A stretch of DNA of 64,000 nt from an uncultured Nitrospiraceae bacterium (GTDB taxonomy: Bacteria; Nitrospirota; Thermodesulfovibrionia; Thermodesulfovibrionales; Dissulfurispiraceae), in assembly GCA_963705105.1 (NCBI GenBank), contig CAVPIW010000006.1, positions 384,001 to 448,000 of the forward strand. Direction: 5' to 3'. Made by a program: the position numbers and the translations under genes. How positions within the stretch are numbered: the stretch's first letter is position 1; every line of letters starts with the position of its first letter. The notes under the pieces are model-generated. The model was not told the origin of the DNA. It did no database searches and saw only the letters and a list, made by a program, of their open reading frames with translations. Below, piece by piece: positions 1 to 64,000 of this stretch.

Positions 1-1250
1 GCAACTTCCGCGATGAGATCTGCGCCGTGAGGGCCGATAATGTGGGCTCCGAGGATCTGGTCCGTTTCTTTATGAACGATGATCTTCACCATCCCTTCGA
101 GCTCGCCCATGGCCTGAGCCATGCCGAGGGACTTGAGCGGAAAACGGCCGACTTTGACGGGATATGCCGCTCCTGCCTCCTCTTCGGACATTCCAACCGC
201 GGCATACTCCGGCAGGCTGAACACACAGCGGGGCACGACACGATAGTCCATTTTGCTGCCGAGCCCGAGCGCATGTTCGGCGGCGCAGATCCCCTCCGCA
301 AATGCCACATGGGCCAGCAGCCAGCCGCCGATCACGTCGCCGGCGGCATAGATCTCCGGATTGCCTGTCCGCATATGCCCGTCGACCACGATCCGGCCAC
401 GGTCCATGGCCACACCGAGTTCTTCCAGACCGATCCCCTCAGTGTTGAAGCGCCTGCCGACGGCCAGCAGTATAGTGTCCGGCGCAAGCTGCGTCCCGTC
501 CGAAAGCCGCACGGCAAAGCCTTCCCCAGTTTCGTCCACGGACTCGACCGTTACGCTGCACTGGACCTTTATCTTGCGCCTCGTCAGGAGAGTGAGCAGA
601 TATGCGGCGATCTCGCTGTCTTCGGAAGGCAGAATGCGATCGAGAGCCTCGATGAGTGTCACCTGGCTGCCCAGTTCCCGGAAAATGGCGGCCATCTCCA
701 CACCTACGGCGCCTGCCCCGACGACCAGGAGCTGTCCGGGGATATACGAGATATCGAGCATCTGGTCGGCCAGGAAGATCCGGGGGGTCGTAGGAAATAC
801 CGGAAGACCGGCAGGATGCGAGCCCGTGCAGACGACAACCTTTGACGCCTTGACGAGGGCCGTTTCTCCACCCCGTTTGATTTCGATTGCGCCGGTCCCG
901 GACAGTCGGCCACGACCCTCGACCAGTTCGATGCGGTGAGCCTGAAACAGCCTTTCGATACCTTTTCGCAGCCCCGTCACCACCCGCCGCTTTCTGGCGA
1001 TGATGGCTTCAATATCCGGAACCGCATCAACGGCCTTGAAACCGTATTCCTGCGCTCGCCGCAGAGCCCGGCCCGCTTCGGCAGAGGCGCGCACCGTCTT
1101 GGTCGGGATGCAGCCCCAGTTAAGGCACACCCCGCCCACATACTTTTCCTCAATGACCGCAACTCTGGCGCCCAACTGAGCCGCCCGGACGGCGCCCTGG
1201 TAACCGGCCGGCCCGCCTCCCAGAAAGGCAATGTCGTATTTTTCTTGCAT
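1..1250 (-). CDS. lpdA: dihydrolipoamide dehydrogenase (3' end runs off the window)
   Basis: Hand translation from ATG 1250: MQEKYDIAFLGGGPAGY (FAD GxGxxG), GGVCLNWGCIPTK redox disulfide, VVGAGAVGVE NAD site, YAAGDVIGG. Missing from the ORF track because no stop lies in the window. Confidence 0.92.
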   Translation of the reverse strand, partial: MQEKYDIAFLGGGPAGYQGAVRAAQLGARVAVIEEKYVGGVCLNWGCIPTKTVRASAEAGRALRRAQEYGFKAVDAVPDIEAIIARKRRVVTGLRKGIERLFQAHRIELVEGRGRLSGTGAIEIKRGGETALVKASKVVVCTGSHPAGLPVFPTTPRIFLADQMLDISYIPGQLLVVGAGAVGVEMAAIFRELGSQVTLIEALDRILPSEDSEIAAYLLTLLTRRKIKVQCSVTVESVDETGEGFAVRLSDGTQLAPDTILLAVGRRFNTEGIGLEELGVAMDRGRIVVDGHMRTGNPEIYAAGDVIGGWLLAHVAFAEGICAAEHALGLGSKMDYRVVPRCVFSLPEYAAVGMSEEEAGAAYPVKVGRFPLKSLGMAQAMGELEGMVKIIVHKETDQILGAHIIGPHGADLIAEV

Positions 1251-1267
1251 GAGCCTCCCTCCCTTCA

Positions 1268-1478
1268 CCTTATCGTTGCAGCACACTGCCAGGAAAGGCG
1301 GGGCTGGGGTGAATGCGCCGAAAACCTTGCTGCGGCGACACCTGTATCAAAACAAAAGACGAACTATAAGCCTATGGTTGATGACACAAAGAGTGGAGTC
1401 CTGAAACACGAAGCTGATGATGCGTATCGTCGCCTTCGGCAAGGCTTTGAGGCGCTTCGCCCCGCCTTTTCATGCAAC
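1268..1478 (+). repeat. palindromic intergenic element (family A), copy 1
   Basis: CCTTATCGTTGCA...AAAGGCGGGG...GCGCCGAAAACCTTG...CAAGGCTTTGAGGCGC...CCCCGCCTTTT...TGCAAC; nearly identical to 29466-29676. Confidence 0.9.
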
Positions 1479-1588
1479 CAGGGTTTACCCTTACAGGAAG
1501 GGTTCTTCCCCCCGGAGGGACGGAGAGAGGTAAAATTTTTTTTCTCCGGACACCCCGTGCTCTCCCGGGTGAAGCGCTTTGTTTCGTA

Positions 1589-2035
1589 CTAATGTCCCGC
1601 CTCAGATTCCCCGCTCTCGATCACAATGGTCGGCTCAATGACAAGGTCGCACTTGAGCGATTGGTTGATCGTCGAATACTTCAGCGACAGGTCAAGGGCA
1701 CGCTGGACGACTTCCCGCGGTTTGTTCTTCACCACAAGTTTGGGATAGAGAGTCACCCTCTTGAACCAGGACGTCTTGTCGATGAATTCCTCGACCTCGC
1801 CCTCGGCGTCGCACACGAAAGAGATCATGTCGATCTTGAACCGCTCCACGGCCCAGATGACCATCATATGGTAGCACATATTGGAAGCCGCCATGAAGGC
1901 ATCTTCAGGGGTGAGTATATCGGGTAGGCCGTGAAGATCGGGAGGAGCCGAAAAACCCATCTCGACACCGTTCTGGCACCATGTGTGCCCGAGGTGTTCA
2001 CCTCGCCATTCCACTTTATTCCTGTAAACCGGCAT
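1589..2035 (-). CDS. osmC: OsmC/Ohr family protein
   Basis: FSAPPDLHG, TPEDAFMAASNMC motif and typical length. The second Cys position reads KYST. Confidence 0.8.
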   Translation of the reverse strand: MPVYRNKVEWRGEHLGHTWCQNGVEMGFSAPPDLHGLPDILTPEDAFMAASNMCYHMMVIWAVERFKIDMISFVCDAEGEVEEFIDKTSWFKRVTLYPKLVVKNKPREVVQRALDLSLKYSTINQSLKCDLVIEPTIVIESGESEAGH

Positions 2036-2047
2036 CTGCTTCTCCTT

Positions 2048-2458
2048 TTACTCGCTCAGAATGTCATCGACCGCCCTGGCGATTTCTTCCGCCACCACCT
2101 GTGCGGCGGCCTTCTCCTCCGGCCGAAGGTTGCGCAGGCTGGTCGGCGGGTCAATCCCGTGCTTTTTCAAGATTTCGGGAATGACCAGGGAGCGGGCGGG
2201 TTTACCCGAAAGCTTTTCGGTGCCCTTTTGGGCGCAGAGCTTTTCGCAGCCGTCCACTGTGATGGTTGGGTAGTTGGCGGCGAACTCGCGCTCTTCCTTG
2301 CCTCCTGCGATAAACAGGGGGAGGCAGATAGTCACCGTTTCGCCGGGCCTCAACTCTTCCAGCACCTGGCGGCATGCCAGGCGAGACAGCGTCCCCCCGG
2401 GAATCGCCTCGCCGCTGCACGAAACGATACCGACCTTGAGAACTTCGAGAGTCATCAT
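2048..2458 (-). CDS. DGC-domain putative zinc-binding protein
   Basis: SCSG, TICLP, ITVDGCEKLCA motifs. Confidence 0.85.
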   Translation of the reverse strand: MMTLEVLKVGIVSCSGEAIPGGTLSRLACRQVLEELRPGETVTICLPLFIAGGKEEREFAANYPTITVDGCEKLCAQKGTEKLSGKPARSLVIPEILKKHGIDPPTSLRNLRPEEKAAAQVVAEEIARAVDDILSE

Positions 2459-2871
2459 GCATCCTCCCCGGCAGCCAGATCGTCCACGACGCTCGCCAGT
2501 TCATCGGCCGCCAACGCAGCAAGTCGGTGTCCGACGTCATCCAGCTCGGCGATGCCGCCTGGTTTGAGATCCTTGTGCGCTTTGTAAAAGTTGATTGCCT
2601 GGTACGTTCTGGCGGCTTTCACGCCGTGAGCCTCGACGCTCTTTCGGGCACAGCTCTTGGGACAACCGTCAATGGTCATCACGGGGTTGTCCGAGATCAG
2701 GCGTATCGCCTCGGGGTCCTCGATCACCAGGAGCGGCAGGCAGGTGGTGGCTACAACGCCGGGTCTTACCCGGTCCACCAGCTCATAGGTCGTCTCCCTG
2801 GCCAGCGCCCCGTAGACTTTGCCGATGCCGCTGCAGGGGAGGACCACGACCTTCTTGGTTATTCCGGTCAT
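2455..2871 (-). CDS. DGC-domain putative zinc-binding protein (paralog)
   Basis: PCSG, TTCLP, TIDGCPKSCA motifs; 4-bp overlaps with both neighbours. Confidence 0.85.
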   Translation of the reverse strand: MTGITKKVVVLPCSGIGKVYGALARETTYELVDRVRPGVVATTCLPLLVIEDPEAIRLISDNPVMTIDGCPKSCARKSVEAHGVKAARTYQAINFYKAHKDLKPGGIAELDDVGHRLAALAADELASVVDDLAAGEDA

Positions 2872-3318
2872 TTTTTCTTCATCTCCTCGGCGATTTTTTC
2901 CTTCATCAGTTCGAGATAGTCTTCCGCCTGAAGCAGGTTTCTGCCGTCGGTCCCCAAATCGTCAAGCCGGATTTTATAAATCCAGCCGGCGCCGTAAGGA
3001 TCTTCGTTGATCAGATAGGGGCTTGATTCCAGTTCCTGGTTGACGTCGACCACCCTGCCCGAGACGGGCGCCAGAATCCCGAAAGTAGCCTTGATAGTCT
3101 CGATTTTTCCAAGTTCCTGGCCCTGTTTCACGTCCGTTTCTTTTTCGGCTGTTTCCAGAAAAGCGACGTCGCCTCTGGCCTTCTGGAGAAAATCTGCTCA
3201 CACCGACCGTCGCTACATTGTCCTCAACCCTGGCCCAGAAATCATCACGGCTGTAAAAATAGCCCTGTTTCACCCGGAAGACGAATTTGTCGTATGTCGT
3301 TTCAAGAAAATCACTCAT
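2868..3318 (-). pseudogene. gcvH: glycine cleavage H / lipoyl-carrier protein with a +1 frameshift near 3195
   Basis: The N-half MSDFLETTYDKF...YSRDDFWARVEDNVATVGVS joins DFLQKARGDVAFLE...GKIETIKA...INEDPYGAGW if one A is removed. Lipoyl Lys lies in ETIK. Confidence 0.85.
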
Positions 3319-3332
3319 AGACCCGCTCCTTT

Positions 3333-3674
3333 TCACGCTGTCAGGATCTTCCCGACTTCCTTCAGGATCTTGCTCACCTGGATGCTTCCCGCAAACCTCG
3401 GTTCGCCGTCGATGACGACAAGAGGAGGAGGGAATTTCCGGCTCACCAGCAGACGCCCGGCCTCCGTTTCCTTTTCTTCCGGCGAGTTGCTCAAGTCGAT
3501 CAGCTCCGTGGCGGTCTTCCCCGGATAGCGCGCCTCAAGTGTCTCTTTTAGCTCGGTGCACTTTTGCAGAAGGGCCTTTGCGTATTCCGGGCCGCGTGGC
3601 GTGGAACTGCAGGTGCAGCCGCCCCCAACGCCGGGCAGATCAAGGATTTTCACTGTAATGAAGTTCTTGGCCAT
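3333..3674 (-). CDS. small thioredoxin-fold-like hypothetical protein with N-terminal CxC motif
   Basis: GGGCTCSS and PPLVVIDGEPRFAG (cis-Pro strand-like); RBS GGAGG upstream. Confidence 0.6.
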   Translation of the reverse strand: MAKNFITVKILDLPGVGGGCTCSSTPRGPEYAKALLQKCTELKETLEARYPGKTATELIDLSNSPEEKETEAGRLLVSRKFPPPLVVIDGEPRFAGSIQVSKILKEVGKILTA

Positions 3675-3703
3675 GTGCTTTCCTCCTTTCAAACCCTTCG
3701 GAG

Positions 3704-4048
3704 TTAAAAGCCCAGGGGCTCCCAGGATTTGAAGATGTTCACCTCGTCGCCGGGATTCGGTAGGCCGGCAATCTTCCAGGCCTTCACGGGGTCCATGAAG
3801 TTTTCCGTCACGCAGTTGCCGGGCTGATGGATGTTCTTGCAGACGGCGCGCAGGATCGGGAAGAATTTGTGCTCACGATAGTAGGAGCGGATGAACGTCA
3901 GGATGTCCAGGCTGTCCTTAGACAGCCTCCCGATGCCCTCGCGGCCTGCCAGCACTGCTGCAACCTTTTCGTTCCATTCCTCGAAATTGACGAGGAAGCC
4001 CGCATCATCGACTTCGATCTTTTTTCCTTCAGCCTCAATAATTGCCAT
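3704..4048 (-). CDS. TusE/DsrC/DsvC family protein lacking the C-terminal Cys arm
   Basis: VDDAGFLVNFEEWN, FIRSYY, AWKIAGLPNP; W replaces the inner Cys and there is no terminal Cys. Confidence 0.85.
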   Translation of the reverse strand: MAIIEAEGKKIEVDDAGFLVNFEEWNEKVAAVLAGREGIGRLSKDSLDILTFIRSYYREHKFFPILRAVCKNIHQPGNCVTENFMDPVKAWKIAGLPNPGDEVNIFKSWEPLGF

Positions 4049-4083
4049 GTCTCAACCTCCTGATACGACGCGTTGTCCTGTTT

Positions 4084-5019
4084 TTATGTCAGTATGCCCC
4101 TGACGATAATGTCCACCGCCTCCTCGGGTGTCAGTCCGTGGGCCATGAGGGTTTCCATCTGCCTCTTGTCGACGCTCCCGATGGCCGCCTCGTGGGTCAC
4201 CTTTGCAAGCGGATTTGTAACGGTAACGATGGGGATGGCTTTTGCCACGGCCCTGTCCCTGACGATCTCCATGCAGTCCACATGACCCCTGGACCCCGCG
4301 GCCCTGCCCTCGGTAATCCCCGTGATTTCGGCGACGGCGTCATTTTCGAGAGCCACCCTTGTCTTGATGAGGCTCCGCGCGTTGACGCCTGATAGAATTA
4401 CTTCCTCCCGAATTATGATGCGGTCATCGGCATGGCCGAAGACCCGTGCCGTCATCTCGACGATGCTCTCATCATCCAGTTCGACCCTGTAATCGATGTC
4501 GAGATGTCCGACCCTTCCGGTGATGAGCGAGAAGTCGCTCGTATACCTGGCCCTGGAACGGACCCGCACCCTCGCTTTTGGAATGACGTGGACCCCGCCG
4601 TAGGGCCCATGGAAATGGGCCTCCGTGTATTTCATCTCAGCGCCGTCCCCGACGTCGACGTCCCCGTCCATCAGGTGTGTGACCCTCTTCGCCGCCGGGA
4701 AGAAGCAATGGGCGACGAAATGAGCGGACGATCCCCGTTCGAGGCGGATCTTCGGGATGATCCTTTGCATACCTTCTTTGTGGAGAACACCGAAACAGAG
4801 GTGAACGGGATTTTCGATCCTGACGTTTTCCCGGACCGTCACATCGGCCGATATGCCGTCGGCCAGCGTCTCTGTCCTGACGACGAGGCCTTCAACGGTC
4901 CGGGCGCTGAGTATCTTATTCCCGTCGGCGACGAGATGGGCCACCCTCTCATTTCCGAAGACGGTCCTGTCCTCCCCCGATTTCTGGAGGGCCTTCAGAA
5001 AATGCTCGATCTTAGACAT
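4084..5019 (-). CDS. smsB: SufB/SufD-family Fe-S scaffold (SmsB type)
   Basis: PVHLCFG, GHVDCMEIV, AKVTHEAAIGSV, LMAHGL motifs; short 311 aa form. Confidence 0.85.
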   Translation of the reverse strand: MSKIEHFLKALQKSGEDRTVFGNERVAHLVADGNKILSARTVEGLVVRTETLADGISADVTVRENVRIENPVHLCFGVLHKEGMQRIIPKIRLERGSSAHFVAHCFFPAAKRVTHLMDGDVDVGDGAEMKYTEAHFHGPYGGVHVIPKARVRVRSRARYTSDFSLITGRVGHLDIDYRVELDDESIVEMTARVFGHADDRIIIREEVILSGVNARSLIKTRVALENDAVAEITGITEGRAAGSRGHVDCMEIVRDRAVAKAIPIVTVTNPLAKVTHEAAIGSVDKRQMETLMAHGLTPEEAVDIIVRGILT

Positions 5020-5728
5020 ACACGCACTCCTGCCCAGTACAGATGAGACACTGTCGCGATTTGTAGAACTCGGCCACCTTGAGGGGATTCCCGGTGCAGA
5101 TGATCTTTCCTCCGCAGATCTGCGAGGCCCTGTCGGCGATCCTCACGATCTCCTCCCTGTGAGTGATGAGGAGGACCGATGAGCCCTTGTCCCGGAAGGC
5201 CCGGAGTACATGAAGGATGTCTCCCGTCGAGAGCATGTCGATGCCGGAATCGGGCTCGTCAAGAACCGCCAGGCGCGGCTGCAATGCAAAGATTGACGCC
5301 AGTTCGATTCTCTTTCTCTCTCCGCCGCTCAGGCACTTGTCGACCATTCTGTTGAGGTAGAGAGCGGGGTGGAGACCCACAATCTCGAGGGCCTCATCCG
5401 GATCGACGTCCTCCCTCCCGAGAGAGAGGTAATTGCCGACTGTGATGCCCTCGAACCGTGCCGGCTCCTGCCACGCCATGGTAATGCCGAGTTTCGCCCG
5501 CTCGCTGATCGTAAGGTCGTTGATCACATGCCCGTCGAAGAGAATCTCTCCGCTATCGGGCTTGTAGCCCTCGCAGCCCATGATGAGGTATGCCACGGTG
5601 CTCTTTCCCGTCCCGTTCGTCCCGAGGAGGGCGTGAATCTCACCCTGCTCGACGGTAAGATCAAAACCGTCAAGGATTTTCCTGGTTCCGGCGGTAAATG
5701 TGAGATCTCGCAAATCGAGTAACTGCAT
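5012..5728 (-). CDS. smsC: SufC-like ABC ATPase (SmsC type)
   Basis: Walker A GTNGTGKS, LSGGERKR, LDEPDSGID, C-terminal CLICTGQEC Cys cluster; overlaps smsB. Confidence 0.85.
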   Translation of the reverse strand: MQLLDLRDLTFTAGTRKILDGFDLTVEQGEIHALLGTNGTGKSTVAYLIMGCEGYKPDSGEILFDGHVINDLTISERAKLGITMAWQEPARFEGITVGNYLSLGREDVDPDEALEIVGLHPALYLNRMVDKCLSGGERKRIELASIFALQPRLAVLDEPDSGIDMLSTGDILHVLRAFRDKGSSVLLITHREEIVRIADRASQICGGKIICTGNPLKVAEFYKSRQCLICTGQECVYV

Positions 5729-5744
5729 TGTCCCTCTCCCGCTC

Positions 5745-6488
5745 CTACTGATGTGGAGTGTTCTTATAGTCGTTGTCTCTTCTCTTCCCCAGGTCCTTGC
5801 AGACGGGGTCGGGCCAACGGTAGTCCTGTATCTCATTGACGATGAAAGACCCGGTGAGCGGGCTGTTGACCATCCTTTTCGCATAGGCCCACTGGAGTTC
5901 CTGGAACGCATCGATGTCGGCGGGGGTGAAGTTCCCCGATTCGATCTTTTTCATCCGGGCCTTCACTTCCTTCGGATATATCTCGGGATTAAGCTTGATG
6001 TGCAAGGTTTTGCCTGTCGAGACCTGCCTGACATAAAACTCGCTTTCGGACAGTGCATTGTCGATTATATGGCTGTTAAACCGTGCCCTGGCGCCGGTAA
6101 GGTAGGACGCAACGTCGGCGCCGCAGGCCGAGTTATTCGAGACGATGCGCAGGTCGGTGCGGTCGATGATGCCGTCGGGATAAAGCCTGTCGAAGGCCAC
6201 CCTGAGTGCCGAGGCGCTCTCCACGAGGCCGCCGCAGAAATGACCGTGGAACTTTATCAGGTCCTTGAGAGTGATCGTCTTGGTCATCGCGGCATACCGT
6301 CCATACTTGTTCTCCGTGTCCCTGACCCTGAAAACCGGCGAGTGGGGCGCAGCGCCGAGCCATTCCGGGAAGTACCAGTCGGTCCCGCTGTCGACAGAGG
6401 GCTTGCCGCCATTTCCCTGCCCAACCTCTGAGAAGGCAGCAGGGACGCACAGCAGCAGAATAATTAAAACCAGGAGTACCCTTTTCAC
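5745..6488 (-). CDS. secreted FmdE-family protein
   Basis: N-terminal signal peptide; FHGHFCGGL and NSACGAD motifs. Confidence 0.75.
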   Translation of the reverse strand: MKRVLLVLIILLLCVPAAFSEVGQGNGGKPSVDSGTDWYFPEWLGAAPHSPVFRVRDTENKYGRYAAMTKTITLKDLIKFHGHFCGGLVESASALRVAFDRLYPDGIIDRTDLRIVSNNSACGADVASYLTGARARFNSHIIDNALSESEFYVRQVSTGKTLHIKLNPEIYPKEVKARMKKIESGNFTPADIDAFQELQWAYAKRMVNSPLTGSFIVNEIQDYRWPDPVCKDLGKRRDNDYKNTPHQ

Positions 6489-6497
6489 ACAATCCTC

Positions 6498-8135
6498 CTA
6501 TATCCTTGCATTGTTTGCATGTTCCCGTCTCTTGGACACCAGTATGATCACCGATGAGACGATCAGCGCCCCCGCGAGCAGGGCAAGCGAGATCAGGACA
6601 TTGTTCAGGAGTGCGGGGTTAAAAAGGAGGACCGCACCCAGCCCGAGCATCATCGTCCCCGACAGGAGTTTCAGCACTCTGCCCTGCCACTCCGTCAGCT
6701 TTTTCCTGCCGAGGGTGACTGTGAAAATCGCCACAATGACGGAGAGCGGGACAATGTAGACGATGTTGTAGAGGACGAGATAGAGGTAGTAGCTCACCGG
6801 CGAAAGTTCGTTGAGTGTCAGTATGCGCGTGAAGACCATCGGGAACCCTGCTGTGCACAGGAGTTCGTAGGAATTGGCGGCGACGGCGAGCACGCCCGTC
6901 CCGAAAAGGATCGACGGTGTCGACGTTGACTTCATGAGCTTCCTCATCCTGTCGAAGAGTTTCGGCTTCGCGCTGTCGGGTATCGTCAGGGAGACCCCTT
7001 TTCCGAAAGCGAAGAAGTCCTTCATATTGACGGCGGCGATGGCGATGGAGACCGCCCCGGCGATGGTGGTGATAAACGCCACATGTCCCATGAAGAGGAA
7101 GAGGTTGAGCCACGCCGACATGAAGAGGAAGTAGATGAAGCCTGAGAAGAAGACGAAGACGGCGCCGATGAGGAACATTTTACCCCGCGACCGGGCATGG
7201 ACGAGGAGGCCCAGGAGAGAGAAGAGGACGAAGAAGGCGCAGGGGTTGAAGCTGTCGAGCCCGGCGATCACGACAGTCATGACGGGGAGGGACATTTTGG
7301 CGGCATCGACCCTCCCGATGAAGGGGACGTCGATGATTTCGTCGGCGATCTCAGATCCGGCCGGGGCGGAACCTCGCCCGGCGTCACGGTCTCCCTGCGG
7401 CCCTGTCACAGCACCTGAGTCAGTCGTCCCCTGACCGCTCTGGAGGCGCCGGAGGAGGTCCATCCTGTCGAGGGGGTCGATGCATTCCGTCCGGGCACAC
7501 TTCTCAAAATAGGACTGGAGCTGTTCCTTCGAGCGCTCGTTGAAACCCACAATCGCGTATTCACCGAAGAACGTGACGGGCACACCCGTATTTTGCAGGC
7601 CGTAAGACTTCGCCATCTCCGACAGCAGGAGTGCCTTCTCCTTGTCATACCAGACCTCATGGCTCTTCACCGTCATGCCGGGGAACTTCTTCTTCATCTC
7701 GTCGAGGAACGGTTTTTCGTCGGCGCAGTGGGGGCAGCCCTTGCCCCAGAAGAAATGAACGACAAAGGGCTTCCGGCTCCGGTCCGCCACCGGGGCGCTT
7801 TCTTTTGCTCTTTTCGGCTCTTCTGCGCGTGCGGGTGTCTGCGGCCCTGATGTATCACCGGCTCCCGGCTTGCCGTCCGGAGGGACGGGCACAATGATCA
7901 GCGGAGTTTTCGCGGGATTGATAAGGTCGCCTGAGCCCGCTTCCCCGCAAGCCTGATCGCTAAGGGAACTGTCAGGGCATGTGCCGTCGGGCTTCGTCGC
8001 CCCCGAGGAACAGGGCGTCCACATCAGGAGCGCGGCGAGAAGGACGAGGAGCATGACCGTGAACGCTTCCGGCCTTGCCGGGATAGTATTTTTTTTCGCG
8101 GAATATGCGATCGATAGTTGTGTCGTCGTGATCAC
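6498..8135 (-). CDS. thioredoxin/glutaredoxin domain fused to CcdA/DsbD-like membrane domain (start uncertain)
   Basis: GCPHC, TGVP, then DSFNPCAF and ELLCTAG in a multi-TM region. Confidence 0.8.
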   Translation of the reverse strand: MITTTQLSIAYSAKKNTIPARPEAFTVMLLVLLAALLMWTPCSSGATKPDGTCPDSSLSDQACGEAGSGDLINPAKTPLIIVPVPPDGKPGAGDTSGPQTPARAEEPKRAKESAPVADRSRKPFVVHFFWGKGCPHCADEKPFLDEMKKKFPGMTVKSHEVWYDKEKALLLSEMAKSYGLQNTGVPVTFFGEYAIVGFNERSKEQLQSYFEKCARTECIDPLDRMDLLRRLQSGQGTTDSGAVTGPQGDRDAGRGSAPAGSEIADEIIDVPFIGRVDAAKMSLPVMTVVIAGLDSFNPCAFFVLFSLLGLLVHARSRGKMFLIGAVFVFFSGFIYFLFMSAWLNLFLFMGHVAFITTIAGAVSIAIAAVNMKDFFAFGKGVSLTIPDSAKPKLFDRMRKLMKSTSTPSILFGTGVLAVAANSYELLCTAGFPMVFTRILTLNELSPVSYYLYLVLYNIVYIVPLSVIVAIFTVTLGRKKLTEWQGRVLKLLSGTMMLGLGAVLLFNPALLNNVLISLALLAGALIVSSVIILVSKRREHANNARI

Positions 8136-8142
8136 CGGAGCC

Positions 8143-8847
8143 TCATTCGATGAAGGGGAGCAGGGTGGTCGCTCCCAGGTACAGTCCCGCGCCGACAAGG
8201 ATTGCCCCGCTGAGACGCTTTGAATAGAGCGAGAAGTTCTTCAACCCTCTTGACGCGACGATGCTCTCCGTTATACCGACAGAGAGCCCTGCCGCAAAAA
8301 TAATGGCGCAATGGGCGACGGCGTAGACGAAAAGCAGGGATGCCCCGTAGAGGATGTCGCCCTCCGTCGAGACATAGGCGAGGATGACGGCGAGCACCGG
8401 CGTGGCGCAGGGAGACGAGACGGTCCCCGTCAAAAGCCCGAGCAGGAATGCTCCGATCAATCCTCTTGCTTTGACCTCCCTCGTTTTTTGAAAGGGCAGG
8501 GGCACTGCGATCAGGCCTGTCATGTGAAGTCCCATGAGAACAACGAGGATCGCGAGGCCGATATACAGCCATGTACCGGTCATGGCAAGGAACTGTCCCA
8601 TGAATGACGCTGCGGCACCCAGGGCCGTGAAGGTCAGGGAGAGGCCTGCGACGAAAACGAGCGAGAACAGGGCGGCCCTTTTCCGGTCTCCGCCGGAGTA
8701 GCCACCGACGTACCCGATGATGAGAGGAATGGCGGCCAGCACACAGGGGCTTGCGGCAGAGAGGAGCCCTCCCAGGAAGACCGCCGCGATCGCCAGTCCC
8801 TGCTGGTTCTGAATAAGGGCCTGCACGCTGCCGAGCAGGTTGTCCAT
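8143..8847 (-). CDS. ccdA: CcdA-family transmembrane thiol-disulfide electron transporter
   Basis: SPCVLAAIP and SSPCATPVL conserved Cys motifs; about 6 TM segments. Confidence 0.9.
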   Translation of the reverse strand: MDNLLGSVQALIQNQQGLAIAAVFLGGLLSAASPCVLAAIPLIIGYVGGYSGGDRKRAALFSLVFVAGLSLTFTALGAAASFMGQFLAMTGTWLYIGLAILVVLMGLHMTGLIAVPLPFQKTREVKARGLIGAFLLGLLTGTVSSPCATPVLAVILAYVSTEGDILYGASLLFVYAVAHCAIIFAAGLSVGITESIVASRGLKNFSLYSKRLSGAILVGAGLYLGATTLLPFIE

Positions 8848-9227
8848 CACAGCCCGGCCTTTTTCAGCACAGGGACGATGTCCTCGTAGGGATAATAACC
8901 AAAATGGCGGTGGAACTCCTTGCCCTTCTTATCGAGGAAAACCTGTGTCGGTATCATGAAGACCTGGTATTTCCTGCCCGCTTCCCTGTCCACCTTCACA
9001 TCGATAAAAAGGACGTCCAGTTTTCCCTGATACTGCTTCGAGAGCTTGTCCATCACCGGCTTCATCTGCTCGCAGGGAATGCAGCCCACTGACCCGAGCT
9101 CGAGCATCACCATCCTGCCTTCCTTCTGGGCCTTCTTCAGGGTGTCATCGAGCTTCGCCGCTTCCCCCTGCGTTATCAGGAGCAGGACGCAAAACGCCAT
9201 GAAGAGGCCCGACAGCAATCTGTTCAT
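8847..9227 (-). CDS. exported thioredoxin-family protein
   Basis: Signal peptide, GCIPC, IPTQVF. Confidence 0.85.
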   Translation of the reverse strand: MNRLLSGLFMAFCVLLLITQGEAAKLDDTLKKAQKEGRMVMLELGSVGCIPCEQMKPVMDKLSKQYQGKLDVLFIDVKVDREAGRKYQVFMIPTQVFLDKKGKEFHRHFGYYPYEDIVPVLKKAGL

Positions 9228-9928
9228 TCCTTTATGCCACCTTTCTTCGCTTTTTCCGCGGCTTTTTTTCTGATCATTTCCATCTTCTCCAAGAAGGCAT
9301 TTTTTGTCCGCCGCTCTTCCTCGTCCTTCGGTTCGAACACGGGGTTCGTCACCCTCCAGGTGATCCGCGCACTGACCGGACCCTCAGGGTATGCCCCCAC
9401 GTCGTACAATGAATAGTCATCAAAAGGGGTGGCGGTCTCCTGGTAGCAGGACCAGACGGCCTTCCGGAGGATGTCGGGAGTTCCTTTGTTCAGGAGGTCC
9501 ACGACCTGCAGGATCTGATGCCGGAATCTCTCGACAAACTCCTCCGGCAGGTTGAAGAGATAGGGAGTCGGCGCAGAGGTTCCGACTATTTTTTTCCTTT
9601 TATCGATACCGTTTTTGACGAGGGAGATGATGGCCTCGCCCGTCGAGTGCCCCGGCGATTCCGGGCCTGTCACGATGAGATAACGGATGTTGGGGTTGCC
9701 GATGATGTTGCAGATCATCTTTTCGACGCCTATGTTTTCCGTCTGTATCGTGCCCGAAAGGGCCGCCCCCGATTCCACGCCCACCCTGACAAGCTCCTCG
9801 ATATCCTTCGGGATTTTGTCGTAGTCATAGATGAGCACGACGGCGACGGCGACGGGCGAAAAGTCGTTTCCTCTAAGATAATGGCCTTCTTCGGGGGGAT
9901 AGTCTGCGACCGGTTCGATTTTGAGCAT
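9224..9928 (-). CDS. mtrA: MtrA-like (tetrahydromethanopterin S-methyltransferase subunit A domain) soluble corrinoid protein
   Basis: YPPEEGHYLRGN..SPVAV, TENIGVEKMICNIIGNPNIRYLIVTGPESPGHSTGE, VERFRHQI; no C-terminal TM anchor. Confidence 0.85.
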   Translation of the reverse strand: MLKIEPVADYPPEEGHYLRGNDFSPVAVAVVLIYDYDKIPKDIEELVRVGVESGAALSGTIQTENIGVEKMICNIIGNPNIRYLIVTGPESPGHSTGEAIISLVKNGIDKRKKIVGTSAPTPYLFNLPEEFVERFRHQILQVVDLLNKGTPDILRKAVWSCYQETATPFDDYSLYDVGAYPEGPVSARITWRVTNPVFEPKDEEERRTKNAFLEKMEMIRKKAAEKAKKGGIKE

Positions 9929-9943
9929 TATTTCCTCCCTCTG

Positions 9944-11020
9944 TCACAGGGGTTTTGAATTGCTTACCCGGCAATACTGAATAGTGAAGTATTTTTTCTG
10001 GAAATAAAGCGCCACGTTGACGAGGCCGATCAGGACCGGCACCTCCACGAGGGGTCCGATGACGGCTGCGAAGGCCGCCCCGGAATGGATGCCGAACACG
10101 GCCACGGCGACGGCGATGGCGAGCTCGAAGTTGTTGCTTGCCGCTGTGAAGGAGAGGGTGGCCGATTTTTCGTAATCCGTCTTCAGCTTGTAACTCATAT
10201 AGAAGGAGACGAGGAACATGACGACGAAATAGATGAGAAGAGGTATGGCGATGCGAACGACATCCAGTGGCAGCTTTACGATGTAGTTGCCCTTGAGGGA
10301 AAACATGACGACGATCGTGAAAAGGAGGAAGAGGAGCGTCAGAGGGCTGATCCTGGGAATGAAGACCCGGTCGTACCACTGACGGTCTTTGATCCGGATG
10401 AGGCTGAAACGGGTGATCATGCCCGCGATGAAGGGGATGCCGAGATAGATGAAGACGCTCTCGGCGATCTGGCCTATGGTGATATTGACAATCGTCCCCT
10501 TGAGTCCGAACCAGGAGGGCAGGACGGTGATGAATATATAGGCGTAGACGGAATAGAAGAGCACCTGGAATATGGAGTTGAAGGCGACGAGCCCCGCCGC
10601 GTATTCGGGGTCTCCGCAGGCAAGGTCGTTCCAGACGATGACCATGGCGATGCAACGCGCCAGACCGATCATGATGAGACCTACCATATACTCGGGGTGA
10701 TCGGGCAGGAAGACGACGGCGAGAATAAACATCAATATCGGCCCGATGACCCAGTTCTGGAGCAGGGACAGTCCGAGCACCTTCTTGTTCCTGAAGACTT
10801 CACCCAGCTCCTCGTACTTCACCTTGGCGAGGGGCGGGTACATCATGAGGATCAGGCCGAGCGCGATGGGGATGTTCGTCGTGCCCACCTGAAAGCGGTT
10901 CCAGAAGTCGGCGATCTGGGGATAGAGGTATCCCGAGCCGACGCCGACGGCCATGGCGAGAAATATCCAAAGCGTGAGAAACCTGTCGAGGAAGGAGAGT
11001 CTCTTAACTGTTGCCGCCAT
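9944..11020 (-). CDS. acr3: Acr3 arsenite efflux transporter
   Basis: [40 protein letters not shown]. Confidence 0.95.
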
Positions 11021-11429
11021 TTGTTGCGCTCCTTTGCACACTGTTCTTAGAACAGGAACCGACGTTATCGACAGATTGAGATGGCGCCGCGCAGACCTTC
11101 CCTTGCGGTTTGCTCATGATGAACCCACGCAGTCTTTCGTTGTCTTTCAGGATAACGTCGCCGGCGAGGCGTTCAAGGACAGAAAGCATGAGGAACCTCT
11201 TGAAGAGATCCGATTCGTCAATGCGGTAGTGGATCCACCTTCCCTGTTTCCTATCTATGATGAGACCCGCATCTTTGAGAACACTCAGATGAAAGGATAC
11301 TTTCGGCTGCACCAGGTCGAGGGCGGTGAATATGTCACAGACACAGAGCTCCCCGCATTCAAGCAGCTTGAGGATTCTCAGGCGCGTCTCGTCCGAGAGG
11401 GCCTTCAGTATGCTCAGTACCTGCTGCAT
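11004..11429 (-). CDS. arsR: ArsR/SmtB metalloregulator
   Basis: [19 protein letters not shown] As-binding box, VSFHLSVL. Confidence 0.92.
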
Positions 11430-11433
11430 GACC

Positions 11434-11673
11434 TCAGGCCTCGGATTGAATGAGGGTTTTCACCTTCTCGATGGTCGGAAGGGGCTTGCCGCTGTGTTTC
11501 AGCTTTCCGTTCACCACGAGTCCCGGCGTCGACATGGTGTACTTCATGATTTCTTTGAGGTCCGTTATCTTTTCGATATTCGCGTCGATGCCGAGGTCTT
11601 TGACGGCTTGGAGGGCTAATTCCTCCATCTTGTGGCAGTTTGCGCATCCAGGTCCCAAAACCTTGATTTCCAT
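11434..11673 (-). CDS. small redox-active disulfide protein (MTH895-like thioredoxin)
   Basis: MEIKVLGPGCANC...STPGLVVNG. Confidence 0.9.
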   Translation of the reverse strand: MEIKVLGPGCANCHKMEELALQAVKDLGIDANIEKITDLKEIMKYTMSTPGLVVNGKLKHSGKPLPTIEKVKTLIQSEA

Positions 11674-11768
11674 ATTAATTTCCTCCTGATTTCATCCGTG
11701 TCCAACATAATGTGATGCGAGGTCTTCGAGGTCTTACCGGTTCATTCGGATCAATCCCGGGTCCTGAT

Positions 11769-12719
11769 CTACAGTATAGCGTTGAACAGATATCCCACAG
11801 ATATGATCGTGATGGTCATGATACCGACAAAGACGGCCAGAAGGGGCACCTTCAGCACCTTTCTCAGGATGATCATCTCCGGGAGTGAAAGGGCCGTCAC
11901 TGCCATCATGAAGGCCAGGACCGTCCCCATGCTCATGCCTTTTCCCATGAGGGCGTACACGATGGGGATCACTCCTGCCGCGTTCGAGTAGAGCGGCACG
12001 CCGAGGGCAACCGCAATAGGCACGGCAAAGGGATTCTGCGGTCCCGCGTAGCGGGTCAGGAAATCCTGGGGCACATAGCCGTGGATGAAGCCCCCGATGC
12101 CGATGGCGATGACGATGAAGAGCCAGACCCGCTTGAGGATATCGGCGGTATTCAGCTTTGCATACTCGATCCTCTCACGGAAGGCCGGTTTCTCGATTTC
12201 CTGTTCCTGTCCCGATTTGAATTCATAGACGTATTCCTCGACCCACTTTTCGAGTTTGAGCTTGCCGATGACGAAGCCCCCGAAAACGGCGACGAGGAGG
12301 CCGGTGCCGATATAGATGGCAGTGACCTTCCACCCGAAGAGCCCCCAGAGGAGCACAATGGCCACCTCATTCACCATCGGAGAGGATATGAGGAATGACA
12401 GCGTCACGCCGAGGGGAACACCCGCCTCGACAAACCCGATGAAGAGGGGGACTGCCGAGCAGGAACAGAAAGGGGTGACGATGCCAAGCAGGGCAGCGAG
12501 GATGTTACCGATAAACTGTTTTTTATGAGAGAGGATCTTTTTCGTCCTCTCCGGGGGGAAATAGCTCCTGATTATGGAGACGCAGAATATGATGACCGAC
12601 AGGAGAAGGAAAATCTTCAGGGTGTCATAGATGAAGAAATCAAGGGCATCTCCGAGGGGTGAGCCCTTTTGAAGGTTCAGGAGGTCGAAGGTGACATAGG
12701 CTGCGAATTCTTTCAGCAC
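11769..12719 (-). CDS. arsP: ArsP/DUF318 family permease
   Basis: TPFCSCSAVP, FLISSP, GVPLYSNAAG, ALSLPE motifs; GTG start. Confidence 0.88.
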   Translation of the reverse strand: MLKEFAAYVTFDLLNLQKGSPLGDALDFFIYDTLKIFLLLSVIIFCVSIIRSYFPPERTKKILSHKKQFIGNILAALLGIVTPFCSCSAVPLFIGFVEAGVPLGVTLSFLISSPMVNEVAIVLLWGLFGWKVTAIYIGTGLLVAVFGGFVIGKLKLEKWVEEYVYEFKSGQEQEIEKPAFRERIEYAKLNTADILKRVWLFIVIAIGIGGFIHGYVPQDFLTRYAGPQNPFAVPIAVALGVPLYSNAAGVIPIVYALMGKGMSMGTVLAFMMAVTALSLPEMIILRKVLKVPLLAVFVGIMTITIISVGYLFNAIL

Positions 12720-12735
12720 GCAGGCAACTCCTAAA

Positions 12736-12782
12736 ATATAAAATCTTGTTTATATATTAAGGCATCTCATTCCTGATGTCAA
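12736..12782 (-). promoter_or_regulatory. sigma70 promoter with adjacent palindromic operator for the ars cluster
   Basis: TTGACA(12782-12777)-17 bp-TAATAT(12759-12754); palindrome ATATAAA-N6-TTTATAT at 12736-12755. Confidence 0.7.
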
Positions 12783-12807
12783 GTGCCGACGGTGAAGATA
12801 CCCAACA

Positions 12808-12990
12808 GTTGCATGAAAAGGCGGGGCGAAGCGCCTCAAAGCCTTGGTGAAGGCGACGATGAGCATTATCAGGTTTGTTTTCAGGAATACGCTCGGTATG
12901 CATTCGACCATCGGTTTGAACCGTCGTCTTCTGTAACGGTTATGGTGTCGCCGCACCAAGGTTTTCGGCGCATACACCCCGCCTTTTCTG
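12808..12990 (-). repeat. family A palindromic element, copy 2
   Basis: GTTGCATGAAAAGGCGGGG...GGTTTTCGGCGCATACACCCCGCCTTTT. Confidence 0.85.
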
Positions 12991-13028
12991 AGTGCGCATT
13001 GCCGGGGACGTCATTTACGATGTGACAA

Positions 13029-14006
13029 TTACAGAAAGTACTGTGAAATGTACCGAAAAGCGAGATAGACGATTATGCACCCGAGGACGAGCTTTATATA
13101 CCGCTGCGGTATGAACTTCTGGCAGCGGGCGCCGAGGTATATGCCGACGGTGCCGCCGATGCCGAAGAGAAATCCCAGGAGCCAGTCAGGGCTTGTCGCC
13201 ATGCCTGCCTTGGCGGGGATGACGCTGTAGAAGAACACCCCGGCGATGGATGTGATGAAGGTGCCCATGAGGGCGGCGCCGGCGATCGTGTAAACGGGCA
13301 GGTGAAAGACGGCGACGCAGAAGGGCGCTATGATCGCCCCTCCGCCGATGCCGTATGTCCCGCCGATGATGCCCACGACAAAGGCGAGAATGAACATGCC
13401 GATGGTGCTGTAGGAGAACCGCTCGCCCCAGAACTCATACTCGATCCTCGTGAGGGACCACGAGACCGTCTTCACAAGCGCCTCGGGCGGCAACCCTGAC
13501 GCCACCCGCGAGTTTTGCTGAGCTTTAATCTCGTCGGCCCGCTCTTTGAACTTCTTTTCAAGCGCCTTGTTCGCCTGGTTCTGGGCCCGCGCTTTCCCCG
13601 TGAATTCATAGAGGAGCCTGATGCCGATGTAGAGGAGGACGGAGCCGACGAAGAACTTGAACGTCCTGGGGTCGGGCAGATAGGTCACCCTGAGCCAATA
13701 GCCGATGAAGACGCCGGGCAGTGTGCCGACGATCACGACCCATGTGAGCGGCCAGGCCATGCGGCCTTCCTTGAGATAGCGGTAAACGCCGCTCGGGATG
13801 GCAACGATATTGAAGATGAAGTTAGTGCCGCTGACCGATGGACTCGTGTAATTCAGATAGCTCACCTGGAACGGCAGAAGAAGGAAAGCTCCCGACACGC
13901 CGCCCATGGAGGTGAAAAATGACACGACCATCGCCACAAGAGGGGGGATGAGGACGCTCGTCGTTACTCCGGACACGGGGAAGGCATAGGTCAGAAAATC
14001 AAACAT
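13029..14006 (-). CDS. TauE/SafE (TSUP) family transporter
   Basis: SMGGVSGAFLLLP and GTYGIGGGAIIAP repeats; multi-TM. Confidence 0.9.
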   Translation of the reverse strand: MFDFLTYAFPVSGVTTSVLIPPLVAMVVSFFTSMGGVSGAFLLLPFQVSYLNYTSPSVSGTNFIFNIVAIPSGVYRYLKEGRMAWPLTWVVIVGTLPGVFIGYWLRVTYLPDPRTFKFFVGSVLLYIGIRLLYEFTGKARAQNQANKALEKKFKERADEIKAQQNSRVASGLPPEALVKTVSWSLTRIEYEFWGERFSYSTIGMFILAFVVGIIGGTYGIGGGAIIAPFCVAVFHLPVYTIAGAALMGTFITSIAGVFFYSVIPAKAGMATSPDWLLGFLFGIGGTVGIYLGARCQKFIPQRYIKLVLGCIIVYLAFRYISQYFL

Positions 14007-14061
14007 GGTATCCTCCTTTTGCTGACGCCAGCACGGTCACAGAAGCGTTGACATCTTGATA

Positions 14062-14121
14062 ATCACGATTATAAAATAAATCGTGATAGTTCATTATATC
14101 AGCGGTCTGGCGCGATGTCAA
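14062..14121 (-). promoter_or_regulatory. consensus sigma70 promoter of the TSUP gene plus a 26-bp TunR-type operator
   Basis: TTGACA(14121-14116)-17-TATAAT(14098-14093); palindrome ATCACGATT-N8-AATCGTGAT at 14062-14087, just downstream of the -10. Confidence 0.8.
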
Positions 14122-14238
14122 GATTTCTCGTCCCCGTATTGCATTCGGTGAAACTTGTATGCACAATTACAGGAAGGATCATTGGTGTCCAAAATAATGT
14201 GTCACGAGGACAGGGCATGATTTCTTCGCATAATAAAC

Positions 14239-14442
14239 CCTTATCACCGCAATGAGATCTCAGGAAAGACGGGGCGAATGCGCCGAAAAGCATCGGTGCT
14301 GCGAAACCGCTGCCTTCCCGTACAGACCATTGCAGACCAACGATCGATGACAGGTCGAATGAATTCCTCATACACCAATAATAAACAATCATGCTCGCTA
14401 TCAGCGAGGCTTTGAGGCGTTTTGCACCGTCTTTTCGTGCAA
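14239..14442 (+). repeat. family A element, copy 3 (divergent)
   Basis: CCTTATC...AAAGACGGGG...GCGCCGAAAA...GGCTTTGAGGCG...CCGTCTTTT. Confidence 0.75.
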
Positions 14443-14556
14443 GGCAACCGTGAATTATGCTTCAGAAACCAGACCCTATCCTCGTTTTCAAAGTCTGACT
14501 GCAAAATATTTCGGACAGGGGCGGGGAAGGATATAGCCGGATTTGAGGCAGGATAG

Positions 14557-15606
14557 ATGAAGCGCCAACATAGGACGGATCTGCCGGATAACGCGCGGTG
14601 TCTGGACGCCGGCGAGCTGAGAACGCTGGAACAGTCATTCCGGGAATGGGCTGAAGCGAGTCCCCGCCGGGACGTCCTCCTGTCACGGAAGCGCACATTG
14701 CTCATTTTCCTCCTGATCCGTCACACCGGGGCGAAGCTGAATGAGGTGTTGTCTCTCAACCCGCTCCGCGACATAGACCATAAGCGCTTCTGCATCTTCT
14801 TCGGCACACCGGATGACACCACGGGCGAGCAACGCGCACGAGAAGTCCCCATATCCCGTTCGTTTTCCTCCGAGATCCGCTCAATGCTCGATGACGGTGC
14901 TTTCAGAGAGACTGTAAAGGACGGGCTGGACACAGACCCCGGTTTTATCAGGCTGAAATTTTACGAGCGCGCGCAGGCCTGCGGATTCCCCAAGCGTTTG
15001 GGGGGGCCTGAAATGATCCGCAAGGCCCGGGCTGTGGAGTTGGCGGAGAACAACATGCCTTTACCGGCGGTGCAGATGCTGCTGGGTCATTCGACGCCCG
15101 GTTTGACGTCTTCCTATGTTACATTCTCCGAAGCCGAGATCACGCAGGTAACGCGACATTTCATAGAAAAGGAGTCCTCCCGGCGAACGAGCGCGCGAAA
15201 CTCCTTTTTCGGAAAAGTACAATCAATACAGCAGGGCGACATACAGACACGAGTCGTTCTTTCTACCGTCGAAGGTCACCGGGTAACCACCGTAATTACC
15301 AATGACAGTGTTCAGCGGCTCGGCCTGAGGGTGGGAAAGCTGATGACCGCTGAGGTGAAGGCCCCCTGGGTCATCCTGCAGAAAAGCGACAGCAGACCCC
15401 TGTGCACCGCGGAAAACGTGTTCAGCGGCGTTGTTGAACGGGTGACCAGGGGTGAAGTCAACACGGAGTACGTTGTCAGAATCTCCGACGGAACAAGGCT
15501 CTGTTCTGTTGTCGGCACCGAAAGTGCCCGGAGCGTGGACCTCGACAAGGGTGATACCGCCTGGGCATTGTTCAACTGCCATGCCGTCGTCCTTCATGTG
15601 GATTAA
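14557..15606 (+). CDS. tunR: TunR-family regulator: degenerate tyrosine-recombinase-like domain plus two TOBE domains
   Basis: HTGAKLNEVL, EMIRK, LLGHS..TSSY, followed by TSARN and two TOBE (molybdate/tungstate-binding) repeats. Confidence 0.85.
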   Translation: MKRQHRTDLPDNARCLDAGELRTLEQSFREWAEASPRRDVLLSRKRTLLIFLLIRHTGAKLNEVLSLNPLRDIDHKRFCIFFGTPDDTTGEQRAREVPISRSFSSEIRSMLDDGAFRETVKDGLDTDPGFIRLKFYERAQACGFPKRLGGPEMIRKARAVELAENNMPLPAVQMLLGHSTPGLTSSYVTFSEAEITQVTRHFIEKESSRRTSARNSFFGKVQSIQQGDIQTRVVLSTVEGHRVTTVITNDSVQRLGLRVGKLMTAEVKAPWVILQKSDSRPLCTAENVFSGVVERVTRGEVNTEYVVRISDGTRLCSVVGTESARSVDLDKGDTAWALFNCHAVVLHVD

Positions 15607-15613
15607 CCGTGCA

Positions 15614-15803
15614 GTTGCACAGAAAGGCGGGGCGAAGCGCTCTGAAAGACAGTGTGAGTGTCAGTGTGAGTGCCGGGGAAAAGGCTCACTTTTTTCGACC
15701 ATTGGCTTGAAAGGTTGTCTTCAGTGAAGGGGAAGGTGTCGCCGCATCAAGGTTTTCGGCGCATACACCCCGCCTTACCGGAGACCCTATTGCAACGATA
15801 AGG
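15614..15803 (-). repeat. family A element, copy 4 (hexamer-repeat subtype)
   Basis: GTTGCACAGAAAGGCGGGG...AGTGTGAGTGTCAGTGTG...TGCAACGATAAGG. Confidence 0.85.
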
Positions 15804-15844
15804 TTAACACTGTGGTATCAGGTCAACGCTCTCCTGATAAAAAC

Positions 15845-17020
15845 ATGCCGGATGATCGCCCGGGACGGGACGCCCCGTCTCTGCCAGACCTATTTGCCTG
15901 TTTTGTCCGGCTCGGGCTGACCGCCTTCGGCGGCCCCGCCATGCTGGCAAACATCAGGCAGGTCGTTGTTCAAAAACATAGCTGGATCGAAGAGCCATCT
16001 TTTCAGCGGGGCGTGGCCCTCTGTCAATTGATTCCCGGTGCGACGGTCATGCAGATGGCCGCATACGTCGGCTTTCAGCTCGCCGGGATCCGGGGCGCCC
16101 TTACGGCATTTGCCGGTTTTGGCCTCCCCGCTTTCCTCCTGATGCTTCTCCTGTCTGCTCTCTACGTATCGGCGCGGGATCTCTGGTGGAGCATTTCACT
16201 CTTTAAGGGGCTCCAGGTCCTTGTCGTCGCCATCGTCGCCCATGCAGCATGGCTGTTCGGCAACAGTATCGTGAAAGGCGCCGGGGCAGGTGTCATAGCC
16301 GTATGTTCCTCTCTGCTGCTCGGCGCGGGGCTGAATCCGTTCACAGTGATTCTGCTGTCCGCGGGCGCCGGCATGTTGTTGTTCCGCTATCAGGTTTCAT
16401 CGGGATCGCCACCGCCGGGTGCCTTGTCAGCCCGGACCCGGTCAGGGACTCTCATCCTCATTGCGCCGTTTGTATGGGCGGGACTCCTCTATCTGTTCAG
16501 CGACGAGTTTTGCCGTCTTGCCATGCTCATGATGAAGATCGACCTGTTCGCATTCGGCGGGGGCTTCGGTTCACTGCCGCTGATGTACCATGAGGTGGTC
16601 GAGGTCAGAGGGTGGCTGGACGGCAAGACGCTGATGGACGGCATCGCTCTCGGCCAGATGACCCCCGGACCTATCGTCATCACCGCCACTTTTGTCGGAT
16701 ACATATTGCACCAAACAGCCGGAGCCGCCGTTGCAACGGTGAGCGTGTTCCTGCCCTCCTTCGTCATCGTTGTCTTTGCTGCTCCCTTCTTCGACCGGAT
16801 CAGCTCTTCGGCGACCGTCCAGAGGGCATTGAGAGGGATCCTCGCATCTTTCGTCGGGCTCCTCGTCTTCGTGACGCTGAAGTTCACGGGAGCCGTCATG
16901 TGGGATATTGCAGGGGTTTTTCTTCTGGTTGCAGCTCTCATAGCGCTCGTACGGAAAGTCGATTTGCTGCTCATCATCACCATAGGTGCCTGTCTGTCGG
17001 TTGTCCTGTTCAGGCGTTGA
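15845..17020 (+). CDS. chrA: chromate efflux transporter (CHR family, two-domain)
   Basis: LGLTAFGGP, CQLIPG, FAFGGGFG, GQMTPGP, FLPSF. Confidence 0.92.
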   Translation: MPDDRPGRDAPSLPDLFACFVRLGLTAFGGPAMLANIRQVVVQKHSWIEEPSFQRGVALCQLIPGATVMQMAAYVGFQLAGIRGALTAFAGFGLPAFLLMLLLSALYVSARDLWWSISLFKGLQVLVVAIVAHAAWLFGNSIVKGAGAGVIAVCSSLLLGAGLNPFTVILLSAGAGMLLFRYQVSSGSPPPGALSARTRSGTLILIAPFVWAGLLYLFSDEFCRLAMLMMKIDLFAFGGGFGSLPLMYHEVVEVRGWLDGKTLMDGIALGQMTPGPIVITATFVGYILHQTAGAAVATVSVFLPSFVIVVFAAPFFDRISSSATVQRALRGILASFVGLLVFVTLKFTGAVMWDIAGVFLLVAALIALVRKVDLLLIITIGACLSVVLFRR

Positions 17021-17050
17021 CAGCCTGCGGCTATCGGCGTGATGAATGAA

Positions 17051-17220
17051 CCTTATCGTTGAAATATGCCCGCAGGAAGGGCTGGGTGTATGCGCCGAAA
17101 ACCTTGCTGCGGCGACACCTGTATCGTGACATGGGGGAATTGGACATCTTTTCCGACACTGACACTGACACTCACACGGGCACTGTTTTCAGAGTGCGTC
17201 GCCCCGCCCTTGTATGCAAC
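17051..17220 (+). repeat. family A element, copy 5 (hexamer subtype)
   Basis: CCTTATCGTTG...GACACTGACACTGACACTCACAC...TGCAAC. Confidence 0.85.
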
Positions 17221-17268
17221 TGAAAGGTGATCTGACAATAGAAAATGTGGATTTAAAAGGAGGAACGG

Positions 17269-17580
17269 ATGTGCTCATGTGAAATACTCATTACCTGGAG
17301 CGATGAGGCTCAGGCCTATGTCGCCGAGGTGCCCGGCCTTCCGGGCTGCTTTGCCTTCGGAGACTCTCCGGACGAGGCCCGGGAGAATTGCCAGGAAGAG
17401 ATGGCGGCGAGGTTTTATTGGGGAGGGTAGACCTGGCTGTTACCCGTCGCCAGGGCCGAAAAGGGGCACATCATGAGGGTGCTGACAGCCGCAAAAGGCA
17501 ACAGGACGAGGTCCGCCGAAATGCTTGGCATCAGCAGGAAGACCCTCTGGGAAAAGATGACGGCCTACGGGATCGAATAG
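17269..17580 (+). pseudogene. HicB-like antitoxin fragment followed in frame, after TAG 17428-17430, by a Fis-type HTH
   Basis: ILITWSDEAQAYVAEVPGLPGCFAFGDSPDEA ... * ... GNRTRSAEMLGISRKTLWEKM. Confidence 0.6.
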
Positions 17581-17692
17581 GAATAGGCAGAAAAGCAGCG
17601 CAGATAGCACGTGTGACAGGTGAACCATTCTACGCTTTGTCATTCCGACAACTTTTCCTGTGGTAAAATGAAACATCCGGTGAGGAGAGTGT

Positions 17693-17914
17693 ATGGTGAC
17701 TTTTGACAGGATTACATTTGATCCGGGAATCATGGGAGGCAGGGCCTGCATTAGAGGAATGCGTATTCCTGTCTCGGTTATTGTCGGACAGATCGCTCAC
17801 GGGGCGACTGTAGAGGAGATTTTGGGGGACTATCCGGACATTGAGCCTGACGACATCCGCCAGGCCCTCGAATATGCAGCCTGGCTCGCCCAGGAAGAAG
17901 TCTATTCGGCGTAA
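17693..17914 (+). CDS. DUF433 antitoxin-like protein
   Basis: RITFDPGIMGGRACIRGMRIPV...EILGDYP...ALEYAA. Confidence 0.9.
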   Translation: MVTFDRITFDPGIMGGRACIRGMRIPVSVIVGQIAHGATVEEILGDYPDIEPDDIRQALEYAAWLAQEEVYSA

Positions 17915-17915
17915 T

Positions 17916-18191
17916 GGGCCATAAGGTCTTCATACACAAAGAAGACGGCACGGACTCCGTTCAATACTTTAAACTCGAAGACGGCGCAGTCATGCTGGAG
18001 CCGGACGTAAGGAAGTACTTCCCCACTTCTGACGCGGTTAATAAGGCCCTCAGATTATTGATCGAGATTGTTCCGGCAAGGAAGCGTGTATCCGGCCATC
18101 GGAAATGACACGATCATTTATGCACCGGAGCGACATGAATCTGCTCCTGAGCGTATCGGGAAACTTAATTCGCAATTCAAGACCTGGCACC
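17916..18191 (+). repeat. ~275-bp direct repeat (3' half of a BrnA-like antitoxin plus downstream DNA), copy 1
   Basis: Near-identical to 23604-23888; encodes VMLEPDVRKYFPTSDAVNKALR. Confidence 0.9.
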
Positions 18192-18229
18192 TTGTGCCCC
18201 TTTTTTGCAAGTGAAGGGGGGTTAACTTC

Positions 18230-19294
18230 ATGGAATACAATATCGAGACAGAGGAAGACTTACGGCAACTAATCGGCCAATACGAATCTGTACGGTTGGA
18301 CTTCAAGGCGTCAGCCCTTCTCGAACAGCCGACAGAGCGAATCATCAAGCAGCTTACCGAGGATGTCTCCGCCTTTGCGAACACGGAAGGAGGTATCGTC
18401 GTCATCGGCCTGAGTGAGGGGAAAAGGGGCAAGAAAAGCGTTGCTGTTGAAATAGATGAAGGCGTTGACCCCATTAGTGTCCAGCCAGAGTGGCTTGAAC
18501 AAATCATCGCCTCGAATATTAGCCCCCCTATTCCCGGCCTGACAGTTCGCCCCATCCCCCTGTCCGGTAATAAAGCGGGACGAGTAGCCTACGTGGTAAC
18601 AGTCCCCAAAGGTGTTACTGCATATCAGGCAAGACATTCTCTACTATATTACGGGCGTACTGAGTTCACGGCAGTGCCTCTCCACGATAATGTCATCCGT
18701 CTTCTTATGGCGCGTGGCCGTCTTCCTCAAGTCCGCGTAGAAATCTGTAACGTGCAGATCTTGACAGCAGACCAGGAATGGGAAGAAAGACAGGCCAAGC
18801 TCGCAGAGACAGCAAAGAGGAGAAGCGCGGGAGAAGTTATGATCTACCGTCGTGGTGTGCCGTCCTATAAGGACCTTACTGCTGCAAAACGGGACTATGA
18901 TTGGCTTTCTTTTCGCCTTGCTCTCATCAATACTGGTGACGTCACCATACGTGACCTTGCATTGTCTGTAGCCTTTACAGTAAGTTCTGAGGTCTATCGT
19001 GTCAACATGCCCCTGTCTGCCACTGAGGTTAGGTTCCGCTTTGCTGAGGGTCTGCGGAAGAGTTCATTTGGAGGTGAAGAGCACTCGCCACCCGAAAGGA
19101 AGCTTTTTCCTGGCGATCGAGTTGTCTTTCCAGACCAAGACTGGATCATTCATATGCAGGCAGGAACGCCAGTGGAAAAGCATGGGGTACGTCTGCACTG
19201 GACTGCCTATCTCGACGACACTCCACCGTGTTTTGGCGATATTGACGTGACCGAGCATTTCCAGCGAGACGCAAAAAAGCCGCAGGCTGAATAA
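18230..19294 (+). CDS. Schlafen/AlbA_2-domain protein with beta-rich C-terminal domain
   Basis: ESVRLDFKAS, DVSAFANTEGGIVVIGLSE, YYGRT motifs. Confidence 0.8.
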   Translation: MEYNIETEEDLRQLIGQYESVRLDFKASALLEQPTERIIKQLTEDVSAFANTEGGIVVIGLSEGKRGKKSVAVEIDEGVDPISVQPEWLEQIIASNISPPIPGLTVRPIPLSGNKAGRVAYVVTVPKGVTAYQARHSLLYYGRTEFTAVPLHDNVIRLLMARGRLPQVRVEICNVQILTADQEWEERQAKLAETAKRRSAGEVMIYRRGVPSYKDLTAAKRDYDWLSFRLALINTGDVTIRDLALSVAFTVSSEVYRVNMPLSATEVRFRFAEGLRKSSFGGEEHSPPERKLFPGDRVVFPDQDWIIHMQAGTPVEKHGVRLHWTAYLDDTPPCFGDIDVTEHFQRDAKKPQAE

Positions 19295-19475
19295 ACTGAA
19301 CTCGCTTCGCTCGATGCGACTCCACGGGGTATTTACCCCGTGGGTCGGCAAGGGTCTTCGCTTCGCTCCGACGCCCTGCACCCCACAATGCACCAAATTG
19401 AGTCAGGAGCAAGACCGACAGCGGCATCAATAATCCAAAAAGGCCACCCAGGTTGCTGGAGAGTGTGAGAAGATT

Positions 19476-19889
19476 TTGAGTTCTCCCGTGTTCAATGTGA
19501 ACTTTGGGCAGTTCTTTGAATTCAACTGCGTAGACTGTGGCACGCACATAAAAAGGCGTGTTGGAAGCTTTTCTAAAGAACAGGGGGTAGTTTGCCCAAA
19601 TTCGAAATGCCGCGCAACGTATGACGTTGAAACCGAAGGTGGCAAGGAAGTTCAGTTCAGTCTCAGACAGTCGAAATACACATGCCTGCCCCCCTGTGGC
19701 ACAGAGAATTGGGTTGGAACCCACCGTGTCCTGCCCGGAAACGTATTCGAGTGCGTCCAGTGCGGGGGAAAGGCGATGGTTGTGCAGCATATGAAACTTG
19801 TCATGCAAGCCGATGAGAAGCCAGCGTCTGGCGTGCTAAAACAACAGGGGAGTAGCGGATCTTGTGAACCTCCCACAAGTAGTACTTAA
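19476..19889 (+). CDS. Cys-rich zinc-ribbon hypothetical protein (possibly a 3' fragment)
   Basis: CVDC, CPNSKC, CLPPC, CVQC; weak TTG start. Confidence 0.5.
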   Translation: MSSPVFNVNFGQFFEFNCVDCGTHIKRRVGSFSKEQGVVCPNSKCRATYDVETEGGKEVQFSLRQSKYTCLPPCGTENWVGTHRVLPGNVFECVQCGGKAMVVQHMKLVMQADEKPASGVLKQQGSSGSCEPPTSST

Positions 19890-19922
19890 AACGTAGTCAC
19901 TCTCAAGAAGAAAACAATCTTT

Positions 19923-20163
19923 GAGTTCGTCGGAACCCCATGGGATCGATAGTTTGAAAAAGATGCTTTATCGGGAAAGCTTGACTCATTCGCCGAAACA
20001 GCGATCAAAGCGTTTAAGTCCGGTCGCTGCTCCGAAATTGAAACATTTTGCCTCGACGGAGTTTTGGGAACTCTATGGGTCTTTGCCACAATCTGTCCAG
20101 GACCTCGCAGACGAATGTTACTCATTACTAAGAAATGATCCTCATCAGCCCTTCAATGGGTGA
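19923..20163 (+). pseudogene. degraded antitoxin plus truncated RelE/ParE-like toxin
   Basis: WDR*FEKDALSGKLD (internal TAG); toxin MKHFASTEFW...LLRNDPH ends early. Confidence 0.6.
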
Positions 20164-20271
20164 CTGGCGCAGCGCGAGATGCTGATGCCGAATGCAATGA
20201 AAACACGGGTGCAGTGAGGAGCAGAGAGCCGCTTTGTTGATGGTAGAAAAAGGTTTCTACCAAATGAGGTT

Positions 20272-20732
20272 TTATTGACGCGTGCCTCGGTGCCTCAGGT
20301 TATTAAATGGACCAACATTCCTTAAGCCAAAGTCGGGTTGATAGGCTCCGTTTCGAGCATAAGGTGCTCCATTTCCTAGCTCTGAATAATACAAGTGTCC
20401 CATCTCACTGCTTGTGACGTTATATCCAAAGGTTGACATGCCAGAATAGTTATATAAATCATATGACCATGTACCATCTACAGTTTTGGGTAGCCGCCAA
20501 CCGCTAATATTCTGTTCATTAATGTTGACTGTAAAGAGTTTACCCAATTTATTTGTTCCTGAAATGTGACCTGTGAAGACGTATAGTCATACCATGTAAT
20601 GTTTAGGTCAGAATCATAAATCAGCCGATTACCTATCGAATCCGTTCCAGTAATTATCAATGAGGCAAGCGACTGAAATGCAAAACCGAAAACTATCAGA
20701 ATTGTAACAATAAATAGCCAAATTCTTTTCAT
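20272..20732 (-). pseudogene. secreted DUF1566/Lcl-like protein, frameshifted and truncated
   Basis: Signal peptide and LIYDSDLNITW in one frame; GWRLP...SEMGHLYYSELGN...GPFNNL in another; AT-rich. Confidence 0.65.
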
Positions 20733-20840
20733 TACTTCATTCTCTCTTTCTCAAGTAATGCATCGCCGGAGGGCTCGCTGACTTCAGCCTCCGCGTTCTT
20801 AAGGTCAGTATAGCACACTCAGAGGTCAAGAGGAAGATGC

Positions 20841-22240
20841 CGAATTGCCTCATCTAAAATCACGTCGAAATCGATTCGTTGCCTCAATTAGGAATCACGT
20901 CGAAATATTTTTCCTATGGACCCATACTGACCGGAAAAGACACTCCGGGAGGGGCCATGGGGCTAACGGCAAAAGAGAAACAATCTGCGATAAGAATAAC
21001 TGCACCGCGGTATCAGAGGGCATCCAAGAAGCAGAAAGGAGTCATTCTTGATGAGTTTATCGCTCTGACCGGCTATGAGCGTGATTATGCTGCCTCTGTG
21101 CTCCGAATGCACGGTAAGAAGCTTTATATCAGCAAACGTAGGGTGCTGGTGGGCGACATTGCAAAAACTGGCCGGAAAACCCGTAAGGGTATTTATGACA
21201 ACGTCGTAGTAACCGCACTTATCGTAATCTGGCATATCATGGATTGCATATGCGGGAAGCGCCTTGCGCCGATGCTCAAAGATATAGTCCCGCTCCTGGA
21301 AAAGCACCACGAGCTTCGACTTGATGAGAAGACTCGCGAGAAACTCATACGCATCAGTGCAGCCACCATTGACCGTCTCCTTAAGCCCGAAAGAAAGAAG
21401 TATGCGATCAAAGGACGATCCCTCACAAAGCCGGGAACAATGCTCAAACACCAGATTCCGATTAGAACCTTCGCTCAATGGGATGACAAGACGCCTGGCT
21501 TTGTCGAGATAGATCTTGTCGGGCACGACGGCGGCGATCCCAGTGGCGAGTTTGCCCAGACGCTCAATGTTACAGACATCGCCACAGGATGGACTGAAGC
21601 CCAGGCTGTCAGAAATAAAGCTCAACGATGGGTCTTTGAAGCGCTCACAGATATACGTGCTCGACTTCCTTTCGCCCTGTTGGGCATCGACTCCGACAAT
21701 GGGGCTGAATTCATCAACGACCAACTCTACCGATACTGCAAAGAAGAGAGAATAACCTTCACCCGAGCTCGCAGTTCAAGGAAGAACGATAATTGCTTCG
21801 TCGAGCAGAAAAACTATTCCGTTATCAGAAGAGCGGTTGGTTACATGAGACATGACACCCCAGAGGAACTGGTGCTCCTGAACGAGCTCTACGGCTTCTT
21901 GCGGCTCTACAGCAACTTCTTCCAGCCGGTCATGAAACTGATTGAGAAGACCAGAATCGGCAGCAAAGGGAGGAAGAAGTATGACAAGGCCCAGACACCG
22001 TATCACCGGGTTTTTGCGTATCCCGGCACGACTAAGGAATGCAAGAAGCAACTCCGCAGCCAATACCGAAAACTCAACCCGGCGGAACTGAAACGCGAGA
22101 TCGAAAACCTCCAAAATCGCCTGTTCCAGATCGCCTCGGACAAACACCCAAAAACCCCCAAAAAGTGAAACCCTTTCGACGTGATTTTAGATGAGGCAAC
22201 GAATACCCCGTTGGACGTGATTTTTATGTGAGGCAATGCG
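20841..22240 (+). mobile_element. insertion sequence (rve/DDE transposase, ISNCY/IS481-like) with doubled terminal repeats and a 5-bp target duplication
   Basis: TTGCCTCATCTAAAATCACGTCGAAA at 20845-20870 is the exact inverse of 22174-22199; second copies at 20879-20905 and 22211-22236; GATGC at 20836-20840 and 22241-22245. Confidence 0.85.
20957..22168 (+). CDS. DDE transposase (integrase core)
   Basis: EIDLVGH, GIDSDNGAEFIN, NDNCFVEQKN (D-D-E). Confidence 0.9.
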   Translation: MGLTAKEKQSAIRITAPRYQRASKKQKGVILDEFIALTGYERDYAASVLRMHGKKLYISKRRVLVGDIAKTGRKTRKGIYDNVVVTALIVIWHIMDCICGKRLAPMLKDIVPLLEKHHELRLDEKTREKLIRISAATIDRLLKPERKKYAIKGRSLTKPGTMLKHQIPIRTFAQWDDKTPGFVEIDLVGHDGGDPSGEFAQTLNVTDIATGWTEAQAVRNKAQRWVFEALTDIRARLPFALLGIDSDNGAEFINDQLYRYCKEERITFTRARSSRKNDNCFVEQKNYSVIRRAVGYMRHDTPEELVLLNELYGFLRLYSNFFQPVMKLIEKTRIGSKGRKKYDKAQTPYHRVFAYPGTTKECKKQLRSQYRKLNPAELKREIENLQNRLFQIASDKHPKTPKK

Positions 22241-22316
22241 GATGCCTGCAACTGAGGGGGAGAAGACTTTCAACTTCGATGCCCGAAAAATCTTTGTTCA
22301 TCGGAAAGAGGAGAAG

Positions 22317-22806
22317 TCAGGGCATGCGCCACTGCTTCCAGTAACACATGCGTATGTGACACCTTGGCCGGTGATGCATCTCGACGGCATCGTTGTACTT
22401 CAAGCCGCTACCGAAGTAGTTGATCCCCCCTTGGAGATAGGTACGAATCTCCCCGTGTCGGCGAGCTATCGAGGTACAGCCATCTCTGAATTGTGCTCTT
22501 GAGTCATCCATCGCATGACGCGCAGATCTCTCCGGATAAGGCTTGTCCCGGCATAGACCGAAAACGTGTGAACTTTCCGTGCACAACCGCCGTATTTACC
22601 CTATCCCCTGAACCTGCGTGTTTTGTTGTGTTGTGCCCACTCGCCCGGAGACTGAGCCTTGTATGCGGTTTCTGTTCCCCGGATCACGTCCGGGGTAGGC
22701 TCTTGCCTTCGGCTCGCACTTGTGATAGCATCCATTAGTATGAACACTCTCAGATTCTCTTACAGGGGACTTGCACCCCATAAGCTCACGCCCGTGCCGG
22801 GCATAC
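22317..22806 (-). mobile_element. group IIC intron remnant (5' RNA domain I plus maturase fragment)
   Basis: 5' end GTATGCCCGGCACGGGCGTGA...GGGGTGCAAGTCCCC; GTAAATACGGCGGTTGTGC; maturase-like GINYFG...IRMCYWKQW. Confidence 0.75.
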
Positions 22807-22867
22807 ACCTGACGCTTCAAGGGATCGACCGGAACTGCAGTGCTCCCCTTGAGCTTGGGCGTTCGGC
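22807..22867 (+). other. integron attC recombination site, interrupted at R'' by the intron
   Basis: AC-CTGAC-GCTTCAAGGG...CCCTTGAGC-TTGGGC-GTTCGGC; the L boxes pair with one extra base. Confidence 0.7.
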
Positions 22868-22902
22868 ATGTGACCACGATACCGATCATCGAGAGAGGTG
22901 AC

Positions 22903-23172
22903 ATGGGAAGATATGAGAAATTGTTGTTCCAGGTTCTGAGGGGCACATCAGATGAGAATATCGCCTTTGACGATCTGCGCAGGCTGCTGTTAAGGTTGGG
23001 TTTTGAAGAACGCAGGCGGGGAAGTCATCATACCTTCAGAAAAGCAGGGATTGAGGAAAAGATCAACCTGCAACGGGATGATGGTAAAGCAAAGGCGTAT
23101 CAGGTACGCCAGGTGCGGGCAGTGATGTTAAAATATAAGCTCGGAGGTGAACTCGAAGATGCAGAAGTATGA
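22903..23172 (+). CDS. hicA: HicA toxin
   Basis: LGFEERRRGSHHTF, KAKAYQVRQV. Confidence 0.9.
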   Translation: MGRYEKLLFQVLRGTSDENIAFDDLRRLLLRLGFEERRRGSHHTFRKAGIEEKINLQRDDGKAKAYQVRQVRAVMLKYKLGGELEDAEV

Positions 23173-23371
23173 AATCATTATCTACTGGAGCAATGAAGAT
23201 CAGGTGTTCGTGGCTGAAGCCCCGGAGCTTCCCGGCTGTATGGCTCATGGAGACACTGAGGAATTGGCGCTCAAGAATATTAAGGATGCCATCCAATTAT
23301 GGATTGACACAGCCAGGGAATTTGGCGATCCTGTGCCTGAGCCGAAAGGGCGTCGCCTCATGTATGCATGA
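23159..23371 (+). CDS. hicB: HicB antitoxin
   Basis: YEIIIYWSNED..FVAEAPELPGCMAHG...PVPEP. Confidence 0.9.
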   Translation: MQKYEIIIYWSNEDQVFVAEAPELPGCMAHGDTEELALKNIKDAIQLWIDTAREFGDPVPEPKGRRLMYA

Positions 23372-23385
23372 ATGTGAATGGCTGA

Positions 23386-23440
23386 ATCGGGTGTAAGGGA
23401 AAACGGTAGCTAACCGTCCCTCCCCACACCACCTACGCGG
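23386..23440 (-). mobile_element. group II intron 3' end remnant (DV end and DVI)
   Basis: Minus strand reads GGTGGTGTGGGGAGGGACGGTTAGCTACCGT...CCCTTACACCCGAT, abutting GCTGA (R'' of the hicAB cassette). Confidence 0.65.
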
Positions 23441-23444
23441 ACAT

Positions 23445-23797
23445 CGATAGTTCCGACACTGAGGAAGCAACGGCGCGTGAGAGGAGACACTATGAAGAAG
23501 GCTAAGACCTGAGGGCCGACGACAATAGACGAGATGAGAGGAGAATATGACTTTTCTTCCATAAAGGGCGGCGTGCGGGGCAAGTACTATGAAGCATATC
23601 GAGGGGCCATAAGGTCGTCATATACAAAGAAGACGGCACGGACTCCGTTCAATACTTTAAACTCGAAGACGGCGCAGTCATGCTGGAGCCGGACGTAAGG
23701 AAGTACTTCCCCACTTCTGACGCGGTTAATAAGGCCCTCAGATTATTGATCGAGATTGTTCCGGCAAGGAAGCGTGTATCCGGCCATCGGAAATGAC
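23445..23797 (+). pseudogene. BrnT/BrnA-like toxin-antitoxin remnant
   Basis: ATARERRHYEEG* toxin tail; DEMRGEYDFS..GGVRGKY antitoxin with a stop and a frameshift near 23603. Confidence 0.65.
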
Positions 23798-23888
23798 ACG
23801 ACCGCATAATCATCCATGCACCGGAGCGACATGAATCTGCTCCTGAGCGTATCGGGAAACTTAATCCACAATTCAAGACCTTGGCACC
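23604..23888 (+). repeat. ~275-bp direct repeat, copy 2
   Basis: Matches 17916-18191. Confidence 0.9.
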
Positions 23889-24074
23889 CCTGTTGACATC
23901 TACACAGTGAGCAAGGCATCGGCAAGACTGCGTGAAGAAATGGAAAAAGAAACAAAGAACTGTCAGAACGCGTCGGGCACATTGATTCACAATTCAAGAC
24001 CGGACACTTTTATGTAAACAGTCGCCGGCTGAAGAATAATGTTCGCTTCAAATCAATAGGAAAGGAAGTAGTCT

Positions 24075-24287
24075 ATGCCTCTCAATCTATCAGAAATGAC
24101 CACCGCAGAAAAACTCAAGGCAATGGAAATGCTCTGGGATGATATTTGCCGGAGTACTCCCGATCTCTTGTCACCTTCTTGGCATGAAGATGTTTTGAAG
24201 GAAAGAGAACAGAGAATAAGGGAAGGAAAAGACGAGTTTGTGGACTGGGATCAAGCCAAGAAAGACATCCGGGATTCAATCCCGTGA
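24075..24287 (+). CDS. addiction-module antitoxin
   Basis: MTTAEKLKAMEMLWDD, SPSWHEDVL, WDQAK. Confidence 0.85.
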   Translation: MPLNLSEMTTAEKLKAMEMLWDDICRSTPDLLSPSWHEDVLKEREQRIREGKDEFVDWDQAKKDIRDSIP

Positions 24288-24576
24288 AGGTTAAGATTCT
24301 TGAATCTGCGAAGCAGGATTTGAGGGAATGCTTCGATTTTTATGAGTCACTTGGAACCGGCATAGTTAGCTATTTCCTGGAGTCCCTGTTTTCTGATATC
24401 GAGTCGCTCCGGTTGTTTGCGGGAATACATGGCGTCCATTTTGGGCGGTACCATCGTCTTCTTTCCAAGCGGTTTCCATTTGCCGTCTATTATCGTATCG
24501 AGGAGGATGAGGTAAAGGTCTACGTTGTCTGGACTGCCGAAGAGATCCTGCATGGATAAGAAAACGACTCCAATAA
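24284..24576 (+). pseudogene. RelE/ParE toxin with a frameshift near 24528
   Basis: AKQDL..FYE, KRFPFAVYY; the typical tail LDCRRDPAWIRKRLQ* lies in another frame. Confidence 0.7.
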
Positions 24577-24657
24577 GCGAAAACCTCAGTCCATCCACAG
24601 TATGGGCCACCAGGGTCTCATCGTAAATTATCATTTCAATCTTACAGAGTCCCTGGT

Positions 24658-24817
24658 GTTACGAAAAGGTAACAAAAGAGTCGATCGATCATCATCGGCG
24701 AATCGGCATTCATGGCCCGTTTAGCTGAACAAAAGAAATTGCCGTTACTTTTTCGTAGCAAACCGATTTTTCTTATCTTGATAAATCAACCCCTTTCCGA
24801 GCGGCCTGTAATTTGCT
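24658..24817 (+). promoter_or_regulatory. putative sigma54 promoter with upstream activator sites
   Basis: CGGCCTGTAATTTGCT (GG-N10-GC) at 24802-24817; AATCAACCCCTT IHF-like site; GTTAC-N6-GTAAC at 24658 and an inverted variant at 24744. Confidence 0.55.
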
Positions 24818-24941
24818 AAACTTTATGAGAATCGGCATTTTCTGTGAAATTCAAAACGACAAAGGGTGATTGGCGACAGCGCACCTCACAACAGGTCGCG
24901 CTGACGTTCGTATGGGCGAAATTCCGTAAGGGGGTGAATGC

Positions 24942-25250
24942 ATGAGAGGATTGGTCATCGGTATGCTTGTTTTGTTGCTCGCGGCATCGGTGGTGGGGGC
25001 GAAGGTCGGAGGCGGCGACATCGTTTTCGAAGAAAAGAAGGTTGGAAATGTCACCTTCAGTCATGACAGCCACGTCGGCATGGGCATGAAGTGCACGGAC
25101 TGCCACGATGGGTTGTTCGGTGCGAAGGGTCAGCACAAACATGTGACCATGGCGCAGATGCAGAAGGGGCAGTCCTGCGGCGCCTGTCACGACGCCAAGA
25201 AGGCCTTCGACGTGAAAGCCGACTGCAACAAGTGTCACAAGAAAAAATAG
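24942..25250 (+). CDS. periplasmic c7-type triheme cytochrome c
   Basis: Signal peptide; FSHDSH, CTDCH, MAQMQKGQSCGACH, CNKCH. Confidence 0.9.
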   Translation: MRGLVIGMLVLLLAASVVGAKVGGGDIVFEEKKVGNVTFSHDSHVGMGMKCTDCHDGLFGAKGQHKHVTMAQMQKGQSCGACHDAKKAFDVKADCNKCHKKK

Positions 25251-25262
25251 GGAGGTGAGCCG

Positions 25263-26105
25263 ATGTATCAGGGAAAGGACGAATTGACGGTCATACAGGA
25301 GGACATCCGGCGGGCCCTGGGCAAGCCGCAGACGCGGTGGGCCATGCTCATCGACCTGAGGAGGTGCACCGCCTGCAAGGCCTGCATGGCCGGATGCGTG
25401 GCAGAGCAGAAGAGTCCCGACGGGATCATCTACAGGCCCGTGTATGAGGAGGAGACGGGGACCTTCCCGAAGGTCAGGAGGATGTTCACCCCGAGGCCCT
25501 GCCTGCAGTGCGACAACCCTCCCTGCGTTGCCGCCTGCCCGAACAAGGGCGAGGGCAAGGCGACCTGGAAGAGCACCAAGGGAGAGAGCGCAGGCATCGT
25601 GATGATCAACTACGAGCAGTGCATCGGCTGCGGCCGCTGTGTCGCCGCCTGTCCCTACAAGGCGAGGGCCCTCGATGGAGGCTCGTTTTATACCGAAGGG
25701 ACGCCGAAGATCGAAGCCTATGAGACGTCCCCGACCTGGGAGTACGGCAGAAAGTGGCCCCGTGAAAAGGGTCGGCTTCCCATCGGTGTCGCCAGAAAAT
25801 GCCACTTCTGTGTCCACCGGCTGAAACAGGGTATGGTGCCGATGTGCGTCAGCACCTGCATCTGCAGGGCCAACTATTTCGGAGATCCTGCCGACACAGA
25901 CAGCCTCATCCACAAGGTGATGAAGGACAACAAGACGAAGGTGCTGGCGGCGGTGCTCCCAAAAACGGACATGACCGTCAAGCCCGGCATGTTTAAAGGG
26001 TTGAGCGCTGAAGAGGTGTCGAAAAAGGTCGGCTATCCGGGAACAAACCCCGTTTTCGCCGACATGGCGGACACGAAGCCACGGGTCTATTATATTCTGC
26101 CCTAA
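25263..26105 (+). CDS. ttrB: 4x[4Fe-4S] electron-transfer subunit (TtrB/DmsB/NrfC family)
   Basis: CTACKAC, CLQCDNPPCVAACP, CIGCGRCVAACP, KCHFC...CVSTC. Confidence 0.8.
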   Translation: MYQGKDELTVIQEDIRRALGKPQTRWAMLIDLRRCTACKACMAGCVAEQKSPDGIIYRPVYEEETGTFPKVRRMFTPRPCLQCDNPPCVAACPNKGEGKATWKSTKGESAGIVMINYEQCIGCGRCVAACPYKARALDGGSFYTEGTPKIEAYETSPTWEYGRKWPREKGRLPIGVARKCHFCVHRLKQGMVPMCVSTCICRANYFGDPADTDSLIHKVMKDNKTKVLAAVLPKTDMTVKPGMFKGLSAEEVSKKVGYPGTNPVFADMADTKPRVYYILP

Positions 26106-26118
26106 GGGAGGTGAGACG

Positions 26119-29100
26119 ATGGAAGAGAAGAAAACAAAGGGACAAGGCATACACAGGAGGGATTTCCTCAAATGCACGGCCGTGCTCGGGGGAGCCATGC
26201 TCGCTTCCCAGGTGGACTGGGCCCGTGATCTCATGAAAAGGGCGGAGGCAGGCATGTTGACACCTCAGGAGGAATATGAGCTCATCAAGGCCGAAAACAT
26301 TCTGTACACTGTCTGCCTGCAGTGCAACACGGGGTGCGGCATCAAGGTGAAGTTTTTCAGGCAGAACGGGAAGGCTGTGGCCCTCAAGATCGATGGCAAC
26401 CCTTACAACCCCTTCGTTGCGGTGCCGCACCTGCCTTATAAAAGCGCGCCTTTCGAGGTGAACACCGATGACAGGTCAATCTGCCCGAAGGGCCAGGCGG
26501 GCATCCAGACGGTCTATGACCCCTACCGGATCACCAAGGTGCTCAAGAGGGCCGGCAAACGGGGTGAAAACAAATGGATGACCATATCCTTCGACAAGGC
26601 GATCGACGAGATCGTCAGCGGCGGCAAGCTCTTCAGCCAGGTGCCGGGTGAGGAAAACCGCGTCGTGACGGGGCTTAAGGATATTTACGTCCTCAGGGAC
26701 CCGAAGATCGCCAAGGAGTTGGCGGAGGACGCAAAGGCGATCGCCAAGGCAAAGGACAAGAAGCAGGCCGTCGAGGAGTTCAGGAAGAAACAGGCGGCCA
26801 ATCTGCAGTATCTCATCGACCCCGATCATCCCGACCTTGGTCCGAAGAACAACCAGCTTGTTTACATGTGGGGCCGGAAGAAGGGTGGACGCGGCGATTT
26901 CTCCGCCCGCTTTTTCGGCGATTACTTCGGGACGGTCAATACCCACGGCCACACGACAGTCTGCCAGGGGTCGCTCTATTTCACCTGCAAGGCCATGAGC
27001 GAGCAGTACGAGTTCAGCAAGTTCGGAGGGGGGCAGAAGTTCTACTGGCAGGGAGACTTTGAGAACAGCGAATACATCCTCTCCGTCGGTTCGAACCTCT
27101 TTGACGCCAACTACGGCCCGTCGAACAGGAACGTCCGGCTCATCCCACGCCTCGCCGAGGGCAAGACGAAGATGACCGTTGTGGACCCGCGCTTCAACAA
27201 GGCGGCGGCCAAGGCGAACCGCTTCCTCCCGATCATCCCCGGGACGGACGGGGCATTGTTCGCGGGCATCATCCAGTGGATCATAAAGAACCAGAAGTTT
27301 GACTCCAAATACCTGGCCTGCGCCAACAAGGCGGCGGCAAAGGCGGCAGGGGAGCCCACCTGGACGAACGCCGTCCTCCTCGTGAAGCTCGACAAGGACG
27401 GCAAGCCAGGCAAGTTCCTCAGGGCCCACGAGATCGGCCTTGTTCAACCCGAGATGCGGAAGGACAAGGACGGCAAGGAGCAGGATTTCGAATATCTCGT
27501 GGCCATGAAAGACGGCAAGCCCGTCGCCGTTGATCCCAACGACGAAAAGAACGCCGTAACGGGAGACCTGCTGGTGTCTGCAGAGATCGGCGGTATAAAG
27601 GTGAAGAGCGGCCTGCAGGTCGTGTCCGATGCGGCGAATGCGAAGTCGATGGAGGAGTGGTCGAAGATCTGCGGCATCAGTGTCAGTGATATCGAGCAGA
27701 CGGCGAAGGAGCTCACATCCTCTGGAAAGAAGGCCGTCGTCGACGTCCACAGGGGCATCGCCCAGCACACGAACGGGTTTTACAACGTCACGTCGGCCAT
27801 GACGATCAACCTCCTTCTGGGCAACTTCGACTGGAAGGGAGGCATGATCGCTGCATCGACATACAGCGGCGCGGGCGGCAAGGAGGGTCAGCCCTTCGAT
27901 CTCGGGAAACTGAAGCCCGGCAAGACCTCCAAGTTCGGCATCAGCAGCATCAGGCACGATATCAAGTACGAGGACTCGACCCTCTTCAGCGGGTATCCGG
28001 CGAAGAGAAACTGGTGGCCCCTGTCGAGCGACATCTACGAGGAGATCATCCCCTCCATCGGTGACGCCTATCCCTATCCGGTCAAAGCGCTTTTCAGCTA
28101 CATGGGCGCACCGACCTACTCTCTGCCTGCGGGCCAGACGAATATTGAGATACTGGCCGATGTGAACAGGGTGCCCCTGTATTTCTGCTCCGATATCCTC
28201 ATCGGGACGACATCGATGTATGCCGATTACATATTCCCCGACCTCAGCTATCTGGAACGCTGGGAGATGCAGGGTTCGCACCCCAACATGCCGGCGAAGG
28301 TCCAGCCGGTCAGGCAGCCCGTCATCGCCCCCATCCCTGAGACTGTGAAGGTCTTCGGCGAGGAGCAGCCCTGCTGCTACGAGACCGTCCAGCTCGCCAT
28401 TGCCGAAAAGCTCGGCATGAAGGGGTACGGGAAGGAGGGGTTCGGTCCGGGCCAGGACTTCATGCGGCCCGACGACTTCTATGTCAGGATGGTGGCGAAC
28501 GTGGCGACGGACGGGACCCCCGTCCCCGATGCGGATGACGCCGAGATGAAACTCTTTCTCGATGCGAGGAAGCATCTGCCGAAATCGGTCTTCGATCCCG
28601 AGCGCTGGCAGAAGATCGCCGGACCGAACTGGCGGAAGGTTGTCTACGTGCTCAACCGGGGCGGCCGGTTCCAGGACTACAAGGATATGTACAAGGGCGA
28701 TCTCGTCTCGAACCAGTACAAGAAGCTCATAAACCTGTACCAGGAGAAAACGGCGGGCACCAAGAACGCCTTCACCGGGAAGTCGAACCCCGGCTACGGG
28801 ACCTATGTCCCTGTCGTTACGACGATCGGGAAGTCGCCGAAGGAGGCCGGACTCGAGGAGGGCTATCCCCTCACGCTCATCACCCAGCGCGATATCCTCC
28901 AGACGAAATCGAGGACCGTCGTCGACTACTGGCTCCTGGCGATGAAGCCGGAGAACGAGATCATCGTCAATGCGTCGGATGCAAAGAAAATGGGATTCAG
29001 CGACGGTGACCGCGCAAAGGTCGTCTCGGCGACGAACCCGGAGGGCGTCTGGGACCTGAAGAACGGGACGAAGAAGCCGATGATCGGCAAGGTGAAAGTA

Positions 29101-29340
29101 ACTGAAACGATCATGCCCGGCGTCGTCACCTTCACGCTCGGCCACGGCCACTGGGCGACGGGGGCGGCGGACGTGACGATCGACGGCAAGGTCGTCAAGG
29201 GAGATCCGAGGAGGGCCACGGGCGTGCATGCCAACGCCGCCATGTGGGTCGATCCTTATCTGAAGAACACCTGTATGCTCGACCCCGTCGGCGGAAGCGT
29301 GTCCTTCTATGATACGAAGGTGCAACTGATTAAAGTATAG
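26119..29340 (+). CDS. ttrA: Tat-exported Mo/W-bisPGD oxidoreductase, TtrA/SrdA-like clade
   Basis: RRDFLK Tat motif, CLQCNTGC...CPKG Fe-S motif, GNPYNP, FGTVNTHGHTTVCQGS (Cys ligand), ADYIFPD; 1073 aa. Confidence 0.8.
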   Translation: MEEKKTKGQGIHRRDFLKCTAVLGGAMLASQVDWARDLMKRAEAGMLTPQEEYELIKAENILYTVCLQCNTGCGIKVKFFRQNGKAVALKIDGNPYNPFVAVPHLPYKSAPFEVNTDDRSICPKGQAGIQTVYDPYRITKVLKRAGKRGENKWMTISFDKAIDEIVSGGKLFSQVPGEENRVVTGLKDIYVLRDPKIAKELAEDAKAIAKAKDKKQAVEEFRKKQAANLQYLIDPDHPDLGPKNNQLVYMWGRKKGGRGDFSARFFGDYFGTVNTHGHTTVCQGSLYFTCKAMSEQYEFSKFGGGQKFYWQGDFENSEYILSVGSNLFDANYGPSNRNVRLIPRLAEGKTKMTVVDPRFNKAAAKANRFLPIIPGTDGALFAGIIQWIIKNQKFDSKYLACANKAAAKAAGEPTWTNAVLLVKLDKDGKPGKFLRAHEIGLVQPEMRKDKDGKEQDFEYLVAMKDGKPVAVDPNDEKNAVTGDLLVSAEIGGIKVKSGLQVVSDAANAKSMEEWSKICGISVSDIEQTAKELTSSGKKAVVDVHRGIAQHTNGFYNVTSAMTINLLLGNFDWKGGMIAASTYSGAGGKEGQPFDLGKLKPGKTSKFGISSIRHDIKYEDSTLFSGYPAKRNWWPLSSDIYEEIIPSIGDAYPYPVKALFSYMGAPTYSLPAGQTNIEILADVNRVPLYFCSDILIGTTSMYADYIFPDLSYLERWEMQGSHPNMPAKVQPVRQPVIAPIPETVKVFGEEQPCCYETVQLAIAEKLGMKGYGKEGFGPGQDFMRPDDFYVRMVANVATDGTPVPDADDAEMKLFLDARKHLPKSVFDPERWQKIAGPNWRKVVYVLNRGGRFQDYKDMYKGDLVSNQYKKLINLYQEKTAGTKNAFTGKSNPGYGTYVPVVTTIGKSPKEAGLEEGYPLTLITQRDILQTKSRTVVDYWLLAMKPENEIIVNASDAKKMGFSDGDRAKVVSATNPEGVWDLKNGTKKPMIGKVKVTETIMPGVVTFTLGHGHWATGAADVTIDGKVVKGDPRRATGVHANAAMWVDPYLKNTCMLDPVGGSVSFYDTKVQLIKV

Positions 29341-29353
29341 GAAGAAAGGACAA

Positions 29354-29402
29354 CGGGACATGAGCGGGGGAGCGGCCATATATGCCCCCCGCTCATGTCC
29401 CG
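29354..29402 (+). terminator. strong hairpin after the ttrA-like gene
   Basis: CGGGACATGAGCGGGGG...CCCCCGCTCATGTCCCG 17-bp stem; no clear U-tract. Confidence 0.6.
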
Positions 29403-29465
29403 GAGGGTTAAGAAAAGGCAATGCCCTTGAAAATGATCTGAAAGCCGTTTTGTATCTTACATTAC

Positions 29466-29676
29466 CCTTATCGTTGCAATACACTCCCGGGAAAGGCGGG
29501 GCTGGGGTGAATGCGCCGAAAACCTTGCTGCGGCGACACCTGTATCAAAACGAAAAATGAACTATTCGCCAATGGTCGATGACACAAAGAGTGGAATCCT
29601 GAAACACGAAGCTGACGAGGCGTATCGTCGCCTTCAGCGAGGCTTTGAGGCGCTTCGCCCCGCCTTTTCATGCAAC
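29466..29676 (+). repeat. family A element, copy 6
   Basis: 211 bp, nearly identical to copy 1. Confidence 0.9.
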
Positions 29677-29986
29677 AGAAAGGTTACCTCCGGAAGCGGC
29701 GCGCTCTCGCAGCAGCGCGGCATGTGTGTGCCGACGCTTTTAAAGGTGTTAAAGGGCTGAAGCACGCCCTTCATGTCTTCCTTGATTTTCGACTACAGAC
29801 AAAAGGGACAGGCAAGCCGGCAGATAAAACCCGAGAAGCTCAGGGGCATTATTTTTGCCGGGCAACCGTAATTTGCGCAGATGAAGCACATTCTAACCAC
29901 CGCCCATCTTAATTTTTTTGCGTCGGCAGTGACGCCGACACCGATTAATACCATGGCAATCAAACAGATGAACCATCCTACTCTCT

Positions 29987-30058
29987 GTCATTCCGGCTTG
30001 TCCGGAATCCCTCTCATTTTCAGAAGGATTGCCGACGCGCTCCGCTTGCGGCAATGAC
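29987..30058. repeat. GTCATT...AATGAC REP-like palindrome (family B)
   Basis: Related copies at 39196-39302, 53702-53905, 55085 and 55201. Confidence 0.65.
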
Positions 30059-30359
30059 GCTGTTGTAAGTATTCAATTGCCGGGTTAATAATATGGAGCC
30101 CACGGTCGCAATGGTCACAATAAACCTTCCGCTTATCGCTTCCACCATGTTGCTCCACAATAATATATCGACCATGAGACCGTATTTCATTATCACCGGA
30201 CCGTTCCGGTGCGAGACCTGCGATGCATGTTCAGATTCATTGAGGTTGCCCGAGAATTTTGCCGCAAAAAAACATGACCTCGTTTTAAGGTTTCACTGAA
30301 GGCTTTTTTGAATAGGTGGGATGATGCCATTCGTGAAAAAATGTGATAATCTATGAAGT

Positions 30360-30965
30360 ATGAGACCGCATGATTTTGAAGCCCTGCTGCAGGAATCGGT
30401 GAAGATCCACGGGCACCTCTGTCCCGGACAGGTCCTGGGCGTGCGGATGGCCCTTTACGGGCTCCATAAGATCGGCATTCAGGACCCGCGGGGAAAAGAC
30501 AGAAAAAAGATAGTCCTCTTCGTCGAGATCGACCGGTGCGCGACGGATGCGCTTCAGTCCGTCACGGGCTGCAGCCTCGGCCACCGGACAATGAAGTTCG
30601 TCGATCACGGCAAGATGGCGGCCACATTCGTCAATCTGGAAACGGGAGATGCCGTGCGTGTCGTGGCGAGGGAAGAGGCCCGGGAAAAGGCGAAGGATTA
30701 TGTCTCAGGCATCGAGGACAAGTATAAGCGCCAGCTCGAAGCATACAAGATCATGCCCGACGAAGAGCTGTTCACACATGAGTCCGTCCGTGTCAGCATC
30801 CCGCCTGAGGACATGCCCGGCAGGCCCCTTTCGAGGGTACGGTGCGAAGTCTGCGGTGAGTATGTACAGGACAAACGTGAAATAGAGGAAGAGGGGAGGG
30901 TGCTCTGCAGGGCCTGCGCCCGGAGCGGATATTTCGAAACAGTTGAGAGGTGCTCGGACCATTGA
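30360..30965 (+). CDS. FmdE-family protein with C-terminal C4 zinc finger
   Basis: HGHLCPGQVLG, EIDRCATDA, TGCSLG, CEVC...CRAC. Confidence 0.9.
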   Translation: MRPHDFEALLQESVKIHGHLCPGQVLGVRMALYGLHKIGIQDPRGKDRKKIVLFVEIDRCATDALQSVTGCSLGHRTMKFVDHGKMAATFVNLETGDAVRVVAREEAREKAKDYVSGIEDKYKRQLEAYKIMPDEELFTHESVRVSIPPEDMPGRPLSRVRCEVCGEYVQDKREIEEEGRVLCRACARSGYFETVERCSDH

Positions 30966-30999
30966 ATATTGAGTTTCTATGAAAACTGTCATGGATTTT

Positions 31000-31205
31000 A
31001 TAATGCCTATGCATACGGGAAAGGCGGGGCTGGGGTGAATGCGCCGAAAACCTTGCTGCGGCGACACCTGTATCGTCACGGAAGATACGCTATAAGCCGA
31101 TGGTCGGTAGAACAGAGAAGTGGAACCCTGAAAAAGAACCTCACAATGCTCATCGTCGCCTTCAGCAAGGCTTTGAGGCGCTTCGCCCGGCCTTTTTCGG
31201 CAGCG
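31000..31205 (+). repeat. family A element, copy 7
   Basis: GGAAAGGCGGGGCTGGGGTGAATGCGCCGAAAACCTTG...CAAGGCTTTGAGGCGC. Confidence 0.85.
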
Positions 31206-31245
31206 ACGAGGTAGACAGGGATGCTTTGATATATTTTTTGCCGTT

Positions 31246-31268
31246 CGTTATGCACATTTGCAATAACG
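31246..31268 (+). promoter_or_regulatory. ModE-box-like palindrome
   Basis: CGTTAT-N11-ATAACG just upstream of the ModE-fusion start. Confidence 0.55.
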
Positions 31269-31284
31269 CCTGCTGAGGTGAGTC

Positions 31285-32766
31285 ATGGAGATACGATCGA
31301 AGATCTGGATCGAGGTCAACAACGAGCCTGTTTTCGGGAGGGGCAGGCGGTTCCTCCTGGAAGCGATCGACAAACACGGCTCGATCAACAGGGCCGCAAA
31401 GGAGATCAACATTTCCTACCGGAAGGCCTGGAGCTACATCAATGCCATGGAGGAACGCCTTGGCATCAGGCTTGTGGACCGCCAGAGCGGCGGGAAAAAC
31501 GGCGGCGGTGCGCAGTTGACCCGGGAGGCCCGGGAATTCCTCAGGGGGTACGAGCGGCTTGAGGAGGGGATCAGGGGCTATGTTGACGAGCGTTTCCGGT
31601 CGATCGTCTTTCAAACGGAGGAACCTTCCCCGCCGGGAAACGGAAACGGAGGCAGCAGGCGGGGCGCAGGTATGACCAAGGTGCCCGTTGAGGACGCCGT
31701 CGGCATGGCCCTCGGACACGACATCACGGAGATCAGGCAGGGTGAGTTCAAAGGGAGGGCCTTCCGGAAGGGCCACATTGTCAGGCAGGAGGATCTCGAT
31801 CATCTCCGGAACCTCGGCAAGGAACATCTCTTTGTCCTTGCCATCGCAGAGGACGAGATGCATGAGAACGAGGCCGCCCATGCCCTCGCAGAGGCCCTGA
31901 TGGGAACGGGTGTTGTCGCCGAGGGGGAGCCGAAGGAAGGCAAGATCAACATCGTCGCCGGCAGAGACGGCCTGTTCAGGGTGAATGCTGACAAACTGAC
32001 TGAGTTCAACATGCTCGGCGAGGTGATGTGCGCCACCATCCATACGCATACAGTCGTCAGGAAGGGGCAACTCGTCGCAGGTACAAGGGCGATTCCGCTC
32101 ATCATCAGGCGCGATATCGTTCAGGAGGCGGTGGATATCGCAAAATCTTCAGTGGGACTGCTCGACGTGGCTGAAATGAGGAGACCGAGGGCCGGCATCG
32201 TCATTACAGGCAACGAGGTGTACAGCGGCAGGGTCAAGGATGCCTTTGCGCCGGTCATTACGAAGAAGATCGAACAGTACGGCGGCACGGTCGTCGGCGT
32301 CGCCTATGCGCCCGATGACGAAAGGATCATCGGGGAAAGGCTGCGGGAGATGATCGAGGCCGGTGCCGACCTCCTCATCACGACGGGAGGGATGTCCGTC
32401 GATCCCGATGACGTGACTCGGTTCGCAGTGCGCAGCCTTGGCGCTGTGGATATGACCTACGGATCGGCGGTTCTCCCCGGCGCCATGGTGCTCGTCGCGT
32501 ATGTCGAAAACCAGTCGACGGCCGGCAGTCGCCAAGCAGCATTCAGGAAGCATCAAGCCAATACGGAGAGTAAGCAGGAGGTGATCCCTGTTCTGGGCAT
32601 CCCCGCCTGCGGGATGTATCACAAGACGACGATCTTCGATCTCGTCCTGCCGCGAATCCTGGCAGGCGAGAGGATCGGGCGGCGCGAGCTGGCGGAACTC
32701 GGTCACGGCGGCCTCTGCCTGAACTGCAAGGAATGCCGTTTCCCCGTCTGTCCCTTCGGGAAATGA
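31285..32766 (+). CDS. ModE-type winged-HTH fused to a MoeA-like molybdopterin-binding protein
   Basis: GSINRAAKEINISYRKAW...GGGAQLT, then GHDITEI, ITGNEV, TTGGMSVDPDD, GGLCLNCKECRFPVCPFG. Confidence 0.85.
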   Translation: MEIRSKIWIEVNNEPVFGRGRRFLLEAIDKHGSINRAAKEINISYRKAWSYINAMEERLGIRLVDRQSGGKNGGGAQLTREAREFLRGYERLEEGIRGYVDERFRSIVFQTEEPSPPGNGNGGSRRGAGMTKVPVEDAVGMALGHDITEIRQGEFKGRAFRKGHIVRQEDLDHLRNLGKEHLFVLAIAEDEMHENEAAHALAEALMGTGVVAEGEPKEGKINIVAGRDGLFRVNADKLTEFNMLGEVMCATIHTHTVVRKGQLVAGTRAIPLIIRRDIVQEAVDIAKSSVGLLDVAEMRRPRAGIVITGNEVYSGRVKDAFAPVITKKIEQYGGTVVGVAYAPDDERIIGERLREMIEAGADLLITTGGMSVDPDDVTRFAVRSLGAVDMTYGSAVLPGAMVLVAYVENQSTAGSRQAAFRKHQANTESKQEVIPVLGIPACGMYHKTTIFDLVLPRILAGERIGRRELAELGHGGLCLNCKECRFPVCPFGK

Positions 32767-32806
32767 GAAGCGTCGCCTCCCTGAGACATTCCGTTTCCCG
32801 GACTCC

Positions 32807-33421
32807 ATGGGGTCACCTGTGAAACGTTGTGAATGGGCGAGCAGGACTGGGCTCGAGCAATCCTATCACGACAAGGAGTGGGGCGTACCGATTCACGACG
32901 ACAGGAGCCTCTTCGAGTTCCTGGTGCTGGAAGGTGCGCAGGCAGGCTTGAGCTGGTCCACCATTCTGAGAAAGCGTGAAGCATACAGAAAAGCCTTCGA
33001 TAATTTTGACGCTCAAAAAATCTCCCGATACTCTGAGCATGACGTGTCACGATTGCTCGCTGATGCCGGAATTATTCGGAACAGGCTCAAGATCAACGCC
33101 GCCATCGCGAACACCGGCGCCTTCCTGCGGGTGCAGGAACAATTCGGAAGTTTTGACCGTTACATCTGGCAGTTTGTTAACGGAAGGCCTGTTCAGAACT
33201 CGTGGGAAAGGATGACCGATATTCCACCCAGCACTCCTGAGTCCGAAGCCATGAGCAGAGATCTGAAGGAGAGAGGGTTCAAATTCGTCGGGCCGACGAT
33301 ATGTTATGCCTTCATGCAGGCTGTCGGTATGGTCAACGATCATATCGTCGGTTGTTTCAGATACGCAGAGCTCAGGAATATGGATAAGCATGACAACAAG
33401 GAGGAAAAACAATGCTGGTGA
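32807..33421 (+). CDS. tag: DNA-3-methyladenine glycosylase I
   Basis: [31 protein letters not shown]. Confidence 0.95.
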
Positions 33422-33732
33422 CAACGACTCCAGGGATTGAAGGCAAGCGCATCACGAAGTACTACGGTGTCGTCGCAGGTGAAGCGATTCTCGGCGCCAA
33501 CATCTTCAAGGATCTCTTTGCAGGCATCCGTGACCTCGTGGGAGGAAGGTCTGCCACATACGAGCGCGAACTGCAGCGGGCGAGGGATATTGCCCTGAAG
33601 GAGCTTCAGGAGAGGGCGATGGAGCTTGGCGCCAACGCCGTGGTCGGAGTGGACCTGGACTACGAGGTGCTTGGTGAAGGAAACGGAATGCTGATGGTTT
33701 CTGCGAGCGGAACGGCCGTATTAGTAGAATGA
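33412..33732 (+). CDS. ybjQ: YbjQ/UPF0145 family protein
   Basis: [31 protein letters not shown]. Confidence 0.92.
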
Positions 33733-33751
33733 CAAACGGACGAAGGCCCGT

Positions 33752-33955
33752 CCATCGAAGTGACTCATTGGCTGCAAGGGTTTCTTCAAATCCACGGCTT
33801 GCCTGAGTGACCGCCGACTCACCGAGACCAAAGGGTTCTGCAATCTCCTTCAACGACCAACCGCGGTAGCGGTGCGCAACGTAGAGGGTCGCCTTTTTCC
33901 TCAGTGCCGCATCGCCCCGGAACTCCTCGTCAACAGCGCCGATAATGTCATCCAT
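33752..33955 (-). pseudogene. C-terminal HTH remnant of a Y1/RAYT-like transposase
   Basis: LYVAHRYRGWSLKEIAEPFGLGESAVTQASR resembles the DnaA-C-like HTH tail of these transposases. Confidence 0.5.
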
Positions 33956-33971
33956 AGATCGCCGCGTCAAT

Positions 33972-34135
33972 CTTATCGTTGCAATACACTCCCGGGAAAG
34001 GCGGGGCTGGGCGTATGCGCCGAAAACCTTGCTGCGGCGACTCCTGTATCGCGATGACCTTTTTGCTGACACTCACACTGTCACTGACACTGTTTTTCAG
34101 AGTGCTTCGCCCCGCCTTTCAATGCAACGACAAGG
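33972..34135 (+). repeat. family A element, copy 8 (clear terminal inverted repeat)
   Basis: CTTATCGTTGCA...TGCAACGACAAGG. Confidence 0.85.
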
Positions 34136-34359
34136 TCAACACTTTCAGGGTTGCGAAATCGTTGCTTTTCCCGTGAAGACTGTTTCGACGGTCGATGCCA
34201 CAAAGGATGGCATCCTGATAAAGGAACTTAGAATGATCAAAGGTAAAGGGACGACCTCGCCCTGACTGACACTGACACCGACACTCTTCTGCATGTAGTA
34301 TAAAAGATGCTGTTAAACCTTATTGATTCCCCGATGTCCCATAATTCAGAGATACGGTG

Positions 34360-34905
34360 ATGGACGAAGACATCCGGTTGATTGAAGATCATCTTTCCGG
34401 CCGGGACGGCGCCCTCGATGAACTCGTTGTCAAGTACCAGAAGATGATATTCGGACTTACGTACCGCATGACACATGACGTGGAAGACGCGAAGGACCTG
34501 ACGCAGAAGACGTTTCTCCAGGCATTCAGGGGCCTCGGGAACTTCAGGAGGGATGCCTCCTTCAAGACCTGGCTCTACCAGATCGCGATCAACACGTGCA
34601 TCAGTCACGTGAGAAAAAAAGGGTATGACGAACGTGAAGTGGACGACACGATTGCGGGAAAGCAGCAGGGCGCCCTCTCGGAGCTGATCGAAAAGGAAAA
34701 GAAGGAGTATATAAAAGAATGTCTCTCGTCGCTTCCGGAGCGTCAGAGGGCGGCGCTGGTGCTGAGGGTGTACGAGGGGCTCAGCTGCGCCGAGACCGCC
34801 TCGGCGATGGGATGTTCCGAAGGCGCAGTCAAGGCCCACTATCATCATGCAGTGAAGAAGCTGCGAAATCTGTTTGCGGAGAAAGGATATGAAGTCAGGA
34901 CATGA
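34360..34905 (+). CDS. ECF sigma factor
   Basis: DAKDLTQKTF, SFKTWLYQIAIN, LPERQR, GAVKAH. Confidence 0.92.
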   Translation: MDEDIRLIEDHLSGRDGALDELVVKYQKMIFGLTYRMTHDVEDAKDLTQKTFLQAFRGLGNFRRDASFKTWLYQIAINTCISHVRKKGYDEREVDDTIAGKQQGALSELIEKEKKEYIKECLSSLPERQRAALVLRVYEGLSCAETASAMGCSEGAVKAHYHHAVKKLRNLFAEKGYEVRT

Positions 34906-35461
34906 CGAAATAGGAAACCTGCTGCCCGAATATGCCAGGGGCGCGTTGCCCGGCGAGAGGTATGAAGCCGTTGAGGATCATCTCCGGGAGTGCGCGGAGT
35001 GCCGGGAAGAGCGGGAGATGCTGGTAACCCTCTCGGAGGTTGCCGTGCCGGATCCGGGAGACCTCTACTGGAAGACCCTCCCGCAGCGCGTGAGGGGCGA
35101 CCTGAAAGAGCCGCAATCCCCGTCGCGATGGTCGTCCATTGTGTCTTTCCTCCTGAGACCGTTGCCGGTTGCGGCGGCTGCCGTTCTGATGATCTTCGTC
35201 CTGGTGTTGTCTCTATCGTCAAACCGGGAGGTGCAGACCGTCGACCCCCTGTTTCAGGACCCCCTGAGGGCAGACATTCTTGACTACTCCGACATCAACG
35301 AGAGGGATGTCTCCATGATAGCGAGGCGGATGATCGCCGAGACTGACGCACCGATAGAGAACTTCTCTGACGAACCCTATCACCGGGACCTCGCAACGCT
35401 CGATGCGCGTGAGGTCAGGACGCTCGCAGAGGAACTGGAAAGAGAGCAACGAGGAGGTTAA
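34889..35461 (+). CDS. ZAS (zf-HC2) membrane anti-sigma factor
   Basis: HLRECAEC motif plus a TM helix. Confidence 0.85.
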   Translation: MKSGHDEIGNLLPEYARGALPGERYEAVEDHLRECAECREEREMLVTLSEVAVPDPGDLYWKTLPQRVRGDLKEPQSPSRWSSIVSFLLRPLPVAAAAVLMIFVLVLSLSSNREVQTVDPLFQDPLRADILDYSDINERDVSMIARRMIAETDAPIENFSDEPYHRDLATLDAREVRTLAEELEREQRGG

Positions 35462-35979
35462 TGATAATGATGAGGAAGATGAAGATCATTGTCCTGTGTC
35501 TGGTGGTTTCCGGCGTGCTGAATCCCGGGACCGGCAATGCCGAACAACAGGATGGAGAGCACATCATGACGAGGGCGCAGATGGAAAAGGTGAGGGAGCG
35601 AATCGAGACCCTGAAGATGCTGAGGATGACAAAGGCGCTCGAACTGGATGAACGTTCATCGGCCCTCGTTTTTCCTCTCCTGAACAGATACGATAAGAAA
35701 CGGGCCGATATCGAACTCTCCCTTTGGAACGGTCTGCGGGAGCTGAGGGAGTCGCTGAAAGAAAAACGTGAAACAAGGCTCAGGGCCCTGATTGAAAAAA
35801 TCGAGTCCGATCACAAAACCATCGAGCGGATCAACGACGAAGAGCGGGTTGAGCTGAAAAAGGTACTGAGCGTTGAGCAGCAGGCCCGGTTTATCCTCTT
35901 CCAGCGGGAATTCAACAGGGACATCAAGAGGATCATCACGGACACCCGGGAAAGAAGGCTTGAAAAGACCCGACAGTAG
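35461..35979 (+). CDS. periplasmic helical protein (Spy/CpxP or metal-sensor-like)
   Basis: Signal peptide, coiled coil, VLSVEQQARF. Confidence 0.6.
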   Translation: MIMMRKMKIIVLCLVVSGVLNPGTGNAEQQDGEHIMTRAQMEKVRERIETLKMLRMTKALELDERSSALVFPLLNRYDKKRADIELSLWNGLRELRESLKEKRETRLRALIEKIESDHKTIERINDEERVELKKVLSVEQQARFILFQREFNRDIKRIITDTRERRLEKTRQ

Positions 35980-35984
35980 GTAAA

Positions 35985-36168
35985 CCTTATCGTTGCACCC
36001 GGGCATCCGGAAAAGCGGGGCGAAGATGGCGAAAAGCCTTGGTGCTGCGAAACCTTTGCCTTCCCATACGGATCATGTCAGGCTGACGGTTGAAAGAAGG
36101 TGAACCTTCTGCTGATACTGACACTGACACTGTCTTTCAGAGCACTTTGTCCCGCCTTTTCATTCAAC
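35985..36168 (+). repeat. family A element, copy 9
   Basis: CCTTATCGTTGCA...GACACTGACACT...CCCGCCTTTT. Confidence 0.8.
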
Positions 36169-36254
36169 TGGTAAGTAAAGTTTTCCCCTCCCGCCTCCGA
36201 TAGATGAGAAAAGCACAGAGATGCATAATGCCCATCTCATGGAGGAGGCGCACA

Positions 36255-36578
36255 ATGAGAAACTTGCTTGGCTTGATGATCGGCACGGCCCTCATTATTC
36301 TTGCATCGCAATCCGCCCAGGGAAACCCTGAAGACCCCGGCATCCGCAACAGGATCCACGAACAGCAGCAGAGGATAGACCAGGGCGTTGCATCGGGAGA
36401 GCTCACCCCTGCCGAGGCGCGCCGTGCCCAGACCAATCTGAACAGGATCAGGGCGGAGGAAAATCGTTTGAAAGCCGACGGCACACTGACGAAACAGGAA
36501 CGGGTACACCTCCAGCGCGAACTGGACCGAAGCAGCGACTCGATTTACCATAGGAAGCACAACCAGAAGAGAAGGTAG
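36255..36578 (+). CDS. secreted helical-repeat hypothetical protein
   Basis: Signal peptide; QQQRIDQGVASGELTPAE and ADGTLTKQER repeats. Confidence 0.7.
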   Translation: MRNLLGLMIGTALIILASQSAQGNPEDPGIRNRIHEQQQRIDQGVASGELTPAEARRAQTNLNRIRAEENRLKADGTLTKQERVHLQRELDRSSDSIYHRKHNQKRR

Positions 36579-36603
36579 CAAACCGAATGCACGGGCCTAA
36601 GGG

Positions 36604-37305
36604 CTATCCCCTCCACTTCCGGCAGCGGAGCACGACCGCCCCGAGAACGATGAAATTGCCGAGAAGAAAGACGCCCCAACTGAAGTTTCCCGGCATATAC
36701 CGGGAGACCTTCTGCTGCAGCCGATCGGCGGAAAAACCCCCTCGGGAGAGTTCCTGCAGCACGATGAGTCCGTAGTCCCGAACGAAAGAAAAGAGTATAA
36801 AGACAGCCCCGACAAGCACCGGAATCCCGACAGCCGCCGTGTTTGCCTGTTCCGGTCCCGGGGCATCATCTGTGAGGATGCAGGCGGCCATGACCAGCAT
36901 CGTCAGAGAGCACAGGACCGGCGCCAGCACAGGCCCTGCCCAGATGACGGGGATGAGAAAAAGGATGTCCCATGTCATGAGGGAAGGGGGCCAGTCGATG
37001 AGGACCCGGAGCCAGAGATAATAGAAGATGTCCCAGAGACCGAAAGCGATCAGGAAGGAGGCAAGGCGCTGACTCCTGTTCCGTCCGGCTATGATCGCGA
37101 CGGACAGGAGCATGACGATCGTCGCCGCCTCCCTCCCCACTTCGGTTGCGTAGATGGATGGTGGCAGAATGCCAAGGGGAAAGGAGAAGCCCTGAGGGTA
37201 ATAGAGTTCCCTCAGGTAGATGACGACCGCCGCCTCAGCATAGGCCATGGCGATGGCAAAAAACGCCAGGGAGATGATCATCTTTCCGGTCATTGACCGA
37301 ACCAT
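36604..37305 (-). CDS. membrane hypothetical protein
   Basis: EAAVVIYLR, EVGREAATIVML, WDIFYY, WDILFLIP; multi-TM. Confidence 0.75.
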   Translation of the reverse strand: MVRSMTGKMIISLAFFAIAMAYAEAAVVIYLRELYYPQGFSFPLGILPPSIYATEVGREAATIVMLLSVAIIAGRNRSQRLASFLIAFGLWDIFYYLWLRVLIDWPPSLMTWDILFLIPVIWAGPVLAPVLCSLTMLVMAACILTDDAPGPEQANTAAVGIPVLVGAVFILFSFVRDYGLIVLQELSRGGFSADRLQQKVSRYMPGNFSWGVFLLGNFIVLGAVVLRCRKWRG

Positions 37306-37397
37306 ACCGTTCTACAAACCCCGTCCCATGAACCGTCTTCGTCTACTGTATTCTGAATTCTGTATTCTATATTCTGTCTTTGCGACCCGCAACGTCT

Positions 37398-38855
37398 CTA
37401 ATATCTCATCTTCACCCTGTATGTGAGCTTGACCTCCCTGTCGACGGGGACGGCGATCCTGAACTCGGCGATGGACGCCTCGGTCTTGACGAACTCGTGG
37501 GACGTGGAGACCATCGTCCAGTCGCCCGGTATGGGCTCGACGACCTTGACCGTCACATCCTCCTTCTTGTGATTTCTCAGCGTGATCTCGAAGGCAGCCT
37601 CGTACGTGTCATAGGCGATCTTTTTCCAGTCCGTCTGCTTCCTCGTGACGGCCACATCGAAGGCCTCGCCGAGCTTGATCCTGATCTTCTCGTCCTTCGG
37701 GGTGTGATCGATGGCGTCTTCGCCCACAAACTGGAGGCTTCCCTCGCTGTCCTGCTTGTAGACCCTGACAGTACCCTTCGGCAGGGGCATGCCGAGGTTG
37801 TTCGCCTTCCTGTTCTCGATCTCCACATAGACACCGACTTTCTGTGTCGGCGCTGCGTCCCCGTACCTGCTGGTATAAAAATGCCGGCCTCCGCGGTACA
37901 GGAGCTCCTTTCTGACGGGCACCTTTTCCGCCTCGAGGAGCCGGATCTGCTTCGTCTGGTTCTCCTTGATCGTCGACGGTCTCTGGAGGGTGTAGATGTG
38001 ATATTCGAAGAACTCCTCCTCCTTGAACTGGGGCGCCGCGGGCAATGCCTCGGCCTTCGCCATGCGGTACATCCGGTCCCTGTATTCCTGCTCGTCCTTC
38101 ACCCTGTGGACGTCACCGGCGACGAGCTTGAGCGACGCATTCCTGTATGTCGTACCGCTCCTGTTGTCGATGGTGACCCATCCTGTGAGATCGGCCCGGT
38201 CATCGCCAGCATTCAGGGTCACCACGTAGTCGGCCCGCCAGGTGATGCCGTTCGTGAGATAGGAAGCCTCCACCTTCTGGGCCGATGAGAGGCTGTTCCG
38301 GAACATCCAGACGAGGGTCGGCTGCGATATGAGGTTTTCGGGAACGCCGGGGAAAACGACCCGCCCGGGATGGCCGAAGGTGATCTCATCGCCGATCCTG
38401 TAGATCGGCCCGCCGTTGTTCGAAAGGAGAAGGGCGTTCACGACTTCCTCCCGCTCCGTGTAGGGATTCTTCGTGAAGAGTTTCACCTCCTTGCCGACAT
38501 ACTTGTCCATGAGTTTCTGGGGGTTCAGGAGGTCGTACTCGTAGTTCTGCTCCAGCACGTCGAGGCTGGACGGGTCGGTGAGAGACTTGATGTGGACGCT
38601 GGCAGGGATGACCTGCGACGCCACATCCATGAACCGCAGTTCCCCCGTCCCCTGCGGCAGGGGGATGGTGCGCTGGTCCTTCACGAGCCCGAGATTGACG
38701 TTGTAAATCGTGACGGCCACGCCTGTCTGGTCTTTCCCGTCAGACGAGAGCAGCTTCGGAGCAGCCCGCTCATCAGCGGCGGCAGGCGCGGCAAAGAACA
38801 GGAGTGCGGCAACAAAAAGCACAGAATGAATGCAATGAGACGGGATCAGTTTCAT
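37398..38855 (-). CDS. secreted DUF4139-domain protein
   Basis: VTIYNVNLGLVKD, EQNYEYDL, YLTNGITWRADY, FVGEDAIDHTP. Confidence 0.85.
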   Translation of the reverse strand: MKLIPSHCIHSVLFVAALLFFAAPAAADERAAPKLLSSDGKDQTGVAVTIYNVNLGLVKDQRTIPLPQGTGELRFMDVASQVIPASVHIKSLTDPSSLDVLEQNYEYDLLNPQKLMDKYVGKEVKLFTKNPYTEREEVVNALLLSNNGGPIYRIGDEITFGHPGRVVFPGVPENLISQPTLVWMFRNSLSSAQKVEASYLTNGITWRADYVVTLNAGDDRADLTGWVTIDNRSGTTYRNASLKLVAGDVHRVKDEQEYRDRMYRMAKAEALPAAPQFKEEEFFEYHIYTLQRPSTIKENQTKQIRLLEAEKVPVRKELLYRGGRHFYTSRYGDAAPTQKVGVYVEIENRKANNLGMPLPKGTVRVYKQDSEGSLQFVGEDAIDHTPKDEKIRIKLGEAFDVAVTRKQTDWKKIAYDTYEAAFEITLRNHKKEDVTVKVVEPIPGDWTMVSTSHEFVKTEASIAEFRIAVPVDREVKLTYRVKMRY

Positions 38856-38934
38856 GAAAACCTCCTTGTTGAGTCCTTCAAGGCGGGCTGAAGCGCCTTG
38901 CATTTCCTGACGGTGCAGGCTACGATAGGTTTCA

Positions 38935-39088
38935 CCTTATTATTGCATACGCCCGACCGAAAGGCGAGGTGTATGCGCCGAAAAGGCGTCGGCGGGCTTT
39001 GAACCATGTCTGCCCTCCCGGAGACCACACCGTTACGGGCAAAACCTTGAGGCGTTTCGTCCCGCCTTTGCGGAAGGCCTATGCGACA
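38935..39088 (+). repeat. family A element, copy 10 (divergent)
   Basis: CCTTATTATTGCA...AAAGGCG...GCGCCGAAAA...TTGAGGCG...CCCGCCTTT. Confidence 0.7.
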
Positions 39089-39407
39089 AGTGTAACATGC
39101 TGGATTTCCACGGACATTTTCGGCTATGCTATCAGGGGGGGAAGTTCAGGGCCAAAATCAGGATCTGTCCGTAAATACAGATGTTCAGTTTGTTTGTCAT
39201 TTCGGCTCTTGTCCTCGCACGGCCGAGGATCAGTACGGAATCTTTCTTTTTTCAGAAGGATTCCCGACGCCCCCGCATCAAGTGCGGGGTTGCGGGAATG
39301 ACAGATTAAGGTTTCGTTGTGGACATATGCTGATTCCAGTCTCGACCAGTCCTTTTTCATCACGACCGATGAAATAAATTTCTTGAAATAACCGATAGGG
39401 AGAAGGT

Positions 39408-39830
39408 ATGAGCAAATTACGAGTCGTCGATGCGGAGCGTTGCGTCGGCTGCCAGAGCTGCATGTTCGCCTGTGCCAGGCGCCGCGGCGAGGGCGGCATT
39501 GCCGAATCCTGCATCCATGTCAGGTCGACAGGGGGTATGGAGCGCGGGTTCACCGTCGTCGTCTGCAACGCCTGCGAGGATCCGCCCTGTGTCAAGGTCT
39601 GTCCCACCGAAGCGATTTCCCAGTCAAAGGGCAGGGCCATCATGCTCGATTTCAGCAAGTGCTCGGGCTGCGGGTTCTGCAAGACCGCCTGCATCATCGG
39701 CGCCATCTTCTGGAACGAGGAGACGAACAAGCCGATGATCTGCTCCCAGTGCGGGTACTGCTCCAATTATTGCCCTTACGGGGTCCTGAAATCGGAGAAA
39801 GCGGGAGGTGAGAGCCTTGTTGAAAAATGA
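39408..39830 (+). CDS. 4Fe-4S ferredoxin-like subunit of AOR
   Basis: CVGCQSCMFAC, CNACEDPPCVKVCP, CSGCGFCKTAC, CSQCGYCSNYCP. Confidence 0.9.
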   Translation: MSKLRVVDAERCVGCQSCMFACARRRGEGGIAESCIHVRSTGGMERGFTVVVCNACEDPPCVKVCPTEAISQSKGRAIMLDFSKCSGCGFCKTACIIGAIFWNEETNKPMICSQCGYCSNYCPYGVLKSEKAGGESLVEK

Positions 39831-41601
39831 TCCCCTTGCCAATGTCCTCCATGTGGATCTTTCGAAAAAGCGCTATTGGGTCGAGCGGCGTGAGGAGCTC
39901 TTTGAGCAGTATCTCGGCGGCGCCGGCGTGGCGGCACAGCTTCTCCTCGAGCATTGCCCCGAGGGGGCTGATCCTCTTGGGCCTGAAAACCCGATCATCT
40001 TCGCCGTGGGGCCCCTCACCGGTCTTTTCCCCCTTGCTTCAAAGACGGTGGCCATGTTCAAGTCGCCCCACACGGGCAACCTCGGCGAGAGCCATGCCGG
40101 GGGCAGGAGCGCCGTCTCTATTCGGATGGCCGGCTACGGCGCTATAGTCATCAAGGGCGCCAACGACTACCCCTGTTATATATCGATTCACGGAGACAAG
40201 GTCTTCTTCCGCGATGCGTCGTCACTCTGGGGCATGGAGAACACCTTCGGCACGGGCCGCATCATAAGGGAAAACGAGCCCTCGTCGGGGCAGCGCACGA
40301 TCATGCGCATCGGCTCGGCCGGTGAAAAGCTCGTTTCTTATGCCTGTGTCATCACCGAGACGTACCGCCATTTCGGCAGGCTCGGGCTCGGGGCCGTCTT
40401 CGGATCGAAGAAACTCAAGGCCGTCGTTGTCTCCGGCAAGAGGTCATTGCCGACCCTGGACAAGAAGGAATACCGCACAGTCTACGATGAGATCTTCAAG
40501 GCTGCCGTCTCATCGCCGGTCATGAAGAAGTACCACGACCTCGGGACACCGGAAAACGTGAAGCCCCTCAACCTCTTCGGCGGACTGCCGACGAGGAATC
40601 TCAGGACGGGACATTTCGAGGGGGCCGACAAGATATCGGGCGAGTCCTTCGCCGAGAAATATCTGGGCCGCAGGCTCGCCTGTTCGCACTGCCCCGTCGG
40701 GTGCATCCACATCGCCGCGCTCAGGGAGCCCCATCCGCACGAGCTGTATTTCTATAAGACGACTATGATCTCCTATGACTATGAGCTCATCTTCGCCCTG
40801 GGCTCCATGCTCGGCATCGCCGACCCCGAAGGGATCCTGAAGCTCATCGATGCCGTCGAGTCCTACGGCATCGATGCCATGAGCACCGGCGTCATTCTCG
40901 CCTGGGCCACGGAGGCGCAGGGCAGGGGGATCATCTCCGACGCCGAAACGCTCGGCATCAAGCTCGACTGGGGGAACTATCTCTCCTACATAGAGGCATT
41001 GAAGTACATCGTCGAACAGCCCAACGACTTTTACCGGGCCCTCGCAAAGGGAGTTGACCACGCGGCCGCAATTTACGGGGGCGCTGACTATGCCATGGCC
41101 TTCGGCGGGAACGAAATGGCAGGGTATCACACGGGACCGGGAGCGCACGTGGGATTCCTCGTCGGAGCCCGCCACAGCCACCTCGACAACGGGGGCTATG
41201 CCGTCGACCAGAAGATCATGGTGAAGAAGAAACTGAGTCCCGAGGACCTGGCCCAGGAGCTGTTGAAGGAGGAGAAATGGCGCCAGATCATGTCGAGCCT
41301 CGTCACGTGCTTCTTCGCCCGCGGACTCTATACGACCGAAACGGTCATCAAGGCCCTGCACGTTGCGGGATTCGAGCTCACAGCCGATGACCTTGACCGG
41401 ATCGGCGACGAGATCCACCGAGCGAAGTACATCTTCAAGCTCCGGGAGGGGTTCAGCTTCGACGACCTCCGTATCCCGAAGCGGACCATGGAGACGATGT
41501 CACCCGTCGGACCGATCGACGAGGAGTACATGAGAAAGGCGATCGATGCGGTCAAACAGGCCCTCGTCTCGGCCGGACCGACCCCGAAAGAAACAGCGTG
41601 A
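39817..41601 (+). CDS. aor: tungsten aldehyde:ferredoxin oxidoreductase family protein
   Basis: YLGGAG, KSPHTG..GESHAGG, GRLGLGAVFGSKKLKA, CSHCPVGC, YGIDAMSTG. Confidence 0.9.
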   Translation: MLKNDPLANVLHVDLSKKRYWVERREELFEQYLGGAGVAAQLLLEHCPEGADPLGPENPIIFAVGPLTGLFPLASKTVAMFKSPHTGNLGESHAGGRSAVSIRMAGYGAIVIKGANDYPCYISIHGDKVFFRDASSLWGMENTFGTGRIIRENEPSSGQRTIMRIGSAGEKLVSYACVITETYRHFGRLGLGAVFGSKKLKAVVVSGKRSLPTLDKKEYRTVYDEIFKAAVSSPVMKKYHDLGTPENVKPLNLFGGLPTRNLRTGHFEGADKISGESFAEKYLGRRLACSHCPVGCIHIAALREPHPHELYFYKTTMISYDYELIFALGSMLGIADPEGILKLIDAVESYGIDAMSTGVILAWATEAQGRGIISDAETLGIKLDWGNYLSYIEALKYIVEQPNDFYRALAKGVDHAAAIYGGADYAMAFGGNEMAGYHTGPGAHVGFLVGARHSHLDNGGYAVDQKIMVKKKLSPEDLAQELLKEEKWRQIMSSLVTCFFARGLYTTETVIKALHVAGFELTADDLDRIGDEIHRAKYIFKLREGFSFDDLRIPKRTMETMSPVGPIDEEYMRKAIDAVKQALVSAGPTPKETA

Positions 41602-41604
41602 TGA

Positions 41605-41946
41605 TCAGCAGGAAAGGTGGAGGCAGGCAACAACGTGTCTGTCAGGGTGCAGACCGTTGAATGCCTCCGCCGCATCGGCTGTCGTCATGACCCGGACGTC
41701 GATGCCCCGCTTCGTCAGTGTCTTCATGACCTCGGCGGGAACCTTCATCGAGGCGTAATAGCCCGTCCCGATGAGGATGATCTCGGGGTTCGCGGCGATG
41801 GCTTCGGGAAGATCATCGACGCAAAGACGGTGCCCCTCTCTCCGCCACCAGGGCGACAAGACGCGGTCCGGGAGGATGATGACGTCGTTGGTGAAGACAC
41901 GGCCGCCGATGGTGATCCGGCCAAAGGAATAGCGCCCGATTTTCAT
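41605..41946 (-). CDS. Mth938/DUF498 domain protein
   Basis: YSFGRITI, WWRREGH, IGTG, LHLSC. Confidence 0.85.
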   Translation of the reverse strand: MKIGRYSFGRITIGGRVFTNDVIILPDRVLSPWWRREGHRLCVDDLPEAIAANPEIILIGTGYYASMKVPAEVMKTLTKRGIDVRVMTTADAAEAFNGLHPDRHVVACLHLSC

Positions 41947-42281
41947 AATCCTATACACCCCTGTCCAAAATATCTTGAAGCGGGATCTTGAAGACGAGGA
42001 TAGGGTTTGGTTTCTGAAGCAAAATTCACGGGTAACGTGAACGGCGGCGGGAGTCGAAGGCGCAAGCCGCAGCGGGAGCCGCACAGTGTATTTGAGAAGA
42101 TATCCGTTTTCATAACAAAGACATGTTCATGAGGAGAGGGAGTTTATTTTCGAGGAAATCATGCCCTATCCTCGTGCCACGTTATTTTTGGACACCAATG
42201 GATCCTGTAGTATAATCAACGGGGCAGTCCGATTCCCACTCAAAGCTCTGCATGAGTACCCGATAACAGAAGGAGGATTTC

Positions 42282-43496
42282 ATGGCAACAAAGATCGTTC
42301 TGGCATATTCCGGCGGCCTCGACACGTCCGTCGCCATACAATGGCTCAAGGAGAACTACGATGCCGAAGTCATCGCCTTCTGCGCGGACCTCGGCCAGGG
42401 AGAGGACCTGCAGGAAGTCCGGGAGAAGGCACGGAAAACGGGCGCCTCAAAGGTCTACGTCGAGGACCTCCGGGAGGAGTTTGTCCGTGACTTCATCTTT
42501 CCCATGCTGAGGTTCAACGCCCTGTACGAAGGCACGTACATGCTCGGCACATCCATCGCGAGGCCCCTTATCGCCAAGAAGCAGATCGACATCGCCCGGG
42601 CCGAGGGCGCCGACGCCGTTTCCCATGGCGCGACAGGCAAGGGCAACGACCAGGTGCGGTTCGAGCTGACTTACTATGCATTGAAGCCCAACATCAGGGT
42701 CATCGCCCCCTGGCGGGAGTGGACCTTCGACTCCCGGCAGTCTCTCATCGACTATGCCGGGAAGCACGGCATCCCCGTCACGGCGACGAAGGAAAAGCCC
42801 TACAGCACGGACCGGAACATATTTCACATCAGCTACGAGGGCGGGATCCTCGAAGACCCCTGGGCCGAGCCGCCTGCCGACATGTATACGATGATGAAGC
42901 CTGCCGGACAGGCGCCGGACAAGCCTACTTATATCACTGTCGAGTACGAGGGAGGCGACCCCGTCGGTCTCAACGGCGAACGCCTGTCACCGGCCGTCCT
43001 CTTTGAAAAACTGAATGCCGTCGCCGGGGACAACGGCATCGGCCGAGTCGACATCGTCGAGAACCGCTATGTCGGCATCAAGTCCCGGGGCGTCTATGAG
43101 ACTCCCGCGGGCTCGGTCCTCCATGTCGCCCACCGCGCCGTCGAGTCCCTCACCCTCGACAGGGAGGTGCTCCATATCCGGGACTCCCTCATCACAAAGT
43201 ATGCGGAGCTCGTCTATTACGGCTACTGGTTCGCCCCGGAGCGGGAGATGCTCCAGGCGGCCGTCGATGCCATCCAGAAGCAGGTCACCGGCACGGCGAG
43301 ACTGAGGCTCTACAAGGGAAACTGCACCGTCGTGGGACGAAAATCTCCCCTGTCGCTCTACAATCCCGAGCTGGCCACCTTCGAGTCGGAGCGGATTTAC
43401 AATCAAAAGGATGCCGAGGGTTTCATCAGGCTCAATGCCCTCCGTCTTAAGGTGCGCCACATGCTCGAAGCCGCTGGAGGCGTTGCTGAAGCCTGA
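42282..43496 (+). CDS. argG: argininosuccinate synthase
   Basis: [33 protein letters not shown]. Confidence 0.98.
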
Positions 43497-44652
43497 TACG
43501 GCCAGGGTCCGCACCGACAGGGCAAAGGGAGGAGACCGCAGCAGCGGGGACCTCGCCTTCTGGCTCGCCCTCCATTTTCTGAAGGATATCGGACCGGTCA
43601 CCGCCCGGAGCCTTCTTGCCTTGTACCATGACCCGGCAAAGATTTTCGGGGCCTCCTTCGACGATCTCAGGCATATCGGGTTTGTCGGAGAGCTCAAGGC
43701 GCGGAGGATAAAGGCCTTTGACGACTGGGCCGCCGTGGATCATGAGATAAAGACGGTCGAACAGCAGGGCATCCGCATAATCAGGTGTGTCGACGGCGAT
43801 TACCCGGAGCTCCTCAGGCATATCGATGACGCACCGCTCCTCCTCTACGTGAAGGGGACCCTGAAAGAGACGGACCGTCACGCCGTCGCGATGGTGGGGT
43901 CCCGGAAGATGTCCGGATACGGTGCGAAAGTGGCCTGGCTCCTCTCCACGGAGCTTGCGACCTGCGGTCTGACCATAGTGAGCGGCATGGCTGTGGGCAT
44001 CGATACCGTCTCTCACCGCGGGGCCCTCAGCACAGGCGGCAGGACCATCGCCGTCCTCGGCTGCGGCCTCGACCAGCCCTATCCGCCTCAAAACAAAGAG
44101 CTTTTCGATGCGATCGCGGAAAAGGGGTGCGTGGTCAGCGAATTTCCCCTCGGGACGCCGCCCCTGAGGGAGCATTTTCCCCGCCGGAACAGGCTGATCA
44201 GCGGCCTCTCCCTCGGTGTCATCGTCGTCGAGGCGGCCGCGCAAAGCGGTTCCCTGATCACGGCGGGCTGCGCCCTCGAACAGGGCAGGGAGGTCTTCGC
44301 CGTTCCCGGCAGCATCACCTCCTCTTCCTCAAAGGGCACCAACGGTCTCATCAGGAAAGGCGCCGTCGTTGTCCGGTCCGTCGAGGATGTCCTCGAAGAG
44401 TTGTCCCCCCATCTCGGGGGGATGCCTGGGATCACCAGCCGGGAAAAGGCGCATCTCGGCCGCGAGGCCTCACTTGAAATAAGCGCCGATGAAAAGGCAA
44501 TATGTAATGTTCTGGGGGACGAGCCGAAACACGTCGACATAGTCGCCCGGGAGACGCAGATCCCGGCGGCCCGGCTTCTCGGCATGCTCCTGAATCTCGA
44601 AATAAAAGGCATTGTAAAACAGGCGGAGGGCAAGAGGTTTTTCCTCGCCTAA
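43483..44652 (+). CDS. dprA: DNA-processing protein DprA
   Basis: [41 protein letters not shown]. Confidence 0.95.
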
Positions 44653-44673
44653 CCGCCGCCTGGAGGAGGGGGA

Positions 44674-44958
44674 TTGGCGCAGAGATTCATTAACGTCCTG
44701 CGGGGGCTCGCCCGGGAACTCATCGAGAAGGGCTACGACGCAGAGGATGTGGTGAGGCAGATCAGCTACATCGACATCGATTTTTTGACGATAAAGGAAG
44801 AGCTGATGAAGCTGGAGGTGTCGAATAACATTGAAGAGGCGGAGCTCGACACGATCAGGGCGCTTCTCGCATATATATTGCTGAAGGAGACGGAGCTCGA
44901 GATCGAGGACATCTATGCGTTCGTCTTCGGCAGGGGACGTCAGATCACCTGGAACTGA
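44674..44958 (+). CDS. small acidic hypothetical protein (Smg/DUF494-like position)
   Basis: Lies between dprA and topA with an RBS; TTG start. Confidence 0.65.
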   Translation: MAQRFINVLRGLARELIEKGYDAEDVVRQISYIDIDFLTIKEELMKLEVSNNIEEAELDTIRALLAYILLKETELEIEDIYAFVFGRGRQITWN

Positions 44959-44968
44959 GGGGGGAGGA

Positions 44969-47299
44969 TTGAAATCACTCGTCATTGTTGAATCGCCGGC
45001 CAAGGCGAGGACCATACACAAGATCCTGGGCAAGGAATTCGGGGTCAAGGCGTCGATCGGGCATATCAAGGATCTGCCGAAAAAGGACGTCGGTGTCGAC
45101 GTCGATCATGACTTCGCTCCCAGCTACACGGTCATTCCGGGGAAGGAAAAAGTCGTCGAGGAACTGACGAAAGAGGCGAAGAAGGCTGACACGATCTACA
45201 TCGCCACGGACCCTGACCGGGAAGGCGAGGCGATCGCTTACCACATCGCCGAGGTCGTGACCCCGCCAAAGGGCTCCAAGCCTATTTACCGCGTCACCTT
45301 TCACGAGATCACAGACCGGGTCGTCAGGGATGCCATCCTGCACCCGTCGGCTATCGATATGAACAAGGTGGAGGCCCAGCAGGCACGGCGGGTCCTGGAC
45401 CGCCTCGTGGGGTACAATCTCAGCCCCTTCCTCTGGAAGAAGGTGCGGAGGGGCCTCAGCGCCGGGAGGGTCCAGTCCGTAGCGGTGCGTCTTGTCGTCG
45501 ACCGCGAGCGCGAGATAAGCGCCTTTCGGAAAGAGGAGTACTGGACCGTCGACGCCCTCTTCCGGCATGTCCCGGAGAGCGCGGACGCTGCTGCCGCCGC
45601 CGGCGGGGAGTTCAGGGCGAAGCTGTTCCGCCACGAGGGTTCCCTTGTCGTCAACCGTGACGGGGCCGAGGGGAAGCGCTTTCTCATCGGTGACGAGGAG
45701 GCGGCCCGTCGTGTCGTCGAGAGCATCAGGGACAAGGAGTTCTTTCTTTCGAACGTCGAGAAGAAGCTGCGAAAGAAATCGCCCTCGCCGCCTTTCATCA
45801 CAAGCACCCTTCAGCAAGAGGCGGCCAGGAAGCACAAATTCCCGGCGAAAAAGACAATGGCTGTCGCGCAGAAGCTCTATGAAGGCGTTGAGCTGGGCGC
45901 CGAGGGGGCCGTCGGTCTCATCACGTACATGAGAACGGACTCGTTCAGGGTCGCCCCGGAGTCACAAAAATGGGCGAGGGACCTCATCGAAGAGCGGTTC
46001 GGGAAAAAGTTCCTGCCGCCGAAGCCGCCCTTTTACCGCAGCAAGGAGACGGCACAGGAGGCCCATGAGGCGATCCGTCCCACCTATCCGGACAAGACCC
46101 CGGACCGGGTGAAGTCCTTCCTGTCAAGGGACGAATACAACCTCTACACATTGATCTGGAACAGGTTCATCGCCAGCCAGATGGCCCCGGCCGAGCTTGA
46201 ACAGACGACCTTCATCATCGGCCTGCGCGAGGGGGGCAACGAGATCGAGGGAACGGAGCTCAGGGCTACCGGCACGGTCATCCGCTTTCCCGGCTTCATG
46301 GCCCTGTACACAGAGAGCAGGGACGAGGCGGATGACGAGGACAAAGAGATCCTCCCGCCTCTCGACACGGGCGTTCCCCTCGACCTCCTTGATCTCCAGC
46401 CGGTCCAGCATTTCACGCAGCCTCCCCCCCGGTACAGCGAGGCGTCCCTTGTGCGGACCCTTGAGGAGAAGGGGATCGGCAGGCCGAGCACGTATGCTGC
46501 GATCCTCTCGACGATCCAGGACCGGAAGTATGCCCAGAAAGAGGAGGGACGGTTCGTGCCCACGGAGCTGGGCGTCGTCGTGAACGACCTGCTCGTCGAC
46601 AGGTTCCCCGAGCTGCTGGATGCGGGGTTTACTGCGAAGATGGAGAACGATCTGGACGACATCGAAAACGCCAAGCGGCAATGGGTGAAGGTGGTGCGGG
46701 ACTTCTACACGCCTTTTCAGTCGGTCCTCGCCCAGGCGACGCAAGACGCCGGTCGTGTCAAGCCCCAGGACATCCCCACGGACATCAACTGCGAGAAATG
46801 CGGATCTCCGATGGTCGTGCGCTGGGGACGGCACGGAAGGTTCCTCGCCTGCACCGGCTATCCGAAGTGCAAGAACACGAAGCCCATCAGCGGCAATGGG
46901 GAGAAGCAGGCCGATCCCGTGATGAGCGGCGAGATCTGTGACAAGTGCGGCGCCGCCATGCTGATCAAAACGGGCAGGTTCGGAAAGTTTCTTGCCTGCT
47001 CGAATTACCCGGAATGCAAGAGCTCCCGGCCCCTGTCGACGGGTGTGAAGTGCCCCCAGGACGGCGGCGACATCGTTGAACGGCGCTCCAAGAAGGGGCG
47101 GCGCTTCTGGAGCTGCAGCAATTATCCGTCCTGCACCTTCAGCCTCTGGAGCCGGCCGGTGCCGAAAGCCTGCCCACGCTGCTCCTCGCCGTTCCTGATC
47201 GAGAGAAGGGATAAAGCGGGAAATATTGTTCTGTCCTGCCCGACGAAGGACTGCCGTCACAGGGAGACGGTGGCGGAGGATGCTCCCCAGGCCACCTGA
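44969..47299 (+). CDS. topA: DNA topoisomerase I
   Basis: VESPAKA, ATDPDREGE, SAGRVQS, ITYMRTD, C4 zinc ribbons. Confidence 0.98.
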   Translation: MKSLVIVESPAKARTIHKILGKEFGVKASIGHIKDLPKKDVGVDVDHDFAPSYTVIPGKEKVVEELTKEAKKADTIYIATDPDREGEAIAYHIAEVVTPPKGSKPIYRVTFHEITDRVVRDAILHPSAIDMNKVEAQQARRVLDRLVGYNLSPFLWKKVRRGLSAGRVQSVAVRLVVDREREISAFRKEEYWTVDALFRHVPESADAAAAAGGEFRAKLFRHEGSLVVNRDGAEGKRFLIGDEEAARRVVESIRDKEFFLSNVEKKLRKKSPSPPFITSTLQQEAARKHKFPAKKTMAVAQKLYEGVELGAEGAVGLITYMRTDSFRVAPESQKWARDLIEERFGKKFLPPKPPFYRSKETAQEAHEAIRPTYPDKTPDRVKSFLSRDEYNLYTLIWNRFIASQMAPAELEQTTFIIGLREGGNEIEGTELRATGTVIRFPGFMALYTESRDEADDEDKEILPPLDTGVPLDLLDLQPVQHFTQPPPRYSEASLVRTLEEKGIGRPSTYAAILSTIQDRKYAQKEEGRFVPTELGVVVNDLLVDRFPELLDAGFTAKMENDLDDIENAKRQWVKVVRDFYTPFQSVLAQATQDAGRVKPQDIPTDINCEKCGSPMVVRWGRHGRFLACTGYPKCKNTKPISGNGEKQADPVMSGEICDKCGAAMLIKTGRFGKFLACSNYPECKSSRPLSTGVKCPQDGGDIVERRSKKGRRFWSCSNYPSCTFSLWSRPVPKACPRCSSPFLIERRDKAGNIVLSCPTKDCRHRETVAEDAPQAT

Positions 47300-47304
47300 T
47301 TTTC

Positions 47305-48087
47305 ATGGTCCGTCGCCCTTTCACCGTCGGGATCGCGGGGGCTCACAGCTGCTCCGGCAAAACATCCCTCGCCTCAGCTATCCTGAGGCGCATCACCAAA
47401 TCACCTTTCCGCCTGCCCCGGGGCGGAGCGGCCCTGCGGTGGGGCGCCATCAAATACTCGAAGTCTTCACTCTACACGTCGCTCATCGATGACCCCGGCA
47501 CCCTCCGCCAGGAGGGAAAGGACACGCGGATCATGCTTGACGCGGGAGCCGCAGAGGTCCTCATGGTCAAAGCCCCGAGGGAGGACCTCGAAAACGTGAT
47601 GCCCCTCGCCATGGACAGGCTCTCCGGTCTCGACGGCGTCATGATCGAGGGGAACAGCGCGATTGAGTTTATAAATCCTGATATTGTACTATTTATGGTA
47701 CGGGGTGACGAGGAGCGGATCAAGCCTTCGGCGCTGCAACTGAAGAAAAGTGCGGACATCGTCATCCTCTGGGATGAGGGGAGCCGCAGTGAAGACGAAA
47801 AAGGAGCTGTTGCCCGCGACGGAGATGCCGCCCCGGGCAGACAGTTCATCATGGCCGTCAGGGATTTCGCCGGACCGGCCATTGAACGCCTCGTGAGCCA
47901 GATGGAAGAAATATCAAAACGAAAGTTGATCGAAAACCTCCTCATCGACCGGTCCGTGGACGGCAGGATCGCCTGCGCCGTTGCGAGGGGCATTGCCGAG
48001 GAGCTCGACGTGCCGTACCAGGATGTCGGTAATGCCGCCAATGCCCTGAAGATCAAGGTTCGAGAGTGTGAACTTGGCTGTTTTTAG
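47305..48087 (+). CDS. MobB-like P-loop protein fused to a small Cys-containing C-terminal domain
   Basis: GAHSCSGKT, KDTRIMLDAGA, IEGNS; tail CAVARGIA...ECELGCF. Confidence 0.6.
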   Translation: MVRRPFTVGIAGAHSCSGKTSLASAILRRITKSPFRLPRGGAALRWGAIKYSKSSLYTSLIDDPGTLRQEGKDTRIMLDAGAAEVLMVKAPREDLENVMPLAMDRLSGLDGVMIEGNSAIEFINPDIVLFMVRGDEERIKPSALQLKKSADIVILWDEGSRSEDEKGAVARDGDAAPGRQFIMAVRDFAGPAIERLVSQMEEISKRKLIENLLIDRSVDGRIACAVARGIAEELDVPYQDVGNAANALKIKVRECELGCF

Positions 48088-48900
48088 ACCGGGGACTCTC
48101 CTCTTTGAGCTCGCCCTGACCTTTTACTTCGCCTCGACGATCATCAGCGTCGTCGAGCTTTTCCGGGGCAGCAAGGAATCGAGCCGGCTGATGCTCATCC
48201 TGACGGGCGCCGGCTTTGCAGTTCATACCTTCAGCATCCTGTACCGTTACATCACCGCCGGTTACCTGCCCATCACGAGTATGCACGAGGCGTCGTCTTT
48301 TTTTGCCTGGTGCGTCGTCGTCATCTACTTCTTCCTCGAATACCGCTATAAAATCGGGATCATGGGGTCGTTCATCCTGCCCGTTATTTTCATCCTCATG
48401 CTCTCGTCATCCGTTCTGCCCCGTGAGATCAGGCCGCTGAGCCCCGTGCTCCAGAGTTACTGGCTCTGGATTCACACCACCATCGCCTTTCTGGGTAATG
48501 CCGCCTTTGCCGTGGCGTCGGGCATCGGCGTGATGTATCTCCTCCAGGAGCACTACGTCAAATCGAAGCGGCTGGGAGGGATGTTCCAAAAGCTTCCCAG
48601 CCTCCAGGTGCTCGACGAGATGAACTACAGGCTCATCTCCGTTGGCTTTCCCCTGCTCACAATGGCGATCATCACCGGCGCCCTCTGGGCGGAAAGCGCC
48701 TGGGGAAGCTACTGGCGGTGGGACCCGAAAGAGGTCTGGTCTCTCATCACATGGTTCATTTACGCCCTTGTCCTCCACATCCGCCTCACCGCAGGCTGGA
48801 GGGGCAAGAAGGCCGCCATCCTGTCGATCATCGGCTTCCTCGTCGTCCTCTTCACCTTTTACGGGGTGAACATCTTCCTCAAGAGCCTCCACTCTTTCCC

Positions 48901-48904
<4 letters not shown>
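48068..48904 (+). CDS. ccsA: system II cytochrome c biogenesis protein (CcsA/CcsB, HemX-like)
   Basis: LQSYWLWIH, GALWAESAWGSYWRWDPKE (WWD domain). Confidence 0.9.
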
Positions 48905-50169
<1,265 letters not shown>

Positions 50170-50564
50170 ACCATGCCTGCGCGGTCTCCGGGAAGGCACG
50201 GTCTTCGGGAAGGCAGATATGGTTCAAAGCCTTTCCAATGCGATGATGAGACATCTCAAGGTGTTCAGCGCCTGTTGCCTGACGGGCTTTTGTCATCTGT
50301 CGACACGGCAAAGGGTGGTCTGGGGATGAACAGGGTATCTTAGCGGAAAGGCTTTTCACCACATCAGCCTTCCCTCCCGCGTGTTCCCGGCCTTGTTCCG
50401 ACTATTGACCGTCTGCTGTCTGTTGTTTAGTTTCATCATCGGTGTAGGGGCCGTTCCGCGAACGGCCCGATGTGGGAGAAAGAAGAGGGCTCTTTCTTTG
50501 TGCTTTTAGCGGCTTTGCGTGAGATAAGAAGAGATTGAAAATTACGGCAGGAGTGTCATAAATC

Positions 50565-51554
50565 GTGAAGAGAAAAAAGATCGTCATCGGGACGAGGGGG
50601 AGCAAACTCGCCCTCTGGCAGGCGGAATGGGTGGCGGGGAAGCTGAGGGAGCGTGACCCCGACGTCGAGATAGAGCTGAACAAAATCAAGACGACGGGCG
50701 ACAAGATCCTCGATGTCCCCCTTGCTAAAGTGGGGGGGAAGGGGCTCTTCGTCAAGGAGATCGAAGAGGCTCTCCTGCGACATGAGGCCGACATCGCCGT
50801 CCACAGCATGAAGGATGTGCCGACGGATTTCCCCGACGGACTCCATCTCGCCGTCATCTGCAGGAGGGAGGACCCCCGGGACGCCTTCATCGCGCCTGTC
50901 GAGGGAGGGGCCTTCAAAGTCAGGAGATTTGCCGACCTTCCCCAAGGCGCCGTCGTCGGCACGAGCAGCCTGAGGAGGGCCTGCCAGATCCTCAGTATCA
51001 GGCCCGACATCCGCATCGGCCAGCTCCGCGGAAACCTCGACACCCGGCTGAGAAAGCTCGACGAGGGCCAGTTCGACGCGATCATCCTCGCCGCCGCCGG
51101 GGTGAAGCGACTCGGCTGGGATAAGCGGATCACCGAGATCCTCGAACCCGAGGTGAGCCTGCCGGCCATCGGTCAGGGCGCTGTCGGCATCGAGTGCAGG
51201 ATAGATGACGATGTCGTCCATCAGGTTATCGGTCCGCTCGGGCATGAAGAGACCGCTGCGTGCGTGCGGGCTGAACGGGCCTTTCTCACGAAACTCGAGG
51301 GCGGCTGCCAGGTCCCCATCGCTGCCTTTGCGCGACTGGAGGGCGGGGACGTCCCTGTCCTCGTTATGGACGGCCTCGTCGGCAGCGTCACCGGTGACCG
51401 GATCATCAGGGTCCATGGCAAGGGAAAGCCCGATGAGGGAGAGAAGATCGGGACGGACCTTGCCGAGCGGATCCTCGCCCGGGGCGCCCGGGAGATCCTC
51501 GATGCCGTCTACGGCAAGAACGGCCCCGTCGTCGACGGGGAGATTGCGAGCTGA
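50565..51554 (+). CDS. hemC: hydroxymethylbilane synthase
   Basis: GTRGSKLALWQ, VHSMKD, GTSSLRR, EGGCQVP. Confidence 0.97.
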   Translation: MKRKKIVIGTRGSKLALWQAEWVAGKLRERDPDVEIELNKIKTTGDKILDVPLAKVGGKGLFVKEIEEALLRHEADIAVHSMKDVPTDFPDGLHLAVICRREDPRDAFIAPVEGGAFKVRRFADLPQGAVVGTSSLRRACQILSIRPDIRIGQLRGNLDTRLRKLDEGQFDAIILAAAGVKRLGWDKRITEILEPEVSLPAIGQGAVGIECRIDDDVVHQVIGPLGHEETAACVRAERAFLTKLEGGCQVPIAAFARLEGGDVPVLVMDGLVGSVTGDRIIRVHGKGKPDEGEKIGTDLAERILARGAREILDAVYGKNGPVVDGEIAS

Positions 51555-51557
51555 GCC

Positions 51558-53090
51558 ATGGATAAGGGAAAGGTCTACATCGTCGGAGCGGGCCCGGGAG
51601 ACATAGGGCTGCTGACACTCAAGGGGTTCCGGTATCTCCAGATGGCGGAAGTCGTCGTCTACGATTTTCACCTCAATGCCCAGATGCTCAATTACATCAG
51701 CCACGACGCCGAGTTCATCTACGCCGGCAAGCGGGGCGGCCATCATGCCATGACCCAGGATGAGATCAACGCGGCCCTCGTGAAGAAGGCCAAGGAGGGC
51801 AAGATCGTCTGCCGGCTCAAGGGGGGTGATCCCTTCGTGTTCGGCCGGGGAGGGGAGGAGGCGGAGGTGCTCGCCGCCGAGGGGATCCCCTTCGAGATCG
51901 TCCCCGGTATCAGCTCAGCCATTGCGGCGCCCGCCTATGCGGGCATACCCCTGACGCACCGCCGCTTTTCCTCTTCCTTCGCCGTCGTGACAGGCAACGA
52001 GGACGTGACCAAACCGGAGAGCGCCATCGACTGGTCAAAGCTCGCAAAGGGTTTTGACACCCTCGTCTTTCTCATGGGGGTGAAAAACATCGGCAACATC
52101 ACGGCAAGGCTGATGGAGAACGGGAAACCGCCGGACACGCCTGTCGCCATCGTCCGGTGGGGTACACGGCCGGATCAGAAGACCGTCGTGAGCACGCTGA
52201 TGAACATCGCAGGGCTCGTCCGGGAGGAGAGGATCAGACCGCCGGCGGTCATGGTCGTCGGGCCCGTGGTGACATTGCGGGAGACCCTCAAATGGTATGA
52301 GAACAAACCCCTCTTCGGCCACCGGATCCTGATCACGAGGGATTACACGAAGGATTACCAGGCCCTTGAAGACCTGGGAGGGGAGATCTTCGAGTTCCCG
52401 ACCGTCGAGATCACGCCTCCCGATGACTTCTCGGACCTCGACCGGTGCATCGACAGGCTGGACGGCTACGAATGGCTCATCTTCACGAGCGCCAACGGAT
52501 TCCGGCATTTCCTGGAGAGGATCATGTCCCGGGGCAAGGACGTGAGAGACCTCCGGGGGCCGAAGATATGCGCCATCGGGAGCAAGACCGCCGAGGCCAT
52601 CGGCAGGTACGGCATCCGTGTCGATCTCGTCCCTGAGGAATTCAACGCCGAAGGGCTTGTCGAGACTTTTCGCAATCTCTTCGGTCAGGGCGGTATCAGG
52701 GGCAAGAGATTTCTCCTGCCCCGGGCGGAAAAGGCCCGCGAGGTCTTTCCCGCAAAGATCCGCGAGCTGGGAGGGGAGATCGACACGCCGACGGCCTATT
52801 GCGCGCGAAAGCGCGAGCGGCACGGGAAGAGGCTGAAAAGGTATATCGACGAGCGCCGCATCACCATTGCCACGTTTACAAGTGCGGCGACGTTCAGGAA
52901 CTTCGTGGACATTATGGGCGAGGAGTCCATCGGGTTTCTCAAGACGGCGGCGATAGCCGTTCTCGGTCCCGTCACGGCACGGGCGATCGAAAAGGCTGGA
53001 CTGACCGTCACAATCATGCCGAAGGAGGCGACGATCAAGGCAATGGTCGATGAGATCGCCCGCTGGGCGACGGAGAGAAAAAAGGCCTAG
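51558..53090 (+). CDS. cobA: uroporphyrinogen-III C-methyltransferase / synthase fusion
   Basis: VGAGPGD, RLKGGDPFVFGRGGEE, then a HemD domain (IFTSANG, FTSA). Confidence 0.95.
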   Translation: MDKGKVYIVGAGPGDIGLLTLKGFRYLQMAEVVVYDFHLNAQMLNYISHDAEFIYAGKRGGHHAMTQDEINAALVKKAKEGKIVCRLKGGDPFVFGRGGEEAEVLAAEGIPFEIVPGISSAIAAPAYAGIPLTHRRFSSSFAVVTGNEDVTKPESAIDWSKLAKGFDTLVFLMGVKNIGNITARLMENGKPPDTPVAIVRWGTRPDQKTVVSTLMNIAGLVREERIRPPAVMVVGPVVTLRETLKWYENKPLFGHRILITRDYTKDYQALEDLGGEIFEFPTVEITPPDDFSDLDRCIDRLDGYEWLIFTSANGFRHFLERIMSRGKDVRDLRGPKICAIGSKTAEAIGRYGIRVDLVPEEFNAEGLVETFRNLFGQGGIRGKRFLLPRAEKAREVFPAKIRELGGEIDTPTAYCARKRERHGKRLKRYIDERRITIATFTSAATFRNFVDIMGEESIGFLKTAAIAVLGPVTARAIEKAGLTVTIMPKEATIKAMVDEIARWATERKKA

Positions 53091-53623
53091 TCGCCCTTGG
53101 CGTGGCCGTTTCCTCCCATGTGGAGCCGGCGCTCGACGGCGGGATCGAGCTTGATCCAGACGATGATCCTGTCGCCCTTTTCACTGTAATACGTCTCCAG
53201 GACGTCGGGTGTCCCGTACTCGATGGTGAGATACAGGGGTCTCAGCTCGAACCCGATGGTTTTCCCCTGCCTGCTGACCACCTTGCTCAGGTATGAATTC
53301 CGGAAGGCATAATGGGAACGGACAAACTCCTCCGCTTTCTTCAGGGCATCGGCGCCGGTGAGACCCTTGATGACGCGATAGTCGAAATCGGGAGCGTAGG
53401 GATCAAAGGTATACCCGTCTCCTTCCAGATCGAGGATCGCGACGGTCTTGATGTCGCCGGAGTATCCTCCCCCGTAAAGGATAAGCGTGTATGTCCCCTT
53501 CACCTCGCTTTCCTGGGCCGCATAGGTCAGCAGCCGCTCTCCAAAGCCGAAGGGGAACGCCGCCTGCGCGGCAAAAAGTGTCCCCGTCAGAACGATGACA
53601 CAGATGATCAATCCCTTTTTCAT
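53087..53623 (-). CDS. secreted hypothetical protein
   Basis: Signal peptide; RBS GAGG; clean ORF. Confidence 0.7.
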   Translation of the reverse strand: MKKGLIICVIVLTGTLFAAQAAFPFGFGERLLTYAAQESEVKGTYTLILYGGGYSGDIKTVAILDLEGDGYTFDPYAPDFDYRVIKGLTGADALKKAEEFVRSHYAFRNSYLSKVVSRQGKTIGFELRPLYLTIEYGTPDVLETYYSEKGDRIIVWIKLDPAVERRLHMGGNGHAKGD

Positions 53624-53701
53624 TTTATTCCCTCACTTTCCGTATGTTCATCATCTTCTTTTTCGACAACTTCGCAAAAACACCCTAAAGATTGTTTATC
53701 T

Positions 53702-53905
53702 GTCATTTCCGGGCAGACGGGAATCCAGTATATTTTGCAGAGGATGTTGCAGAAGTACCGCATTTGTAGCCGCAGGCTTTAGCCTGCGTTTTTTTAGCGC
53801 ATTGCAAACAAAGGATCGCGCAGACTGAAGTTTGCGGCTACATCATAAACCAATACATTTGCAGGAGCCTCTGTAATCTGGATGCCCGCCTTCGCGGGTT
53901 ATGAC
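53702..53905. repeat. nested REP-like palindromes
   Basis: Outer GTCAT...GAATCCAG / CTGGAT...ATGAC pair; inner GTAGCCGCA...TGCGGCTAC at 53766-53841. Confidence 0.7.
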
Positions 53906-53922
53906 GTCTCTTTACGAATCGG

Positions 53923-55026
53923 TCATTTCCTGAAAAGCTTCAGATACTCCCCGTAGCCTTCTTTTTCCAGGTCCTCTTTGGGGATGAACCGCATAGCTGC
54001 TGAATTCATGCAATACCGGAGGCCTGTCGGCGCCGGCCCGTCGGTGAAGACATGGCCGAGGTGGGAATCGCCGTGCTTGCTCCGCACCTCCGTGCGGCGG
54101 CTAAAGAGCTTCCTGTCCTCACGCTCGACGATGTTCTCCTTTTCGATCGGTTTTGTGAAGCTCGGCCAGCCCGTGCCGGAGTCGTATTTGTCCAGCGAGC
54201 TGAAAAGAGGCTCGCCGGAGACGATATCGACATAAATCCCCTCACGCTTCTCGTCCCAGTATTCATTGTCGAAGGGCCTCTCCGTCCCTTCCTCCTGGGT
54301 GACATGATACTGGAGCGACGTCAGTTTCTTTTTGATTTCCTCTTTCGGCGGTTTCATATATCGTGTGCTCCCCTTCTGCGTTTGCGGCGTTTGCTGTGTC
54401 TCCGGCGTCGCTCCCCAGATCTTCATGAGGTACTGGTCCCTGCCGGAGTTGTGCCGGTAAAACTTGTACCGGAGCGGGTTCTTCCTGTGATAGTCCTGGT
54501 GATACTCCTCGGCCTTGTAAAATGTCACCGCAGGCAGTATCTCCGTGACAACGGGTTTGCTGAACCGTCCCGACCGGGCGAGGGCGGCCTTCGATTCCTC
54601 GGCAAGGCGCCTCTGCTCATCGGAGTGATAAAAGATGGCCGTTCTGTACTGCCGGCCGCGGTCGACGAACTGACCGTCCGGGTCCGTCGGGTCGATCTGA
54701 CGCCAGAAGATATCGAGAAGGCGCTGATAGGAGACCTTCGACGGATCGAAGAGGATCTCCACCGCCTCGACGTGCCCCGTCGTGCCCGCTGATACCTCCT
54801 CGTAGGTCGGATTTTCCCGCTGCCCGCCCGTGTATCCGGAGATGACCGCCTTTACGCCATCAACCTCTTCGAAGGGCGGCTCCATGCACCAGAAACACCC
54901 TCCGGCGAAGGTGGCCTTCCCGGGTGTTCCCTGTCCCTCAGGCTGCACGGCCTTCGCCTTTTCCGGAGGCGCCATATTCATGCAGCCGGCGAGAATAAGG
55001 ATTATCCATAGCCATCGTAATTTCAT
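53923..55026 (-). CDS. msrAB: exported peptide methionine sulfoxide reductase MsrA-MsrB fusion
   Basis: Lipobox [38 protein letters not shown]. Confidence 0.95.
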
Positions 55027-55615
55027 AATTATATTATACTCAAAAATTGACGAACTCGCACAAAGCCTGACACAACGCTTGTCTGTCATTCCCGCGCAGG
55101 CGGGAATCCAGTGTATTCAGACTTTCTTTGGTCTGGATGCTTGCTATCCGCTGGGACAAGCCTTGACGGCCTCGTAAAAAGTCCTGTAAAGGGCATATCC
55201 GTCATTCCCGTGCAGACGGGAATCCAGTCCTTTCAGGCAGTTATTTGCACTCTGGATACCCGCTCCCCGCTTACTATCCGCGTGGACAAGCTTCGCGGAG
55301 AACGTGTCAGGTCTTGAAACTTGACACGCTTTTGAACATTGGTGCAAAGTCACTCCCATGGCCAGACTTCTATGTCGTGGCAGATGTTCTGGAAGGATCA
55401 TGCTCCTCCTCATTTCCACTGGAACGCTAAGGGTCGCGTCTACACATTTGACAGAAATGCTTTTTGCTGCATTAAAGAAACGGTCCGCTTGGAACAGACC
55501 CTTGCTGAACTTTGGGCACGTTATTGCCTGCGTTGCCCAGCTCTGTGTGGAGATTCAGCAAACCGGTCATTGCACCGGACGCGGCAGGAGGTCACCCGTT
55601 TATCCTTAGCTATAG

Positions 55616-55888
55616 CTATGCCGCTTTTATCTTTCCATGGGGAGCAGGAGCACCCTGCAACAGACCCTGGCTGGTAAGATCCTCATCAAGGTCAGGCCAG
55701 TGTATCCCGTACCCGGCTCCGGCAATACGCCAGTTCGCCCGTTCTTCCGGCGTAGCATGTAGCAACCGAGGGTACCAAGCCAGGGGGACAGTTATGGTTC
55801 GTCCATCGAAGAGATCGACACTGACAGCGTCGTCGGTGATTCGGACGTCCCTGACGCGTTCGCCGGATTTAGGTGCCGAAGTATTCAT
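55616..55888 (-). CDS. DUF2442 protein
   Basis: DGRTITVPLAWYPRL, GIHWPDLDEDL. Confidence 0.88.
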   Translation of the reverse strand: MNTSAPKSGERVRDVRITDDAVSVDLFDGRTITVPLAWYPRLLHATPEERANWRIAGAGYGIHWPDLDEDLTSQGLLQGAPAPHGKIKAA

Positions 55889-56108
55889 TCCATGCCTCCA
55901 ATAGTTCTTCCTGGTGTTCCGATGTCAGTGCTTCCAAAGCCCTCAACTCTCTCGCCGGAAACCCAAGATTGTACGCCAATGCGACAGGCCTAAGCCAGAA
56001 CTTAGCTGAGAATGCATCCCGGTCAATATGCACGTGCGGCGGTTCGTTCAAGTCATGACTCACAAAGTAGAACCTGTAAGGTCCTGATCTGAAGACTACC
56101 GGGGACAT
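55869..56108 (-). CDS. DUF4160 protein
   Basis: GPYRFYFVS, EPPHVH, AKFWL. Confidence 0.88.
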   Translation of the reverse strand: MSPVVFRSGPYRFYFVSHDLNEPPHVHIDRDAFSAKFWLRPVALAYNLGFPARELRALEALTSEHQEELLEAWNEYFGT

Positions 56109-56353
56109 CCTTCCCCTCCCTGTGTAGTGTTGTGCCGATCATACTTCTTTATCTGCCGGCTGCATTTCTAAATCTTATCGGAAACAATGGGGTGAGTCAA
56201 GCAGAGACGAGAGCTGACAACCTCGTATCAAAGAAATCCATCGACTTCTCACAAACAAGTGGAGCGAACCCGGAAGCTGAGATCTCCCCATATTTGACAA
56301 TCGGCATAAATGGGTAATAGAATATTTGTAACAATACAAACGGAGAATACGTC

Positions 56354-56629
56354 ATGGCTGAAGTCAGGATTCTCAAGGCTGATTCACGGGGTCGCATTGT
56401 TCTTCCGGCACCTTTCAGGAAGGAGCCTTTGTTCGAATATAGCGTGGAAGGGGACCAGATTATTCTCTATCCTGTGAGGACTGTTCGAAAGTATCCCGAC
56501 ATGTCTGACGTCCCCGAAGAAGAACTGTCTCCCGAATGGCTGAGAGATGAGGCCAAAGTTAACGAGGACGCGCGACCCGGAATTTCCGCCTCCACTCCTT
56601 CAGAAGCCCTTGAGAAGAGGAAAAAATAG
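56354..56629 (+). CDS. AbrB/MazE-like antitoxin
   Basis: DSRGRIVLPAPFR; paired with the downstream toxin. Confidence 0.7.
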   Translation: MAEVRILKADSRGRIVLPAPFRKEPLFEYSVEGDQIILYPVRTVRKYPDMSDVPEEELSPEWLRDEAKVNEDARPGISASTPSEALEKRKK

Positions 56630-56635
56630 GCCCTT

Positions 56636-56947
56636 ATGCCTGTTAGAGTTCCTCCCTTCAGACTCCACTTCGAGATCATTTTTCTGGAACACTATTCCAG
56701 ACTGAAACCAGGTGAACGAAAATCCGTCGATAAAGCGGTTCGCACTCTCGCCCTGAATCCCCGGCATCCCTCTCTGAACGTTCATAAGGCGAAAAATGTT
56801 GCAGCCAAGTACGCCGAGGGAGGGAAAGACGTCTTCATTGCCTATGCCTCGAAAAACCTGAGACTCACGTTTGAATACGGCCCTGAGCCCGGCATGATCG
56901 CCCTGCGCAACTGCGGTCACCACGAACCCTGCGAGAGGGATGTTTGA
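56636..56947 (+). CDS. RelE/ParE-like toxin
   Basis: LALNPRHPSLNVHK, RLTF, LRNCGHH. Confidence 0.7.
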   Translation: MPVRVPPFRLHFEIIFLEHYSRLKPGERKSVDKAVRTLALNPRHPSLNVHKAKNVAAKYAEGGKDVFIAYASKNLRLTFEYGPEPGMIALRNCGHHEPCERDV

Positions 56948-57036
56948 CCCGCAACACGTCACTGGCAACGCGCAACTCTTAACCCGCTTTCGGTTATAAT
57001 ATACGGTTATTTTTTACGAAACCTGATGGAGGGATC

Positions 57037-58662
57037 ATGAGTCAACACTTCGAAAACGCGGCAGCCTGCTGGAAGGTGATTCTTTCTGACGTCAAAGGGA
57101 ACACTTCACTGCTGGGGGTCATCGAGCGCTTCGCCCGGGAAAACAGAAACCCCATAGAAGTCGTCTTCGGTACGTCGGGATGGAGGGGCGAGATCGGCAC
57201 CGATTTCACCTTCCACAACGTCAGGATCGTCACGGCGGCGATCGTCGAGATGTTCCGGCGCCAGGACCCGGCGGTCATGAAGGCCATGGGCGTGCCGGAT
57301 TTCGACGAGATCTGCAGGAGAGGCGTTGTCGTCGGTCATGACAACCGTTTCCTCGGTCCCGAGTTCGCCATGGAGGTCATCGGCCTGCTCAACCGGGCGG
57401 GCATCCGGACGTGGTATGCGGGGGAAACGCCGACACCGGAGTTTTCGACGGCCGTGGAAATGCTTCAGGCGGCATGCTCCGTCAATCTGACGCCGTCCCA
57501 TAACCCGGCGAACTACGCGGGCTTCAAGTTCAATCCCTCCGACGGCGGGCCGGCAGGCCCGGAGATCACGAAAAAAATAGAAGAGATCGCCAATGAGATG
57601 ATGAGAGCCGGGGCGGACGTCCGGCCCGTCCCTGCCGGAAAGGTTGAGCCTGTTGACACCGCCGATCTCTATATCAAATACGTGACGGAACGGAAGACCC
57701 TGGACCTGGACCGCATACGCAGGTTCGTTGCCGAAGGAGACCTCATCGTCTGCGTCGACAACGTGCACGGCTCGACGCGGGGGCGGATCGAGCGGCTTCT
57801 CGGCCAGAGCGACAAGATCGTCTATCTGAGGAAGGAGAACGATTTTCTCTTCGGCGGCGTCGCCCCTGAACCCTCGGAGAAGAACATGGAAGGCGTCGAT
57901 GCCGTGCTCAGGAAGAGCGGGGCCCGGTTCAAACTGGGCGTCATCATGGATCCCGACGGAGACCGCATCCGCCATTCCGACGGAGTGGTGCAGGTACCGA
58001 TGAACTATTTCGGGGCCCTGGCGTTTCACTTCCTTCATGTTCATAAGGGATTTCGGGGCATCATCGCCAAGTCCGTGGCGACGAGCAATTTCGTCAATGC
58101 CATCGCCGAAAAACTCGGCGTCCCCGTGCGTGAGACGGAGGTGGGCTTCAAGAATTTCAGACCCTACATGCTGAAAACATCGCCCGAGCGGGCCGTCATC
58201 GCCTTCGAGGAATCGGACGGCATTTCAGGGTTCAATCATACTCTCGAAAAGGACGCCCTCTTCGGGTTTCTTATCGCTCTTGAAATGATGGCGGTGTCCG
58301 GAAAGAACCTGAGCGCATACCTGAGAGACACGATGGCCGAATTCGGAGCCTATTATCCCGACAGGTCGGGCATCTCCGTCGACCGCTCACTGGTCGGTGC
58401 ACCCCTCCTGAAGAAACTCTCGTCCATCCGCGATAGGTTCGCCGTCGGTACGGATGTTGACACTGCGGGCGTCCGGAGAGTCGTCAGAGATGTCATCACC
58501 GTTGACGGCACCAAGATCGTCCTCGACGACGGGTCCTGGCTCATGATCCGCCCCTCGGGAACGGAACCGAAAGTCAGGTTCTACATCGAGGCGAGAACAG
58601 AGGAGCAGAAACGGGCCCTCTTCGAGACTGCGGAACGGATGACGAAGGAGGCACTCAGCTAA
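57037..58662 (+). CDS. pgm: phosphoglucomutase/phosphomannomutase
   Basis: FGTSGWRG, TPSHNP, DPDGDR, VGFK, RPSGTEPK. Confidence 0.92.
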   Translation: MSQHFENAAACWKVILSDVKGNTSLLGVIERFARENRNPIEVVFGTSGWRGEIGTDFTFHNVRIVTAAIVEMFRRQDPAVMKAMGVPDFDEICRRGVVVGHDNRFLGPEFAMEVIGLLNRAGIRTWYAGETPTPEFSTAVEMLQAACSVNLTPSHNPANYAGFKFNPSDGGPAGPEITKKIEEIANEMMRAGADVRPVPAGKVEPVDTADLYIKYVTERKTLDLDRIRRFVAEGDLIVCVDNVHGSTRGRIERLLGQSDKIVYLRKENDFLFGGVAPEPSEKNMEGVDAVLRKSGARFKLGVIMDPDGDRIRHSDGVVQVPMNYFGALAFHFLHVHKGFRGIIAKSVATSNFVNAIAEKLGVPVRETEVGFKNFRPYMLKTSPERAVIAFEESDGISGFNHTLEKDALFGFLIALEMMAVSGKNLSAYLRDTMAEFGAYYPDRSGISVDRSLVGAPLLKKLSSIRDRFAVGTDVDTAGVRRVVRDVITVDGTKIVLDDGSWLMIRPSGTEPKVRFYIEARTEEQKRALFETAERMTKEALS

Positions 58663-58663
58663 A

Positions 58664-58878
58664 AGTCACGGGTTGCGAGTTACGGGTTGCGGGCTTGAAA
58701 AGCAGAATACAGAATATAGAATTCAGAATATAGCATAGAGCAGAACGGACAGGAAGACACGGGGTGACGGGTTATGAGATAAGACAGTTCCGAGGACTCA
58801 GGACTGAGGACTTAGTTTTATGGCCGTTAACTCGGAACCCGCAACTCGTAACAGTCTTTCCTTCTGACTCGTAACTAT
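58664..58878. repeat. degenerate heptamer tandem repeats in inverted arrangement
   Basis: CGGGTTG/CGAGTTA, CAGAATA and GAGGACT units; related tracts at 37340-37395 and 62655-62805. Confidence 0.65.
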
Positions 58879-58880
58879 TC

Positions 58881-59471
58881 TCACATATCCCTTCTCCCCT
58901 CCAGGGCCTTTGAGAGGGTGACCTCGTCGGCGAATTCGATGTCGCTGCCGATGGGAAGGCCGTAGGCGATCCGTGTCGTTTTCACCCCGAGGGGACGCAG
59001 GAGCTCCGTGATGTGCTGGGCCGTCAACTCTCCCTTCGTATTGGGATTCGTCGCAAGGATGACCTCCCGGACCCCCTCACGGCTTATACGGTCGAGGAGC
59101 TCCCGGATCTTCAGCCGGTCCGGCGTGATCCCGTCGACGGGAGACAGTGCGCCGAGCAGCACGTGGTAGGTGCCGCGGAAAACTCCCGTCCGCTCGATGG
59201 CAAGGACGTTGCTTGGCTCTTCGACGACGCAGATCCTGCTGTCCCTGGAAGGGTTGCTGCAGATCGCACAGGGGTCCCGGTCCGTGATGTTGAAGCACCG
59301 CGAGCAGAATCGGGCCTTTTCCTTGACGTCGAGAATCGCCCGGGCGATCGCCTCAGCGTCTCCGCCATGCATGGCGAGGATGTGAAAGGCGAGGCGTTGG
59401 GCCGTCTTCCTCCCGATCCCCGGGAGTTTTGAGAGCTGAACGATCAGGTTCTCAATGATGCCCTGTGACAT
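58881..59471 (-). CDS. recR: recombination protein RecR
   Basis: LPGIGRKTAQRL, C4 zinc finger, YHVL, TRIAYGLP. Confidence 0.97.
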   Translation of the reverse strand: MSQGIIENLIVQLSKLPGIGRKTAQRLAFHILAMHGGDAEAIARAILDVKEKARFCSRCFNITDRDPCAICSNPSRDSRICVVEEPSNVLAIERTGVFRGTYHVLLGALSPVDGITPDRLKIRELLDRISREGVREVILATNPNTKGELTAQHITELLRPLGVKTTRIAYGLPIGSDIEFADEVTLSKALEGRRDM

Positions 59472-59472
59472 G

Positions 59473-59811
59473 TTACTTCAGAAGGTTGCCCAATCCGCCC
59501 ATGCCGGGAATCTGCAGTCCCATCGTGAGCTTCGACATCTCATCGTTGACCATCTGCTGAGCCCGCCTGAGGGCCTCGTTCGCTGCAGCAAGGATAAGAT
59601 CCTGGAGCATCTCGACGTCATCAGGGTTGACGACGTCTTTCTCTATCTTGATGGAAACGAGCTCTCCGCCGCCGCTTGCAACGGCCGTCACCATCCCGCC
59701 GCCGGACGTCGCCTCGACGGTCTTCTGTTTCGCCTCCTCCTGCATGCGCTGCATCTCGGACTGCAGTTTCTGGGCCTCGCGCATGATATCGCCAAGCATC
59801 TTTTTCGACAT
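59473..59811 (-). CDS. ybaB: YbaB/EbfC nucleoid-associated protein
   Basis: SGGGMV, DVEMLQDLILAAANEA. Confidence 0.95.
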   Translation of the reverse strand: MSKKMLGDIMREAQKLQSEMQRMQEEAKQKTVEATSGGGMVTAVASGGGELVSIKIEKDVVNPDDVEMLQDLILAAANEALRRAQQMVNDEMSKLTMGLQIPGMGGLGNLLK

Positions 59812-59829
59812 GTCTTCCTCCTTTCAAAC

Positions 59830-59897
59830 ACAGGCTGAAGCCTGCGGCTACCTCAAAAAACGCACTTTAAAAACGCAGGCGAAAGCCTGCGACTACA
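59830..59897. repeat. two REP-like units (GTAG family, minus orientation)
   Basis: CAGGCTGAAGCCTGCGGCTAC and CAGGCGAAAGCCTGCGACTAC. Confidence 0.6.
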
Positions 59898-59963
59898 AAG
59901 GCGACTACAAACACGGCCGCATTCCCCCTTAGAAAAGGGGGACACAGGGGGTTGTTCTTTCCC

Positions 59964-61649
59964 TCACTGTTCGTTGTTCGTCTTCCCATGAGGGATGACA
60001 TCGACGATTCTTCCCTCGAAGAGGTCGAGGACCTCCCGGACGACGGGGTCTCTGAGGGCCCTTTCCGTCAGGCTCTTCCTGTTTTCCGTTTTGCCCTGTT
60101 CTGTCTCCACCCTGATCGGAACAGTCTTTCCTGCCAGCTCTGACAGTATGCCGCTGATGACGGGAAGGTTCTCCTTCACCGATTCGGCGTGGATGGACAG
60201 GCCGCCGTCAAAGACGATGAGGATGCCGTCGCCGGGAAAGGAGACCGTTCCTTCCCTGATCTTGCACACCAGGAGGTGATGCTGTTCTTCCAGTTTTCCG
60301 AGCGCCTCTTCCCACGCCTGCGGGAGCGGCAGTTCCTTCCGGCTTGCCGGCGTTTCCCTGTCCGGCTTCTTCATTTCTGAGGGCACGCTCAGGGGCGTCG
60401 GGGCCTGCACGCGCCGGGCGATCTTCTCGACCTTTTCCGTGACATCATCTTTTGCCCGCACAGCGCGGCGGCTGACCGGCTCAGCCGTTTTCAGGAGAGG
60501 CCTGTCCCGGGCAGGGGCGTCATCGGAACGGATCATCCTGAGGGCGTCGCCGACGGCTGTGAAGTGACTGAGCAGGCTCAGGCGGATGAGGGCTATTTCA
60601 AGGGCGACGCGCGGGTGAAAGGCGTTCTTCACAGCCTGCTCCGACCTGATGAGCTCCGACAGGATGATTGCCAGGTGTTCCTCTCCCGTCGTCTCCGCAA
60701 GCTGCCTGATGAGCAGCAACTCCTCTTCGCCAAGGTCGACGGTCTGTCCGCCGCCGCCCACGATCTTGAAGACAAGAAGATTGCGGACGAACTGCAGGAG
60801 GTCCTTCGTAAGGGTCCTGAGGTCCGTCCCTCCGTCGGTCAGTTCGGCGACGGTGTTGATGATGGTTTGCCTGTCTCCCGTGATGACCGCTTCCGTAAGC
60901 TTCGCGATCGGCCCGAGGTCTGTGTAACCGAGCAGGTCCGATATCTCCCTGGGCGTGATGTCCTCGGAAAACGAGGCGACCTGGTCGAGGATGGTCAGGG
61001 AATCGCGCATGCTGCCGTCCGCCGCCCGGGCGATCATGTCCAGGGCGGGGTCGGTGACCGAAATACCCTCCTGTGAGGTAATGACCCGCAGTCGCTCCCT
61101 GATCTTCTGTGACGACAGCCGCCGGAAGGGCAGGTGCTGGCAGCGGGAAAGGACGGTGGCGGGGATCTTTTTCGGCTCCGTCGTGGCGAGAACGAAGACG
61201 ACATGGGCCGGGGGCTCTTCGAGGGTTTTAAGCAGGGCGTTGAAGGCTGCCGTCGAGAGCATGTGCGCTTCGTCGATAATGTAGACCTTGTACCTGCCTC
61301 CCGATGGGGCGTAACGGATTCTCTCCCGGAGGTCACGGATGTTGTCGACACCCGTGTTTGAGGCGCCGTCGATTTCAGAGACGTCGATCGATGAGCCTTC
61401 GGCGATGGACAGACAGGAGGGACAGCGGCCGCAGGGCTCCGGCGTCGTGCCCTCGGCGCAGTTCAGGGCCTTTGCGAGGATCCGGGCCGTCGAGGTCTTG
61501 CCCACCCCCCGGGGGCCGGAAAAGATGTAGGCGTGGGCTACCTTGTTCTGGCGGATGGCGTTGCTGAGGACATGGGCGATCGATTCCTGGCCGATGAGAT
61601 CGTCAAAGGTCTGGGGCCGCCACTTTCTCGCCAATACAAGATATGCCAT
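59964..61649 (-). CDS. dnaX: DNA polymerase III subunit gamma/tau
   Basis: LARKWRPQTF, GPRGVGKT, IIDEAHML, NALLKTLEEPP, SRC. Confidence 0.97.
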   Translation of the reverse strand: MAYLVLARKWRPQTFDDLIGQESIAHVLSNAIRQNKVAHAYIFSGPRGVGKTSTARILAKALNCAEGTTPEPCGRCPSCLSIAEGSSIDVSEIDGASNTGVDNIRDLRERIRYAPSGGRYKVYIIDEAHMLSTAAFNALLKTLEEPPAHVVFVLATTEPKKIPATVLSRCQHLPFRRLSSQKIRERLRVITSQEGISVTDPALDMIARAADGSMRDSLTILDQVASFSEDITPREISDLLGYTDLGPIAKLTEAVITGDRQTIINTVAELTDGGTDLRTLTKDLLQFVRNLLVFKIVGGGGQTVDLGEEELLLIRQLAETTGEEHLAIILSELIRSEQAVKNAFHPRVALEIALIRLSLLSHFTAVGDALRMIRSDDAPARDRPLLKTAEPVSRRAVRAKDDVTEKVEKIARRVQAPTPLSVPSEMKKPDRETPASRKELPLPQAWEEALGKLEEQHHLLVCKIREGTVSFPGDGILIVFDGGLSIHAESVKENLPVISGILSELAGKTVPIRVETEQGKTENRKSLTERALRDPVVREVLDLFEGRIVDVIPHGKTNNEQ

Positions 61650-61684
61650 GTTTCGCTGTTGTCAGATTTCGTTAGATTAGTAGA

Positions 61685-61857
61685 CCATGTTGTTGCATAA
61701 TAAGGCGGAGCGAAGCGCTCTGAAAAATAGTGCCAGTGACAGTGTGAGTGTCAGCATATGTCCACCTTTCTTGTTACGGTTTCGGTGTCGCCGCACCAAG
61801 GTTTTCGGCGCATTCACCCCAACCCCGCCTTTCCCGTGTGCGTTTGCGACAATAAGG
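61685..61857 (-). repeat. family A element, copy 11
   Basis: GTTGCATAATAAGGCGG...GGTTTTCGGCGCATTCACCCC...CAATAAGG. Confidence 0.8.
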
Positions 61858-61974
61858 TAGATTGTGAGTGCCGGGATGACCGGCTCGTGTGATGGACCGT
61901 CACAGGCCGTCAGGGAACCTCCGTCCTGTCTTCTCTCCACCCGGGAGCCGGCTCTGGCGCTGAATCAAAAATAT

Positions 61975-62071
61975 GGGACCGGCTTGCTGCGGCACACAGA
62001 CAAAATGCTTACCGTTGCTTCCTTCCGAACCTGGCGGAGTTCACATCGGCCTGTTGCGCAGGGCCAGCCCC
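61975..62071 (-). ncRNA. ffs: signal recognition particle RNA (4.5S)
   Basis: CCAGGTTCGGAAGGAAGCAACGG core on the minus strand, long terminal stem, upstream of dnaX. Confidence 0.92.
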
Positions 62072-62116
62072 CGGCTGCAGAGAAGACGACTATTCATCGG
62101 AGATACCCGTTCAGAC

Positions 62117-62208
62117 TGGCGGAGAGGGAGGGGTTCGAACCCTCGGTGAGGTGTTAGCCCCACACACGATTTCCAGTCGTGCTCCTTCAGCCGCTCGGAC
62201 ACCTCTCC
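62117..62208 (-). tRNA. tRNA-Ser(GGA)
   Basis: GGAGAGG acceptor stem, CT-GGA-AA anticodon loop, long variable arm, GTTCGAA T-loop, encoded CCA. Confidence 0.95.
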
Positions 62209-62262
62209 ATCATCTTTAAACCATTAATGCTAAACTCTGAACGCTCTTTTTGTCAAAAGGAT

Positions 62263-62592
62263 TCACTGGCCCCGGGGCGCCCGCTTCGCCTCGCGCTCTT
62301 CCCTGGTCATGCCCATCTCGAGAAGCATCGAGTCCAGTTCCTGGTATTTTTTGATCTTCACCTCTTCCCGGCAGATCTCGAGTTCATAGGCGTTCTTCGC
62401 CTCGGAAACGCAGCCTCTCGTCTTTTTCAGGCCCTGAACGAGCGTCTCGATGTCTTCCAGGATGACGGCCTTTGTCTTTTCGAGGTCTTCCTGGCCATCC
62501 TGTTTTTCCTGGGCGAAAGCGGGAAAAATGGGGAGGAGCGCCAGGGCCACGGAGATGATCACGGAAAGAAAAAGGGTGTGATGTCTGTTCAT
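62263..62592 (-). CDS. secreted hypothetical protein
   Basis: Signal peptide ending AFA; two Cys; RBS AGGAGG. Confidence 0.7.
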   Translation of the reverse strand: MNRHHTLFLSVIISVALALLPIFPAFAQEKQDGQEDLEKTKAVILEDIETLVQGLKKTRGCVSEAKNAYELEICREEVKIKKYQELDSMLLEMGMTREEREAKRAPRGQ

Positions 62593-62843
62593 GATCCGCC
62601 TCCTTGCGATAGTCGTACATTATACCATCAGGGGTCACCGATTAGCGATGAGAGCCCGAGTTGCGGGTTACGAGTCACACGTTACGAGTTGAAAGAGGGT
62701 GAGACCGCAACCTGCATGACCCGTAACCGCAACCCGCAACCTATCGCCCGGTTTCCCTCTTGTCCGTTCTACTGTATTCTAGTCTACTGTCTACTGTATT
62801 CTGTCTTTATTTTCCATTGCTTTCACGGGAGAAAAATATTATT

Positions 62844-63617
62844 ATGAATGGCGTGGATCTCAAGCGCCTCATACAGGCCCTGCAGGATTTCTACCTCCTC
62901 TCCTATCACGGTCTCCTGGGGATCGTGAGGAAGCCCTTTTACTACCGCGACATGGTCGAGCAGATGGATTATGCGGGGGCGGGATCTTTCTTCATCGTCA
63001 TTCTCGTCTCTCTCTTCGTCGGCATGGCCCTCTCGCTCCAGTTATCGGCCGAGCTCTCCCGACTCGGCCTCAAGATGTACACGGGGATGATCGTCGGCAT
63101 CTCCGTCATTCGCGAGCTCGGTCCCGTTGTCGCCGCCCTCGTCTATACCGGCAGGGTCGGCGCCGGAATGGCCTCCGAGCTGGGTTCGATGGTCCTGGGC
63201 CACCAGGTGGACACGCTCCGGGTCTTCGGTGTGGATCCCATTAAGAAACTGGTCACCCCGCGTATCATCAGCTCCCTGATCATGCTTCCCGTGCTCACTG
63301 TCGTCGGCGATGCCGTCTCCCTTGTCGGCGGTTATTACATCTCCGTGTATGTGAGCTCCCAGAGCGGGGCCTACTACTGGACGTCGATCCGCCAGGTGAT
63401 GACCTTCGAGAACATCTTCGCCGGCTCCGTCAAACCTTTTGTCTTCGGATACCAGATCGCCTGTATCTGCTGTTACATGGGGTTGTCCGCCCACGGCGGG
63501 TCCGTGGGCTTACGGAAATCGACGACCCGTGCCGTCGTGACGTCGATCATCATGATCATCGTGGCGGATTTCATTCTCACACGGGTGCTGCTGTATGTGC
63601 TGGGGTTTTCCGTATGA
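62844..63617 (+). CDS. mlaE: MlaE-family ABC permease
   Basis: RELGPV, GRVGAGMASELGSM, LVTPR, STTRAVV. Confidence 0.92.
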   Translation: MNGVDLKRLIQALQDFYLLSYHGLLGIVRKPFYYRDMVEQMDYAGAGSFFIVILVSLFVGMALSLQLSAELSRLGLKMYTGMIVGISVIRELGPVVAALVYTGRVGAGMASELGSMVLGHQVDTLRVFGVDPIKKLVTPRIISSLIMLPVLTVVGDAVSLVGGYYISVYVSSQSGAYYWTSIRQVMTFENIFAGSVKPFVFGYQIACICCYMGLSAHGGSVGLRKSTTRAVVTSIIMIIVADFILTRVLLYVLGFSV

Positions 63618-64000
63618 TCGTCTTTGACGGTGTTTCTTTTTTCTACGGGAAACGGCAGGTGTTCAAAGACATGAGCTTCTCCGTCGGGTTCGGAGAGCGC
63701 GTCGCCGTCCTCGGCGGGAGCGGCGAGGGAAAGACGACGATCCTGAAACTCATCATGGGTCTCATCAAGCCTGACAGCGGACGGATAATCATCGACGGCG
63801 ACGACATAACCGAAAGGGATGAGGAGGGACTGCGGGAGGTCCGCCTGAAATTCAGTATCGTCTTCCAGGAGGGGGCGCTTTTTGATTCGCTGAGCGTCAG
63901 GGAGAATGTCGCCTTCTGTCTGAGGGAATACACGACGATGGCCGATAAGGAAGTGGAGGCAAAGGTGCGGGAACTGCTGCGCTTTGTCGACGTGGAGCAG
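63614..64000 (+). CDS. mlaF: MlaF-family ABC ATPase (partial)
   Basis: GGSGEGKTT Walker A, VFQEGALFDSLSVRENVAF; overlaps the mlaE stop. Confidence 0.88.
   Translation, partial: MIVFDGVSFFYGKRQVFKDMSFSVGFGERVAVLGGSGEGKTTILKLIMGLIKPDSGRIIIDGDDITERDEEGLREVRLKFSIVFQEGALFDSLSVRENVAFCLREYTTMADKEVEAKVRELLRFVDVEQ

Follow-up and report, generated by a model that had tools for sequence, protein, structure and literature searches.

A 64,000-nucleotide stretch of DNA from an uncultured Nitrospiraceae bacterium (hereafter the window) contains a real, conserved arsenic-resistance (ars) operon gene for a predicted cobamide protein of Wood–Ljungdahl anaerobes, a soluble relative of the methanogen subunit MtrA for which an arsenic-related role is probable. 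The gene is apparently undescribed: the literature searched holds no description of a link between MtrA-like genes and ars operons, with the proviso that neighbourhood figures or supplementary tables of subscription papers could show the gene. The link is not described in the accessible portions of a preprint on hgcAB and ArsR in ND132, of a methylator survey and of papers on paddy demethylation, arsenic is unmentioned in the available text of a paper on Asgard MtrA-like proteins, and bacterial MtrA homologues are mentioned without function or context in the accessible part of the report on the M. fervidus MtrA structure (PMC4915002).

The sequence-only reading had placed an MtrA-like open reading frame 15 bp past the acr3 stop codon, overlapping the downstream thioredoxin gene by 4 bp, and all of this was found as claimed (Table 1); a ribosome-binding site, GAGGGAGG, lies ahead of the gene. 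The MtrA signature it had pointed out is indeed present, as NPNIRYLIVTGPESPGH, with three residues rather than two between its halves. The Pfam MtrA profile (PF04208) matches the product with 134 bits (cut-off 25) and NCBIfam NF002126 with 174.6 bits (cut-off 161); the equivalogs for true MtrA (TIGR01111, 125 bits vs 249) and MtxA (NF010654, 100 bits vs 279) are missed, and among Pfam and NCBIfam profiles there was no match to CdhD, to HgcA or to the SAM-dependent methyltransferase fold of ArsM. As also claimed, the protein lacks a membrane anchor, its highest 19-residue hydropathy being 0.85 and its C-terminus forming a charged helix, and there is no other mtr gene as far as the two subunits searched, MtrA and MtrH, are concerned: apart from this protein, the source genome (99.4% complete) yielded no MtrA match, and MtrH was not found. 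With its low TIGR01111 score, and with no C-terminal anchor, MtrH or mtr operon, the protein is not the MtrA subunit of an Mtr complex. Its closest homologues come from Nitrospirota. PADLOC returned no match, a plasmid search gave just four distant matches, none reaching 80% coverage, and all clusters returned by an ESM Atlas search are named MtrA.

Table 1. Features of the ars unit, with positions in the window.
Feature	Position	Strand	Basis
CcdA/DsbD-type membrane protein, distant ArsG homologue	8143..8850	(-)	PF02683 86.6 bits; NF040495 ArsG 47 bits, under cut-off 200
Thioredoxin (CIPC), signal-peptide-like N-terminus	8847..9227	(-)	Pfam; hydropathy 1.86
Soluble MtrA-fold predicted cobamide protein	9224..9928	(-)	234 aa ORF
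acr3 arsenite efflux permease	9944..11020	(-)	TIGR00832 466 bits, cut-off 282.8; ATG at 11020, GTG at 11041 also open
ArsR/SmtB repressor with ELCVCD motif	11004..11429	(-)	Profile matches
MTH895/ArsE-family small thioredoxin-like protein	11434..11673	(-)	TIGR00412 85 bits, cut-off 62
ArsP-family permease, first gene of the unit	11769..12719	(-)	PF03773 279 bits
Sigma-70-type promoter TTGACA-17-TAATAT and overlapping imperfect inverted repeat ATATAAA-N6-TTTATAT	12735..12782	(-)	Ahead of arsP

The unit reads arsP, a gene for an arsE-type thioredoxin, arsR, acr3, the MtrA-like gene, thioredoxin and ccdA, followed by more co-oriented genes, and the successive gaps from arsP to ccdA are 95 bp, 4 bp, an overlap, 15 bp, -4 bp and -4 bp. 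These short gaps and the candidate promoter and operator would be compatible with an arsenic-induced co-transcription under ArsR control. The ELCVCD motif of ArsR is one that we take to be of the As(III)-binding type. The inverted repeat ahead of arsP is a candidate ArsR operator, a similar repeat being present ahead of arsP in five of eight other Nitrospirota-type loci (judged by eye, in AT-rich sequence and without a chance control). The thioredoxin beside the MtrA-like gene looks exported, and with CcdA and ArsE it resembles an outward ArsEFG-type cross-membrane relay, which would provide no feed for a cytoplasmic cobamide; an ArsF-family gene is near 10 of the best 80 of 176 relatives. Neither arsM nor arsC occurs in the 64-kb window, as had been stated, yet both are found elsewhere in the genome, ArsM at 885.4 kb of contig C6 (323 bits, cut-off 263) and an ArsC-like protein at 36 kb of contig C5 (148.7 bits, below the 174 cut-off); since relatives, moreover, often have these genes beside their own copy, their absence from the window carries no weight. 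Where a C-terminal Cys for As binding is conserved, the ArsM gene (G000:C6:885.4-886.2 kb; L144:7360-8202) has an in-frame TGA, which probably encodes selenocysteine, SelA being present; the gene is directly followed by one for a B12-binding radical SAM protein.

On one side of the unit (13029-17020) lie a TauE permease, whose promoter is a perfect TTGACA-17-TATAAT (14121-14093), an integrase-like/TOBE regulator and a chromate transporter, which suggests that the ars unit and these flanks form a wider oxyanion island. Beyond them, 17693-24559 looks like an insertion-rich stretch, given its small toxin–antitoxin-like genes, its AlbA_2 protein (18230-19294) and, at 20879-22168, a transposase-like ORF that has no Pfam match. 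Downstream of the ars genes is a complete lipoyl module on the same strand (window 1-3692, minus strand, continuing at G000:C6:382.1-384.0 kb, L147), with DsrC/TusE, GcvH, two DGC-domain proteins, OsmC, dihydrolipoyl dehydrogenase, lipoyl synthase and lipoate ligase. Its GcvH-like lipoyl-carrier gene (2868-3336, minus strand) is split over two frames, apparently by a single-base frameshift near 3196, and is either a pseudogene or an assembly error. The series gcvH-DGC-DGC-osmC-arsE is met again close to the MtrA-like gene at a few loci of Acidobacteriota and Planctomycetota. Molybdopterin oxidoreductase operons flank the island on both sides (24942-29340, plus strand; L147:9743-13977, minus strand), and the one such enzyme tested did not match the NCBIfam ArrA profile (122 vs 1600 bits).

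The association with arsenic genes is by no means peculiar to this genome. A protein search returned 2808 matches, the best 120 of which have 60-93% identity and are mostly of ~230 aa, and a genome scan gave 176 relatives, of which the best 80, a set biased toward the query, were analysed. In 64 of these 80, a core ars gene (acr3, arsP, arsC-like, arsA, or arsM at >=150 bits by tblastn) is found within 5 kb, on the same strand in 63, and where both flanks extend for at least 3 kb the figure is 38 of 46. Genes found within 5 kb in the best 80 are arsR (53), acr3 (49), arsC (34), arsE (32), arsP (29), ccdA (24), arsM (22), thioredoxin (20) and hgcA (6); the directly adjacent gene is most often acr3 (16/80), with arsC adjacent in 15/80, and arsM or arsP is within 5 kb in 45 of the 64 ars-linked loci. 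The co-oriented placement of the gene with arsR, acr3, arsP, arsC and arsM is thus recurrent. An even draw of genomes from three other phyla, centres excluded, contained matches in 8 of 400, 3 of 300 and 15 of 300 genomes; counting one locus per genome (the second loci L122 and L126, both without ars genes, were left out), 12 of the 26 loci are ars-linked, or 9 of 13 with both flanks of at least 3 kb, and 14 of 26 (4 of 13) have no core ars gene. Two Nitrospirota loci outside the 26 (L127 and L128) have no ars gene either. Near 15 MtrA-domain proteins from other subfamilies taken as controls, no core ars gene was found. The co-location count that the sequence-only reading had proposed as a check therefore came out in its favour, and the ars context of the gene is far above chance.

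A quick-mode tree places the family in a single clade of 125 rows (SH-aLRT 98), separate from methanogen MtrA. Its neighbour is a group of proteins fused to thymidylate-synthase-like domains (P0154, P0157, P0158, P0162, P0166 and P0168), the deep order being unsure owing to long branches. Linkage to ars genes is found in several deep branches, archaea among them, and ars-linked loci span ~15 phylum labels, some doubtful, plus archaea. The branch of the source protein has 35 rows, all but three of them with an ars gene, and in these three the flanks are short. The notion that the whole family is arsenic-linked is ruled out by a 15-row subclade of mostly orphan genes, for the most part without ars link, and by an alignment of long forms, for which 8 of 79 fetched metagenome loci have a core ars gene. 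These 410-505 aa proteins form a sister subclade (L193-L257, L116, L117, L120 and L121) with an extra Cys-rich helical domain and, in some cases, a TusA-like domain with a CC motif at the N-terminus; a cluster of ~126-aa small proteins resembling the Cys-rich domain is represented at 56 of the 79 loci. Genes for arsenic resistance are mostly absent from these loci, and the subclade looks like a cobamide system in its own right, as yet undescribed. The idea that its members are Fe–S-fused forms that give away the mechanism was discarded, their Cys-rich domain having no Pfam match and the proteins not being ars-linked. Among archaeal and Dehalococcoidia-like members (L124, L130-L133, L137 and L143), the gene is flanked by DUF169 (two of them Pfam-confirmed) and cupin genes. 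At six loci (L007, L008, L011, L020, L033 and L037), hgcAB is in or beside the same ars clusters, with an in-frame TGA in the HgcA match of L008; membership of an hgc unit is ruled out by this low frequency (6/80) and by the lack of HgcA in the source genome.

A clue to what the protein binds came from the 3D structure of M. fervidus MtrA (5LAA), in which, according to the available part of the report, the cobalamin contacts are His84, Glu54, Asn55, Thr53, Gly57, Asn64, Tyr18 and Val61 (PMC4915002). By pairwise alignment, these correspond in the same order to H94, E64, N65, T63, G67, N74, Y17 and M71, with His94 and Glu64 as the predicted axial pair. Across 112 family rows (matches with >=45% identity and >=120 residues), no variation is seen at His94, Thr63, Gly67, Asn74 or Gln62, while Glu64 is kept in 108 and Asn65 in 104. 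Structural modelling, another of the proposed checks, agrees with an MtrA fold: the AlphaFold model (pLDDT 89.4) has 5L8X and 5LAA as best Foldseek matches (target-normalised TM 0.90-0.94; E 3e-18 to 8e-18), and the predicted contact side chains are kept. Cobamide binding through His94 is thus predicted. Specific to the family are Cys73 (103 of 112 rows; Ala in 5LAA), a ~10-residue insertion after strand 1 (beta1-alpha1), APTPYLFN where MtrA has GAIPYIEN (consensus GAIP(F/Y)XEN) and a conserved C-terminal extension of ~70 aa. No As-binding site was located in the protein, and Cys73 adjoins nucleotide-tail residues, the upper corrin face being not clearly its place. Prediction of a complex between residues 1-200 and the organism's own AcsE scored 0.00 in two runs and was counted neither way.

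Fusions provide hints about partners. The MtrA-like domain is fused in frame to ArsC in L057, L042 and P0167; in L040 the two genes are unfused and overlap, so that the fusion may merely reflect a lost stop codon. Elsewhere, the domain is joined to a 2x[4Fe-4S] ferredoxin (P0129) or to a CFeSP-type FeS module (P0132), and L119 and L124, both within ars operons, have C-terminal Cys motifs that by eye are like those of P0132. These fusions point to Fe–S centres rather than thiols as the electron input to the cobamide. Thiols are too weak a reductant for Co(I). The earlier proposal of a corrinoid-dependent arsenic route distinct from ArsM has therefore been retained in part. The predicted corrinoid protein, its recurrence in ars operons and its independence of ArsM stand, and methyl movement is plausible; its feed by the neighbouring thiol chain is unlikely and, as the main one, rejected in view of the signal-peptide-like N-terminus of the thioredoxin and the minority co-occurrence of thioredoxin and CcdA genes, and it sits poorly with the Fe–S fusions. 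As for ArsM, 31 of 50 ars-linked host genomes gave a match and 19 did not, so that the MtrA-like protein does not require it, let alone as an obligatory partner.

The strongest clue to function, missed by the sequence-only reading, is the tie with the Wood–Ljungdahl pathway. Acetyl-CoA synthase AcsB (PF03598, E<=1e-30) is encoded in 82 of 90 host genomes, namely 46 of 50 chosen ars-linked hosts (47 if a single weak match is included) and 36 of another 40 taken irrespective of ars linkage; these counts omit 15 evenly drawn archaeal hosts, L044 and L047, and overstate independence, hosts being related inside phyla. Eight of the 90 hosts gave no strong match, and their genomes may be incomplete, as may most of the others. 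Backgrounds were obtained for Acidobacteriota (10 of 11 hosts vs 2 of 100 genomes), Planctomycetota (19 of 19 hosts vs 22 of 100, two of the 22 being hosts) and the source genome's own order, with Desulfobacterota and Chloroflexota outside; in the own order, AcsB is found in 103 of 111 genomes, which makes the test uninformative there. An AcsE-like match was found in 50 of 50 hosts, 48 at E<=1e-34, although the weaker ones may be MetH domains. The source genome carries a cooS/acsBCDE cluster, CobS and two RACo-type activators, and non-ars members of the family keep the tie too. The tie may simply go back to a strictly anaerobic life with plenty of cobamide and low-potential reductant, strict anaerobiosis being an uncontrolled confounder.

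On these grounds, the odds lie slightly in favour of the protein transferring methyl groups to or from arsenic, in whichever direction. The mechanism that we prefer, tentatively, is that of a methyl-cobamide carrier loaded from the Wood–Ljungdahl methyl pool that would methylate trivalent arsenic without oxygen or ArsM. Arsenic would de-repress the unit via ArsR, and Co(I) would be generated by a low-potential ferredoxin or an ATP-dependent activator, a part perhaps played by the fused Fe–S domain in some relatives. The methyl group would be loaded by AcsE (from methyl-H4folate) or by methyl-CFeSP, replacing the absent MtrH, and methyl-Co(III) would then be attacked by As(III) or, more likely, by methylarsenite, a stronger nucleophile. 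The product would be a less toxic pentavalent or finally volatile methylarsenic, the remainder being exported by Acr3 and ArsP. Loading from the Wood–Ljungdahl pool is suggested by the lack of MtrH together with the almost constant presence of AcsE, its functional analogue, and arsenic is put forward as acceptor in view of the operon. Methylation is preferred over demethylation in that As(III) can attack without an added enzyme, whereas known corrinoid demethylation systems depend on a methyltransferase that activates the substrate, and the neighbourhood of the gene has no conserved one. In accord with this scenario, MtrA itself is a carrier that passes a methyl group from a methyl-pterin enzyme to a nucleophile, as stated in the accessible text of PMC4915002, and methylcobalamin-dependent methylation of arsenic is an MtaA side reaction in which trivalent arsenic accepts the methyl, as stated in the part available of a review (PMC13262295). 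However, HgcA takes its methyl from SAM and not from methyl-H4folate despite its homology to CFeSP (PMC11588087, available part), and so the methyl donor proposed here may be misassigned; anoxic methylation of arsenic can moreover increase toxicity, according to the accessible portion of a preprint (bioRxiv 10.64898/2026.08.27.747368), which counts against methylation.

The main rival is the reverse reaction, in which the Co(I) form would take a methyl from methylarsenite or dimethylarsenite and pass it through AcsE into the Wood–Ljungdahl pathway, leaving As(III) for Acr3, as an anaerobic counterpart of ArsI. We consider it unlikely, even though it shares the anatomy and the Wood–Ljungdahl tie of the methylation reading. 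The methyl group of trivalent arsenic is, as a matter of general chemistry, a poor electrophile, and no activating methyltransferase of MtaB or MttB type is present among the neighbour clusters of at least three loci or in the source genome, which also lacks a match to HgcA. An MT1–corrinoid–MT2 arrangement was thus not found, the search having covered MtaB and MttB at neighbours and genome, with MtmB, MtbB and MtvB outside it. In its favour, acr3 is the top ars neighbour apart from arsR as well as the top adjacent gene, and arsM is found without arsP within 5 kb at 16 ars loci. DMAs(III) is demethylated by methylotrophic methanogens (PMC10579292, accessible text), and the anaerobic mechanism is called unresolved in the accessible part of bioRxiv 10.64898/2026.08.27.747368.

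Rather unlikely, too, is a role in protecting the Wood–Ljungdahl pathway, in which a spare cobamide protein would trap arsenic species or stray methyls, or re-supply or repair cobamide, sparing CFeSP and acetyl-CoA synthase with no net (de)methylation of arsenic. Such a role would jointly cover the acsB-bearing hosts and the ars context, account for the missing dedicated partner enzyme and agree with the orphan and non-ars members that keep the Wood–Ljungdahl tie; against it, the neighbour clusters found in the locus maps show no clustering with acs genes, the ArsC and Fe–S fusions hint at turnover, and a precedent was not found in the literature searched. It is improbable that the gene is a mere passenger on stress islands, devoid of arsenic function, whose product carries methyl groups for some unrelated reaction of C1 compounds or of another metal(loid). 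Non-ars subclades and a sister clade fused to thymidylate-synthase-like domains do exist, and the same islands gather hgcAB, chromate transporters and lipoyl/OsmC modules, but a passenger is hard to reconcile with same-strand placement in 63 of 80 loci despite many gene orders, or with the spread of ars linkage over phyla, archaea and deep branches and the ArsC fusions. Lastly, the cobamide is quite improbably an electron carrier for arsenate reduction with or for ArsC, for arsine formation or for oxygen-free oxidation of MAs(III), a role consistent with the ArsC fusions, the adjacent arsC genes, the Fe–S fusions and a cited title naming hydride generation by cob(I)alamin, but at odds with the presence of arsC near 34 of 80 relatives only, its absence from the source operon, the possible origin of the fusions by stop codon loss and the fact that a redox function alone would not need AcsB or AcsE.

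The known systems that come closest resemble the MtrA-like protein in some respects and differ from it in others. MtrA of the MtrA-H methyl-H4MPT:CoM methyltransferase and its cytoplasmic homologues (PF04208; 5LAA, 5L8X and 8Q3V) have in common with the predicted structure the fold, the His–Glu axial pair and the cobalamin-contact side chains, but identity is ~35%, and the clade, the lack of anchor and MtrH, the family-specific elements and the ars context set the MtrA-like protein apart. HgcAB (NF040863/NF040864) is a model of a corrinoid protein that, with a ferredoxin, methylates a toxic metal, and hgcAB is often beside ars genes according to the available text of PMC7438021; HgcA differs in its unrelated CdhD-type cobalamin domain, Cys ligation, membrane-bound state and SAM donor (PMC11588087, accessible part). 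ArsM (NF008823), a SAM-dependent As(III) methyltransferase, catalyses the same net reaction as proposed here and is a neighbour in 22 of 80 loci, but the MtrA-like protein has neither homology to it nor its SAM-binding fold. The methylcobalamin side reaction of MtaA and the MtaB-linked demethylation of DMAs(III) in methanogens likewise exchange methyls between corrinoid and arsenic; in the source portions available, these are side activities of methanogenesis described as not arsenic-regulated, whereas the MtrA-like gene is dedicated, lies in an ArsR operon and has no MtaB. The core methionine synthase MesB is confined to Wood–Ljungdahl organisms and was proposed thereby to draw on methyls of the pathway, but it is a Zn acceptor enzyme rather than a corrinoid carrier and also clusters with acs genes (PMC7857596, accessible text).

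Anaerobes have to deal with methylarsenic without ArsI, which requires oxygen, and how they handle and demethylate trivalent methylarsenic is called open in the available parts of recent work, demethylation having so far been tied to side activities of methanogens (PMC10579292; bioRxiv 10.64898/2026.08.27.747368). The annotation 'tetrahydromethanopterin S-methyltransferase subunit A' is misleading for non-methanogen MtrA homologues. A small, soluble and highly conserved ars-operon gene of Wood–Ljungdahl bacteria and archaea lends itself to a single-protein test. It may be, with a little less than an even chance, that it encodes a dedicated, arsenic-inducible cobamide enzyme of Wood–Ljungdahl anaerobes joining central C1 metabolism to arsenic, the methylarsenite detoxifier so far missing for conditions without oxygen, either an ArsM-independent methylase or an anaerobic ArsI counterpart, and the second fold after HgcA in B12-dependent metal(loid) methyl chemistry. 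If arsenic (de)methylation is indeed its function, this would be the first for non-methanogen MtrA homologues, and surveys of arsM would overlook a route affecting arsenic speciation in paddy soil, sediment and groundwater.
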